Of a stretch of 52,994 nt of DNA, positions 1 through 52,994 are shown in pieces. Each line of letters opens with the position of its first letter. Within the stretch, counting starts at the first letter, position 1. The notes under the pieces are model-generated. The model had not been told where the DNA came from. It searched no databases and worked only from the letters and a program-made list of their open reading frames with translations. This DNA is from a virus. Its lineage: Duplodnaviria > Caudoviricetes. The stretch is taken from positions 1 through 52,994 of IMG/VR virus record IMGVR_UViG_3300025869_000018. One strand, given 5' to 3'. The position numbers were made by a program, and so were the translations under genes.

Positions 1-330
1 GTAATAGGTAGTAGGGCTGTGATGGGTATGGTAGGAATGCCAGACGAACCTAAACAAAAAGTATCAACTGGCAGACCTGCTGGTTGGCATTTTATGAATG
101 AGTTCGTAGATAAAGATGGTAATGTATTTCACAAGGGTAAAGAACAACCTAAGTTGTTTGGAACTCTTAAACCTACTAAGGTTAAACCACCCAAGAAGAA
201 AGCGAAACGTAGGTCTAAACAAGAGATACTTATTGCTAGACAGGCTGAAAAGAAAGCAGCTCTTAAAAAAGCAGTTCAAAAGCAGAAAGATTTTTTAAAC
301 CATAAATTCGGAGATAATACTAATGTTTAA
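1..330 (+). CDS. Hypothetical basic protein, 5' end probably truncated
   Basis: Frame is open from base 1 to TAA at 330; Lys-rich C-terminus; the next ORF overlaps its end. Confidence 0.7.
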   Translation, partial: VIGSRAVMGMVGMPDEPKQKVSTGRPAGWHFMNEFVDKDGNVFHKGKEQPKLFGTLKPTKVKPPKKKAKRRSKQEILIARQAEKKAALKKAVQKQKDFLNHKFGDNTNV

Positions 331-539
331 TAAAGATAAAAAAAAACCTAAACGGTTTAAGGTTAGTCCAAAACTAAAAGGTGACACACGCTTAGAAAAT
401 GAACCTTATGAAGACTATAAAGAAAGACGTAAAGTTGAAAAGATATTAGTAAAGCAATATCTACAAGGTACGTTATATGAAAAGTAATTTAACCAAACGT
501 AAAAATAGTTCTTATGTTTTAAACCATAAATTTGGAGAT
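293..539 (+). repeat. 23-nt direct repeat TTTTAAACCATAAATTYGGAGAT at 293-315 and 517-539
   Basis: 22/23 identical; each copy ends in the GGAG ribosome-binding site of the following gene. Confidence 0.85.
323..487 (+). CDS. Small hypothetical protein, 54 aa (MFNKDKKKPKRF...LYEK)
   Basis: Translated by hand; GGAG upstream; below the size cut-off of the ORF track. Confidence 0.65.
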   Translation: MFNKDKKKPKRFKVSPKLKGDTRLENEPYEDYKERRKVEKILVKQYLQGTLYEK

Positions 540-542
540 TAG

Positions 543-849
543 ATGGCTAAGAAAAATCAACCATTAGATAGAGAGTATTTCAAAAGAAGAGCTAATCGCT
601 AATCCTAATGTTAAAAAAGGCCCACAACTAACAAAATGTTGTGGTCAGGATAAAGATTACGATAGTCTAAATGTTAGAAATAGTGAAGATTGGAAACTGA
701 TTGAAAACTATATCGAAGAACATCTCAGGGAGTATACCAAACACATAAGTGTTACTCCTGTTTCTTGCGAGAAGTGTGGTATTCTTTTAGAGTATTCTAC
801 TGATATTGATATAGATAAGACATTGGGTTATTATGAAAAAAGTAATTAA
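543..849 (+). pseudogene. Hypothetical Cys-containing protein (~99 aa) frameshifted by a 7-nt tandem duplication
   Basis: GCTAATC is doubled at 591-604. Removing one copy gives a continuous ORF MAKKNQPLD...KCCG...SCEKCG...YEKSN with a GGAG RBS. Confidence 0.7.
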
Positions 850-1423
850 TTGTTTTAAAGAAGACAATCCACTAATTCAAAAAACTTTAAGGAGAGTAAC
901 AGTTGAAGAAGGAGAAACTATTGCAACAAAACTATTTCAGATACTTAACGAAAGAGGAGACGGGATTGGGTTGGCAGCTAATCAAGTGGGAATTGATGCG
1001 CAAGTGGCCGTGGTTAACGTTCGTGAGCCAATCGTTCTTATCAATCCTAAAATTGTTTCTCGTGAAACTGAGATACCTTTTTACGAGGGTTGTCTCTCTT
1101 ATCCTGGCAAAGGGGTAAATACTAAGAGGTATGAGACTGTAGAAGTTAAATCGGATACTGTTGAAGGTACAATGATATTTAGTGGTGTAGATACAGGTGA
1201 GTCTGGAAAAGGTAGTTGGGAACATAGTGAAGTTAAAGAAGATAGGCACGTAAGAACCTTAGAAGCAGTTTGTGTTCAACACGAAATAGACCACCTTAAT
1301 GGTATAAGGTGTTTGGATAGGGTGGTGGATACTACCATAAGAGTTGAAAAGAAGCCAGGCCGTAATGAACCATGTCCTTGTCAAAGTGGTAAAAAGTTTA
1401 AAAAATGTTGTATTAATAAATAA
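833..1423 (+). CDS. def: Peptide deformylase with C-terminal SEC-C motif
   Basis: All three PDF motifs present ([24 protein letters not shown]); C-terminal [18 protein letters not shown]. Confidence 0.95.
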
Positions 1424-1441
1424 TAAATAGGAGTAATAGTA

Positions 1442-1618
1442 ATGTATAAAATAAAAGATAAAGTTGAGTTTAAAGCTAACTCATTAGATGTCGGTACAAT
1501 AGTAGGTTTACCTGATGAGGATACCCATATGTATGCTATAGAAACATTGTCTGGTAACGTAATTAGATGCACAGAACATTATTTTAAAGAAGTCACAGTA
1601 AGTAAGGAAGACAAATAG
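1442..1618 (+). CDS. Small hypothetical protein, 58 aa, possibly SH3-like (MYKIKDKVEF...)
   Basis: Translated by hand; AGGAG RBS; fills the gap between genes. Confidence 0.7.
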   Translation: MYKIKDKVEFKANSLDVGTIVGLPDEDTHMYAIETLSGNVIRCTEHYFKEVTVSKEDK

Positions 1619-1628
1619 GAGAAATTTT

Positions 1629-2183
1629 ATGAAGAGCAAAACGTATTGGATAATGGCTGTATGGTCGATACTTTGGTTAGTAGGAATCGGAAGTCAGATA
1701 AAGTTCTCAATGAATCACGATGAACTTCGAAACGAATTAAATGCAAAAAATGATAAGCTTGAAAGTAGAATCAAAATATATGAGAAGTTAGCAGACCCTA
1801 AAAGTGTTCAACTTTATGTTAGTGAGCTAAATGGTATATTAGATAATATGACAAAACTAATCAGAGTTGTAGAGAGTGGAGAAGAAATAGATGCGTTCTT
1901 TGGTAAGATGGAAAATGATATTAAAACAGTCAAAGATATGGTAAATAACATATATCCTATAGTTGAAGAACTTGATAATAGTGTAGAGGCTTATATAGTT
2001 CGAAATAATTTTCGAATGGAAGCGACACAAGAAAATATTGACGAACTTATAGGTGATGCTGAAGACTCTGATTTGAGGCTCATAAAGAAGTTTGATATTA
2101 TTGAAAATGACTTGAGGGATATAAGGAACATATTAAATGAGATTGAAAACTCAAAAATAGGTTCTAAGATATTTAAGAAATAA
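1629..2183 (+). CDS. N-terminally membrane-anchored coiled-coil protein
   Basis: Hydrophobic N-terminus followed by heptad-like sequence; AGGAG RBS. Confidence 0.8.
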   Translation: MKSKTYWIMAVWSILWLVGIGSQIKFSMNHDELRNELNAKNDKLESRIKIYEKLADPKSVQLYVSELNGILDNMTKLIRVVESGEEIDAFFGKMENDIKTVKDMVNNIYPIVEELDNSVEAYIVRNNFRMEATQENIDELIGDAEDSDLRLIKKFDIIENDLRDIRNILNEIENSKIGSKIFKK

Positions 2184-2184
2184 T

Positions 2185-2358
2185 ATGAGAAAAGATTTTT
2201 TTAATATAAGAGATATAAAAGACTTTTTAAGATTACTAACTTTTTTTATTGTTTCACCTATTATTGGGATAGTTATGTTAGTAGGCATGGTAGGAACTTC
2301 AGTAGCTATGGTTTGTATGTATGTTAAGGATTTTATTATGGAGAGGTTTTATGAATAA
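2185..2358 (+). CDS. Small membrane protein, 57 aa (MRKDFFNIRD...)
   Basis: Translated by hand; long hydrophobic stretch; abuts both neighbours. Confidence 0.6.
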   Translation: MRKDFFNIRDIKDFLRLLTFFIVSPIIGIVMLVGMVGTSVAMVCMYVKDFIMERFYE

Positions 2359-2683
2359 AATAAAATTGTATTGGAGTATAATATCACCGACACTAAAGAT
2401 AATGTCAATTGGTATCGTAGTATTTTTTGTTATAGGTGTGGCTCTTAGCATACCTCTATGTTTAGTTTGGAATTGGTTAATGCCAACCATATTTGATTTA
2501 CCAACCATAAATGTTTTAGAAGCATTTGGTTTATCTGTATTAGTTACATTACTATCTCCAAGAAAAGTAGATTTTGCTAAAAATAAAAGTGTAGAGAATA
2601 TACCAGATGTAAAATTAAATGATGAGCTAAACGATAAGTTAGAAAAAGTTTTAAAGGATATTACATCAGAATTTAAAGCTTAA
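2351..2683 (+). CDS. Membrane protein with two hydrophobic segments
   Basis: Start moved to MNKIK, which follows GAGAGG; contains WNWLMPTIFDLP between the hydrophobic segments. Confidence 0.75.
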   Translation: MNKIKLYWSIISPTLKIMSIGIVVFFVIGVALSIPLCLVWNWLMPTIFDLPTINVLEAFGLSVLVTLLSPRKVDFAKNKSVENIPDVKLNDELNDKLEKVLKDITSEFKA

Positions 2684-2715
2684 CCTATTTATATCAGTAA
2701 TAAGTGGAGATTTAA

Positions 2716-2865
2716 ATGTTAGATTTAGAATGGGTATTAAGCAGTTTAAGAGAAGCTAGAGACGAAGAGAATTGGGATTTAATAAAAGAAATAATAAGTT
2801 ATTTAGAAAGTCGTGATGACTTTAATGATGACGAAGGTTGGTCAGAACATTTAGAAAATATTTAA
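2716..2865 (+). CDS. Small acidic protein, 49 aa (MLDLEWVLSS...)
   Basis: GGAG RBS; TATTTATA motif upstream; ends 5 nt before the tmRNA. Confidence 0.65.
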   Translation: MLDLEWVLSSLREARDEENWDLIKEIISYLESRDDFNDDEGWSEHLENI

Positions 2866-2869
2866 ATAT

Positions 2870-3285
2870 GGGGCTGTAATGGAACTCGACAGGTGTTATT
2901 TGAAAATAGAGTGCAGCAGAGATTGAGTATGTCTCGTAACAAAAGACTCACAAACCTAATTGACGAATCTAATTCGTTAGCCGGGTTGGACATTGATTGG
3001 CACTTAGCCAATGCTGAAATGGGATTTGACAACTTTGTCGCTCCTATTCAGAATGACCAACCAACTTACGCCTACACGGCTTAAGTTACTGAGTTGTCTA
3101 ACACTCGGTTATAAAATAAGTTAGACACCAACTCTTTTATATCAGAGTATAAAGAAATATCAGTTGGTAACTCTGAGTAAAGTTACAAGTAGTTTGTCAG
3201 TTACTTCTTATTGAAACTGAACTAAGCTGTAAATGACTCTTTGGAGAATACAGACTGGACGCGGGTTCGACTCCCGCCAGCTCCA
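2870..3285 (+). ncRNA. ssrA: tmRNA
   Basis: GGGGCTG pairs with CAGCTCC-A, giving the G3.U70 Ala identity pair. T-arm GCGGG-TTCGACT-CCCGC; GGAACTCGAC D-loop region; pk1-like GAGA/TCTC plus TGAGT/ACTCA; tag frame ends YAYTA-stop; pseudoknot follows the stop. CCA is not encoded. Confidence 0.95.
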
Positions 3286-3303
3286 CAAATTTAAGGAAAT
3301 GGT

Positions 3304-3748
3304 ATGTCAGCAACAATAATGTTAGGAGCGGCTACAGCCGCAGTAACGGCTTGTACAACAGCCACAGCTGCTAATACAGCAGCTGGTTTAACTGCAGTTG
3401 GATACGGTCCTGCTATGTCAGTTACATTATCAACAACCTTTCCTATAATAACCACATCGATGGGTACTATCATTACTATACTAACACCAGCCTTTCCACT
3501 ACAGGTAAGCCCACCTACCGCTAAGGTAAGACCAGAAGATGCTCGTAAGGTACTTTCTGATTTAGCTATTATAGTAACTGATGTGAGTTCTGCTACTGTA
3601 CAATCTGTTGCGTCTGTTGGATTACCAAGTCCAACTTTTTGGTTTACCAAGTCCAACATTTCCAGCCGCAGTTACTAACGTTAGTAGTAAACTATCAAAG
3701 TTAACTCTTTTTATCACACAAAAATTCGTAGTACCATTAACTTTTTAA
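3304..3748 (+). CDS. Ala/Thr-rich hypothetical protein. As assembled it stops at 3678; it extends to 3748 if a 22-nt duplication is removed
   Basis: AAGGA RBS and AT-ending codons. Near-tandem copies at 3618-3639 and 3640-3661 both encode GLPSPTF. Confidence 0.6.
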
Positions 3749-3762
3749 AAATAAATTAAAAT

Positions 3763-3800
3763 AAACCTTGACTCGTATATGTTTTTATTTGTATTATTAG
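3763..3800 (+). promoter_or_regulatory. Sigma70-type (early) promoter, copy 1
   Basis: A-rich UP tract, TTGACT-18 nt-TATTAT; AAACCTTGACTCGTA is identical to copy 2. Confidence 0.75.
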
Positions 3801-3823
3801 GTGTAACAAATAAGGAATAAATA

Positions 3824-4069
3824 ATGAATATAAAACTAGAAATAAGTAAACTAAAAAGTCTTTCGGAATTGAATGAGTTATCATCATTCGTTAATGAATG
3901 TAAAACTCTGTTAGGTAAAGCAGCTCTGTCTGTTGGAGCTAATGTCTTCGTAGTTCAGAAAACTAAAAAGACTCCTGGTGTCATCACTAAGATGAATATC
4001 AAAAAGGCCATCGTTGAAATGAATGGTATGTCTTATAACGTTCCATTTTCAATGTTGGAATTAGCTTAA
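3824..4069 (+). CDS. Hypothetical protein with SH3/KOW-like C-terminal half
   Basis: AAGGA RBS; own promoter; beta-rich pattern VGANVFV...GVITKMNIKKAIV...YNVPFSML. Confidence 0.8.
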   Translation: MNIKLEISKLKSLSELNELSSFVNECKTLLGKAALSVGANVFVVQKTKKTPGVITKMNIKKAIVEMNGMSYNVPFSMLELA

Positions 4070-4082
4070 AATAAAATAAAAA

Positions 4083-4120
4083 AAACCTTGACTCGTACCT
4101 TAATATTGTGTATATTAGGG
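4083..4120 (+). promoter_or_regulatory. Sigma70-type (early) promoter, copy 2
   Basis: A-rich UP tract, TTGACT-18 nt-TATATT, followed by AGG as in copy 1. Confidence 0.75.
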
Positions 4121-4142
4121 TATGAGAAAAAGGGAAAAAATA

Positions 4143-4304
4143 ATGAAGAAAATAAAAAAAGTAAAAAAGAATATGATTGGTTATGGAGCTAAAAAAGCAG
4201 CTCTTGATGATATGAAAAAAGACAATACAATGTTTGATAACTTAGATGGATACTTTGGTAATCCAGATTCTGATTCGAAAATAATTGAGGATTTTCTAAA
4301 ATAA
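4143..4304 (+). CDS. Small hypothetical protein
   Basis: ORF downstream of promoter copy 2. The start could be 4122, but 4143 follows AAGGGA. Confidence 0.55.
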   Translation: MKKIKKVKKNMIGYGAKKAALDDMKKDNTMFDNLDGYFGNPDSDSKIIEDFLK

Positions 4305-4340
4305 AATTGTATAACAGTATATACAGATATACTTATTATT

Positions 4341-4412
4341 GCGGAGGAAGTGTTATAGGAAACACACTTTCTTTCCAAGAAAGAGATATTGGTTCGACTC
4401 CAATCCTCCGCT
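4341..4412 (+). tRNA. tRNA-Gly(TCC), atypical
   Basis: Acceptor GCGGAGG/CCTCCGC, D-stem GTGT/ACAC, anticodon arm CTTTC-TTTCCAA-GAAAG, T-arm ATTGG-TTCGACT-CCAAT, discriminator U73; CCA not encoded. Confidence 0.93.
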
Positions 4413-4470
4413 CAAAATTTTGGCCAGCGAGGCTATTTACTAATTGACTATTAAATAAAGAGAGTACCAT

Positions 4471-5664
4471 ATGGGTTTTAATGATTTCTTCGATGAAGAA
4501 AAATTTGACTTCGATGCTGAACGCAAGAAGTTTATAGGTAATTTAGACTACCTCAAGTCTATGTCTGTACAAGAACAAACATTATATAAAAAGTGGATGG
4601 AGTTTAATGCTGATGTCTACTCTATGACGCAGAAAGCATCAAAGTTTTCTAAGATAGAAAAGTCTATCTGGCTACCTAAAGATATTAACAATAAAGAACA
4701 AACTATCAAAGAGATAGAAGCCTTAGAACCTTACGTTGAGATGACCGAACAAGGTAATACAGAACAGAATGAGATGTGGACATTGGTTCGTAGGTTGATT
4801 CACACTATGGAGTTTACTGCTAATCCTGGCAGAAACGTAAAGTTCTATGTAAAGGATAAAGTTAGTGGTAAGATATTGGGTATCATATGTTTAGGTTCTG
4901 ATGTAACATCATTAGGAGCTAGAGATACTTTTATCGGTTGGAGTAAAGACAATAAATTTAAAGATGGTAAACTTAAACACACATCTATCGGTACAACTAT
5001 ATGTTGCGCTCAACCATTAGGTTTTAATTTCTTAGGTGGTAAGTTAGTAGCCGCTATGGTTACATCATCGGTAGTTAGGGATGCTTGGAAGAAGTTGTAT
5101 GGACAAACCTTAGTTGGTTTATCTACCACATCTCTTTATGGTATTCATTCTATGTATAACTCTATACCACTTTGGAAAACATTAGGTTCTTCATCAGGTA
5201 AGATAGCTCTTAAACCAGATGACGAAACTTATGATGTATGGCATCAATGGTTAAAAGAAAATCAATCAGAAGAGTATCTGAAACAGACTACGCAAAAAGA
5301 AGGTGTAGCGGGTCCTCCAACAGGCGTAAAACAAAAGGTTATCAATATGATATTCAGAGCAGTTGGAGTTAAAGCATCAACCTATATGCATGGATTTAAG
5401 AGAGGTATCTTTTATGCTGATATGTATGAGAATGGTAAGGAGTTCCTGAGGGGAGAGATAGAAGAAAAAGATTTAAAGATGAAACAAAAGTATATTGATG
5501 ATAGTGATTACATTATGAATTGGTGGAAACCTAAAGCTATCAAAAGGTATACTAAGTTATTTGATGAAGGTAAACTTAAACCAGAGAAGTTATTCTACGG
5601 CGACATCGTGGGAAAAACTTGGGAAGAAACAAAAAAGTTGTACTTGAGTGAAGTTGGAAGGTAG
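4471..5664 (+). CDS. DUF4338 / Druantia DruA-like protein (putative GNAT-related fold)
   Basis: Motifs PGRNVKFYV, LGARDTFIGW, PLGFNFLGGKLVA and TTSLYG..SMYN match my recollection of this family. Confidence 0.75.
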   Translation: MGFNDFFDEEKFDFDAERKKFIGNLDYLKSMSVQEQTLYKKWMEFNADVYSMTQKASKFSKIEKSIWLPKDINNKEQTIKEIEALEPYVEMTEQGNTEQNEMWTLVRRLIHTMEFTANPGRNVKFYVKDKVSGKILGIICLGSDVTSLGARDTFIGWSKDNKFKDGKLKHTSIGTTICCAQPLGFNFLGGKLVAAMVTSSVVRDAWKKLYGQTLVGLSTTSLYGIHSMYNSIPLWKTLGSSSGKIALKPDDETYDVWHQWLKENQSEEYLKQTTQKEGVAGPPTGVKQKVINMIFRAVGVKASTYMHGFKRGIFYADMYENGKEFLRGEIEEKDLKMKQKYIDDSDYIMNWWKPKAIKRYTKLFDEGKLKPEKLFYGDIVGKTWEETKKLYLSEVGR

Positions 5665-5804
5665 TGAGTAAAAAAATAAATAAAAAATTGTATTTCGTAT
5701 ATTTGGCTGATATCTATTATAGATTGCTTTATGAAGTAATAGAACATAATATTAACCAAGTAAAATCTTTCTTCTTGAAGAAGATTAGAAATGGAGTTTT
5801 TAAA

Positions 5805-6008
5805 ATGAAAAAAAACCTACACCCCTCAGTTGTCAGTACAGCAGATTGGATTGACAATTTAATTAAACAAGAACGTAAAACATCTCAAATTCTCAAATCA
5901 ATTCGTAAAAATGGATTGAAGAGAAATTTCTATACTGAAAATGAAAGAAACTTAGTAAGTAATGTTACTGAGTCAATCAAGTTTAGAATTGAGTTGTCTA
6001 AACAATAA
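5805..6008 (+). CDS. Small hypothetical protein, 67 aa
   Basis: Start reassigned to ATG 5805 after GGAG; the upstream part of the track ORF looks like promoter/leader DNA. Confidence 0.6.
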   Translation: MKKNLHPSVVSTADWIDNLIKQERKTSQILKSIRKNGLKRNFYTENERNLVSNVTESIKFRIELSKQ

Positions 6009-6093
6009 TACATGAAGTCAATGGACTTATGTATAAACCGTAACTGCTAGTTTATCTCTTTGGAGTAAATTAGTTTAACAATAGGAGTTGTAA

Positions 6094-7665
6094 ATGGAAA
6101 ACAACAAAGTAGACGTACTTAAAACGGATGAAGTTGTAGAAGCTTATATAGATAGTGTATTTGATAAGAATGATACTTTACCATCAAGTGATGATAATGC
6201 TAAGTTTAGTGTTAGCTTTTGTAAAAACGCTATGATAGACTTATCACCTAAAGAGTATCAAAGAGAAAAAGTGGCTACTTACGCTTGGAAAGTAGAACTC
6301 ATAAAAACTTTACTAGTTCATAGTCATTACAGAATACCATCAATACATTTCAGAATCTTTCGTAATGAAAAAGAAGCTAGGGATGTTATTTGTTATGAGG
6401 TAGTTGATGGACAACAGAGATTGAGTGCAATACTTGAGTTTATCAATGATGCTGATTTTAAACTACCAGATGATTTCCCTAAAGTTTCAGGTAAGTTTGA
6501 TATAAGTGGTATGAACTTTAAAGAAGTATCTGCAAAATATCCTACTCTTCGTAGTAAGATATTGAACTATGGTTTATCAGTAACTTTGTATGATAACTTT
6601 ACTGATGATATGGTTTCACAACTTTTCGTTGATGTTCTAAATAATACTAATGATTTAAAACCTCAAGAAAAAAGAAACGCTATTCGTAGTGCACTTGCTA
6701 AGTATGTAAGAGAAACTTCTCGAACAGGTTCTCTACATAAATTGTTTACTAGAATAACTGAGAATCCGAAGACACCTGAAGAAAGACATTACTGGAAATA
6801 CTTCTCAAAGAAATTTGGATTAGGTCGTATGGAAGGAGATGAGTGGTTAGCTGAACTTATTTATCTTTTCCTAAAAGGAATGTCCTCTGGCGTTACTCAA
6901 TCTAAATTAAATGACTTTTACAAAAAAACAGCTGTTGTAAAAGACCATCCAGAAGAATGGAATTTCAAAGATGAATTGAAAACTTTAGACTTTTCTAAGT
7001 TGGATAAGGAAATAGATTCACTCCTTTCATCTATGCTTGAAATAATCAAAGCTGCTGGAGATGATAATAGACACAGATTTAATAGAGTTTTTTCTCTATT
7101 CGCAGTTTTGTTTCTATATGAAATGAAGGTTAAGTACAATTGTACTCAAGTTGATTACAAAAAGTACACTACCAATCTTATGAAGACGTATGATAAGTGG
7201 TTAGAACCTAAAACTTATCGTAATAGGGTTCAACACGATGGTTCTACTGTTATGGATAAGTTTTCTAAACTGTTTGGTGGTAAAAACCCTAATGTTTTCA
7301 AAACTGCTGAGATGATTTGTCTTGAAGAGATAAACGGTAATCCTGCGGATTGGGGCTTGGTTGAGCTCGATTCTCGTACATCTTTTTCTAAAGATGATAT
7401 AGAACGTAGGTTGGCTGAAAATGGTGGTGTGTGTGATTATACAGGCGAACCATTAAAGTTTGCAGATGCAGTTGGAGACCACGATATTCCTCGTAGTTGG
7501 GGTATAGGTCTTGGTGGTGATACGGAATACCACAACCTAAAAGTAACGACTAAATATCATAACCAACAAAAACTAAATATGTGTGGTGATGATTACTTAG
7601 AAAAGTTGGGTAAGTTTGCGCAGGCAAAGGCGCAAGCTCGTAAAGCTAAGGAAATGACTGCTTAG
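6094..7665 (+). CDS. DUF262 (ParB-like) plus C-terminal HNH nuclease, GmrSD/SspE-like architecture
   Basis: N-terminal EYQRE, IPSI, EVVDGQQRL, F...LN; C-terminal DHDIPRSWG...GG....NL......HNQQK. Confidence 0.85.
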   Translation: MENNKVDVLKTDEVVEAYIDSVFDKNDTLPSSDDNAKFSVSFCKNAMIDLSPKEYQREKVATYAWKVELIKTLLVHSHYRIPSIHFRIFRNEKEARDVICYEVVDGQQRLSAILEFINDADFKLPDDFPKVSGKFDISGMNFKEVSAKYPTLRSKILNYGLSVTLYDNFTDDMVSQLFVDVLNNTNDLKPQEKRNAIRSALAKYVRETSRTGSLHKLFTRITENPKTPEERHYWKYFSKKFGLGRMEGDEWLAELIYLFLKGMSSGVTQSKLNDFYKKTAVVKDHPEEWNFKDELKTLDFSKLDKEIDSLLSSMLEIIKAAGDDNRHRFNRVFSLFAVLFLYEMKVKYNCTQVDYKKYTTNLMKTYDKWLEPKTYRNRVQHDGSTVMDKFSKLFGGKNPNVFKTAEMICLEEINGNPADWGLVELDSRTSFSKDDIERRLAENGGVCDYTGEPLKFADAVGDHDIPRSWGIGLGGDTEYHNLKVTTKYHNQQKLNMCGDDYLEKLGKFAQAKAQARKAKEMTA

Positions 7666-9005
7666 TGAACATATTCCAATTCACAGATGTCGAGGATAAC
7701 GACAAAGAATACAAATACAAAATACTTGTATATCCAAATATAACTTTCTTAAAAGATTTGGAAAAAGATTCTTATGTCGTTGTTCTCGGTAACATCATTA
7801 GAGAACTAAATAAGATAAGGGATGATTTATTTTTTACAATCGTATCTCCATCTCATATCAATAGTTTAGACTTTGATAATACTGAACAGATTATAGCTCC
7901 TCAGATTAGTTATCCTAATTCTATGAGAATGGCTTTTCCGTTTAAAGAAGTATTTAGTAATATTAAATGGAAAGAATCTGATTACGATATTGTTTACTCT
8001 CATTTGCCAGAACACACAGGTAATCTAAAAAATCTATTATGTAACTCTACAAATATATCACCAGTATTTATTGGTTACACGCATTGGACAGAGTTCAAAG
8101 AGATTACTAACTATGAGTATCAGGTTGGTTTAGCTTACAACATAGTTGGTCTTTTACAGATGAGTGAGTGTGGTATCAATACACAAGCTCAAAAGAATTT
8201 GGTATTGAAAAACGCTAAAGAATATTTTAATGATGATGTAGTTTCTAAATTAGATAAAATATTGCAACCACAATATCTTGGTTGGGAAATACCTAAGTAT
8301 GAAAAACAAACTACAGATAAAAATATTATTGTTTACAATCACAGGCCTCATACTTATAAAAACTATCCTTGGTTCTTAGAACAGATGGATAGGTTATGGG
8401 AAAAAAGAAAAGACTTTGAGGTGTGGGTGCCACTAGCAGAAAGTAGAGAAAGAGAATATATTACAAACGAAAAGTTTGATAGAGTAGGTTACTTCTCTAA
8501 GTTATCCTCTTGTCTTGTAGGTGTATGTTGTAGACAAAAGTATGAAGGTTGGGCTATATCAGCTACAGATGGTATGAGTGTTGGTGTACCTTATCTATTT
8601 TCAGATGATATGAGTTATCACGAACTAGCAGATGGTGCTGGTATTTATTACAAAGATGGTGATGACTTGATAGATAAGATAGAAGAATTAATAGATACAC
8701 CAGATTTAAGAAATGAATGGTCAGATAAAGCTTTGTGGAGATTTAAATTTAGTGTGTGGAATGAGGCTATACATCAGTTTAATAGTATGATTGATTACGC
8801 AATAGATGAATTACCAATGTTAAAAGCAGACACAGATTCATATAATAAAGTTGTAGACTTTATTCACAAAAAGAAATCGGTAACTAAAAAAGAAATATTA
8901 GAACATCTTGGTTGGGGTGTTAGGATATCTTTTAGCGGTTATAGAAATCGTTTAAGAAATGAACCAACAATAAGATTTACAAAAAACAGATATGAGGTTA
9001 GATAA
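7665..9005 (+). CDS. GT-B (family 4-like) glycosyltransferase with C-terminal wHTH-like extension
   Basis: YDIVYSHLPE, YNHR...YKN and EGWAISATDGMSVGVPYL sugar-nucleotide motif; basic ~55-aa tail. Confidence 0.8.
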   Translation: MNIFQFTDVEDNDKEYKYKILVYPNITFLKDLEKDSYVVVLGNIIRELNKIRDDLFFTIVSPSHINSLDFDNTEQIIAPQISYPNSMRMAFPFKEVFSNIKWKESDYDIVYSHLPEHTGNLKNLLCNSTNISPVFIGYTHWTEFKEITNYEYQVGLAYNIVGLLQMSECGINTQAQKNLVLKNAKEYFNDDVVSKLDKILQPQYLGWEIPKYEKQTTDKNIIVYNHRPHTYKNYPWFLEQMDRLWEKRKDFEVWVPLAESREREYITNEKFDRVGYFSKLSSCLVGVCCRQKYEGWAISATDGMSVGVPYLFSDDMSYHELADGAGIYYKDGDDLIDKIEELIDTPDLRNEWSDKALWRFKFSVWNEAIHQFNSMIDYAIDELPMLKADTDSYNKVVDFIHKKKSVTKKEILEHLGWGVRISFSGYRNRLRNEPTIRFTKNRYEVR

Positions 9006-9217
9006 TGTTGATATACATAATATTCAATGAAGATTACGAATCAAATGCAAAATCATTAAGAGATGCTGTAAAGGCTAAATGGTCGGATGCAAGCATAAAT
9101 ATGATGGGAACACCAAGAACACTATATCAGGTTCAAATTGACAATGAGGTAGTGTATGGTAAAGATTCGGTAACAGATAATAATTCAATAATAGACTTAA
9201 TAGAAGAGAGGGTATAA
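9005..9217 (+). CDS. Small protein, possibly Rdx/SelW-like fold without Cys
   Basis: TAATG coupling on both sides; pattern resemblance only. Confidence 0.6.
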   Translation: MLIYIIFNEDYESNAKSLRDAVKAKWSDASINMMGTPRTLYQVQIDNEVVYGKDSVTDNNSIIDLIEERV

Positions 9218-9978
9218 TGAAACAACTTACAGAACAACAGATATTAGATAATTGGAATAAGTTAATAAAACTTATTGAGGATACATTCGAAGGAGAACGT
9301 AAAGACAAACTCTTAGAAATGTATAAGTACTTTGAGAATAGAATGGTAACAGCGCCAGCTAGTGGTAAAGCAGCTTATCACAATGCTATGGTTGGTGGTT
9401 ATGTAGAACATGTATTACATGTAACTGATTGTGCTCTTAAAATCAAAAACCTTTGGGAGTCTGAAAGAGCTATGATTAACTTTACAGATGAAGAACTTAT
9501 CTTTGCTGCTATGCATCACGACTTAGGTAAAGTTGGTGATTTAGATAACGACTACTACATACCACAAGACTCAGAATGGCATCGTAAGAACAGAGGTGAG
9601 ATATTCAAACACAATCCAGCTCTTCAGTATATGACTGTAACGGATAGAGCTATATTTATCCTTAACCACTTTGGTATTAAGATGTCACAATGGGAATACA
9701 TCGGATTAAGACTAACTGATGGTATGTATGAAGAAGCTAATAAATCTTACTATATGTCTTACAATCCTGATTGGTCATTAAAGTCTAATATAGCTTATAT
9801 CTTACATCAGGCTGATATGATGGCTACACACATAGAGTTTGATGAGTGGCAAAGAGCAGATGAAGAGGTAAGTAATAAGTTTAAGAAAGCAGTTACTACC
9901 GAAGAGAAACCTCAACCATCTGAGAAGTTAAGTGAGAAATCAGCTGACTTATTTGATGAACTATTTGGAGATAAGTAA
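9217..9978 (+). CDS. HD-domain phosphohydrolase
   Basis: APAS...YHNA..GGYVEHVLHV, HHDLGK and LHQADMMA (YhaM-like HD pattern). Confidence 0.88.
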   Translation: MKQLTEQQILDNWNKLIKLIEDTFEGERKDKLLEMYKYFENRMVTAPASGKAAYHNAMVGGYVEHVLHVTDCALKIKNLWESERAMINFTDEELIFAAMHHDLGKVGDLDNDYYIPQDSEWHRKNRGEIFKHNPALQYMTVTDRAIFILNHFGIKMSQWEYIGLRLTDGMYEEANKSYYMSYNPDWSLKSNIAYILHQADMMATHIEFDEWQRADEEVSNKFKKAVTTEEKPQPSEKLSEKSADLFDELFGDK

Positions 9979-10238
9979 TGATATTAGAAATAAGTCTTGC
10001 ATGTATGGTTATTTTATTCGTAACTTCATGTTATGTAATATGGAACTTAAATGCAAAGTTAGAATCGTTAGAAACTTGGATAGAGGATTTTATCAACACA
10101 ATCGCAAAAGTTCAAGCAGATATGAAGAAGATAGATTACAAAGGTTATTTTGAAGCAGACGATGAAGTAGGACAAATATTTAATCAAATTAAAACAACAG
10201 TAAGTCAATTAGATAGATTCAAAGGAGAAGAACAATAA
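9978..10238 (+). CDS. Small membrane-anchored protein
   Basis: N-terminal hydrophobic helix; translationally coupled. Confidence 0.75.
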   Translation: MILEISLACMVILFVTSCYVIWNLNAKLESLETWIEDFINTIAKVQADMKKIDYKGYFEADDEVGQIFNQIKTTVSQLDRFKGEEQ

Positions 10239-11032
10239 TGGCAACAGCAGTTACATCAAGTATCGAAACTAAACCAGTCAAAGCTAAACCAAAAGTTAGA
10301 ATTAGAAAAACTCGTAAAACAAAAAAGAAAGGTAAAAACTATTATTTCAATCAAGGAACTGAAAAAGCTATTATCCGTTATAATAAAACGGATGACGCTC
10401 GCTTAAAGAATATAATCTACAATGAACATATCAGAGCTGCTTTCGATAAATTAGCTGAGAATATCATTCATACATTTAAGTTTTATTACTTTGATGTCGG
10501 TTCTGTAGAGGTAAAGCACGAGGTTGTATCTTTCTTAGTTATGAACATACATAAGTTTAAAGAAGGTAAAGGTAAGGCTTTCTCATACTTTAGTATCGTA
10601 GCTAAAAACTATCTTATCCTTAACAACAATAAAAACTATAAGATGGGTAAGATACACTCTGAAATGAAGGTATTAGATTACAAAAGAAATCTTATGGGTG
10701 AGAACACCACCAGCGAAACTGCCGAAAAGTCTGTTTTGTTTGTAGGTGAACTACATAGGTTTTGGGATGCTAACTTAACTAGCATCTTTCGTAGGGATAA
10801 AGATATAAGGGTTGCTGATTCAGTACTACATATCTTTCGTATAAAAGAAAATATAGAGAACTTTAATAAGAAGGCTCTTTATATCCTTATTCGTGAGATG
10901 ACAGGTTCTAATACGCAACATATTACTCGTATTATTAATGTTATGAAGAAGTATAATAAGAGGTTACTGTTAGAATTTGATAAGGAAGGTATGGTTGATG
11001 TGAGTTATACTGGCTCACTTGTAAGAGAATAA
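10238..11032 (+). CDS. Phage late-transcription sigma factor (T4 gp55-like)
   Basis: NYYF...AIIRY, KLAENII..FKF and HKFKEGKGKAFSYFSIVAKNY resemble sigma region 2 of the gp55 family; lies just before the structural module. Confidence 0.75.
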   Translation: MATAVTSSIETKPVKAKPKVRIRKTRKTKKKGKNYYFNQGTEKAIIRYNKTDDARLKNIIYNEHIRAAFDKLAENIIHTFKFYYFDVGSVEVKHEVVSFLVMNIHKFKEGKGKAFSYFSIVAKNYLILNNNKNYKMGKIHSEMKVLDYKRNLMGENTTSETAEKSVLFVGELHRFWDANLTSIFRRDKDIRVADSVLHIFRIKENIENFNKKALYILIREMTGSNTQHITRIINVMKKYNKRLLLEFDKEGMVDVSYTGSLVRE

Positions 11033-11035
11033 AAC

Positions 11036-11063
11036 AAAAAGGGAGTTTTTACTCCCTTTTTTT
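11036..11063 (+). terminator. Rho-independent terminator, potentially bidirectional
   Basis: AAAAA-GGGAGT-TTTT-ACTCCC-TTTTTTT. Confidence 0.85.
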
Positions 11064-11102
11064 GTGCCTTGTAATATTTTTACCAAAAGTTTTGAAATTG
11101 AA

Positions 11103-11110
11103 TATTTATA
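11103..11110 (+). promoter_or_regulatory. Putative late promoter TATTTATA (representative copy)
   Basis: Also at 2686, 13188, 24468 and 46405; TATTTATT at 32643 (+) and 32616-32623 (-). Each copy is intergenic and about 20-50 nt before a start codon. Confidence 0.6.
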
Positions 11111-11148
11111 TATAACAACAATTCCAATAAATATCAATGAGGTACAAT

Positions 11149-11538
11149 ATGGCAAATGATTATGAAATATTTGAGGGTAAGTCATTATCTGGTTTATTCC
11201 AAGATATATACGAAAATACCAAAACAAATAAGACTCAATTAGAAGTTCTTATGAAAGAGGTTGTTGGTTTTATAAAAGACGGTGATACTGCTGTACAGAT
11301 TATCCCTATGTTAAAAGAATATTTAGAAATAAACGTTAAAAACGATGACCAATTAGTAAAGGTAGCTGCTATAGTACAACGTATAATAGCCGCAGAGAGT
11401 AAAGGTACAGGTGAAGATGAGTATGGTTTATCTGATGCTGAGAAGGAACAGTTATTGGGTGCGATAGAAGATGCGGCTACTGATTTACAGAGCCATTCGG
11501 ATGAGATAGAAGATGACATTAAAAGGATTGAGAATTAA
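11149..11538 (+). CDS. Hypothetical helical protein
   Basis: Start MANDY after GAGG; first gene of the late module. Confidence 0.8.
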   Translation: MANDYEIFEGKSLSGLFQDIYENTKTNKTQLEVLMKEVVGFIKDGDTAVQIIPMLKEYLEINVKNDDQLVKVAAIVQRIIAAESKGTGEDEYGLSDAEKEQLLGAIEDAATDLQSHSDEIEDDIKRIEN

Positions 11539-12671
11539 TGGCATATAGAAAAAGTTCTCATATTTATAATAGGGAAGTAGACAAAACAGGCCTTACAACT
11601 TACGATGATGTTTACGGTATCTTACAAGATAACATAGATCAAATCTCTGAGTTTTACGAAATAGAACCAGCAGTAGTAACTGAAGTATTTCTTGAACCAA
11701 AAGACTTACCGTTGATAAACGCTGAAGCTAATAAGAAAATACCTAACTATTTTTACTACGGAACAATCAAAGCTAGATTTATTTACAGTCAAGATAAAGA
11801 AGATGAGATTACCGATTACATAAAACCTTTATCCTCGCATATGGTGGTTTATCCTGTAGTTGGAGAAGTGGTGAATGTAGCAACACACGGTGGACAATTG
11901 TATTACTACAAACCTCTGAACTTACGAAATAATGTAAATATGAATAGAGCTGCTGGTGCTAAAATTGATGGTGTAGTTAAGCCCGGTATTACAAAATATA
12001 ATAGAACCTTAGTTTCAAAAAAAGGTGATATAAATATAAATGGTAGGTTTGGTCAAGGAATAAAATTTAGTAGTAACGAAGACTATAGGTTTCCAACAAT
12101 AAAAATTACTAATGGACAAAACAATGATAGAAGAAAATGGAATGATGATTATTTTCCACATTTACAGAACGTTAATTTAGATGGTTCTACAATACTAATT
12201 TCTTCTGGTGAGTTAAGCAATAAAAACGATATTTTAATACCAGCAGCTAATTCTTCTTGGTGGCCTGCGAAATGGAAAACATCCATTACGGGTAATGTAA
12301 TTATGTTGAACTCTGATAGCTTAGTATTTAACGCAAAAGGAAAAAAAGGAGATATTCACATTTCTGCTACGAGAAATATCAGCTTGTCTTCTAACTATTC
12401 AGTTACTTTAGAAGGTGGTGAAAATGGGGTAATAAATTTAGGAGACGCTGACGCTACCAATCCTGTTCTAAAGGGAAAGGAAACAGAAGAATTATTTAAA
12501 AAGTTATTTTCAATTTTAACTGATTTTACAAATACTCTTGGTAGTGTAAGTGGATTTGAAGAAGTAAACGATGCTGCTACAGTAATGTTTGATAAAGTCA
12601 AAACGTTACAAGAAAATAATTTGCCTGACATTTTTAGTAAAACAGTATACATAATAGACGAAAAGGATTAG
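11538..12671 (+). CDS. Baseplate central spike/hub protein (gp5/gpV-like)
   Basis: YPVVGEVVNV OB-fold-like motif, GDININGRFGQGIKF, beta-rich C-terminal part; near gp25. Confidence 0.6.
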   Translation: MAYRKSSHIYNREVDKTGLTTYDDVYGILQDNIDQISEFYEIEPAVVTEVFLEPKDLPLINAEANKKIPNYFYYGTIKARFIYSQDKEDEITDYIKPLSSHMVVYPVVGEVVNVATHGGQLYYYKPLNLRNNVNMNRAAGAKIDGVVKPGITKYNRTLVSKKGDININGRFGQGIKFSSNEDYRFPTIKITNGQNNDRRKWNDDYFPHLQNVNLDGSTILISSGELSNKNDILIPAANSSWWPAKWKTSITGNVIMLNSDSLVFNAKGKKGDIHISATRNISLSSNYSVTLEGGENGVINLGDADATNPVLKGKETEELFKKLFSILTDFTNTLGSVSGFEEVNDAATVMFDKVKTLQENNLPDIFSKTVYIIDEKD

Positions 12672-12681
12672 GAGAATTTAA

Positions 12682-13185
12682 ATGGCTATAGCTGGTAAGC
12701 TTCTAAAGGAATTTATAGAAAACGAAGTAAATAAAAATATAAAAAAATTAGACCACGATGTCGATTGTATTGTAAAGGATTTGAGAGCGGGTAAAGGTGG
12801 TGGATTAAATATAAAAAAAACTACAGAATTTATAGAAAAATCTAAAAAAGCAATAGATACTATTGACAAAAATATGGACACTATAAATAAAATACGAAAA
12901 GCTTTACAGGCTTCTCAAAAAACAGCAGAGGCTGGTAGAAAAGCTAATGTGATAGCTTCTGCTTTGAATCCATTAACAGCTGCACTTGGGTATGCGGCTG
13001 AGTTTGTGGTTAAACAATTAGAAAATGAAGAGAAAGGATTGAGAAATGTTACTAAAGTAGTTCCAAGTATCACTACAAATTATAAGAATTTTTTATCTCG
13101 AGCTACAGCAACAATAGCAGCTGCGCTGGCGGCTAAAGCATTGAAAGAAAAAGTTAAGAAAGATAGAACAAATATGGTTGGTTAA
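12682..13185 (+). CDS. Hypothetical protein (baseplate region)
   Basis: AGGAG RBS; helical and Ala/Lys-rich. Confidence 0.75.
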   Translation: MAIAGKLLKEFIENEVNKNIKKLDHDVDCIVKDLRAGKGGGLNIKKTTEFIEKSKKAIDTIDKNMDTINKIRKALQASQKTAEAGRKANVIASALNPLTAALGYAAEFVVKQLENEEKGLRNVTKVVPSITTNYKNFLSRATATIAAALAAKALKEKVKKDRTNMVG

Positions 13186-13216
13186 TATATTTATATAAAA
13201 CAGTAAGGAGTTAGTT

Positions 13217-13696
13217 ATGGCTAAAACATCAAAATTAGTTAGTTTAATTAAAGAAATAGTTAGACAAGAAGTACAAAAAGAAGTTAAACAGATATTTATT
13301 AAGGAAGGAATGAAGTCTATGGCTCAACAAGCTACTTTAGTAGAAGATAATGTTGTAGAGGTTCTTCCTAAAAGAAAACCCAAACCTAAAGAAAAAGTTT
13401 CATATACAAAAAATCCTGTACTAAATGATATTTTAAATGAAACAGCTAATGCTGAAGAAATGGATGAATATCCAACTATGGGTGGTGGAACATTTGACAG
13501 TACAAAGATGGCACAGGCTATTGGTTATGGAAATACGATGGGTAGTGCTGAAGACAAAAGGAAAATGGGAGCAATACAAACTGCTCAAGCAGCCGGTGTT
13601 GATACTTCGAACAAAGCAGTACAAGATGTGATGGGTGATTTAACAAGAGATTATAGAGATGTAATGAAAGCGATAGATAAGAAAAAAGGTAAATGA
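13217..13696 (+). CDS. Hypothetical protein
   Basis: AAGGAG RBS and TATTTATA motif upstream. Confidence 0.8.
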   Translation: MAKTSKLVSLIKEIVRQEVQKEVKQIFIKEGMKSMAQQATLVEDNVVEVLPKRKPKPKEKVSYTKNPVLNDILNETANAEEMDEYPTMGGGTFDSTKMAQAIGYGNTMGSAEDKRKMGAIQTAQAAGVDTSNKAVQDVMGDLTRDYRDVMKAIDKKKGK

Positions 13697-14106
13697 TGAG
13701 CGTAATAGCAAACGATTTAAATGAAGATGTGTATATTGGTGTAGGGTTACCGTTAAATCACAACAAAGATGGTTTCTTTAATAGAACAAAAACATCTTTA
13801 GAACAGACAAAATCTAATATTGAAAATCTTCTACTTACAAGAAAAGGGGAAAGATTAGGTAATCCAAATTTTGGATCTAACCTGTTTGCTGTTTTATTTG
13901 AACAAGAAGGAGATGATATAGAAAGTAAAGTAGAAGAAGCTATTCGTTCTGCTATGAGTGAATTTTTACCTTTTGTAATAATAGATAATATAGAAACTAA
14001 ATTTTCTGTTAGAAATAATAACGCTATAAATGTTTCTATGCAATTTTCTTTGAACGTGGATACAACCTCTTCAGAAAATGTATCTATTGATGTGACAAAT
14101 TATTAA
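13693..14106 (+). CDS. Baseplate wedge protein, gp25-like
   Basis: NIENLLLTRKGERLGNPNFGSNL...LFE is the gp25/GPW signature. Confidence 0.9.
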   Translation: MMSVIANDLNEDVYIGVGLPLNHNKDGFFNRTKTSLEQTKSNIENLLLTRKGERLGNPNFGSNLFAVLFEQEGDDIESKVEEAIRSAMSEFLPFVIIDNIETKFSVRNNNAINVSMQFSLNVDTTSSENVSIDVTNY

Positions 14107-14117
14107 GGAGATAGGCA

Positions 14118-16091
14118 ATGCCATATTCTACACCTAAAAAATCAGTAAAGGAAGTTAGATATCTAAATAAAGATTTTACATCTTTTAAAAGTAATTTAAT
14201 AGAATTTGCTAAAATATATTTTCCAAATCAGTATAATGATTTTAATGAATCTTCTCCAGGTATGATGTTTATAGAAATGGCTTCGTATGTGGGTGATGTT
14301 CTTTCCTACTATGTAGACAATCAGTTTAAAGAAAGTTTACTGGCTTTTGCTGAAGAAAAGAAAACTATTTATAATATGGCACAATCTTTGGGTTACAAAC
14401 CAAAATTAGCAACAGCAGCTTCGGTTGGTTTAGACATATTTCAAACAGTACCAGCAACATCTACAGGAGAAGGAGATGGGTTTCAAACAAATCCTGATTT
14501 AAGCTATGCTGTAAGTATTAAAGCTGGGATGGAAGTTTTATCAGAAACAGGTGTTTCTTTCATTACAACAGAAGATTGTAATTTTAAATTTTCAAGTTCT
14601 TACGACCCAATGAATATTTCTATTTATGAAAGCTCTGGAGATACACCAGTAACTTACTTATTACAAAAATCAATTAAGGCTTCAAGCGGAAATGTTACTA
14701 CAGAATATTTTCAATTCAATGACGCTGAAAAATATAAAAGAATAGCTTTAGCTAACACAGATGTAACTGAAATTATTTCTTGTACAGATAGTGATGGAAA
14801 CAGTTGGTATGAAGTTCCTTTTTTAGCTCAAGATACTGTATTTTCGGATATGGAAAATTTATCAACCAATGATGACGAATTGTATACATATGCTGACCAA
14901 GCTCCGTATCTACTGAAACTTTTAAAAACCGCAAGAAGATTTACAACTTTTATTAGAGAAGATGGTAAAACTGAAATAAGGTTTGGTGCTGGAACATCGG
15001 ATAGTCCTGATGAAGAAATTATTCCAAATCCTGATGAAGTAGGTTCGTCTTTGCCAGGTTCACCATCCTACCTAAATACGGCTTTCGATCCTTCTAACTT
15101 TTTAGCAACTAAAGCATATGGACAAGCTCCATCTAATACCCAACTAACTATTCGATATAGATATGGTGGTGGTGTTAGTAATAATGTTAGAGCTAATAGT
15201 CTTAGAAATGTACAATTCTCAAACGTAACATTAGATGAGACTGGATTATCGACTGCTTTAGTTACTCAAACACAAAATTCTGTTGCTGTAAACAATCCTT
15301 TACCCGCGTCTGGTGGTAGAGGTGTTGAAAGCGTAGTAGAGGTTAAGAATAACGCTCTAGCTTACTTTCAAGCACAAGCAAGAGCTGTAACTAAAGAAGA
15401 TTATATTACGAGAATTTATGCTTTACCCGCAAAGTATGGTAATGTTGCTAAAGCTTACATTGTACAAGATACACAATTAGATAGTCAATCAGGAGCTAAC
15501 TCAGATAGTAGAGTTATAAATCCATTAGCACTTAACTTATATGTATTAGGATTTGATGCTGGTAAAAGATTGGCTAATGTAAATCAAGCAGTTAAAGAAA
15601 ATATACAAACTTACCTAACACAATTCAGAATGGTTACAGACGCTGTAAATATAAAAGATGCTTTTATAATTAATATAGGTGTTAGTTTTAGTTTACTGAC
15701 TAAAAGTGGATACAATAAAGAAGAAGTTGTATTACGAGCAATACAAAAAGTAAAAGACTTTTTTAACATAGACAAATGGCAAATTGGACAACCTATTGTA
15801 CTAGCCGATTTAGCATACCAAATATCTTTAACAGATGGAGTTTCTGCTGTAGTTCCACCTGAAGATAATAATCCAAATGGTTTACCTGTACTGATAAGCA
15901 ATAAGTTTAAAGAATCAGATGGATATTCTGGAAATGTTTACGACACAGCCACAGCAACTAAAGGTGGTGTGGTTTATCCGTCACTAGACCCAAGTTGCTT
16001 TGAGTTAAAATTTGCTAACGCTGACATAGAAGGTCGTGTAGTCGGTGATTCGGCTGGAAGTCCTGGTAATTCTAATGGAGGGTCTTACTAA
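14118..16091 (+). CDS. Baseplate wedge protein, gp6 / baseplate J-like
   Basis: DFTSFKSNL, YNDFNESSPG, SYVGDVLSYY, SGGRGVES, RAVTKEDY. Confidence 0.9.
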   Translation: MPYSTPKKSVKEVRYLNKDFTSFKSNLIEFAKIYFPNQYNDFNESSPGMMFIEMASYVGDVLSYYVDNQFKESLLAFAEEKKTIYNMAQSLGYKPKLATAASVGLDIFQTVPATSTGEGDGFQTNPDLSYAVSIKAGMEVLSETGVSFITTEDCNFKFSSSYDPMNISIYESSGDTPVTYLLQKSIKASSGNVTTEYFQFNDAEKYKRIALANTDVTEIISCTDSDGNSWYEVPFLAQDTVFSDMENLSTNDDELYTYADQAPYLLKLLKTARRFTTFIREDGKTEIRFGAGTSDSPDEEIIPNPDEVGSSLPGSPSYLNTAFDPSNFLATKAYGQAPSNTQLTIRYRYGGGVSNNVRANSLRNVQFSNVTLDETGLSTALVTQTQNSVAVNNPLPASGGRGVESVVEVKNNALAYFQAQARAVTKEDYITRIYALPAKYGNVAKAYIVQDTQLDSQSGANSDSRVINPLALNLYVLGFDAGKRLANVNQAVKENIQTYLTQFRMVTDAVNIKDAFIINIGVSFSLLTKSGYNKEEVVLRAIQKVKDFFNIDKWQIGQPIVLADLAYQISLTDGVSAVVPPEDNNPNGLPVLISNKFKESDGYSGNVYDTATATKGGVVYPSLDPSCFELKFANADIEGRVVGDSAGSPGNSNGGSY

Positions 16092-17218
16092 TGAATTATT
16101 TTATTTTTCCTGAATCAGATACAACCATATATCAGGCAACTGGTAGTTCTAATACTGGTCTTGATGAGATATTAGAAGTAACAAAAACTATGAGCACTGC
16201 TGGCGGTAATGTAAAAGTATCTCGTGTTTTAATTAAATTTGACATAACTGATATTTCAGGTTCTATCGTAGACGGAACTATTACAAATCCAAAATTTTAT
16301 TTAAATATGTATGACGCTAATTCTCAAAATTTAACCACATCTCAAGAATTGTACGCTTATCCTGTAAGCTCTAGTTGGGTTGAAGGTGAAGGAACGCGTG
16401 GTGACAGCCCAATAACATTAGAGGGAGCTAGTTGGAAATATAGAGATGGCTCTACAAATAAAAGTTTTTGGAGTGGTTCAGCAACTGAAGCTGAAGGTGG
16501 TGCTTGGTATGATAATTACTACGGATCACAATCATTTCAATTTGAGACATCAGATATGCGAATGGATGTTACTCCTGTTGTTAATAAGTGGTTAGATAGT
16601 ACATATGTAAACGATGGTTTTATAATTAAAAGAAGTGGAAGTTTTAATAATGAAGACACTAATACTGATGAGGGAAGTTCAGAAAGATTAGGAGAGTTCA
16701 AATTTTTCTCTAGAAATACACATACAATATATCCACCAAAATTAGAAGTAGAGTGGTTTGATGCTAAATGGAACGCAGGTTCATTATCAGCATTATCGTC
16801 AACTGAATTAGAAGATTTGTCTTTCTATATGAAAAGTTTAAGACCTGAGTATAAAGAAAAATCAAAAGTAAAATTTAGAATAGTCGGTAGGGCTAAATAT
16901 CCTACTAAATCTTATTCAAACACTAGCTCAGAATACCTAACTGTAAAAACATTACCTAGTGGTAGTGTAGAAAACATAGGCGGAGATGGTACTTACTATT
17001 CGGTAAGAGATACTCAAACTGAAGATGTTATCATACCTTACGGTACAGGCTCATTAGTAAGCTGTGACTCAACAGGAAACTACTTTAACCTTTGGATGAA
17101 TGGTTTACAGTCAGAAAGATATTACAAGTTTGAGTTTAAAGTTATTAGTGGAAGCAATACAGTCGATGAAACCGTACAATACTATGATGACGATTTCGTG
17201 TTTAAAGTTGTGAGATAG
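16091..17218 (+). CDS. Virion structural protein (baseplate region, beta-sandwich-like)
   Basis: DTTIY..., SRVLIKFD, PPKLEVEW; coupled to the gp6-like gene. Confidence 0.65.
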   Translation: MNYFIFPESDTTIYQATGSSNTGLDEILEVTKTMSTAGGNVKVSRVLIKFDITDISGSIVDGTITNPKFYLNMYDANSQNLTTSQELYAYPVSSSWVEGEGTRGDSPITLEGASWKYRDGSTNKSFWSGSATEAEGGAWYDNYYGSQSFQFETSDMRMDVTPVVNKWLDSTYVNDGFIIKRSGSFNNEDTNTDEGSSERLGEFKFFSRNTHTIYPPKLEVEWFDAKWNAGSLSALSSTELEDLSFYMKSLRPEYKEKSKVKFRIVGRAKYPTKSYSNTSSEYLTVKTLPSGSVENIGGDGTYYSVRDTQTEDVIIPYGTGSLVSCDSTGNYFNLWMNGLQSERYYKFEFKVISGSNTVDETVQYYDDDFVFKVVR

Positions 17219-17221
17219 AAA

Positions 17222-17536
17222 ATGCCATACACACAAGAGGAATTAAAAAACCTATCGTTTTATCAAAATTTAATTGATGAAGATGAGCAAAAATATTTAA
17301 ATAGAAAGGCTCTATTGACTTTAAAATCTAGCCTATCAGGTTCAGCAGACAATGGTGAGCTTGTGTATAGAGATAAAAGTGGAGCAATATTAGTTTTTGA
17401 AAATCCTTACACAAATACATTAAATGAAGATTCGAACACAAAAGTTGTGTATGATACCAAGTTAAAATTATTGAAAACAACAGCAGCTGATACTATCATA
17501 GACGAGGTATTAGATAGAGATTTTGAGGAGTTATAG
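17222..17536 (+). CDS. Hypothetical protein
   Basis: Tightly packed ORF within the structural operon. Confidence 0.75.
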   Translation: MPYTQEELKNLSFYQNLIDEDEQKYLNRKALLTLKSSLSGSADNGELVYRDKSGAILVFENPYTNTLNEDSNTKVVYDTKLKLLKTTAADTIIDEVLDRDFEEL

Positions 17537-20500
17537 TGGCTAGTCAACTAACAGAGAAAGATAAACAATTACTGGATGCAAATCTTCCAACGAAGGTGGG
17601 GTTAAAGCCTTATGAGGATGGCTTATGGGGTTCTCAAGGTAGTAAAGATTTTGTTCATTTACAATTATTTGACGAGAACAACAACCTTATTCAATTTGAA
17701 ACTGTGTCCACTTCTCAATTTGAAATAAATCCTAATAATAATAATATTGAATTTTATCCTGGAAATCACATCAGGAGTTTAGGTTACGAAAGTGGTATAT
17801 TTGTTGTAAGATATAACTTTTTGAGAAAATTAGCTGGTAGTGAAAATCCTGTATTGTTACACACGATAAGTAAAACCGACACTAAGGTTGGCGATGTATA
17901 TACTGATACGAGTAGGATTTACATAACTGATGATTCTATAGTATATTCAGGTACAGAGCAGGAGTATAAGGATAATCCATCTGGTGCAGAAGTATTAGCC
18001 ATAGAAGATTTAAAGTATAGAATAGATGTTATATCTCCAAATAGAACTGAGGTTAGATTAAAAGCTAAGAATATAAATGGTACTTACAAAGATGAGTTTA
18101 TTGATATACAGACTGCTATAATCGTAAAGCAAGTTACTAATAATATTAGTTTTTTAGGTGGTACACTATATGATTCTGTAAACATATCGTTGACTCCTGA
18201 AAATGGTGGCTTTGTATTTACACCCAAAATGATAGACGGAACAATAACAATACCAGATATATTTCAGATAAGTCAAATAGAAGTTCCTGTAAAGACTAAT
18301 ATAAATGCTGTTAAAAATGGAGAGGGCGAAAATATTTTTCTTCAAAACAATGGTGAGCCAGTAGATATAGCAAATTCAAGAGAGTGGGATACTACATTGC
18401 ACGATGACGCAATTAGAGTAGAAAATTGGAGTGATGGGTACAATAGTTTTAGTGGCGGTACTTTTGGGGGAACGGCTCATATAGGTTATCATGCAAAATG
18501 GGTTAAAGAAGAAGGTGTAGTCGGTGGTAATTGCATTAAATTTACAGACCAAAATGCTAGTTTTATAGATTTGCCTGAATGGCCAAACGATCAAAGATAT
18601 CGTTGGTTGGGAATTTCTCAAAAAATTTCTTCATTAAATGGAAAAGGTGTTAAAGATGGCGATATCGCCAGTATAAGCTTTGATATAAGAAGTACGGTGG
18701 CGAATAAAGGAGTTGAGATATCTTTACGATATGCTAATTCTCTTGTTCAAGAAAATATACCTCTAACTGCTCCTGCGGGATTTTATGACCCAAACCAACC
18801 TGGTCCGACTGAAGCTCAACCTACATCTCCACCAGAAGGATATTCTCAAAATAGTATGGCAAGTGCTCAAGCAATACAAACAAAGCCGGATGAAACGGAA
18901 TTACAAATGTTAACCACTCATTCGGATATGGTTTCATTTCAGTCTTATATAAAGCCAATGGCTCCAAATTTTGGATTAAGAGATCCTCAAATCGGCGATA
19001 ACAATGCAAGTACAACTTTACCAAATCAAACCGCTGCTTGGAAAATAGGAAATATATTTGATGATGGTGATGTGGTTTATCAATGGATTCCTGATTTAGA
19101 AGAGGATTTAAAAATAGGAACTAAAAGTTTAGGAGAAGAGTGGGAATGGGATGGTTACTCGTGGTTAGTGTCTCCGACATTAGCTAACTTTCCACCACCA
19201 CCTCCAAATACAGTAAATAATCTCAATGCTGTTAATCACCACCCTTATGTACCCAAAACACAAGGTGTATATAGTAGTAATGACGCTTATTATCCAAGAG
19301 AAAATTTTCCTGGTGAAAATAATGGTTGGCAAACCGCGACAGTAGTTGGAAATAACGCCACTGCTTTACTTTTTAAAGATGATTTAATATGGAAACAAAA
19401 ACACGATAACACAAATAATAATTTATCTAAATTTGATTTTTATACTTTTGATGAATATTTTCCTGCACACATTTATACGCCTCCTGAAGAAGTACTAGAA
19501 ACGTTTAATCCGTTTGAAGCTGCTATATTGGCAAATTCGATTGGTAGAGGAATTAGGGATGTAATTGTTGATGTAGACACCAATAAAAAACTATATGATG
19601 ATATTTTTGAAAAAGGATTTATTCAGAGTGTTACTCGTGGCCCAAATAACGATGGTACTGTTAAAAGTGGCTTATATTTAGTATTTTATAATAACGGAGA
19701 TATCGGTGGGGATGGTATACCAACAGAAGATTCTAACAAATACTTCTACGTTCACAGAAATTATGGAGTTTTAGATACCTACAATGATGGTGTGCTTGTA
19801 CAGTTTTTGAAAGATATTAATGGTGGTTTGAATCAAAAAGTTATAGACAATGAGTTAAAACTAGAGTGGTTTTTTAAAAAAGACGGTAGTAAGTTTAAAT
19901 ATTATATTCATGTTGGTGAAGAATATTATTCAATAAAAGATGCCGACCGTAAAATAAAAGAACAAGATATTACTGGTCCTGATGATGTTAGTGATGGGTT
20001 TCCAGGATCAGAAAATGCTGATGCTATACTAGGAAAAGTTGGTGGGTTTGGAAGATATCGTTACATTATAGGTGACAGGCAACTTAGGTCAAAAAGTAAT
20101 ACTGGCGATGGAACAGACAGAGACAAAGATATAAATGATAAATTTTATAGATGCGGTGAATATATCTCTAAAGATACACCAGTAACATATGGAGTCAGAA
20201 ATATAAGCGCTACAAACTATGGTGTTCAAAACGAAGATGGTGAGGTTATTAATTCTGAAGAGGAGCCTGTATACGACAATGATAATGGTATTTATAATTT
20301 TGAAAACAACCCAACACAAGAAGGAACATTAAGTCCTCTTGGAGTTTGGAAATGGAGTGGTAATTTAGATACAGGATGGGTTACAAATGCTTTAACTCCT
20401 CCAAGGTACAACTATACATCACCAGGAATTACAAAAGCTTGGGTTTCTCCTGAGATAGCCGGCGAATGGGTAAATGTAAGTGCTGAGATACCAATACCAT

Positions 20501-23500
20501 CTGATTGGGAATTAGGTCAAGATTGGTTTTTATATATCTATGGGGATGGTTCTCACACAAATGCTGAAAATGCTTCTGCTTATAGACAACAAGGAGTGGT
20601 TTGGGTAGATAACGTTTCTATAGATTTTATTCTTAAAGACCAATCTGAAACTATACCTGTCTATAAACCTTATAGTGCTCAGATAAAAACCATAAATAAT
20701 GATGGAACTTTAATTACTGTAGACAAAACATTAAGAGAGGCTGCTTTAGAAATAGGAGCCAACGATGATTTTGAAAATGGCGGAGAAGGAGATGGTAATC
20801 CTGATATTTACAACTTAACAGAAAACTTTAATTTTGAAAATTTTAAAGTCACTTATACAAATTTAAATCCAAAGGATTTAAGAACCTATCTTAAATTCGA
20901 AAACAATTTATTTCTAACAACCAATTTTAAATCAGACAGAGTTAGTGTAAGCCAATTTCCTTACTCTATAGTATATAAATTATATGAACCATTACCTGAT
21001 AGTTATGAAAAATTCGATGAATGTATTGTCGTTAAAGAAATGGCAAATCCATTAGAAGAAAAAGTTAGAATAATAGATTTTGTTAATGAAGAAGAGCCAT
21101 CATTAGTTCTTAGGTCTCCTGATTTGAATAATGTAGAAAGTCCAGTACAGAGAAGAGAAACTCAATTCAAAACAGAAGCTGATATATTGACTTCTTCTAC
21201 TACAGTATCGACAGCTCTTAGAAATAAATTTTTAAGTCAAAGTTTAGATAGTGTAGAGATAAATACAGACTATTCTAAATATGAAAATTTTGTAAATTTT
21301 GGTTCAGCTGAAGTTAGGATTAGAAACTTTAAAACAAAGTTAGAAAATATAGAACAATATAAAATAGATAGTGCTTCTTATTCTGGTGTAAGCGGTTCTT
21401 TAGGGGATATGAGTGTTTATCATCATAAAATAATAGATACAGAAAACAAACTTGATAGGTTTGAAAATTATATGTATTTTAAAAGTTCTTCTTACGTTAG
21501 TAGTTCTATTGGAATATTTCATGATAACGCGTGGCCCAAAGCTAGTGGAGAAGGAACTGTAAATAGTCCTTATGTTTTAGCACACACCACATCGTCTCAA
21601 GCTAATACTTGGTTTACAAACGCTGTAAACTCTGCATCACTTTATGATTTAGAAAATAATTCAAAACTAAGTGACATACTTCCTGAACATATAAAAATTG
21701 ATACAAAAAATGATACATATCTAAGATTTACGGATATGATAGGACAACACTTTGATGGTATATGGGAATACATAAATGCAGTTACAGATGTTACTGATAG
21801 AAGGGATAGGTTAGACGAAGGAATTTCAAAAGATTTATTGTACTCAGTTGCTAAGTCTTTAGGTTGGAACTTAAATGATGGAAAAGACTTATTGAGTTTA
21901 TCTAGATATGCTTTGGGTAAAGAGGTAACTGGTTCGGCTTATTCTGATTATTCAGCTACATCTGAACGTGATATATCAAGAGAGATATGGAGTCGTATAA
22001 TAAACAACATGCCTTTTTTCTTAAAGAATAAGGGTACTGTTAGGGCCTTGAAGGGCTTAATAAATGTTTATGGTATCCCATCAACCATTTTAAGGGTTAA
22101 GGAATATGGAGGACCTGCTTTATCAGATGATGCATCTCCACAATTTGAAATAACAAGAAAATTTACGAAAGCTTTAGATTTCAAAGGCGCTCAATCTGTG
22201 AAAGTAGCTTGGGCTGATGATTCAACATCAGGAAGAAAACCTGATACTGTAGAGTTTAGGTTTAGAGCCGCTACTGGTTCAAATCAAATACTTGTAGAAA
22301 AGCAAGATAATAACAATCAAGATTGGTTTATAAGATTAAAGGACAATGGTTCTGTAGACAACTATGGTCAAGTTTCATTTATGTTATCAGGCTCTGCTGT
22401 TGGTAAAGATTTAGGCGAACTTAAAGAAATTACTTCAACATCTTTGCCTGTATATGACGGTGATTTCTATTCGGTTATGGTTAATAGAACTTTAGGAACT
22501 AGCAATACTGCTGTATCCCAATCTTATCAGCTTAGTGTTGGTAAGTATGATGCAAGTAGAAGTAAGATACATTTATATAGTACATCTACTATGGATGTTA
22601 CACAAGCTGCTTCGTCTTCGTTTAGTAATGCTTGGACAGGCAGTGGTGACATTTATATTGGTGGTAGTGGTAGTCTAGCAGATGTGGGGGCTCAGTTTAG
22701 TGGTTCTATTATGGAATACAGACATTGGACAGAGATATTAAATACAGGTTCGTTTAAAAATCATATAGCTAATCCAAAAGCTTACGATGGTAATACTGTA
22801 TCGTCATCTTATAGTAACTTAGTTTTAAGGTATTCATTTGATGACAATAAAGATTTAAGTTCCGATATAGAGGGTATTAGGGATGTTAGTTCAAACCAAA
22901 CCCAAACATTGTCAGGTTCACATAGTGGTTTTACAGGAAACTTTTTTAGAAGTGTTGTTGATGAATTGAAAACTCATATACCAAGCATAGGTGCTTTAAG
23001 AAGAACTACAGACAAAATTAGGATTGAATCTAATAATTTAAAGCCAGGCTTTGCTCTAAGTTCAGAACACAGAGCTACTGATAGTGCTTACGATACCGCT
23101 CCAAGCGATTCGAATAAAGTTGGAATATGGCTCGCTCCTACTGATGTTATAAATAACGATATTATTAACTCCGTAGGTAATTTAAACTTTGAAGATTATT
23201 TGGGTGACCCTAGAGATAAAGAAGAATTGAGCTACAGAGGCTTAAATTATGTAGCTGATAATTACTGGAAAAAATACACAGCGCCAAACAATTTTTGGGA
23301 TTATATGAGAATGATTAAATATTATGACCAATCATTATATCCACAACTGAGAAAATTAATACCAGCTAGAGCAAAGCCAGATATTGGATTGTTAATAGAA
23401 CCTAATATCTTTGAAAGACCAAAAGTTGTCGTTGGTAAAACTCCTGATTTAGAAAATACGTATTTTAGCTCTTCTATAGACATAGGAAAAGAATTTGTGC

Positions 23501-24444
23501 GTGTAACAAGTTCATTTAACGCTGGGTTACCAATAACTAATTATGATGCATATACAGCTAACATTGATGTCTATAGTTATACAACCGGCTCATCTGTTAT
23601 CTCATCTAGTGCCGAAAATTTACTTTATGAGGCTAGTAGTTCAGAAGCTAGAGATATTTTTATAGAAAGAAGCATTTGGCAAAGACTGAATGATAATGAC
23701 GAATTTTATTCAAACGTAACAATGTCTTTTGGAGACACATTAAATGGAGTAAAGGGTGGTAAACAAGTATTCGTAAGCGGTTCTAGAGTGTATGGAATAA
23801 ATGAAAGAACTTCAAATTTTTATACTTCATCAGCCGATGCTTTAATATTCAATGAAAACTCTTCATCCTTTCACAATACGGATTTAGATAACTTTAGTCA
23901 CCTAACTCAAGGACTTAGAAATTCATTTTACATTGGAGTTAAGAATACTAAAAAAACTACATCAGATAACAATTCTCCTGTAGAGGTAATAATATCAGCA
24001 CCAACTAAACTTGTAACAACTGACCAAGGAGGATCTTCGTTGGATACAGGAGATGGTATAGTTCCAGATTTTAAAGAGGGTGATGATAAAGACGAAAAGG
24101 TACTAAGTAAAACATACGAAGAATTACAAATAAAAAATAAAGGTAAGAAGTTTGGACTCAAATCATTAAGCAAAACTTCAGAAAGCGATATGGATAGGAT
24201 AAAGAAAAAGAAAAAGAAAAAGATTAAGAAACTATCGGATGAAGGTAAATTAATTTTAGAGAAAACTCCCGATGATAAACAAATTAAGTTTGAAAATGTA
24301 TCAAAATCTATAGAAGAATTGATGGAAGTCGAAAGTAATGAAATACTAAAAAAACAGGTAGATAAACTGAAAGAAGATGGTATACTGAACGAAAAGCAGG
24401 TTGAAAAATTAATCGATGATGGTGTATTGAAAAATGAGAAATAA
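17536..24444 (+). CDS. Large baseplate/tail protein (2302 aa) with gp7-like segment and LamG/ConA-like domain
   Basis: FLKNKGTVRALKGLINVYGIP...VKEYGG resembles the baseplate I/gp7 motif; TVEFRF...IYIGG...FSGSIMEYRHW is LamG-like. Confidence 0.7.
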   Translation: MASQLTEKDKQLLDANLPTKVGLKPYEDGLWGSQGSKDFVHLQLFDENNNLIQFETVSTSQFEINPNNNNIEFYPGNHIRSLGYESGIFVVRYNFLRKLAGSENPVLLHTISKTDTKVGDVYTDTSRIYITDDSIVYSGTEQEYKDNPSGAEVLAIEDLKYRIDVISPNRTEVRLKAKNINGTYKDEFIDIQTAIIVKQVTNNISFLGGTLYDSVNISLTPENGGFVFTPKMIDGTITIPDIFQISQIEVPVKTNINAVKNGEGENIFLQNNGEPVDIANSREWDTTLHDDAIRVENWSDGYNSFSGGTFGGTAHIGYHAKWVKEEGVVGGNCIKFTDQNASFIDLPEWPNDQRYRWLGISQKISSLNGKGVKDGDIASISFDIRSTVANKGVEISLRYANSLVQENIPLTAPAGFYDPNQPGPTEAQPTSPPEGYSQNSMASAQAIQTKPDETELQMLTTHSDMVSFQSYIKPMAPNFGLRDPQIGDNNASTTLPNQTAAWKIGNIFDDGDVVYQWIPDLEEDLKIGTKSLGEEWEWDGYSWLVSPTLANFPPPPPNTVNNLNAVNHHPYVPKTQGVYSSNDAYYPRENFPGENNGWQTATVVGNNATALLFKDDLIWKQKHDNTNNNLSKFDFYTFDEYFPAHIYTPPEEVLETFNPFEAAILANSIGRGIRDVIVDVDTNKKLYDDIFEKGFIQSVTRGPNNDGTVKSGLYLVFYNNGDIGGDGIPTEDSNKYFYVHRNYGVLDTYNDGVLVQFLKDINGGLNQKVIDNELKLEWFFKKDGSKFKYYIHVGEEYYSIKDADRKIKEQDITGPDDVSDGFPGSENADAILGKVGGFGRYRYIIGDRQLRSKSNTGDGTDRDKDINDKFYRCGEYISKDTPVTYGVRNISATNYGVQNEDGEVINSEEEPVYDNDNGIYNFENNPTQEGTLSPLGVWKWSGNLDTGWVTNALTPPRYNYTSPGITKAWVSPEIAGEWVNVSAEIPIPSDWELGQDWFLYIYGDGSHTNAENASAYRQQGVVWVDNVSIDFILKDQSETIPVYKPYSAQIKTINNDGTLITVDKTLREAALEIGANDDFENGGEGDGNPDIYNLTENFNFENFKVTYTNLNPKDLRTYLKFENNLFLTTNFKSDRVSVSQFPYSIVYKLYEPLPDSYEKFDECIVVKEMANPLEEKVRIIDFVNEEEPSLVLRSPDLNNVESPVQRRETQFKTEADILTSSTTVSTALRNKFLSQSLDSVEINTDYSKYENFVNFGSAEVRIRNFKTKLENIEQYKIDSASYSGVSGSLGDMSVYHHKIIDTENKLDRFENYMYFKSSSYVSSSIGIFHDNAWPKASGEGTVNSPYVLAHTTSSQANTWFTNAVNSASLYDLENNSKLSDILPEHIKIDTKNDTYLRFTDMIGQHFDGIWEYINAVTDVTDRRDRLDEGISKDLLYSVAKSLGWNLNDGKDLLSLSRYALGKEVTGSAYSDYSATSERDISREIWSRIINNMPFFLKNKGTVRALKGLINVYGIPSTILRVKEYGGPALSDDASPQFEITRKFTKALDFKGAQSVKVAWADDSTSGRKPDTVEFRFRAATGSNQILVEKQDNNNQDWFIRLKDNGSVDNYGQVSFMLSGSAVGKDLGELKEITSTSLPVYDGDFYSVMVNRTLGTSNTAVSQSYQLSVGKYDASRSKIHLYSTSTMDVTQAASSSFSNAWTGSGDIYIGGSGSLADVGAQFSGSIMEYRHWTEILNTGSFKNHIANPKAYDGNTVSSSYSNLVLRYSFDDNKDLSSDIEGIRDVSSNQTQTLSGSHSGFTGNFFRSVVDELKTHIPSIGALRRTTDKIRIESNNLKPGFALSSEHRATDSAYDTAPSDSNKVGIWLAPTDVINNDIINSVGNLNFEDYLGDPRDKEELSYRGLNYVADNYWKKYTAPNNFWDYMRMIKYYDQSLYPQLRKLIPARAKPDIGLLIEPNIFERPKVVVGKTPDLENTYFSSSIDIGKEFVRVTSSFNAGLPITNYDAYTANIDVYSYTTGSSVISSSAENLLYEASSSEARDIFIERSIWQRLNDNDEFYSNVTMSFGDTLNGVKGGKQVFVSGSRVYGINERTSNFYTSSADALIFNENSSSFHNTDLDNFSHLTQGLRNSFYIGVKNTKKTTSDNNSPVEVIISAPTKLVTTDQGGSSLDTGDGIVPDFKEGDDKDEKVLSKTYEELQIKNKGKKFGLKSLSKTSESDMDRIKKKKKKKIKKLSDEGKLILEKTPDDKQIKFENVSKSIEELMEVESNEILKKQVDKLKEDGILNEKQVEKLIDDGVLKNEK

Positions 24445-24526
24445 ATAACAAAAATTTAATATTGTGATATTTATATATGAATCACATTAAACAAAAATTT
24501 CAAAAAAAATATATTAGGAGTAAATT

Positions 24527-25171
24527 ATGGGATTTCTAAACAACACTACTGTAACTGTAGACGCTATATTAACTAAAAAAGGTCGTGAGTTATTAGCACA
24601 AGGTACAGAAGCATTTAATATTACAAAATTTGCATTAGCAGATGATGAAATAGATTACAACTTATTTGATGTATCGCATCCAAATGGTAGTGACTTCTAT
24701 GGTAAGGTAATTGAGAATATGCCACTTTTAGAGGCAATACCCGATGAAAATCACGTTATGAGATATAAGCTCGTCACACTTCCTAAAAATAGTATTAAAA
24801 TGCCAATTGTTTCAGAATTAGCAGCAATAACTTTTAAAATTGATGATGGATTGCAAGGTCAATCTCCTGTAGTTGAACCAAATACCAGAAATGTCAATGA
24901 TTCTTCATATACTTTTATATTACACGATCAATCAGTCTGTACTATGACGGTAGAATCAGCGGCTGGTGGTAATGTTGGTGCTACTACACCATTCTTTTTA
25001 GGAGATGATGATGCTCCAAACAGTAAGACATTAACTGCTAAGTCTGTTAGAATCGGTGTATCTCCTGTAGATAAGAAAAAGGTTACTCAACTTACTATAA
25101 TCGGTAATGATACAGGCGCTACGACATCTATAACAATAACTAACCCTGTAACAATATCATCATTGAGTTAA
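24527..25171 (+). CDS. Virion structural protein (baseplate / tail-fibre attachment)
   Basis: AILTKKGRELLA...ITKFALADDEIDY resembles the N-terminus of tail-collar fibre proteins. Confidence 0.65.
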   Translation: MGFLNNTTVTVDAILTKKGRELLAQGTEAFNITKFALADDEIDYNLFDVSHPNGSDFYGKVIENMPLLEAIPDENHVMRYKLVTLPKNSIKMPIVSELAAITFKIDDGLQGQSPVVEPNTRNVNDSSYTFILHDQSVCTMTVESAAGGNVGATTPFFLGDDDAPNSKTLTAKSVRIGVSPVDKKKVTQLTIIGNDTGATTSITITNPVTISSLS

Positions 25172-25181
25172 GGAGTAAAAA

Positions 25182-26243
25182 ATGGCAATTTATAAAACAT
25201 TAAATATAGAAGAGGAAAATTCCTTAGTATCAAGCGATGTTGTAACTAACGTAAAAGATGTAGTTTCATCTGGAATGTGGGCAGATGGAGCAGGAACACT
25301 AACTTCTTTCTTCACATCTTCAACGCAGAGTTCCAGTAACCATCAGTATTTTTTAGATGTACATGCAGCAGATCCACAATCGGATTCAACTGCTAAACCA
25401 CAATTTTCAGTAGCTTATGGACATTTCAATGGAAGTGGTTCTGCTGGTGCCATAGGAGTTGATGGTAATAGAGCATCAGCTGCTATATACAGACAGTTAG
25501 CTAATACTCTTTTAGGACCAAATGAAGAAAAATTTAGTTTTGCTGCTTCGGATGGCGCTCACACAAAACCTGAATTTGTTTATGCAATATCAATTGCTAG
25601 ACAACAACTTCGTGAGAAGATGGATCCAGGCAATTGGGAGCTACATTTAAGTGGTAGTGGTGGACCAGATAATGTGATGAAATTAATTGACGATAGCAAT
25701 GCTACTACAAATCCTGAAATAAATCAAGGTGGTAGAGTATTTAACATAGTTTCAGGCTCTATTAGCGGTGGTACTGCTACTACAAAGATTCCAGCTACTT
25801 CTCAACCAGGTGGTGGTCTTGGATTATTTTATCCTGATATGGGTATTTTAATACTCAATGGACCTGTAATTTCATCTCCAATGTCAGCCTCATTATCTGC
25901 TTCTGTTGCTTCTAACACAGAAGGTGGAAATGTAGGTAAATTTTATGAAAAAATTGAATTGGGCAGTTACTTTCAGGCAAGAAGAGAAGAAGTAATAAGC
26001 TCACAACATTATTTTTGTAGAGTTCCTAATAAAGAGTTTAACTTTAGTTCAAATCCAACATTTACTTCTGGATCTCAAGGTAATTTTACAGTTCCAACTT
26101 TTTATAGAAATCCAAAATCTTTTATAACACAAGTCGGATTGTACAATGACAATAATGAACTTTTGGCTATTGCCAAATTGAGTAAACCATTACTAAAATC
26201 TTATTCAAGAGAAGCTATAATCAAAGTTAAATTAGACTTTTAA
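25182..26243 (+). CDS. Virion structural protein
   Basis: C-terminal ITQVGLYNDNNELLAIAKLSKP motif; paralogue of the next gene. Confidence 0.7.
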   Translation: MAIYKTLNIEEENSLVSSDVVTNVKDVVSSGMWADGAGTLTSFFTSSTQSSSNHQYFLDVHAADPQSDSTAKPQFSVAYGHFNGSGSAGAIGVDGNRASAAIYRQLANTLLGPNEEKFSFAASDGAHTKPEFVYAISIARQQLREKMDPGNWELHLSGSGGPDNVMKLIDDSNATTNPEINQGGRVFNIVSGSISGGTATTKIPATSQPGGGLGLFYPDMGILILNGPVISSPMSASLSASVASNTEGGNVGKFYEKIELGSYFQARREEVISSQHYFCRVPNKEFNFSSNPTFTSGSQGNFTVPTFYRNPKSFITQVGLYNDNNELLAIAKLSKPLLKSYSREAIIKVKLDF

Positions 26244-26260
26244 CTTGGGAGATATAGGTC

Positions 26261-27259
26261 ATGTTTAAGAGACTCGACCCAAGAGACATTAATGTAACAC
26301 CATTTAAAGCTCATAAAGAGTTTACTGTCACTAATGTAGATAGTGGTAGTGGTGTATATGGTTTTAGAGCTATTAGTTCAAGTGCACATAATTTTGATAC
26401 TGATACAGCACATAATTTTGATACTGATACAGCACCAAAGACAACTTTTGATTCTGCTAGTTTTTACCAAATGCCAAGTTGGTTTATGATTAACCAATTG
26501 TATTATCGTGATACTGAAAATTACTACAATCATTTAGGTTATAGTAACAATACTCAGTATAAATTACTTCAGCCATCCGCTTCTATTATCTCAGTATCCA
26601 AAGACTTATTTGGCGAAAGAATAAAACCAAAATCTATTACATTAACAGATGACAGTACTTCTGCTACAGTTACGATCGTGGATGATGGTAAAGGTAATCT
26701 TTACGACAATGATTTTTCATCAAGCTTTGCTGAATTTGCTGCTGGACAGTTTGAAGATTCTGATATAATAAAATCTACTGGTAGTTTTGCCGGCAATGTC
26801 TTTTATGAACAAGGGTTATTAGTGTTCACAAATACAGGATCTAGATTTGTAGATATCGGAACTGGTTTAGGAACTGATGGTTATAGTTTGAGATATAAGT
26901 CTCAAACAACTATCAGAGAACATTCATATACTTGTGTAATAGGCGAAGGTGAAATGAATACTACAAATAATATTTCAGTTACCTTTGAAAGAAGTGGTAG
27001 TATAAATGTTTCTGGCTCTGATAGTTGGAGATTGTTTCCTCCTGGTCACGCAGCTGCTAAATCAGGCTCTTACAAACACTACTATGGAGCAGCCGGTAAG
27101 TATGAAAACTTCGTAACACATTCTAATTTTGAACCATACATTACTAAGGTTGGTTTATATAATGATTTTAATGAGCTTATAGCTATTGGACAATTAGCTA
27201 AGCCTGTAAAAAATGATAAAGAGTTAGCTTTAGATATAAATGTAAGGTTTGATGTATAA
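26261..27259 (+). CDS. Virion structural protein (paralogue of 25182..26243)
   Basis: ITKVGLYNDFNELIAIGQLAKP; contains an in-frame 24-nt duplication. Confidence 0.7.
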   Translation: MFKRLDPRDINVTPFKAHKEFTVTNVDSGSGVYGFRAISSSAHNFDTDTAHNFDTDTAPKTTFDSASFYQMPSWFMINQLYYRDTENYYNHLGYSNNTQYKLLQPSASIISVSKDLFGERIKPKSITLTDDSTSATVTIVDDGKGNLYDNDFSSSFAEFAAGQFEDSDIIKSTGSFAGNVFYEQGLLVFTNTGSRFVDIGTGLGTDGYSLRYKSQTTIREHSYTCVIGEGEMNTTNNISVTFERSGSINVSGSDSWRLFPPGHAAAKSGSYKHYYGAAGKYENFVTHSNFEPYITKVGLYNDFNELIAIGQLAKPVKNDKELALDINVRFDV

Positions 27260-27645
27260 TGGGTAAGTTTAAAAGGATGATGGAAGTTTCTTTTCTAATG
27301 GAAAGAATGGATTATCAAGACACTGCATCCCAATTAGTAAAGCAGTATGGATTGAAGTCTAAAATTAAATTTGGTAGTGGAAAGAATTTTGGTGAATACA
27401 TTCCTGAAACCGATACAATAACTCTTAGAAAATCATATCCATCTGTAAAAGAATTTCTGATGACTATATTACACGAAATAGGACATGCACTTGATGCTAA
27501 ACGAATAGGTGTAAATAAGTATATAAAGAAATACACACAAGCAGGAACAATGGCTGCTTATGATGGATTAGATCCTCACGATGATAATAAGTGGGAAGAG
27601 AAAGCAGAAAAGTTTGCTGAAAAAGAATTATCAAAATGGTTATAA
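27259..27645 (+). CDS. Zincin-like metallopeptidase domain protein
   Basis: TILHEIGHALD (HExxH) and downstream WEEKAE. Confidence 0.75.
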   Translation: MGKFKRMMEVSFLMERMDYQDTASQLVKQYGLKSKIKFGSGKNFGEYIPETDTITLRKSYPSVKEFLMTILHEIGHALDAKRIGVNKYIKKYTQAGTMAAYDGLDPHDDNKWEEKAEKFAEKELSKWL

Positions 27646-27769
27646 ATAAAATCGTATAATAGTTTTTTTCTGTATATATATTACTGTGTTAACATACAAT
27701 TTGGTTTTAAAAAATTCTATTAGGTTTTTTAATAAGAAATCTTTGCCCTGAATTAACCAAATCTTAGTT

Positions 27770-27818
27770 AAGTATTAACAAGTAACAAGTACAAGTATAA
27801 GTACAAGTAAAACAAGTA
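27770..27818 (+). repeat. Seven closely spaced AAGTA units in an intergenic spacer
   Basis: Copies start at 27770, 27780, 27787, 27793, 27799, 27805 and 27814. Confidence 0.7.
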
Positions 27819-27824
27819 TAACTT

Positions 27825-28181
27825 ATGAAATCAAGAAGTGCCAAGAACAAAGGCAAAAGACTTCAGAACAATGTAAGAGATCTTTTGTTAGAAACATTTA
27901 ATCAATTAGAGCCCGATGATATTAAATCAGCTATTATGGGTGAATCAGGAGAAGACATCAAATTATCTCCAGCGGCTCGAAGACTAATCCCTTATTCATT
28001 CGAATGTAAGAATCAAGAAGCATTAAACATATGGTCATCATTAGAACAAGCAGAAACAAATAGTGGTGATTACGATCCTGTTTTGATATTTAAAAGAAAC
28101 AGAACTAAAACATACGCAGTTATTAACATAGAAAAATTTATAGAGCTAATCAATGAGTCAAATAGTAAGTCTACTAAATAG
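27825..28181 (+). CDS. Holliday junction resolvase-like PD-(D/E)XK nuclease
   Basis: SAKNKGKRLQ, GESGEDI, SFECKNQE, PVLIFKRNR. Confidence 0.8.
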   Translation: MKSRSAKNKGKRLQNNVRDLLLETFNQLEPDDIKSAIMGESGEDIKLSPAARRLIPYSFECKNQEALNIWSSLEQAETNSGDYDPVLIFKRNRTKTYAVINIEKFIELINESNSKSTK

Positions 28182-29094
28182 GGTTGTAGGAAATAGAGGA
28201 AGACAATTAAAGAAAGCCAATGAGTATATGTATTGGTCTCCGTTTACCTCTCATCATAAACCGAAACTACAGATAAACACACAAACACAGAAATGGCATT
28301 GTTGGGTTTCCAATCAAGGTGGTCATAAACTATATCAGCTATTTAAGAAGTTAAAAGCTAGTAAAGAACAATTCGATGAACTTACAGACTTGGTTGGCGG
28401 ATTCCAATCACTATCATCAAATCGTGAGAAAGTCAAGGAAAATATTGTAAGATTACCAAAAGAGTTCAAACCTCTTTTGTCAAATGGTAATAGCATAATC
28501 GCTAAACATTCGAGAGTTTATCTTAACAACAGAAACGTTTCTAATGGGGATATTCTTCGATATGGGATAGGTTATTGTGAAGAGGGTATGTATAGTAACC
28601 GTGTCATTGTGCCTTCCTATAACAGCGATGGAGAACTTAATTATTTTGTCGGTAGGGATATCTATGAGGGTGGCTTTAAATACAAGAATCCTCCTGTATC
28701 TAAAGATGTTATTGGGTTTGATTTGTTTATAAATTGGAATGAGCCTATCATATTATGTGAGGGTGTTTTTGATGCTATAGCGATAAAGCGAAATGCTATA
28801 CCTCTTTTCGGTAAAACCATACCAAAATCTCTTAAAAAGAAAATATACGAAAAAAAGGTTAAGGAGATATATATATTATTAGACAAAGATGCTATTTCTG
28901 ATGCTATAAAGATAACGGATGATTTAATGAAAAATGGTATTAATGTTTATTTTGTAAGTTTATCAGAGGAAGACCCTTCTGATATGGGATTTAAAAAGGT
29001 AATCAATCTCATAAAGGAAACAAAACAGACTTCTTTTTCTGACTTGATGAGGATGAAATTAAATGGTAAGACAAGAAAATATTTGGAAATTTAA
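28153..29094 (+). CDS. DNA primase (DnaG/gp61-like, TOPRIM)
   Basis: RVIVP, YFVGR, KYKNP, LCEGVFDAI, LDKDA, EDPSD. Confidence 0.9.
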   Translation: MSQIVSLLNRVVGNRGRQLKKANEYMYWSPFTSHHKPKLQINTQTQKWHCWVSNQGGHKLYQLFKKLKASKEQFDELTDLVGGFQSLSSNREKVKENIVRLPKEFKPLLSNGNSIIAKHSRVYLNNRNVSNGDILRYGIGYCEEGMYSNRVIVPSYNSDGELNYFVGRDIYEGGFKYKNPPVSKDVIGFDLFINWNEPIILCEGVFDAIAIKRNAIPLFGKTIPKSLKKKIYEKKVKEIYILLDKDAISDAIKITDDLMKNGINVYFVSLSEEDPSDMGFKKVINLIKETKQTSFSDLMRMKLNGKTRKYLEI

Positions 29095-29284
29095 TGACGA
29101 AGAATGGAAAGTTCATATCACAGATATTGAGCTTCTTGAACAGGCAAAGAAAAAATTTGATTTGGGAAATTCAATCACTATTTATTATGAAAGTGGAAGT
29201 CTCTCTAAAGAAACATCTTGGGATATTATAGTACCAAATAATAAAATCAATAAAGTCAAAAAATTCATAAAGGATAATACTTGA
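29063..29284 (+). CDS. Hypothetical protein
   Basis: Overlaps both neighbours in the operon. Confidence 0.65.
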   Translation: MVRQENIWKFNDEEWKVHITDIELLEQAKKKFDLGNSITIYYESGSLSKETSWDIIVPNNKINKVKKFIKDNT

Positions 29285-32200
29285 TTAAAGAAAATGTTGT
29301 AAAAGTACCTTTTCGTAAATTAAAGCACATTCATCATATATCTGATATTCAAATCAGAAACCTAAAGCGACATAAAGAATATGAAGAAGTCTTTGAACGC
29401 ACATACGAAGAAGTAAAAAAACATAAAGATAATGCCGTAGTCTATATCGGTGGTGATATAGCACACTCAAAAACCGAAATGTCGCCTGAACTAGTCGACC
29501 AACTCTCTCGTTTATTTAAGAATCTAGCTGATATATGTCCAACAATCTTAATTGCTGGCAATCACGATTGTAACTTAAATAATCGTTCGAGGATGGATGT
29601 TCTTTCTCCAATCGTAAATAACCTAAAGCACCCAGACCTACATTACCTAAAAGATAGTGGTGTGTATAAATGTGCTGATACAAAGTTTGTAGTTTGGGAT
29701 GTTTGGGAAAAAGAGGATGACTATATTGAGGCTAAGGATTTTGAAGGTGATACAAAGATAGTTCTCTTTCACGGAACTGTAGATAAGTCAGAAACGGATT
29801 TAGGATTCTTTCTTCCATCGGATGTGAAGATTGCTAAGTTCAAAGGTTACGATATGGGATTGCTGGGTGACATCCACAAAAGACAGCATCTCAATAAAGA
29901 GGAAACCATTTCTTATTGTGGTTCATTGGTACAACAGAATCACGGAGAAGGATTAAGTCATGGTTATTTATTGTGGGATGTTCCAAAGAGAACTTCTGAG
30001 TACATAGAAGTACCGAATGACTACGGCTATTATACAATAAACATAGATGATGGTAAGGTGCCTGAATGTCCAGATATACCACAGAAAGCTCGACTAAGAG
30101 TTAGGGTATCTAACACAACACCATCACAACTAAAGAAGGCTATGAGCCTTATCCACAGTAAGTATGGAATCAAAGAAGTGTCTGTTACCAAAACAGACTC
30201 TATATACTCTACAGATAAAGTAAGAGGACAACACATAGCAGTTGGTAATGTTAGAGACTCTGATTATCAATATAACCTAATAGAAGAATACTTAAAAGCA
30301 AATCACTTTGTAGATGATGAAACTCTGATAGATATTAAAAAGATAAATGAAGAATTAAATCGTATATTACCAGAGGATGATGTAAATAGAGGTGTTAACT
30401 GGCAGGTTAAAAAGTTTGAGTTTGATAATATGTTTTCCTATGGGGAAGATAATGTGGTAGACTTTACAAAGCTAAGTGGTATTGTAGGTTTGTTTGCACC
30501 AAACGCACAAGGTAAATCTTCTTTATTGGATGCTCTTTCATTCTGTTTATTTGATAGGTCTTCAAGAGCTTACAAAGCAGTAAACGTTCTTAACAATAAA
30601 AAAGATTGGTTTAAGTGTAAAGCTACTTTGGAAGTTGAGGGTGTAGAATACTTTATAGAAAGAAATGCTAAAAAGCAATCAAATGGTCACGTTAAGGTAA
30701 ACGTAGAGTTTTACACATTTGCTGATGACGGTGAAAAGGTTTCTATGAACGGAGACCAAAGAAGAACTACAGATGTAAACATTCGTAGATTAATCGGAAC
30801 TTATGATGACTTTGTAATGACATCTCTTTCTCTACAGACTAATTCAACTGTTTTTATCGATAAGACACAAAAAGAAAGAAAAGACTTACTTGCACAATTT
30901 ATGGGCATTGGTGTGTTTGACGATCTTTGGAAATTAGCCGCTGATGAAATACATGATGTATCTTCTCTTCTAAAATCTTTTAAGAACAATAACTACGATA
31001 CAGATTTAGCTGAAATAAAAGAAAGTCTAACTGATTTTAGAAAAGAATCAAGAGAGTTGACTACAACTAAAAAAGAAATGGTTGCTGACAAAAAGAAATC
31101 AGATAGAAAGATTATAACTCTCACTAAAAAACTTAAAAAGGTTGATGATACTGTTGGTAGTTTAGATGAAATAGAAGAAAGAAAAGCTTCTTTAAATAAC
31201 ACTCTAGCTACAACAGATGAAAAGTTCGGTAAGCTCAAAACTCTTTCTGAACAATATAAAGTTGAAGAAACTGAACTAACAGAAAAGATAAACATCTACA
31301 AAGAAAATGAAGTAGACAAGAAGTTTGCTCAGTTTGAACAATATAGTTTAGAAAAATCAAATCATCAGATAGAGATAGACAAATTAAAGATTGAAGTTCA
31401 ACATAAGTTGGATAAGATTGATAAGCTCGGTAACTTAGAACACGATCCTGATTGTACCTATTGTATGAGCAATCCTTTTACATTGGATGCTATAGAAACA
31501 AAAGAAAAACTAAATGAAGATAAAACTTTAGCAGATACTTTTCTAAAGAAATCATCTGAGTTGGATAGTATTATAAATGGCTTATCTCATATTACTGCTC
31601 ACAAAAAACAAATGGATTCTTGTATAAGTGACTTTAATTTACTAACTTCAAACATCAGTAAAACAGATAGTGAACAAAAACTAACTACAGAAAAGAAAAA
31701 GAATCTTATAAGTCAGTTAGCTATTATTGAAGATAAAATCAATCTTTATCACGAACAAGAAAAAGATATTATCTTTAATAAAGATTTGTATAACTCTATA
31801 GATGCTGAACAGAACAATTCTGATAACTTAGAAGTAGAGATAGAAGATTTAGATAAGAAACTACAAACTGTAAATGGTGAGATTAAAGTATTAGAAACCA
31901 ATCGTAGAAACATAATGTCTAATATCAAAAAGGTAGAAGAATTAGAAGGTAAGTATGCAGCTTATCAATATTATATGGATGCTATCAAACGTGATGGTAT
32001 ACCTTACGAACTAATATCTAAAGCTCTTCCAACTATCGAAGGTGCTGTAAATGATATACTAGCACAAATCGTAGACTTTTCTATGATATTAGAGATGGAT
32101 GGTAAGAACATTAATTGTTATATCGTATATGATGATGATAATGTTTGGCCTCTTGAACTAAGTAGTGGAATGGAGAGATTTATATCCTCTTTAGCCATGC

Positions 32201-32436
32201 GTGTGGGATTGATTAATGTTTCTAACTTACCAGCGGCTAACTTCTTAGCAATCGATGAGGGTTGGGGAACTATGGATTCAGACAATCTAAACTCAGTTTA
32301 TAATCTATTTCAGTATTTAAAAACTCAGTTTCAATTTACAATGATTGTTTCTCATATAGATTCTATGAGAGATGCTGTAGATACTCTATTAGAAATTAAG
32401 AAAGAAGACAACTTCTCTAACGTATCTTTTGACTAG
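29281..32436 (+). CDS. Fused Mre11/SbcD (gp47-like) nuclease and Rad50/SbcC (gp46-like) ATPase
   Basis: HISDIQ, GGDIAH, AGNHD, FHG, GDIH; Walker A PNAQGKSS; coiled coil with CTYC hook; LSSGME signature, AIDEG, VSH. Confidence 0.92.
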   Translation: MIKENVVKVPFRKLKHIHHISDIQIRNLKRHKEYEEVFERTYEEVKKHKDNAVVYIGGDIAHSKTEMSPELVDQLSRLFKNLADICPTILIAGNHDCNLNNRSRMDVLSPIVNNLKHPDLHYLKDSGVYKCADTKFVVWDVWEKEDDYIEAKDFEGDTKIVLFHGTVDKSETDLGFFLPSDVKIAKFKGYDMGLLGDIHKRQHLNKEETISYCGSLVQQNHGEGLSHGYLLWDVPKRTSEYIEVPNDYGYYTINIDDGKVPECPDIPQKARLRVRVSNTTPSQLKKAMSLIHSKYGIKEVSVTKTDSIYSTDKVRGQHIAVGNVRDSDYQYNLIEEYLKANHFVDDETLIDIKKINEELNRILPEDDVNRGVNWQVKKFEFDNMFSYGEDNVVDFTKLSGIVGLFAPNAQGKSSLLDALSFCLFDRSSRAYKAVNVLNNKKDWFKCKATLEVEGVEYFIERNAKKQSNGHVKVNVEFYTFADDGEKVSMNGDQRRTTDVNIRRLIGTYDDFVMTSLSLQTNSTVFIDKTQKERKDLLAQFMGIGVFDDLWKLAADEIHDVSSLLKSFKNNNYDTDLAEIKESLTDFRKESRELTTTKKEMVADKKKSDRKIITLTKKLKKVDDTVGSLDEIEERKASLNNTLATTDEKFGKLKTLSEQYKVEETELTEKINIYKENEVDKKFAQFEQYSLEKSNHQIEIDKLKIEVQHKLDKIDKLGNLEHDPDCTYCMSNPFTLDAIETKEKLNEDKTLADTFLKKSSELDSIINGLSHITAHKKQMDSCISDFNLLTSNISKTDSEQKLTTEKKKNLISQLAIIEDKINLYHEQEKDIIFNKDLYNSIDAEQNNSDNLEVEIEDLDKKLQTVNGEIKVLETNRRNIMSNIKKVEELEGKYAAYQYYMDAIKRDGIPYELISKALPTIEGAVNDILAQIVDFSMILEMDGKNINCYIVYDDDNVWPLELSSGMERFISSLAMRVGLINVSNLPAANFLAIDEGWGTMDSDNLNSVYNLFQYLKTQFQFTMIVSHIDSMRDAVDTLLEIKKEDNFSNVSFD

Positions 32437-32587
32437 AAAGTAAATTCTTAGGTTTACTATCCCCTCTTTTAAGACTTAGTACATACTGATTAATTACTGC
32501 GCTCATAGTAGTGCTTTCTTCCTTAACATATAATCTAAACCAGTCTACTAGCCCTTCATCTATAGTAAATGAATATTTTTTTTTCAT
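32417..32587 (-). CDS. Ribbon-helix-helix (CopG/Arc-like) DNA-binding protein
   Basis: MKKKYSFTIDEGLVDWFRLYVKEESTTMSAVINQYV; GGAG upstream; the only credible minus-strand gene. Confidence 0.7.
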   Translation of the reverse strand: MKKKYSFTIDEGLVDWFRLYVKEESTTMSAVINQYVLSLKRGDSKPKNLLSSQKIR

Positions 32588-32679
32588 ACCGATAATCTCC
32601 ATATCTTATACATATAATAAATATAAAAATTTTAAATTATGATATTTATTAGTGATATCAAATAATAGGAAATATATTA

Positions 32680-35600
32680 ATGGCCATCGTAAAAAGATTC
32701 AACAGATTACTTGGACTTGAAAAAATAGATGTATTGGTAGATGAGAAGGATAAATCCAGACACATCGTAATTACCAATATACCTGAAAGCCTGCCTCAAG
32801 GTAAAAGCTCTTTTCTTATAGAGGCTTCTCCTTATATGAGAAAGGGAATAGAACTTCAAATAGACTTTATCGACTCAAAAGGTAATAGTATATATGTTGA
32901 ACCAGTTCAAAATTATTTAGAAGGTTCTTCCAGAACTGTATCGGTTGAGGTATATGATACAGTAGCACCAGGTGTTGCTACAATGATAATAGTAGGTGAA
33001 TTAGATAGATTACCATTAGATTCTGGAAATTATAGTGAAGTAGAAGAAATACCAAAAGAGTTTCAAGGAGTTTATAATGTAAGACTTACCAAAGAATTTA
33101 TTATAAATACTGCTGAAATAAATGTTCAACCTATAAAATTTTATACATCACCAAAACTCACAGCTGTTGAAAAACGTTTTGGTACAATGATTAGAGAAGT
33201 AGTATCAGGCGAAACCGTATCTTCTGCATTCAAAGTTAGAGGACAATCAAATATACAACAACAGTATGAGATATTTAATAATCCATCTCAAAATGATGAT
33301 ACAGGAGAAGGGGCTGGTGTAACAGAAACACAAGAAAATCAAACACCACCACCACCTAACGGAGATATTCCAGGTGATGAAGCTGAAAAAGAAAAATTAA
33401 AACAACATGCAAAGAAAAAAAGTATCAGAGGAAATAGTAGATTTAAAAGGTCTAGAAGAATAAGAAGGAGAAATTCACCAGAAGATTTTCCGTATTTTTT
33501 TACTATAGGAGATGACGAACATAGATTTACTACAAAAGAAGTAGGCGCAGAAATAAGATTTTCTGCCATAGATACTTCCCTATACAGTCAAGAAGACTTA
33601 GATAACAATGGTTTAAAAGTTCCTGTCTCTTTCAATGTGGTTACGGATCCGGATGATGAAAACTTTCCAAACCATTACACAGCGTCAATTGCTGAGTTAG
33701 ATGTTACGGGTACAACTGCTTATGTAAATACACCATTTACAAAACAAGATGTTGAAGGTAACTATAGAATTTTAAATATGGCAGCTACTGCTAAAACTCA
33801 TTTTACTCGTGAACCATCTGCTTCTTTTAGTCTAACAAACATAGTCTCTTACGCGGATATTACATTAAGTCACCTTAGAACTTTCTCAGGCGAAGTTTTT
33901 AAAGCAAAGGTTTACGTAAGAAGTGAAGGTTCTTTTGACGATTACAAACTATTAGCTGAAGTACCTGTAGAATCTCCTGATAAAATGGTAAATAACAATT
34001 CGGTTGGTGTAGGAGAAAGAACAGGTTATTTCGTATCGGAAGAAGATAAAAATACATATTGGGATTTATTTGGAAGTACGAATGGATTGACAGCAGCTAC
34101 CGCTACATCAACTGCTTCATATCAAGAATCAACTACAATGTTAGATTCTGTAATGATATCAGGAAGTACATCAGTATTTACAGACCAAATAAGATTTCAA
34201 TTAAAAGATGAATACAAATTTGAGTTGAGAAAAAGTATAGATTATACTTTATCTTTTAATGCTATAGGACAAAAAGATATTGATGGTAGGGCTTTAATGC
34301 TGGTGTATGTTTCTGGCTCTTCTATGAAACAATCAACTGATTTACATAATGATAGCGTGACTCAAACTGATATAGAAGAATCCTCTGCTTATGGTAAAAG
34401 GATGGGAGTCTTAGAAGTAGAGTCTTCCGATGATATTAAAAAAGATTTTAAACTAGTTACTCATAATTTTAATTCAATTTTAACTGGCGATGCTGTAGTT
34501 CAGTTTAGGGTTATATCTGGACAATGGAACCTATCAGACATATCAGTAGTTCCATCAACAGACACAGGCTTCTCACCTTCATTTATAAATTTTCAACAAG
34601 AATTATCTCCTGAACTAACACATAAAAGACCTGAAACATTAGAGTTTCTGACGGAGTTTTATGATATAAATAATAATTTGGCAGATGAAATTGCTGTAAC
34701 TACAGGTTCTGTATTTACTGGCGCTAATATGGTTATTACAGGAGACGACAATAACATTCCTGGTAGTGTGTTTATAGGTGGAGAAACAACTGCTAGTGGT
34801 ATGCAGTTTGGTGGTGTTGACTCAACAATACCTGAAACAGGAGACGATGGAGCTACTGGTTCTGGTTTTATGAGGTCAGTTGGTTATTTGGGATTCACAT
34901 CTGCTTCAAACTCATCGTTAGGTGGTAAGCCTGGCTTTATGATTTATAGTGGTTCTGTATTACCTGGCAGTGGTGAAAATTATGCTGGTGTTGGTTTAGA
35001 ATTAGTTGGAGCTAGTGGTTCATTAAAATTTAGAACTAATCCAAGTTTATTTGATGTACAAGCAGATTCATTTTTTGTAGGAAAAGCTACAACACAATTT
35101 ATAAGTGGTTCGAGTGGAAATGTAGAAGTAAGTTCATCAAACTTTCATTTAACACCTGAAGGTAATGTTACAATGAGTGGTACAATTACTGCGGAGTCTG
35201 GTTTCATAGGTGGTTTTGCAATTGGTTCTAATACATTATCTACTACTGGTGCTTTATTAGGAGATTCAACTCAAACTCACTTTATAAGTTCAAGTGCATT
35301 TAAAGTAGATCATAGTGGAAATGTTACTGCTAGTAATATAGATTTGGGTGGTAAGATAACTGCTACGAGCGGTGAGATAGGTGGGTGGACTATACACGAA
35401 GATATGTTAGCTGCTGGTACAGGAAACAGTTCAGTTTCAATGAGTGGTGATGATCAACTTTTTAGATTTGGTAGTGGTTCTGTTTTCAACATTGGTGATA
35501 TTGATGGTATACTTTTTGGTCAAGATACTGATGGTAAGTATAAATTTGGTGTAGGTCGTGGTGAATCTTATATATTCTTTGATGGAGATTCAGTAAACAT

Positions 35601-38600
35601 TAAGTCGGAAGATATAAATGTAACCGCTTCTGTTTTTTCTGTAGATGTTGATGTATTCAAACTTTCTGCTAACAATTTATTTATAAGTTCAAGTCAAGGC
35701 GGATTTATATCTGCTGGTAATCCAAGACCTACTGGTATTACAGGAACAAACAAAGGGGTATTTATAAGTGGTAGAGATCCAGGTGATACCAAACCAAAAT
35801 TTTTAGCCGGTAATGCAGCAGGTGGGCGTTTGTCTTTTGATGGTGATAATATTTTTATGTCGTCTTCTGCTTTCTTTTTGGGTTCACCTACTCAATTTAT
35901 TAGCGGCTCTTTAGGAAATATAGAAATAAGTTCCTCCAACTTTCATTTAGATAGCGCAGGTAATGTTGTTATGTCGGGTAATGTTTCTGCTACAACTGGA
36001 ACAATAGGTGGACTTACAATTGGTGCTACAAAATTAAGTTCTGGAACAGCATATGAAATATCATCATCTACAAATGTTAATGATCCTGTATCTTTTATAT
36101 CTTCAAGTAATTTTAAAGTTTCTGCTGGTGGACAAGTAACAGCATCAGGATTTTCATTAGAAGGTGGTGATGTTGGTGGATTAGTTGTTGCTGAGGGAAC
36201 GGTTTCTGTAGGTGAGATACTTAAACTAAAAGATAGTGGACAGATTACAGGTTCAAAAGTTTTATTTACAGGTGGAACTATTGGTGGGTTTACAATAGAT
36301 GCTGACGAAATAAAGTCTACAAATGTTCTTATAGATTCAGCTAACGAAAAGATTACTTTAGGTTCTGCTAATGCTATAAAGTTACAAGGTGGAGCAACTG
36401 ATAATTTTCTTACAATGGGAAGCAAAACAAGCTTTTCACACGAGGGAACAGGAACTGCTGGTATTCTTATTGGTATGGATGGTACAAATCCACAAGCAGA
36501 ATTTGTTAAAAATGCCACTAACTACTTTATATTTGATGATGGTATTGATATACAAACAGATACATTGGTTGCTAGTGGTAGTTCAATTACATTGGAAACT
36601 CCTAAATTCTTTTTAGGAAAAGCTAGTACAACATTTGTGAGTGGTTCGAATGGAAATATTGAAATAAGTTCATCTGCATTCCATTTAACTCCTGAAGGTA
36701 ATATTACCGGTAGTAATATTTTACTTGGAGATAAAGGTGAAAGTCAGTTTTTACAGTTTGCTAATGGCGCTTTAACTGTTAGAGGAGATTTAGCAGTTGA
36801 TTCATTATTCTTACCTGCAACAATAGCTGGTGCTACATCCACAGTTGCTAATGCTTCTTCATCTTTGGATTCAAGAGGATTTGCTAAATTCGTATCAGCT
36901 TCAATCGGTGGGTTCAATGTAACATCTACAGAAATAAAAGATTCAGGTAACAATTTAATATTAAAATCAAACGGACAGATTACAGCATCAGCAGTATCTA
37001 TGTCAGGTAATATAAATGCTAACGCAGGTGATATTGGTGGATTTGTTATAGATTCAACACAGATAAATTCTACCAACGATAGCTTAATACTAAAAGCTAG
37101 TGGTCAAATTACTGCTTCTGCAGTCTCTATGTCAGGAACAATTGTAGCTGATAGTGGTAATATCGGTGGTTTCATAATTGATTCTGATGAAATAAAATCT
37201 GGTACAACATTAATATTAGATTCTAATAGTAATAATGGTGAGATAAAATTAGGTTCAGCAGCTCTTAATTCAGGTGATGGTATTTATATGAATGGTAATG
37301 GTGTATTTAGAGTTGGTGATTTTGACGGCAATAGATTACACTTTGATAGTAATAATTTACATCTAACTGCTTCCAAAGTAAATATTAGTGGTTCTTCTGT
37401 AAAGCTTGAAACACCTAGATTTTATTTAGGAGAATCTGCTCAATATATAAGCGGTAGTAATGGTAATGTAGAAATAAGTTCATCAAATTTTCATTTGGAT
37501 AATAGTGGTAATGTCACAATGCAAGGAAATGTTACTGCTACTACAGGTCAGATTGGTGGATTTGCAATAACATCAAATTCTATATCGAGCTCAAACGATA
37601 ATTTAATACTAAAATCAAGTGGTCAGATAACAGGCTCAAATGTTTTGTTTAATGGTGGTACAATAGGTGGGTTTACGATTGACGCTGATGAAATTAAGAG
37701 TGGAACTAATATAGCCTTAGACTCTACTAACAAAAAATTAACAATCAATAATGCTACATTTGGAAATGCTGGAATACAATTAGAGTACAATAGTGGAACA
37801 CCAAGATTTTATGTGGGTGATGGTTCGAATGAGTTTGTAAAGTACGATGGTAGTAGTGTAGATATTAGAACTAAAAAATTAAATGCTAGTGGTAGTAATA
37901 TCACATTAGAAACTCCAAAGTTTTTCTTAGGAAAGAAAGGTTCACAATTTGTAAGTGGTTCAAACGGTAGCATAGAAATTAGTTCTTCGTTCTTTCATTT
38001 GACTCCACTGGGTAATGTAACTGCTTCTAATGCTTTATTCGATGGAACTATAGATGTGACTGGAACAGGAACTATAGCTGGCTGGGCAATAGGTTCTAAT
38101 AGGTTTAACGATAACGCTGACAGTATTAGATTAGATAGCAATGTTGGTTCTGTATCAATAAAAAATCATTCATTTGGTCAATCAGGTATTCAGTTAGAAC
38201 ACAACAGCGGAACTACGAGATTTTACGCTGGTAATGGCTCTGATAAGCATATAAAATTTGACGGTAGTGATGTTGATATTAAATCTGCTAAATTTGAGTT
38301 AGACGCTAACAATTTAGAACTATCTTCTACACATGCTTCTATGAGTTTAGGTGAAGGTAAGATTAAATTAGTTGGAGCTTCTACTTCCACTATAACAGTA
38401 GGTGCTGCAAACTCGATTAAGTTATCAGATGATGGTACGGATAGATTTTTAGTTGTAGGTAGTAAAACTTCATTTACACATTTTGACCAATCTACCGCTG
38501 GTTTGATATTGGGAACTGATAACGGAACTACTAAGTTCGAACTAGCAGCAGATGCGAATAATTACATATCATTCGATGGTTCTGAATTTGATATAAAAAC

Positions 38601-41600
38601 TGCAGAATTTACTTTAGATACTACAAATTTAGATATAAACTCTTCTACAAAAAGAATAGAGGTTTCTGATGGTAGTAATGTAAGAGTTAGAATAGGTGAG
38701 GTTGATTCTACTTCAGCTAATCATTTTGGTATAACAGTTTACGATGGAAGTGGAACAGGCGCTTCTGATGAAATAGTTCATCTAAGTGATGCTAAAAATC
38801 AGATAGCTAGTTGGTCTTTAAGTCCTAATCAAATATCAAGTCAAAATTTAGTCATTCATTCTTCCGGTAGATTAGAGACTGCCAATTTTGTAAGTGGTCT
38901 TAGGGGATGGAGAATATCATCAGCTGATAATGGTTCAGCTGAATTTGAAAATGTAAGTATTCGTGGTACATTAAAGACTACTGTATTTGAAAAAGAAACT
39001 GTAAATGCTGTAGGTGGTCAGTTGTATATAGCTAACTCTACTGTTACAACAGGTTCTACTGCTTTAGTTGCTACTGCTACAACAATGAGTGTTGTAAATG
39101 TTAGTGGATTTGCAGCAAATGAAATATTATCTGCTAAAAAGATAAGTGCTACTGGATTTGGAACAGAGTATATGTTAGTACAAAGTTCATCTAGAGACAT
39201 ACCATCAAGCGATACAAATTTTGCTGGAAAACTTTATTTAGTTAGAGGATACAGAAGCGGTAGTTTGGGTGCTTCGGGTTCTCTTGGAGATAGATCAAAT
39301 ATATCACAATCATACGAACCAGGTCAAGTTATCATATCAACTGGTAAAATAGGAACTGGTTATATTAGATTAAATGCTAACCCAAATGACAAAACCACAC
39401 CTTACATGGATATTGTTGAAAGAACTGGTAGTGGGGTATATGATGTAGAATTAAAAGCTCGTTTAGGAGATTTGAGTGGATTGAGTAGTGGGTTACTTTA
39501 TGGTAATGCTACACCAGGTTTTGGATTATTTACAGAAAATGTATTTTTAAGTGGTGCTATAACTGCACAGACAGGTTCAATAGAAGGAATACTACATATT
39601 AGAACTGATGCATCAAATCAAATTAAATTAGGAACTAATGTAAATGGCTCACAAGACGGTATTCACATTAATGATAATAATTTTTGGTACACCAATGGGC
39701 ATTTTAAAACAGGATTCGATAGTGATAATTTAATACACCAATCAGGTTCGTCTTTAACTATAAAATCAGAAACATTTGCACTAAAAGGTGGAACTACTTT
39801 AGTATTAGATAGCTCTACACCTAAATTGGTAATGGGTAGTAGTGCTGCTTCGATAACAGATACGGATAACACTGGTATCTATATGGATGGTACTGGCAAA
39901 TTTAGGGTTGGTGAAGATCAGGGAAGTGGTGATAATTTTATTTACTTCAACGGAACTACTATACAGATGAAATCAACAGTATTTGATTTGGTTGCTGGTT
40001 CTACTCTTGTTATCAATAGTTCAACACCTAAAATTGTATTGGGTGCTAGTGCTACTGGACAAAGTTTGACTAGTGGAACTGGTATCTTTATGAATGGTAG
40101 TGGACATTTTAGAGCTGGTAAAGCAGGTCATGGTAGAATTGAATGGGATGGAACTAATGTATATGTAAGTTCATCTGCATTCTTCTTAGGAAGTGATTCA
40201 CAATTTTTAAGCGGTTCTTTAGGCAATATAGAAATAAGTTCATCTGCCTTTCATCTAAGTGGTGGTAATGCTATTTTATCAGGCAAGGTAACATCTGCTG
40301 AGGGTAATATCGGTGGATTTGATATTGGAGCATCATCGATAGCTAGTCAAGCTGGTGGGTTAACATTAAATGCTGATGGTGGTATAACTGGTTCTAAGTT
40401 TTTATTAACAGGTGGTGTAATAACTGATGATGTAACAATTCAAGGTGACTTATCTGCTAATAGTATTTCTACACCATCCGATGGTTCGGGCATAAAAGCT
40501 ACGATAACTTCGGAAGGATTTGCAAAATTCATATCAGCTTCTATTGGTGGATTTGATGTTGATGGTAATCAGATAAATTCAACAAATGATGCATTAATTT
40601 TAAAATCAAACGGCCAGATTACAGCATCAGCTGCTCAGATATCAGGAAATATAACCATCACTGGCGGTGATTTAGCTGGAGTAAGCGCAGATACAATTAG
40701 TGGTTCAGCCGCAGAAGTGTCAGCTTCTTTAGCTAGTAGACAAACTCCTTATGAAACTCAAGTTTTACTTACTTCAGCTGGAATGTCTCTAAACAAAGCA
40801 GATGGAACGAGTGTAGCAGATTACGGAGATACAATTAGAATTGGTATAGATGCTAATAATGAGTCTAGAGTTGAGATTGATAACGATTCAATGGATTTTA
40901 TAACTGATAGTTCAGGAACAGATACAACACGTGCTACCTTTGGAGCAACATCGGTAATTGGTACTTCAACCGACAAAGTGACTATCAGCGATAGTGGAAT
41001 CACAATTAGAGAAAATAATGTTGATAGTATTTTATTGGCTAGTGGTGCTGTAACATTGAATGGGGCTAGTACGGATGACCAAGTAGTTATAAACGCAAGT
41101 GGTGTAACCATAAAAGAAGGTGGTACTGTAAGAACAACATTGGCTGGTAACAAACTTACGCTTGGTAAAGCTGATGATAATAGAATAGAGATTACAGATA
41201 GTGCTTTTAGTCTATACGAAGGTTCTGTTGAAAAGGTATCTATTGGCTCATCCGATGTAAAAGTTTTATATGACTCCAACAACTACTCTCAGATGGATGC
41301 TGATAGTTTTGATGTTGTCTTAGGTGGACAAACCTCTGCTTCTTTTGGAGCAACCACAACAATCGGTCCGACAGGTGGAAGTCACGTATCCATAGATTCC
41401 CAACAGATATCGGTAAAGAGAGGAACAACAACTTTCTTATCAGCATCAGCTGCTGGTTTAGATATGAGTGGTTCTATAAAAGCTAGTGGTGGTACAATCG
41501 GTGGATTTGATATCAGCACAACTAAAATTCAAAGTGCTACAGGCGGTGATACTGTAAATTATACTGTAACTGCAAATGGTTCTAGTAATTACCTTATAGA

Positions 41601-44600
41601 TGGAGTTGCTCAACCAGCACTTACTCTTATAGTTGGCAATACATACGTGTTCGATGTTTCAGATGGAACTATGGGTAGTCACCCATTTAGATTTTCACAA
41701 AATTCAAACGGACCTGAGTATAGTACGGGAGTTACAGCTACGAGTAGTACAGTAACAATCGTAGTTACTGCTAGTACACCATCAACTTTATATTACTATT
41801 GTACGAATCATAGTGGTATGGGTAACTCTATATCGATTACAACCGCCACACCATCTCTTATATTGAATGGTTCTAACGGACAGATAACTGCTTCTGCAGT
41901 ATCTATGTCTGGAATGGTAAATGCTAGTTCAGGACAAATTGGTAACTTTGCTATAAGTAGTAACAACTTGCAAGGTGGAACTACATTTCAATTAAATCCA
42001 ACTAACAATAGTGGTGAGATTAGATTGGGTGCTAGTTTAGGACCGAACTCAGCTGATAGTACAACGAGAGGTATATACTTAGCCGGTAGTGGAGAGTTTG
42101 GTTTAATTGAAAGTGAAACTAATAGAATATTTTCAGATGGTAGTGGTCTTGATATACGTTCAGATACATTTACTTTAGACGCTACTACGGTTTATCTTGA
42201 TAGCGCAACACCATCGTTACGATTCGCTGCTGATGCGAGTGCTCATTCTTATAATGCTGCTGAAGGTATATTTATCGGAAAGCATAGCAGTCAATATAAG
42301 ATGTCAATAAAGGGTGGGGCTAGTGATAATTCTTTAGTTTGGGATGGTGATAGCTTAACTATAGCTGGTAGTATAACAATTACAGGTGGTGATTTGGCCG
42401 GCGTAACCGCCGCAACTATTAGTGGTTCTTTACCTGATGGAACACTTAGTGGTTCTGCTCAGATAGCTGACCAGATAAGTGGTTCAGCAAATGCTTTAAG
42501 TGCTTCTGCTGCTAGTTCGATAGCTCAAACATTAGTTGACTCTGGTTCAATTGCTGCTGCTGTTGAATTAACAAATGAGGGAATGAATATACTTAACAGT
42601 AGTAATCAGGCTATAGCTCAATATAGTGATGATGCTATCATCGGTAGAACTGCTACAGGATTTAGTAATGTATTCGTAGACTCCTCTGAAGGAGAAGTTC
42701 AGATAAGAAAAGGTTCGGTAGTTTCCGCATCATTTGGTGCAACAACCACAATCGGTCCTACTGGCGGAAGTCATATTCTAATAAATTCTGAACAAATCGC
42801 AGTAAAAAGAGGAACAACAACTTTCTTATCAGCATCAGCTGCTGGTCTAGATATGAGTGGTAAGGTTACTGCTACGAGTGGTGAAATAGGTGGGTTTACT
42901 ATAGACGCTGATGAGATAAAAGCTGGTACAACATTGATATTAGATTCTGATACTAATAATGGAGAAATAAAATTAGGTTCAGCTGCTCTTGATTCTGGTG
43001 ATGGAATCTATATGAATGGAAGCGGCGTATTCAGAGTTGGTGATTTTGACGGCAATAGATTGCATTTTGATGGAACTAATTTACATCTAACTGCTTCCAA
43101 AGTAAATATTAGTGGTTCTTCTGTAAAGCTTGAAACACCTAGATTTTATTTAGGAGAAACATCACAGTTTATAAGTGGTTCAAATGGAAACATTGAAATA
43201 AGTTCATCTAAGTTTCACCTAAAGAACAATGGTGATGTAGTTGCAAATAACATTACAGCGTCAAACATCTCAATGTCTGGTGTTGTAAATTCTAGTGCAG
43301 GAGCTATTGGTGGTTTTGTAATTGATTCAGCGCAGATTAATTCTACCAATAACAATCTAATACTAAAGGCTAGTGGACAGATAACCGCTTCAGCAGTATC
43401 TATGTCAGGTAACATTAACGCTAGTGGTGGAGACATAGGTGGGTTCGTTATCGGCTCAACACAGATAAACTCAACCAATGATAATTTAATACTAAAAGCT
43501 AGTGGTCAGATTACTGCTTCTGCCATATCAATGTCAGGTGCTGTAGTTGCTACAACTGGTGAAATTGGTGGATTCAGAATCGGTACTGATTTAAATTCTA
43601 CATCAGGCACATTGAAACTTAAAGGTGCTAGTGGTCAAATCACAGCCTCTGATGCTTTGATAAATGGTAACATAACTGCTACAACTATTAATGCTACAGG
43701 TTCAGGAGTTATAGGTGGTTTTACAATAGATTCTACAGAGATAAGTGCTAGTGGATTATTGTTAAAATCAAGTGGACAGATTACTGCTTCAGCTGCTGAC
43801 CTTAGTGGAAAGATTACTGCTACGAGTGGTGAAATCGGTGGCAACACAATAGCTAGTGGTTCTATATTTAGTGGAACTGGTACTTTTGGAAATGTTAACA
43901 CTCCTTTCTTCTTAGATAGTGGTGGTAGGTTTAGTTTAAAGAATAAACTTTCTTTTAATGGTTCTAGTTTAGCTGTTCAAGGTGACATAACTGCGATTAC
44001 AGGTCAAATAGGTGGATGGGGTATATCTGGTGATGTTTTAAGCAGCACACAATCTGATAGTGTTGAGCTAGATGGTGAAAACGAAAGAATAACAATAAAT
44101 AGTAACACATTTGGAAATACAGGAATACAACTTGATAATAATGGTGGTAATCCACGAGCATTCATTGGTAAAACCAATGGTAGTTTCTTAAAGTTTGACT
44201 CATCTACAAATATACTACAGATAAGTTCATCTAATTTCTTATTAGGTGGCGGTGGACAATTCGTAAGTGGTTCAAATGGTAATATAGAAATAAGTTCATC
44301 TAACTTTCATTTAGATAATAGTGGTAATACTACTATGGCTGGTAAAATCACATCTACCGAAGGTACAATCGGTGGTTGGAGTATGACTACCTCTTCTTTC
44401 TTTAGTGGTGATACCGGTGATAGAATGGAGTTTCAGTCAAATAATAATAGAATAGTATTGTATGATGCTGCTAAAAGTTCATTGGCTGGACAAGAAATTA
44501 TACAGATAGGACAATTATCTAGTGCTGGTGAAATTGTATTTGGTAGTAGTGTATACGGAATAAAGATATCAGGTTCTAATTCTTCTATGGGTAGTAATGA

Positions 44601-46185
44601 AGCTAAGTTAGTTGCTCAGATGGGAGATCATGGTGCTACAGCAACAAACTTTCATTACTCTTCTTCTGTAATTCAAGGTTACTCTAAGAGTAGAAATCCA
44701 AATAATATGTATGGTGGTAGAGCTGGTATTTATGGTAGAAGCTCTTTTGCTTTATCAAGTATTCCTGCAGGATATATAGGAAGTCTAAGTTCTCAAAAAG
44801 GTATAATGGCAGGTATTGTAGGTTCTCATCTCAATCATGGAAGTGGGTTCTATAGAAAGACTGCTGGTATCTTAGGTGTAAATAACCAAAACCTCCTTGA
44901 TGATGTAGGATTTCCTAAAAAGATTGCTACAGGAAGCTTTGGTGTTGTAAGTGTAGGTCCTATGTATGTTACTGCTAGTACGGCAGACCATAGAGAAGCT
45001 GGTATTGGATATAGTATATTAGCTGGTGGTGGATATGTTCATGTATCTGCTTCAAGTGCTGGTAATTTTGGTGGTATCGGCTCGGGTATAATAATCGACT
45101 CTTCTAATACTTCAGGAACTAGTGCAGGATTAAGATTAGTTAGTGATTCGAGTAATACAACTGAGATTACATCGAATGGAACAGGAGTGCAGATAAATAA
45201 AGGTGCTATAAATACCACCGGTGATACCACTTTCTCAGGCTCATATTTTGCTAGTACCGGCACAGCAAACAAATTTGATGGTGGGGTGGTACTTACATCA
45301 TTTGCTAGAAATGGTGCGACAGCAGGAGTAACAATTAATCACTCTTCTGGTAATATAACAACCACTGGTACTATAACTGCTACAGGCAACATAAATGCAA
45401 ACGGAAATATTGTTGGTGATGGTAGCACTGCTATATCAAGTATGGCTTCATTGGGTATTGGTTCAGTAACTGCAACTGGTACAATTCAAGCAGAACAATT
45501 AACATCAACAGACGATGCGAGTATAGCAGGAACTCTTGAAGCAGCTACAGTAGCAACTCACCATTGGCAAATGAAACCTTGGGCAGCTGGCTCGACTAGA
45601 TATCTAGCATTAACTACAGATGACCACAATACTAATGATTATATGATGCTTTATGATACGACAAATTTTCACACATTCTTAAGTGCTAAAAATACAGGTC
45701 ACGTTATCATAAACGGTGGAGGAGGCAATGGTAATAATCAGATTTTAGTTTATGATCCAGATACTACCGCTAGAATTGATGTAACTACAGACAACCTTAC
45801 AGTTACTGGTGATGTAACCGCTTTCTATTCAGATGTTAGATTAAAAGATAAAATTAAAATTGGTATAGATAATCCAATAAATAAAGTTAAAGACATCGAA
45901 GTATTTACTTACAAAAACAATGATTTAGCAAAAAGTTTTGGATTCAAAGGGGATAATACTCAAATAGGTGTTAGTGCTCAATCCGTACAAAAAGTATTAC
46001 CAGAGGTTGTTGATATCGCTCCTTTTGATTTAGATGGTGATGGTAATTCAAAATCTGGTGAAGATTATTTAACAGTTAAGTACGAAAAGATAGTTCCATT
46101 ACTAATAGAGTCTATAAAAGAACAACAAGAACAAATCGACAAACTTAAAAAAGAAGTAAAGGAGTTAAAGAATGGCTCTAACTAG
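32680..46185 (+). CDS. Giant tail fibre / adhesin (4501 aa) with internal repeats and C-terminal intramolecular chaperone (peptidase S74-like)
   Basis: Many IGGF.I...L.LKxxGQITAS and FxSGSxGNIEISSS.FHL repeats; C-terminal SDVRLKDKI...GVSAQ...LPEVV...YEKIVPLLIESIKE plus coiled coil. Confidence 0.88.
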   Translation: MAIVKRFNRLLGLEKIDVLVDEKDKSRHIVITNIPESLPQGKSSFLIEASPYMRKGIELQIDFIDSKGNSIYVEPVQNYLEGSSRTVSVEVYDTVAPGVATMIIVGELDRLPLDSGNYSEVEEIPKEFQGVYNVRLTKEFIINTAEINVQPIKFYTSPKLTAVEKRFGTMIREVVSGETVSSAFKVRGQSNIQQQYEIFNNPSQNDDTGEGAGVTETQENQTPPPPNGDIPGDEAEKEKLKQHAKKKSIRGNSRFKRSRRIRRRNSPEDFPYFFTIGDDEHRFTTKEVGAEIRFSAIDTSLYSQEDLDNNGLKVPVSFNVVTDPDDENFPNHYTASIAELDVTGTTAYVNTPFTKQDVEGNYRILNMAATAKTHFTREPSASFSLTNIVSYADITLSHLRTFSGEVFKAKVYVRSEGSFDDYKLLAEVPVESPDKMVNNNSVGVGERTGYFVSEEDKNTYWDLFGSTNGLTAATATSTASYQESTTMLDSVMISGSTSVFTDQIRFQLKDEYKFELRKSIDYTLSFNAIGQKDIDGRALMLVYVSGSSMKQSTDLHNDSVTQTDIEESSAYGKRMGVLEVESSDDIKKDFKLVTHNFNSILTGDAVVQFRVISGQWNLSDISVVPSTDTGFSPSFINFQQELSPELTHKRPETLEFLTEFYDINNNLADEIAVTTGSVFTGANMVITGDDNNIPGSVFIGGETTASGMQFGGVDSTIPETGDDGATGSGFMRSVGYLGFTSASNSSLGGKPGFMIYSGSVLPGSGENYAGVGLELVGASGSLKFRTNPSLFDVQADSFFVGKATTQFISGSSGNVEVSSSNFHLTPEGNVTMSGTITAESGFIGGFAIGSNTLSTTGALLGDSTQTHFISSSAFKVDHSGNVTASNIDLGGKITATSGEIGGWTIHEDMLAAGTGNSSVSMSGDDQLFRFGSGSVFNIGDIDGILFGQDTDGKYKFGVGRGESYIFFDGDSVNIKSEDINVTASVFSVDVDVFKLSANNLFISSSQGGFISAGNPRPTGITGTNKGVFISGRDPGDTKPKFLAGNAAGGRLSFDGDNIFMSSSAFFLGSPTQFISGSLGNIEISSSNFHLDSAGNVVMSGNVSATTGTIGGLTIGATKLSSGTAYEISSSTNVNDPVSFISSSNFKVSAGGQVTASGFSLEGGDVGGLVVAEGTVSVGEILKLKDSGQITGSKVLFTGGTIGGFTIDADEIKSTNVLIDSANEKITLGSANAIKLQGGATDNFLTMGSKTSFSHEGTGTAGILIGMDGTNPQAEFVKNATNYFIFDDGIDIQTDTLVASGSSITLETPKFFLGKASTTFVSGSNGNIEISSSAFHLTPEGNITGSNILLGDKGESQFLQFANGALTVRGDLAVDSLFLPATIAGATSTVANASSSLDSRGFAKFVSASIGGFNVTSTEIKDSGNNLILKSNGQITASAVSMSGNINANAGDIGGFVIDSTQINSTNDSLILKASGQITASAVSMSGTIVADSGNIGGFIIDSDEIKSGTTLILDSNSNNGEIKLGSAALNSGDGIYMNGNGVFRVGDFDGNRLHFDSNNLHLTASKVNISGSSVKLETPRFYLGESAQYISGSNGNVEISSSNFHLDNSGNVTMQGNVTATTGQIGGFAITSNSISSSNDNLILKSSGQITGSNVLFNGGTIGGFTIDADEIKSGTNIALDSTNKKLTINNATFGNAGIQLEYNSGTPRFYVGDGSNEFVKYDGSSVDIRTKKLNASGSNITLETPKFFLGKKGSQFVSGSNGSIEISSSFFHLTPLGNVTASNALFDGTIDVTGTGTIAGWAIGSNRFNDNADSIRLDSNVGSVSIKNHSFGQSGIQLEHNSGTTRFYAGNGSDKHIKFDGSDVDIKSAKFELDANNLELSSTHASMSLGEGKIKLVGASTSTITVGAANSIKLSDDGTDRFLVVGSKTSFTHFDQSTAGLILGTDNGTTKFELAADANNYISFDGSEFDIKTAEFTLDTTNLDINSSTKRIEVSDGSNVRVRIGEVDSTSANHFGITVYDGSGTGASDEIVHLSDAKNQIASWSLSPNQISSQNLVIHSSGRLETANFVSGLRGWRISSADNGSAEFENVSIRGTLKTTVFEKETVNAVGGQLYIANSTVTTGSTALVATATTMSVVNVSGFAANEILSAKKISATGFGTEYMLVQSSSRDIPSSDTNFAGKLYLVRGYRSGSLGASGSLGDRSNISQSYEPGQVIISTGKIGTGYIRLNANPNDKTTPYMDIVERTGSGVYDVELKARLGDLSGLSSGLLYGNATPGFGLFTENVFLSGAITAQTGSIEGILHIRTDASNQIKLGTNVNGSQDGIHINDNNFWYTNGHFKTGFDSDNLIHQSGSSLTIKSETFALKGGTTLVLDSSTPKLVMGSSAASITDTDNTGIYMDGTGKFRVGEDQGSGDNFIYFNGTTIQMKSTVFDLVAGSTLVINSSTPKIVLGASATGQSLTSGTGIFMNGSGHFRAGKAGHGRIEWDGTNVYVSSSAFFLGSDSQFLSGSLGNIEISSSAFHLSGGNAILSGKVTSAEGNIGGFDIGASSIASQAGGLTLNADGGITGSKFLLTGGVITDDVTIQGDLSANSISTPSDGSGIKATITSEGFAKFISASIGGFDVDGNQINSTNDALILKSNGQITASAAQISGNITITGGDLAGVSADTISGSAAEVSASLASRQTPYETQVLLTSAGMSLNKADGTSVADYGDTIRIGIDANNESRVEIDNDSMDFITDSSGTDTTRATFGATSVIGTSTDKVTISDSGITIRENNVDSILLASGAVTLNGASTDDQVVINASGVTIKEGGTVRTTLAGNKLTLGKADDNRIEITDSAFSLYEGSVEKVSIGSSDVKVLYDSNNYSQMDADSFDVVLGGQTSASFGATTTIGPTGGSHVSIDSQQISVKRGTTTFLSASAAGLDMSGSIKASGGTIGGFDISTTKIQSATGGDTVNYTVTANGSSNYLIDGVAQPALTLIVGNTYVFDVSDGTMGSHPFRFSQNSNGPEYSTGVTATSSTVTIVVTASTPSTLYYYCTNHSGMGNSISITTATPSLILNGSNGQITASAVSMSGMVNASSGQIGNFAISSNNLQGGTTFQLNPTNNSGEIRLGASLGPNSADSTTRGIYLAGSGEFGLIESETNRIFSDGSGLDIRSDTFTLDATTVYLDSATPSLRFAADASAHSYNAAEGIFIGKHSSQYKMSIKGGASDNSLVWDGDSLTIAGSITITGGDLAGVTAATISGSLPDGTLSGSAQIADQISGSANALSASAASSIAQTLVDSGSIAAAVELTNEGMNILNSSNQAIAQYSDDAIIGRTATGFSNVFVDSSEGEVQIRKGSVVSASFGATTTIGPTGGSHILINSEQIAVKRGTTTFLSASAAGLDMSGKVTATSGEIGGFTIDADEIKAGTTLILDSDTNNGEIKLGSAALDSGDGIYMNGSGVFRVGDFDGNRLHFDGTNLHLTASKVNISGSSVKLETPRFYLGETSQFISGSNGNIEISSSKFHLKNNGDVVANNITASNISMSGVVNSSAGAIGGFVIDSAQINSTNNNLILKASGQITASAVSMSGNINASGGDIGGFVIGSTQINSTNDNLILKASGQITASAISMSGAVVATTGEIGGFRIGTDLNSTSGTLKLKGASGQITASDALINGNITATTINATGSGVIGGFTIDSTEISASGLLLKSSGQITASAADLSGKITATSGEIGGNTIASGSIFSGTGTFGNVNTPFFLDSGGRFSLKNKLSFNGSSLAVQGDITAITGQIGGWGISGDVLSSTQSDSVELDGENERITINSNTFGNTGIQLDNNGGNPRAFIGKTNGSFLKFDSSTNILQISSSNFLLGGGGQFVSGSNGNIEISSSNFHLDNSGNTTMAGKITSTEGTIGGWSMTTSSFFSGDTGDRMEFQSNNNRIVLYDAAKSSLAGQEIIQIGQLSSAGEIVFGSSVYGIKISGSNSSMGSNEAKLVAQMGDHGATATNFHYSSSVIQGYSKSRNPNNMYGGRAGIYGRSSFALSSIPAGYIGSLSSQKGIMAGIVGSHLNHGSGFYRKTAGILGVNNQNLLDDVGFPKKIATGSFGVVSVGPMYVTASTADHREAGIGYSILAGGGYVHVSASSAGNFGGIGSGIIIDSSNTSGTSAGLRLVSDSSNTTEITSNGTGVQINKGAINTTGDTTFSGSYFASTGTANKFDGGVVLTSFARNGATAGVTINHSSGNITTTGTITATGNINANGNIVGDGSTAISSMASLGIGSVTATGTIQAEQLTSTDDASIAGTLEAATVATHHWQMKPWAAGSTRYLALTTDDHNTNDYMMLYDTTNFHTFLSAKNTGHVIINGGGGNGNNQILVYDPDTTARIDVTTDNLTVTGDVTAFYSDVRLKDKIKIGIDNPINKVKDIEVFTYKNNDLAKSFGFKGDNTQIGVSAQSVQKVLPEVVDIAPFDLDGDGNSKSGEDYLTVKYEKIVPLLIESIKEQQEQIDKLKKEVKELKNGSN

Positions 46186-46378
46186 TAGTGGTACAATTTC
46201 CATGAGTGATATTAGAACTGAATTAGGTGCTTCAGGTACAATCTCTTTAAAAGAAGCTTCTGATGGTACGGTAGCAACTATCAATACAAGTAATCCTCAT
46301 GTGCACAGACCAAATGGATCCGCTCCACATACTATGTCTGAATTTTATAGTTACGACCATGATTATGATGGTGAATAA
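46172..46378 (+). CDS. Small tail-fibre-associated protein
   Basis: MALTSSGTISMSDIRTELG...MSEFY, a pattern typical of proteins downstream of phage fibres. Confidence 0.6.
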   Translation: MALTSSGTISMSDIRTELGASGTISLKEASDGTVATINTSNPHVHRPNGSAPHTMSEFYSYDHDYDGE

Positions 46379-46435
46379 TTAATATTGATAATTAACAAAC
46401 TTTATATTTATATATGAATAAGAACATAGGAAATT

Positions 46436-49400
46436 ATGGATAAACTTACAGAATTTTTAACAAAACCATTTCTAAACGAAGGAGCTAGGGATCCTGGCAT
46501 TTTCAAAGCTATCTTTTTAGCTGGAGGACCTGGCAGCGGTAAATCATTCGTAGCACAAAAACTATTCGGTATACCTGAAAAGGTAAACGTATCTAAGACA
46601 GGTTTAAAGATGGTAAATCAAGATAGTGAACTTGAACTTTTGTTAAAAAAGTATTTCGGAACAACAGATATAGACAATATGCCTGATGAGTTATTTGCTG
46701 ATTTAACTGGTGTGGATAAAAAAGGTAAAGCTGTAGATTATGATACAAGTGGTTTACGAAAGTTTGCTAAATCTTTAAGTAAGGAAAGATTAAGACTATA
46801 CACCAATGGAAAGTTGGGTGTTATTATAGATGGTACAGGACACAACTTTAGTAAAATTAAAAAAAGAAGAAAAGATTTGATGGATATGGGTTACGATACC
46901 TATATGGTTTTCGTAAATACCTCATTAAAGATTGCTAGGGAACGAAACGAAAAAAGAGATAGGGTTGTACCGGATGCTATCGTTCAAAAAAGTTGGGAAG
47001 ATGTTCAAGGTAATTTGGGTGCTTTTCAAGGTTTATTTGGTGGTTCTAACTTTATGATTGTTCAGAATAATAAGATGTTATCGGATTCTCAAATAACTAA
47101 ACATTTTAAGATGTTGGTTAGTAAGGGTATAGATACTTTTTTAAAGAAACCAATTAAGAGTAAGGTTGGCAAAGCTTGGTTACGAAGGGAAAAGAAACAT
47201 CAAAAGGTGTTTAAGGATCCAGGCCAATCTAAGTTTTTTGAAAGGGAAAAGAAACATCAAAAGGTGTTTAAGGATCCAGGCCAATCTAAGTTTTTTGAAT
47301 CCATAGAAGTTCCTGTTGAGTTGGGTGATACAGTTCTTATGGGTAGATTTAAGAATAAAAGGGTAGTTGTTAAGTCTATCGATTATAATGAAAAGGGAGA
47401 CTTACTTATTAATGGTAGAACTGCTTTAAAATTTAGAGTAATGAAGAAAGACACAAACGAAGAGTTCGGTGCACCTGCTGGTATATTACCGTCACCAAGC
47501 CGTAAGATGGTAAAGAAGATGAAGAAGAAAGGTAATACTTCAGTTCCCTATGGCAGTGGTTATAATAAAGTAAGTGAAGCACAAGCCGTAAAGGGCAGTA
47601 AAGTAGCAAAGTTTATTACAGGTCACAATCTTACTATGAAGGGTAAGAAATATAAAGAAATAGAATTTGAAACATTAGGCGTTGATAATAGTTCAAAGAT
47701 GATTAAGTTAAAAATTATAGCACCTAAGAACTTATTTGGTATGGAGACACCTGTGAGGTTTTCAACAATAAGAAGAGGCCCATTTACAAAAACAGATACT
47801 GGTAAAAAATTAAAAGAACAAAAAGAAATCAAAAAAGTCATTGGCGTATTTGGTGGAAGATTTCAACCATTTCATTCAGGACATCTAGCAACATATAATT
47901 GGCTAAAGACACAAGTAGATGAGGTTTATATAACCACAACAAACATTAAACAACCACCAAGACATCCTATGAACTTTAAAGAAAAAGTTTCACATATGGT
48001 TAAGATGGGTATTCCAAAGAATCGTATCGTTATGGAGAAGTCTCCTTATATAGCAAAGAATCTATTAAAGAAATTTAATAAAGATACGACCGCGGTGGTA
48101 TATGCCGTTGGTAAGAAAGATGCTGGTAGATTGAAGGGTGGTAAATACTTTCAAGATTACAAAAAAAGTAAAGGTAGTATTAAAGGATACGAAGAAAATG
48201 GATACATTATGAGTGCTCCAAAATTCGGTTCGGTTAGTGGAACGCAGATGAGAAAACTTTTAGGTGACCCGAAACTTGATGATAGTGATAGGGTAAAAGC
48301 ATTTAAAAAAGTATTTGGATATTATGATAAAGGTGTGTATACTATGATGACTAATAGTTTTAAAAAGTTATTTGAGTCTTACGATTTATCAGACGAACTG
48401 ATTGAAGAGTTTTTGATGGAATCAAGCGATACTTCTGCAGGAAACTTAGACGATGGTCCTTCCACATTTTATACAGATTATCCTACATACAAAAAGACTT
48501 CTAAGGAGTGGTTAGATTCTATCTATTCAGATGCAGGGTGGAAAGTCGTTAATTATATTTTGGATGATAATGCTAAAAATACTATAGAAAAAAATTATCA
48601 TTCAGTTCCACTTACCTTTTTAGACCACGGGCAAGCTAATGGTTCAACATCAGCCGTAACTAAGTATAAAAAATGGATGAGTGAAGTTATAAAACCCTTG
48701 GGTTGGAAAGTGGTTAACTGGATGGGTACTGAATCCGCTATAAATAATATAATAGGTTCTTTATTCGCAGCTGGTGCTGATGGGGATTCATACGATATTG
48801 AATCACTTTTTGAAAAGATAAATTTAGACAAAGAGGTTAGTTTATTATTAGAAGGTGGTGCTTATGGACATTTAAATCATCCGTTTGATGATAAAAATTT
48901 AACGTTTTCAGACTTTAAGACACTAATTATTAATACACTTCAAGGTAATCTTGATAGTGAAGGAGCAGTTACAGAAAAAACGGATGGTCAAAACATAATG
49001 GTTAGTTGGAAAGGTGGAAAACTTTTAGCTGCTCGTAACAAAGGACACATTAAGAATCACGGAGCTGGTGCTTTAGATATCAATGGTATTAAGAGTATGT
49101 TTAGTGGTAGAGGTGATATTGAAAAAGCATTTGTATATGCTATGAGAGATTTAGAAAGAGCCGTAGGTAAACTTAGTGATGGACAAAAAACAAAGATATT
49201 TGATGAAGGAAAGAAATTTATGTCGTTGGAAGTTATATATCCAAAGACAGCAAATGTAATACCATACGACAAATCACTCCTACAATTTCACGGAACAATA
49301 GAATATGATACAGCTGGTTCTCCAATCGGAGAAGACAGGAGAAGTGCAAGAGTTTTGGCTGGTATGATAAAACAGATAAATCAGGATGTACAAAAGGCTT

Positions 49401-50094
49401 TTAAGATTGAAAAGCCATTTATAACTAATTTGCCAAAGGTAAAAGATTTTAGTAAAAGACAAAGTTACTTTTTAGGCAAGTTAAACAAATTACAGAATCA
49501 ATTTAGATTGAAAGGGAATAACACATTAGCAGATTATCATCAAGCTTATTGGATGGAGTATATTTATAATGGAGCTATAATGGCGCAAAACAAACCGATT
49601 ATAAAAATCCATCAAATAAGATATTAATGAGCTTGACTAAAAGATGGGCTTTCTTTGACAAGTCGTACAAAATACCAATGATTAAAAAAGATTTAAAAGA
49701 GTATCCAAAGTTTTTAAGTTGGGTACTAACAACAGATAAAATGGATCACGCTAGATTGCAAAAACAACACATTAGAGATTGGGAAGTTCTTTTCTTTGAG
49801 TTAGGTGCTGAGATACTATCTAACCTTAGTGACTTTATAGCAGCTAATCCATCTAAAGCAGCTCAACAAATCCGTAAAGATTTAAAGTCTGCTATTAGTA
49901 AGGTAAGGACATCTAAAGACACTAAAGTTTTAACCACCTTAAAGACTCAGTTAGATAGATTAAACGCTATCGGTGGTTTAAAATCAGTAGTTCCATCAGA
50001 GGGTATTACTTTTGTTTACAAAGGAAAACTTTATAAATACACAGGTGCTTTTGCACCAGCAAATCAAATATTAGGAATGTTAAAGTTCGTATAG
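46436..50094 (+). CDS. Multidomain protein: P-loop kinase (zeta/AAA_33-like), HxGH nucleotidyltransferase and KxDG ligase-like domain. Split in the assembly by an 11-nt duplication
   Basis: GGPGSGKS and IIDGTG; GRFQPFHSGH and SGTQMR; TEKTDGQN..AARNK. The second duplicate copy at 49576 is in frame with ORF 49627..50094. Confidence 0.75.
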
Positions 50095-50102
50095 GAGTTA
50101 CA

Positions 50103-50633
50103 ATGGGATATAGTAAAGAAGCAGAAAGACAAAATAAAGCATTAGGAGACCTATTAGCTGGTAGAACTCCTGAAAAAAGAGTAATGGTAGGTTACAAAGG
50201 TAAAGAACAAGAGGGTGGTGACCAAATCAGTAGAATGACTGATATTATGAGGGGAGCCAGAATGCCAATGTTTTGTCCAGAATGTGATGTCATTATGAAG
50301 AAAAAATTAGATGATAAAATGTGGTCATTATTTGGACATTGTTTTGATTGTCAGATTAAGATGGAAAACAAACTTCGTATAGAAGGTAGGTATGAAGAAT
50401 GGGCTGAAGAAAAGATTAAAAGTAATAAGATTGCATTTATTAAAGACCAAATACAAGCTATCTCAGAGTGGAGAGATTCAAAAGCTCCTGAGTGGTTTAA
50501 CAATGTTGGAGTTAATACTCCTGAATTGGAAAAAGAAAAATGGGATATTGATATGAAAAAGGTTAAAAAAGAAGCTGAAGAAGCTTTAAAAAAGTATACT
50601 GAAGCTTTAGAACAACTGGAGAGTAACGTATGA
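50103..50633 (+). CDS. Hypothetical protein with Zn-finger-like CPEC/CFDC motifs
   Basis: Two CxxC motifs; AGGAG RBS. Confidence 0.75.
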   Translation: MGYSKEAERQNKALGDLLAGRTPEKRVMVGYKGKEQEGGDQISRMTDIMRGARMPMFCPECDVIMKKKLDDKMWSLFGHCFDCQIKMENKLRIEGRYEEWAEEKIKSNKIAFIKDQIQAISEWRDSKAPEWFNNVGVNTPELEKEKWDIDMKKVKKEAEEALKKYTEALEQLESNV

Positions 50634-50935
50634 AGATTTGGAAAATAATAGTTGGTATCTTAGGTACGATTGGAGCACTTTTTGCTGTTTCTTCTAAAAG
50701 TAAAGAGGTTAAAAAGTTAAAGGGTGTGATTAAAGAAAACAAAAAAGAAGAGAAAAAAGTTGAAAAAGAAATAAAGGTATTAGAGGAGAACAAACAATCT
50801 TCTAAGAAAGAGATAGGAAATCTCAAACGTAAATTAACTAATACAAAGAAGAATACTCAAAAGATGGAGAAAGCTTTTACAGAGGATAACTCAAATGAAG
50901 CTGTAGATTTTTTGAAGAAATTCGCTAAAAAATAG
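50630..50935 (+). CDS. Membrane-anchored coiled-coil protein (spanin-like candidate)
   Basis: N-terminal TM segment followed by a K/E-rich coiled coil. Confidence 0.65.
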   Translation: MKIWKIIVGILGTIGALFAVSSKSKEVKKLKGVIKENKKEEKKVEKEIKVLEENKQSSKKEIGNLKRKLTNTKKNTQKMEKAFTEDNSNEAVDFLKKFAKK

Positions 50936-50946
50936 GGAGAAATAAA

Positions 50947-51240
50947 ATGTCAGACATGCATGACTCACCATCAGATTATTCTGATTTTCAAAAAAAAGGA
51001 CATCCAGGAACATATATTTCTGCATCAGCAGTAGCAGACGGAATGACTGCTTATACAGGATCAAATTATGGCGCAAGTGCTGTTATAGTAAAAACACATG
51101 GAAGCGCTGTATTTCATTTATCAGATGGTGGAACAATTCCAGCTGCAAATCTAACTGCAGGTGTAATATATGATTTTTCAATAAGTAAAATAACTGCTGC
51201 AAGTAGTGCTGTAATTTATGTTCTTAAAAAGCATGGTTAA
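50947..51240 (+). CDS. Hypothetical protein
   Basis: GGGAG RBS; small beta-rich ORF. Confidence 0.7.
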   Translation: MSDMHDSPSDYSDFQKKGHPGTYISASAVADGMTAYTGSNYGASAVIVKTHGSAVFHLSDGGTIPAANLTAGVIYDFSISKITAASSAVIYVLKKHG

Positions 51241-51241
51241 T

Positions 51242-51577
51242 ATGAAATATTTGTTGCCACTATTATTGTCAGTTCCTTTACTTGGACAAGTAACTCTTTC
51301 ACAAGAAGAGATGTTAGGAATTGCTAACAATATCAAAGAACTACAACATTCTGATAGCTCTAAATCCGTACAGATTTCTATATATGAGGATTTAGTAAAA
51401 GAGATGGATAATCAAATAAAATCAGATTCTTTAATCATTGTAAAGAAAGATGAACAGATTGGATTGTTAAAGGAAAGAGATGTAGCTAATGAGAAGTTGG
51501 TAGACTTAGTTGAACCAAAGTGGTACGAACACAGATACCTTTGGTTAGTAATTGGGTTTATAGTAGGAAAGATATAA
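51242..51577 (+). CDS. Protein with signal peptide, coiled coil and C-terminal membrane anchor
   Basis: MKYLLPLLLSVPLLG...KWYEHRYLWLVIGFIVGKI. Confidence 0.7.
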   Translation: MKYLLPLLLSVPLLGQVTLSQEEMLGIANNIKELQHSDSSKSVQISIYEDLVKEMDNQIKSDSLIIVKKDEQIGLLKERDVANEKLVDLVEPKWYEHRYLWLVIGFIVGKI

Positions 51578-52994
51578 TGAAACCAGGACAATTAAAAGAG
51601 GTAATCAAAAGTGAATATAAGAAATGCGCTAAAGACCCTATATACTTTTTAAAAAAGTATTGTGTTGTCCAACATCCAATAAAGGGTAAAGTTCCATTTC
51701 ATCTTTGGTCTTATCAAGAACAGTCACTTAAAACATTTGAAGAGCATAGGTTTAACATTATTCTGAAAGCTAGACAGTTAGGTTTATCTACGTTATCGGC
51801 CGGATACTCCCTTTGGATGATGACATTTCATCAGGATAAAAACATATTAGTGATTGCTACCAAACAAGATACTGCTAAGAACTTAGTTACAAAGGTTAGG
51901 GTGATGCACGCTAACTTGCCAAGTTGGTTAAAACAAAAATGTACGGAAGATAACAAATTATCTCTACGATATAACAATGGTTCACAAATAAAGGCTGTTT
52001 CTAGCGGCGAGGATAGTGGTCGTTCTGAGGCTTTGTCTCTTTTGATATTAGATGAGGCTGCTTTTATTGATAAGATTGAACCGATATGGGCTGCTGCTTC
52101 ACAGACACTATCTACTGGTGGACAATGTATTGCTCTATCTACACCAAATGGTATAGGTAATTGGTTTCATAAGACTTGGGTTGGCGCAGAAGATGGAACA
52201 AATGATTGGAACTTTATTAGATTACATTGGAACTTACATCCCGAAAGAAATGATGAGTGGAGAGCTGAACAAGATAGACTTTTAGGTCCTTCCTTAGCGG
52301 CTCAAGAATGTGATTGTGACTTCTTAACTTCTGGACAAACTGTTATTGATGGTGTAATCTTAGAAGAGTATAAACAAATACACGCTCAAGACCCATTGGA
52401 GAAGAGAGGTGTTGATAGTTGTCTTTGGATATGGCAACCAGCAAACTATACTAGAGATTATGTACTAAGTGCTGATGTTAGTAGAGGAGATGGTTCGGAT
52501 TACTCTGCATTTCACGTGATGGATATAGAAACGATGGAACAGGTAGCAGAATACAAAGGTAAGATGTCAACAAAAGATTTTGGAAACTTATGTGTAAACA
52601 CAGCAACAGAATATAATAATGCTTTGTTGGTAGTAGAGAACAACAATATAGGTTGGGCTACACTACAACAATGTATTGATAGAGGTTATCAAAACTTATT
52701 TTACACAAGTAAAGATTTAAAGTATGTGGATACAGAACACCAAATAAATAATCGATATAGAAATCAAGATCGTAATATGGTGGCTGGATTTAGTATGACA
52801 ATGAAGACTAGACCATTGGTTATAGCTAAATTAGAGGAATATTTCAGAGAAAAGTCAGTAATTGTTCGTTCAAATCGATTAATTGATGAGTTGTTTGTAT
52901 TTATATATAACAACAATAAAGCTGAAGCGATGACAGGATACAACGATGACTTAGTGATGAGTTTCGCTCTTACTCTTTGGGTAAGGGATACTGC
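51577..52994 (+). CDS. terL: Terminase large subunit (gp17-like), 3' end truncated
   Basis: Not in the ORF track; translated by hand. CAKDPIYF, LKARQLGLST, LILDEAAF, STPNG, ADVSRGDGSDYS, VENNNIG, NDDLVMS. Confidence 0.95.
   Translation, partial: MKPGQLKEVIKSEYKKCAKDPIYFLKKYCVVQHPIKGKVPFHLWSYQEQSLKTFEEHRFNIILKARQLGLSTLSAGYSLWMMTFHQDKNILVIATKQDTAKNLVTKVRVMHANLPSWLKQKCTEDNKLSLRYNNGSQIKAVSSGEDSGRSEALSLLILDEAAFIDKIEPIWAAASQTLSTGGQCIALSTPNGIGNWFHKTWVGAEDGTNDWNFIRLHWNLHPERNDEWRAEQDRLLGPSLAAQECDCDFLTSGQTVIDGVILEEYKQIHAQDPLEKRGVDSCLWIWQPANYTRDYVLSADVSRGDGSDYSAFHVMDIETMEQVAEYKGKMSTKDFGNLCVNTATEYNNALLVVENNNIGWATLQQCIDRGYQNLFYTSKDLKYVDTEHQINNRYRNQDRNMVAGFSMTMKTRPLVIAKLEEYFREKSVIVRSNRLIDELFVFIYNNNKAEAMTGYNDDLVMSFALTLWVRDT

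Follow-up and report, generated by a model that had tools for sequence, protein, structure and literature searches.

The locus examined here raises the question of what a phage tRNA-Gly does when U8-A14, among the most conserved tertiary contacts in tRNA, is replaced by A8 and U14. The gene lies in a stretch of 52,994 nucleotides (the window), an IMG/VR virus record rated 28% complete, with a G+C content of 33% and nearly all genes on one strand. It represents part of the genome of a marine myovirus of about 190 kb. Genes for a baseplate wedge protein and a primase are present, as are two giant ORFs. Judged by the baseplate protein, the closest cultured phages are Microcystis phage Mel-JY01 (49.6% at the amino acid level, 190 kb) and Flavobacterium phage immuto (40%). 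Megablast of positions 3800-5000 against cultured phages returned no match. Fifteen public runs each contain half or more of the words sampled from positions 3900-5100, and all are labelled as marine, seawater or aquatic viral metagenomes.

The neighborhood of the tRNA gene (Table 1) includes a peptide deformylase gene and a tmRNA, which together with tRNA-Gly form a cluster of translation-related functions. The tmRNA was missed by ARAGORN in the window and called at the same place in relatives, whose tag peptides end in YAYA(A) (e.g., L002, L003, L007 and L012). Downstream, an ORF at 6094-7665 (+) combines a GmrSD_N (DUF262) domain with a C-terminus that weakly resembles endonuclease VII, and it adjoins a glycosyltransferase gene (7665-9005). 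The giant ORFs lie at 17536-24444 (2302 aa) and 32680-46185 (4501 aa), both on the + strand. A promoter and terminator scan found sites no more numerous than in shuffled sequence, with none that was terminator-like between the tRNA and the DruA-like gene.

Table 1. Features of the window in and around the tRNA-Gly gene.
Feature	Position	Strand	Basis
tRNA-Gly(UCC), 72 nt, CCA not encoded	4341..4412	+	ARAGORN; Rfam RF00005, 59.7 bits; cloverleaf covariation in 23 distinct homologues
A8, at the usual U8 site	4348	+	Sequence; 15/15 syntenic copies and 23/23 distinct sequences; contigs of 3 runs concordant
U14, at the usual A14 site; partner A8 or, alternatively, A21	4354	+	Sequence; invariant in both alignments
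Anticodon UCC, between U32 U33 and A37 A38	4374..4376	+	Sequence; ARAGORN
T stem, 5' strand AUUGG (positions 49-53)	4388..4392	+	Sequence; additive EF-Tu model, -9.6 kcal/mol
T stem, 3' strand CCAAU (positions 61-65)	4400..4404	+	Sequence
U73 discriminator	4412	+	Sequence
DruA/DUF4338-like gene, 58 nt downstream of tRNA-Gly	4471..5664	+	Pfam PF14236, E = 1.4e-27; syntenic anchor for the homologue search
Peptide deformylase gene with C-terminal SEC-C motif	833-1423	+	Pfam, E = 5.4e-27 and 1.4e-09; upstream of the tRNA
tmRNA, full length	2870-3288	+	Rfam RF00023, 86.3 bits; upstream of the tRNA

Direct reading of the sequence gives an acceptor stem GCGGAGG/CCUCCGC followed by A8 and A9, and a D stem GUGU/ACAC closing an 8-nt D loop, UAUAGGAA, which begins with U14 and contains G18 G19 and A21. 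A26 precedes the anticodon stem CUUUC/GAAAG with its loop UUUCCAA, and the variable loop is the 4-nt AGAU. The T stem is formed by A49-U65, U50-A64, U51-A63, G52-C62 and G53-C61 and carries the T loop UUCGACU, while A15 and U48 make a Levitt-type pair. Because the bases after U73 are CAA, the CCA end is not encoded. The initial annotation had described swapped positions 8 and 14 with an AU-rich T stem, perfect stems and intact glycine identity elements, and each part of this description is correct: all 21 stem pairs are Watson-Crick, and the identity set G1-C72, C2-G71, G3-C70, U73, C35 and C36 is present.

Scoring as a tRNA gene, proposed at the same time as a check, agrees. ARAGORN calls tRNA-Gly(tcc) at 4341-4413, and the Rfam RF00005 score is well above the gathering score of 29 (59.7 bits, E = 1.8e-10). 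Positions 4341-4412 are a bona fide tRNA gene. A single-sequence fold reaches -26.6 kcal/mol (z = -5.0), with none of 200 shuffles as stable. This fold draws U14-A21 and A8-U65 and slips the anticodon hairpin, and it was not adopted as the structure. In the folded tRNA, A8 and U14 may form a mirrored reverse-Hoogsteen pair, or U14-A21 may form a fifth D-stem pair; either pairing is compatible with the data.

The swap is not an error of one assembly. In three public runs, which belong to three studies, the contigs across the tRNA (X15 record 9, X1 record 3 and X4 record 28) agree with it letter for letter. This run evidence consists of assembled contigs, so it bears on the letters of the tRNA rather than on RNA ends, CCA addition or expression level, and an RNA-library contig across the tRNA is not proof of transcription. 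Run X16 had no contig across positions 4105-4391. Homologues were collected with the downstream DruA-like protein as anchor and with no selection on the tRNA, and 80 of 256 relatives were kept. In 14 of these 80 loci a tRNA-Gly lies directly upstream of the DruA-like homologue, with a gap of 50-130 nt. The other 66 loci are mostly more distant relatives, and one of them, L014 (74% identity), is without a tRNA in its 4 kb of sequence upstream. The window and the 14 syntenic homologues all have A8 and U14 (15/15), and the stems vary. Since the contigs of three runs agree and every syntenic homologue carries A8/U14, an assembly error can be dismissed.

More divergent copies extend this picture. 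An exact 26-nt anticodon/T-arm pattern matched no stretch in viral contigs; a pattern scan that added more divergent swapped tRNA-Gly from other viral contigs gave 24 stretches, in 22 of which ARAGORN called a tRNA. A BLAST search found a swapped tRNA-Gly in the cultured Leptolyngbya phage Lbo-JY46 (Rfam, 59.5 bits). The combined set comprises 23 distinct phage A8/U14 tRNA-Gly sequences. Placed on the cloverleaf, 98.2% of the cells are paired and 16 of the 22 pairs have changed on both sides, a result matched by none of 500 shuffles, with compensatory changes in all four stems. The 7/4/5/5-bp cloverleaf of a class I elongator tRNA (RF00005) is thus maintained with covariation. As the cloverleaf is held by compensatory changes that no shuffle equals, decay can be excluded, and purifying selection acts on the gene as a tRNA. 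Intact stems had already been taken as an argument against decay, and covariation now carries that argument.

The conserved positions are those expected of a tRNA, apart from the swap itself. A8, U14, the D-loop G18 G19 and the T-arm stretch GGUUCGA are invariant in all 23 sequences, so that the elbow nucleotides (G18, G19, T54, Psi55, C56) are retained at the sequence level in 23/23. The same holds for G1, C2, C35 and C36, together with G70 and C71 in window numbering (standard 71 and 72), and all 15 distinct close-family sequences have U as discriminator. U33 and A37 do not vary, and 21 of the 23 sequences have U34, while all five anticodon-stem pairs and positions 32 and 38 differ among them. 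The family departs from the class I elongator at the U8-A14 reverse-Hoogsteen pair, which is replaced by A8/U14 in 23/23. The swap described by the initial annotation therefore holds across homologues: all 15 syntenic copies and all 23 distinct sequences have it, with covarying stems.

These data also bear on whether the element is a working tRNA at all. A decaying gene, or a tRNA-like RNase P/Z processing signal for the DruA-like gene, might explain the constant location of the element, 50-130 nt upstream of one and the same gene with no terminator-like site between the two. C35, C36, U73 and U33/A37 would be dispensable in a processing signal, yet the identity elements and the anticodon loop are invariant and all four stems carry compensatory changes. 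The decaying gene is ruled out by the stem covariation, and the reading as a whole is extremely improbable.

Several related tRNA types were seen alongside this set. Loci L245, L261, L255, L257, L258 and L219 hold a swapped tRNA-Gly(UCC) with the T arm AGGGG/CCACC, which implies A49·C65 and G51·A63 mismatches and scores 39.5 to 44.6 bits in Rfam; blastn of the L245-type tRNA against cultured phages gave no match. L246, an 82-kb IMG/VR contig, has canonical tRNA-Gly (U8/A14, U73) beside swapped tRNA-Gly (A8/U14, A73) at 7517-7675 and 9696-9924, and the array contains such canonical/swapped pairs for both the GCC and the UCC anticodon. The swapped tRNA-Gly of L252 and of Lbo-JY46 also have A73. 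The tRNA-Gly of Rhodococcus phage Trina, a match to the L252-type tRNA, was rejected as a swapped case, being U8/A14 by eye.

The distribution of the swap was compared between phage and cellular DNA. A narrow pattern requiring A8, U14 and the UCC loop was scanned against one genome per species (185,579 species) and gave 30 stretches, only two of which are tRNAs, both on short contigs of metagenome-assembled genomes (MAGs). The first (L238, 7.5 kb, MAG 'bacterium TMED198') encodes a DruA-like protein 90% identical to that of the window at the amino acid level. The second (L219, 12.9 kb, a Saprospiraceae MAG) shares 73 to 81% identity with L245 and L261 across more than 4.5 kb. Because both are collinear with viral contigs, they are probably phage sequence that was binned with bacterial MAGs. 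When the narrow pattern was recast as its exact U8/A14 analogue, it matched none of five bacterial genomes, so this nearly empty cellular result applies to one D-arm architecture. Looser patterns in Bacteroidota genomes found the canonical form in 14 of 101 and the swapped form in 0 of 401, a modest control. A8/U14 tRNA-Gly is, in this analysis, a rare variant seen only on phage-like DNA.

The swap can be placed in context with 330 distinct tRNAs that ARAGORN called in unrelated viral loci (331 before the focal copy was removed). U8/A14 is found in 251 of 331 tRNAs from loci L084-L212 (76%), although some calls may be false positives. A8/U14 occurs in 9 of 330 (about 3%) against 2.0 expected under independence (Fisher p = 2.5e-5), and seven of the nine pass the Rfam gathering score. 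The nine lie on four contigs and comprise tRNA-Ile, Pro (two), Asp, Ser, Phe, His and Lys (two). This co-occurrence of A8 and U14 in other phage tRNAs fits a compensated pair. Position 21 is G in five, A in three and U in one of the nine, compared with A in 194 of the 251 canonical tRNAs. Bacterial control tRNAs run through the same pipeline were U8/A14 in 40 of 40, a small set from the best-scoring loci, and neighboring tRNA-Ala, Cys, Glu and Tyr in the focal phage group are all U8/A14.

A jumbo-phage array, L115 (13.5 kb of a 322,633-bp IMG/VR contig), has A8/U14 in tRNA-Ile, Pro(GGG), Pro(CGG), Asp and Ser(GCU). Four of these five swapped tRNAs pass the Rfam gathering score, several start with C1, and a tmRNA is present at the locus.

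The best explanation, to which we assign a probability of about 0.6, is that the gene encodes a functional phage elongator tRNA-Gly(UCC) that decodes GGA/GGG and has a compensated A8/U14 core. The invariant G18 G19, GGUUCGA, U33, C35, C36 and A37 argue for this reading, since they are the parts needed for the elbow and for decoding. GlyRS charges isoacceptors that differ at position 34, and the conservation of U34 therefore points to decoding. Codon usage provides further support. Glycine accounts for 8.1% of 15,920 codons (1,286 codons), and the 4501-aa ORF alone has 560 glycine codons (12.4% glycine); GGU is the commonest glycine codon (58%), followed by GGA (30%), with GGG at 4%. In L006 and L015 (3867-3939 in each) the syntenic tRNA-Gly has the anticodon ACC and is otherwise nearly identical to the L012 copy. 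An A34 tRNA-Gly is unusual in bacteria, and this one, the only anticodon variant found, matches GGU. Both the 30% share of GGA and the match of the ACC variant to GGU favor a role in decoding. So does the position of the gene near the phage tmRNA and peptide deformylase gene, as does the relative G001 (79% complete), in which tRNA-Gly is the sole tRNA.

Under this decoding reading, host GlyRS would charge the phage tRNA through its standard acceptor and anticodon identity elements, and the charged tRNA would decode GGA/GGG during infection. The U8-A14 pair of the lineage would have been replaced by A8 and U14 as a compensated core variant under purifying selection, with two predicted consequences: position 8 would carry no 4-thiouridine, and the T stem would bind EF-Tu about 1 kcal/mol more weakly than that of an average bacterial tRNA-Gly.

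The compensated pair is suggested by the excess of A8/U14 co-occurrence in viral tRNAs (nine against 2.0 expected) and by the Rfam scores of seven of these nine. Engineered tRNAs speak against full compensation. A U8A/A14U tRNA-Leu kept 1 to 8% of LeuRS efficiency and did not complement in vivo, as reported in PMC6614811, and the same double change in tRNA-Leu did not restore TrmK methylation in the experiments described in PMC9801127. These two results indicate that proteins contacting the core can tell U8/A14 from A8/U14. Compensation is thus putative, since the engineered swap is not neutral and some proteins discriminate it.

A different use of the changed core was also weighed. If A8 and U14, with a possible U14-A21 pair, alter the bend of the tRNA on the ribosome, the UCC anticodon could read beyond GGA/GGG, for instance all four GGN codons, and so serve the dominant GGU. 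Core mutations far from the anticodon reportedly loosen decoding, as in the Hirsh suppressor. The high share of GGU, the sole tRNA of the 79%-complete relative, the natural ACC variant and the U14-A21 pair drawn by the single-sequence fold would suit this scheme. C32 is the base that permits four-codon glycine reading by an unmodified UCC. The window has U at position 32, and the close family has U or A there; by the account in PMC7826273 it is this position that determines whether unmodified UCC decodes all four glycine codons. The rule at position 32 counts against altered decoding, and a T stem weak for EF-Tu would not help near-cognate reading; altered decoding is very unlikely.

To estimate the strength of the T stem, the additive values of Schrader and Uhlenbeck were used (A49-U65, -0.5; U50-A64, 0; U51-A63, +1.0; relative to -10.1; PMC3239215, Table 2), which give -10.1 - 0.5 + 0 + 1.0 = -9.6 kcal/mol for the window tRNA-Gly. 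The same source gives a bacterial Gly-UCC mean of -10.8 (sigma 0.68) and a calculated -9.5 for staphylococcal non-proteogenic tRNA-Gly. Across the 15 distinct family sequences the model yields -9.4 (five), -9.5 (three), -9.6 (two), -10.0 (one), -10.3 (three) and -10.5 (one) kcal/mol. The sequences at -10.3 have an A51·C63 mismatch and the one at -10.5 (L249) has G51-C63. [quoted passage not shown]

A bias toward A and T as the sole cause of the weak glycine T stem was rejected, as neighboring tRNAs match their class means: tRNA-Ala has -10.1/-9.8, tRNA-Cys -10.0/-10.5 and tRNA-Glu -10.6, against class means of -10.0, -9.9 and -10.4, respectively (PMC3239215). Because these neighbors follow the bacterial EF-Tu tuning rule, these phage tRNAs seem to be adapted to ribosomal use. 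The weak T stem and the swap are separable, since the swapped tRNA-Gly of L246 and L252 have a strong predicted T stem (-11.2) and five canonical phage tRNA-Gly(UCC) in the sample range from -9.6 to -10.5 in the model. The weak EF-Tu binding that had been proposed is therefore plausible for the window tRNA-Gly, with a model value well below the class mean beside neighbors on target, but it is not a constant property of the family (-9.4 to -10.5). We read the predicted affinity as a loosely tuned, variable property rather than as a sign of a non-ribosomal role. It nonetheless weighs against the decoding reading that 10 of 15 sequences fall 1.2 to 1.4 kcal/mol below the mean, at the level of a staphylococcal cell-wall tRNA, while neighboring tRNAs are on target.

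This resemblance to staphylococcal tRNAs underlies the idea of a glycyl donor, in which the tRNA would be charged by GlyRS, kept off the ribosome by weak EF-Tu binding, and give its glycine to a transferase. The likeness to staphylococcal NP1-3, the donors for FmhB, FemA and FemB, includes the UCC anticodon, the glycine identity set and a nearly identical T stem that is weak by the model. The staphylococcal stem reads A49-U65, U50-A64, A51-U63 (PMC7826273), next to A-U, U-A and U-A in the window, with model values of -9.5 and -9.6 kcal/mol, in a family that spans -9.4 to -10.5. The uniformly low family values beside neighbors on target would also suit a donor.

The features that mark the staphylococcal tRNAs are nevertheless missing. 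In those tRNAs UGC or UGU replaces UUC in the T loop, and the only modifications listed in PMC7826273 are s4U8 and D19; the window tRNA has A8, G18 G19 and the T loop UUCGACU, and thus lacks U8, U19 and the UGC/UGU loop without Psi55. Its elbow and anticodon-loop nucleotides, U34 included (21 of 23), are conserved. T-stem strength reaches -10.5 where G51-C63 is present in L249, and the five canonical phage tRNA-Gly(UCC) are also weak. The non-proteogenic lineage is reported only from staphylococci (PMC7826273), while the window comes from a marine phage. Staphylococcal NP tRNAs have Fem transferase partners; FemAB (PF02388) and Acetyltransf_6 (PF13480) were found in none of five records, the window and four relatives, all of which are incomplete (28 to 79%), so that absence is not proven. 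Taken with the variable affinity, these differences leave the glycyl-donor claim of the initial annotation unsupported, and we consider this role highly unlikely.

A further reading accepts normal decoding and asks why the swap is kept. ThiI reportedly acts on U8, and s4U is said to be a near-UV sensor. As ThiI modifies U8, A8 would not be thiolated; it follows directly that A8 cannot become s4U8, and the avoidance of 4-thiouridine formation, raised as an alternative in the initial annotation, would hold by chemistry. More broadly, the swap may be retained since the tRNA would be a poor substrate for factors of the host or of competing elements that read U8/A14 or the core. Such factors could be ThiI, whose thiolation brings near-UV sensitivity, further modification enzymes, or a tRNA-directed defense nuclease or toxin, and phage translation would continue when host tRNA-Gly is disabled. 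In its general form, A8:U14 tRNAs would be a phage-restricted stealth class with charging and decoding intact, invisible to host readers of U8/A14 (ThiI and light sensing or quality control that depends on s4U8, other modification enzymes that read the core, or a so far unrecognized defense against tRNA-Gly), and would serve as an anti-defense or stress-proofing device. Both the specific and the general version are tentative and, in our estimate, unlikely.

Several observations are in keeping with such evasion. LeuRS and TrmK, which are unrelated but both contact this region, lose recognition of the tRNA when A8:U14 is engineered into it. The phage is marine. Swapped tRNA-Gly was seen only on phage-like contigs (2 of 30 matches being tRNAs in 185,579 species genomes, both collinear with viral contigs), the loose swapped pattern was absent from 401 Bacteroidota genomes while its canonical counterpart occurred in 14 of 101, and the swap recurs in unrelated phage tRNAs. 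The escape of phage tRNAs from tRNA-targeting defenses is, moreover, an established phenomenon, as reported in PMC10264068, PMC11464382 and PMC11555353.

Other observations weaken the same reading. The neighboring tRNA-Ala, Cys, Glu and Tyr keep U8/A14, so the threat would have to be specific to tRNA-Gly; we know of no tRNA-Gly-directed defense, and none was identified in this analysis. The classical photo-crosslink joins s4U8 to C13. Position 13 is U in most family members, and this crosslink would therefore not form. In known escape tRNAs the differences lie in the anticodon loop, and the eLife text that was covered brings up no D arm and no tertiary pair. Descent from a single ancestral phage tRNA-Gly accounts for the conservation just as well.

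A conserved, widespread natural swap shows that the tRNA core can be rebuilt as A8/U14. With the swapped phage tRNA, the dependence of host enzymes on U8/A14 can be probed in a defined system, and Leptolyngbya phage Lbo-JY46 is a carrier available in culture. Should the swap prove adaptive, it would represent a new way, outside the anticodon, for phage tRNAs to differ from host tRNAs. If evasion of host factors were its purpose, the swapped tRNA-Gly, often the sole tRNA of a widespread marine myovirus group, would not be a codon supplement. A search of the open-access literature found no description of a natural A8-U14 tRNA and only engineered mutants. The noteworthy part is the conserved natural A8/U14 arrangement, for which an earlier description may exist.

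Known systems offer several comparisons. With the canonical elongator tRNA-Gly(UCC) of bacteria and phages the window tRNA shares the cloverleaf, the glycine identity set, G18 G19, the UUCGA T loop, U33, A37, the A15-U48 Levitt-type pair and a 4-nt variable loop, whereas its family has A8/U14 in place of U8/A14 and lacks a G-C pair at 51-63 in 14 of 15 sequences. The engineered U8A/A14U tRNA-Leu has the same A8:U14 arrangement, but as a laboratory mutant, while that of the window is natural and conserved. Like the phage escape tRNAs described for mycobacteriophage, for T5 tRNA-Lys against PARIS and for tRNA-Tyr against retron effectors, it is phage-encoded, selected and different at a normally invariant position. 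Those tRNAs act through anticodon-loop changes or tRNA supply in the accounts of PMC10264068, PMC11464382 and PMC11555353, whereas the change in the window lies in the tertiary core.
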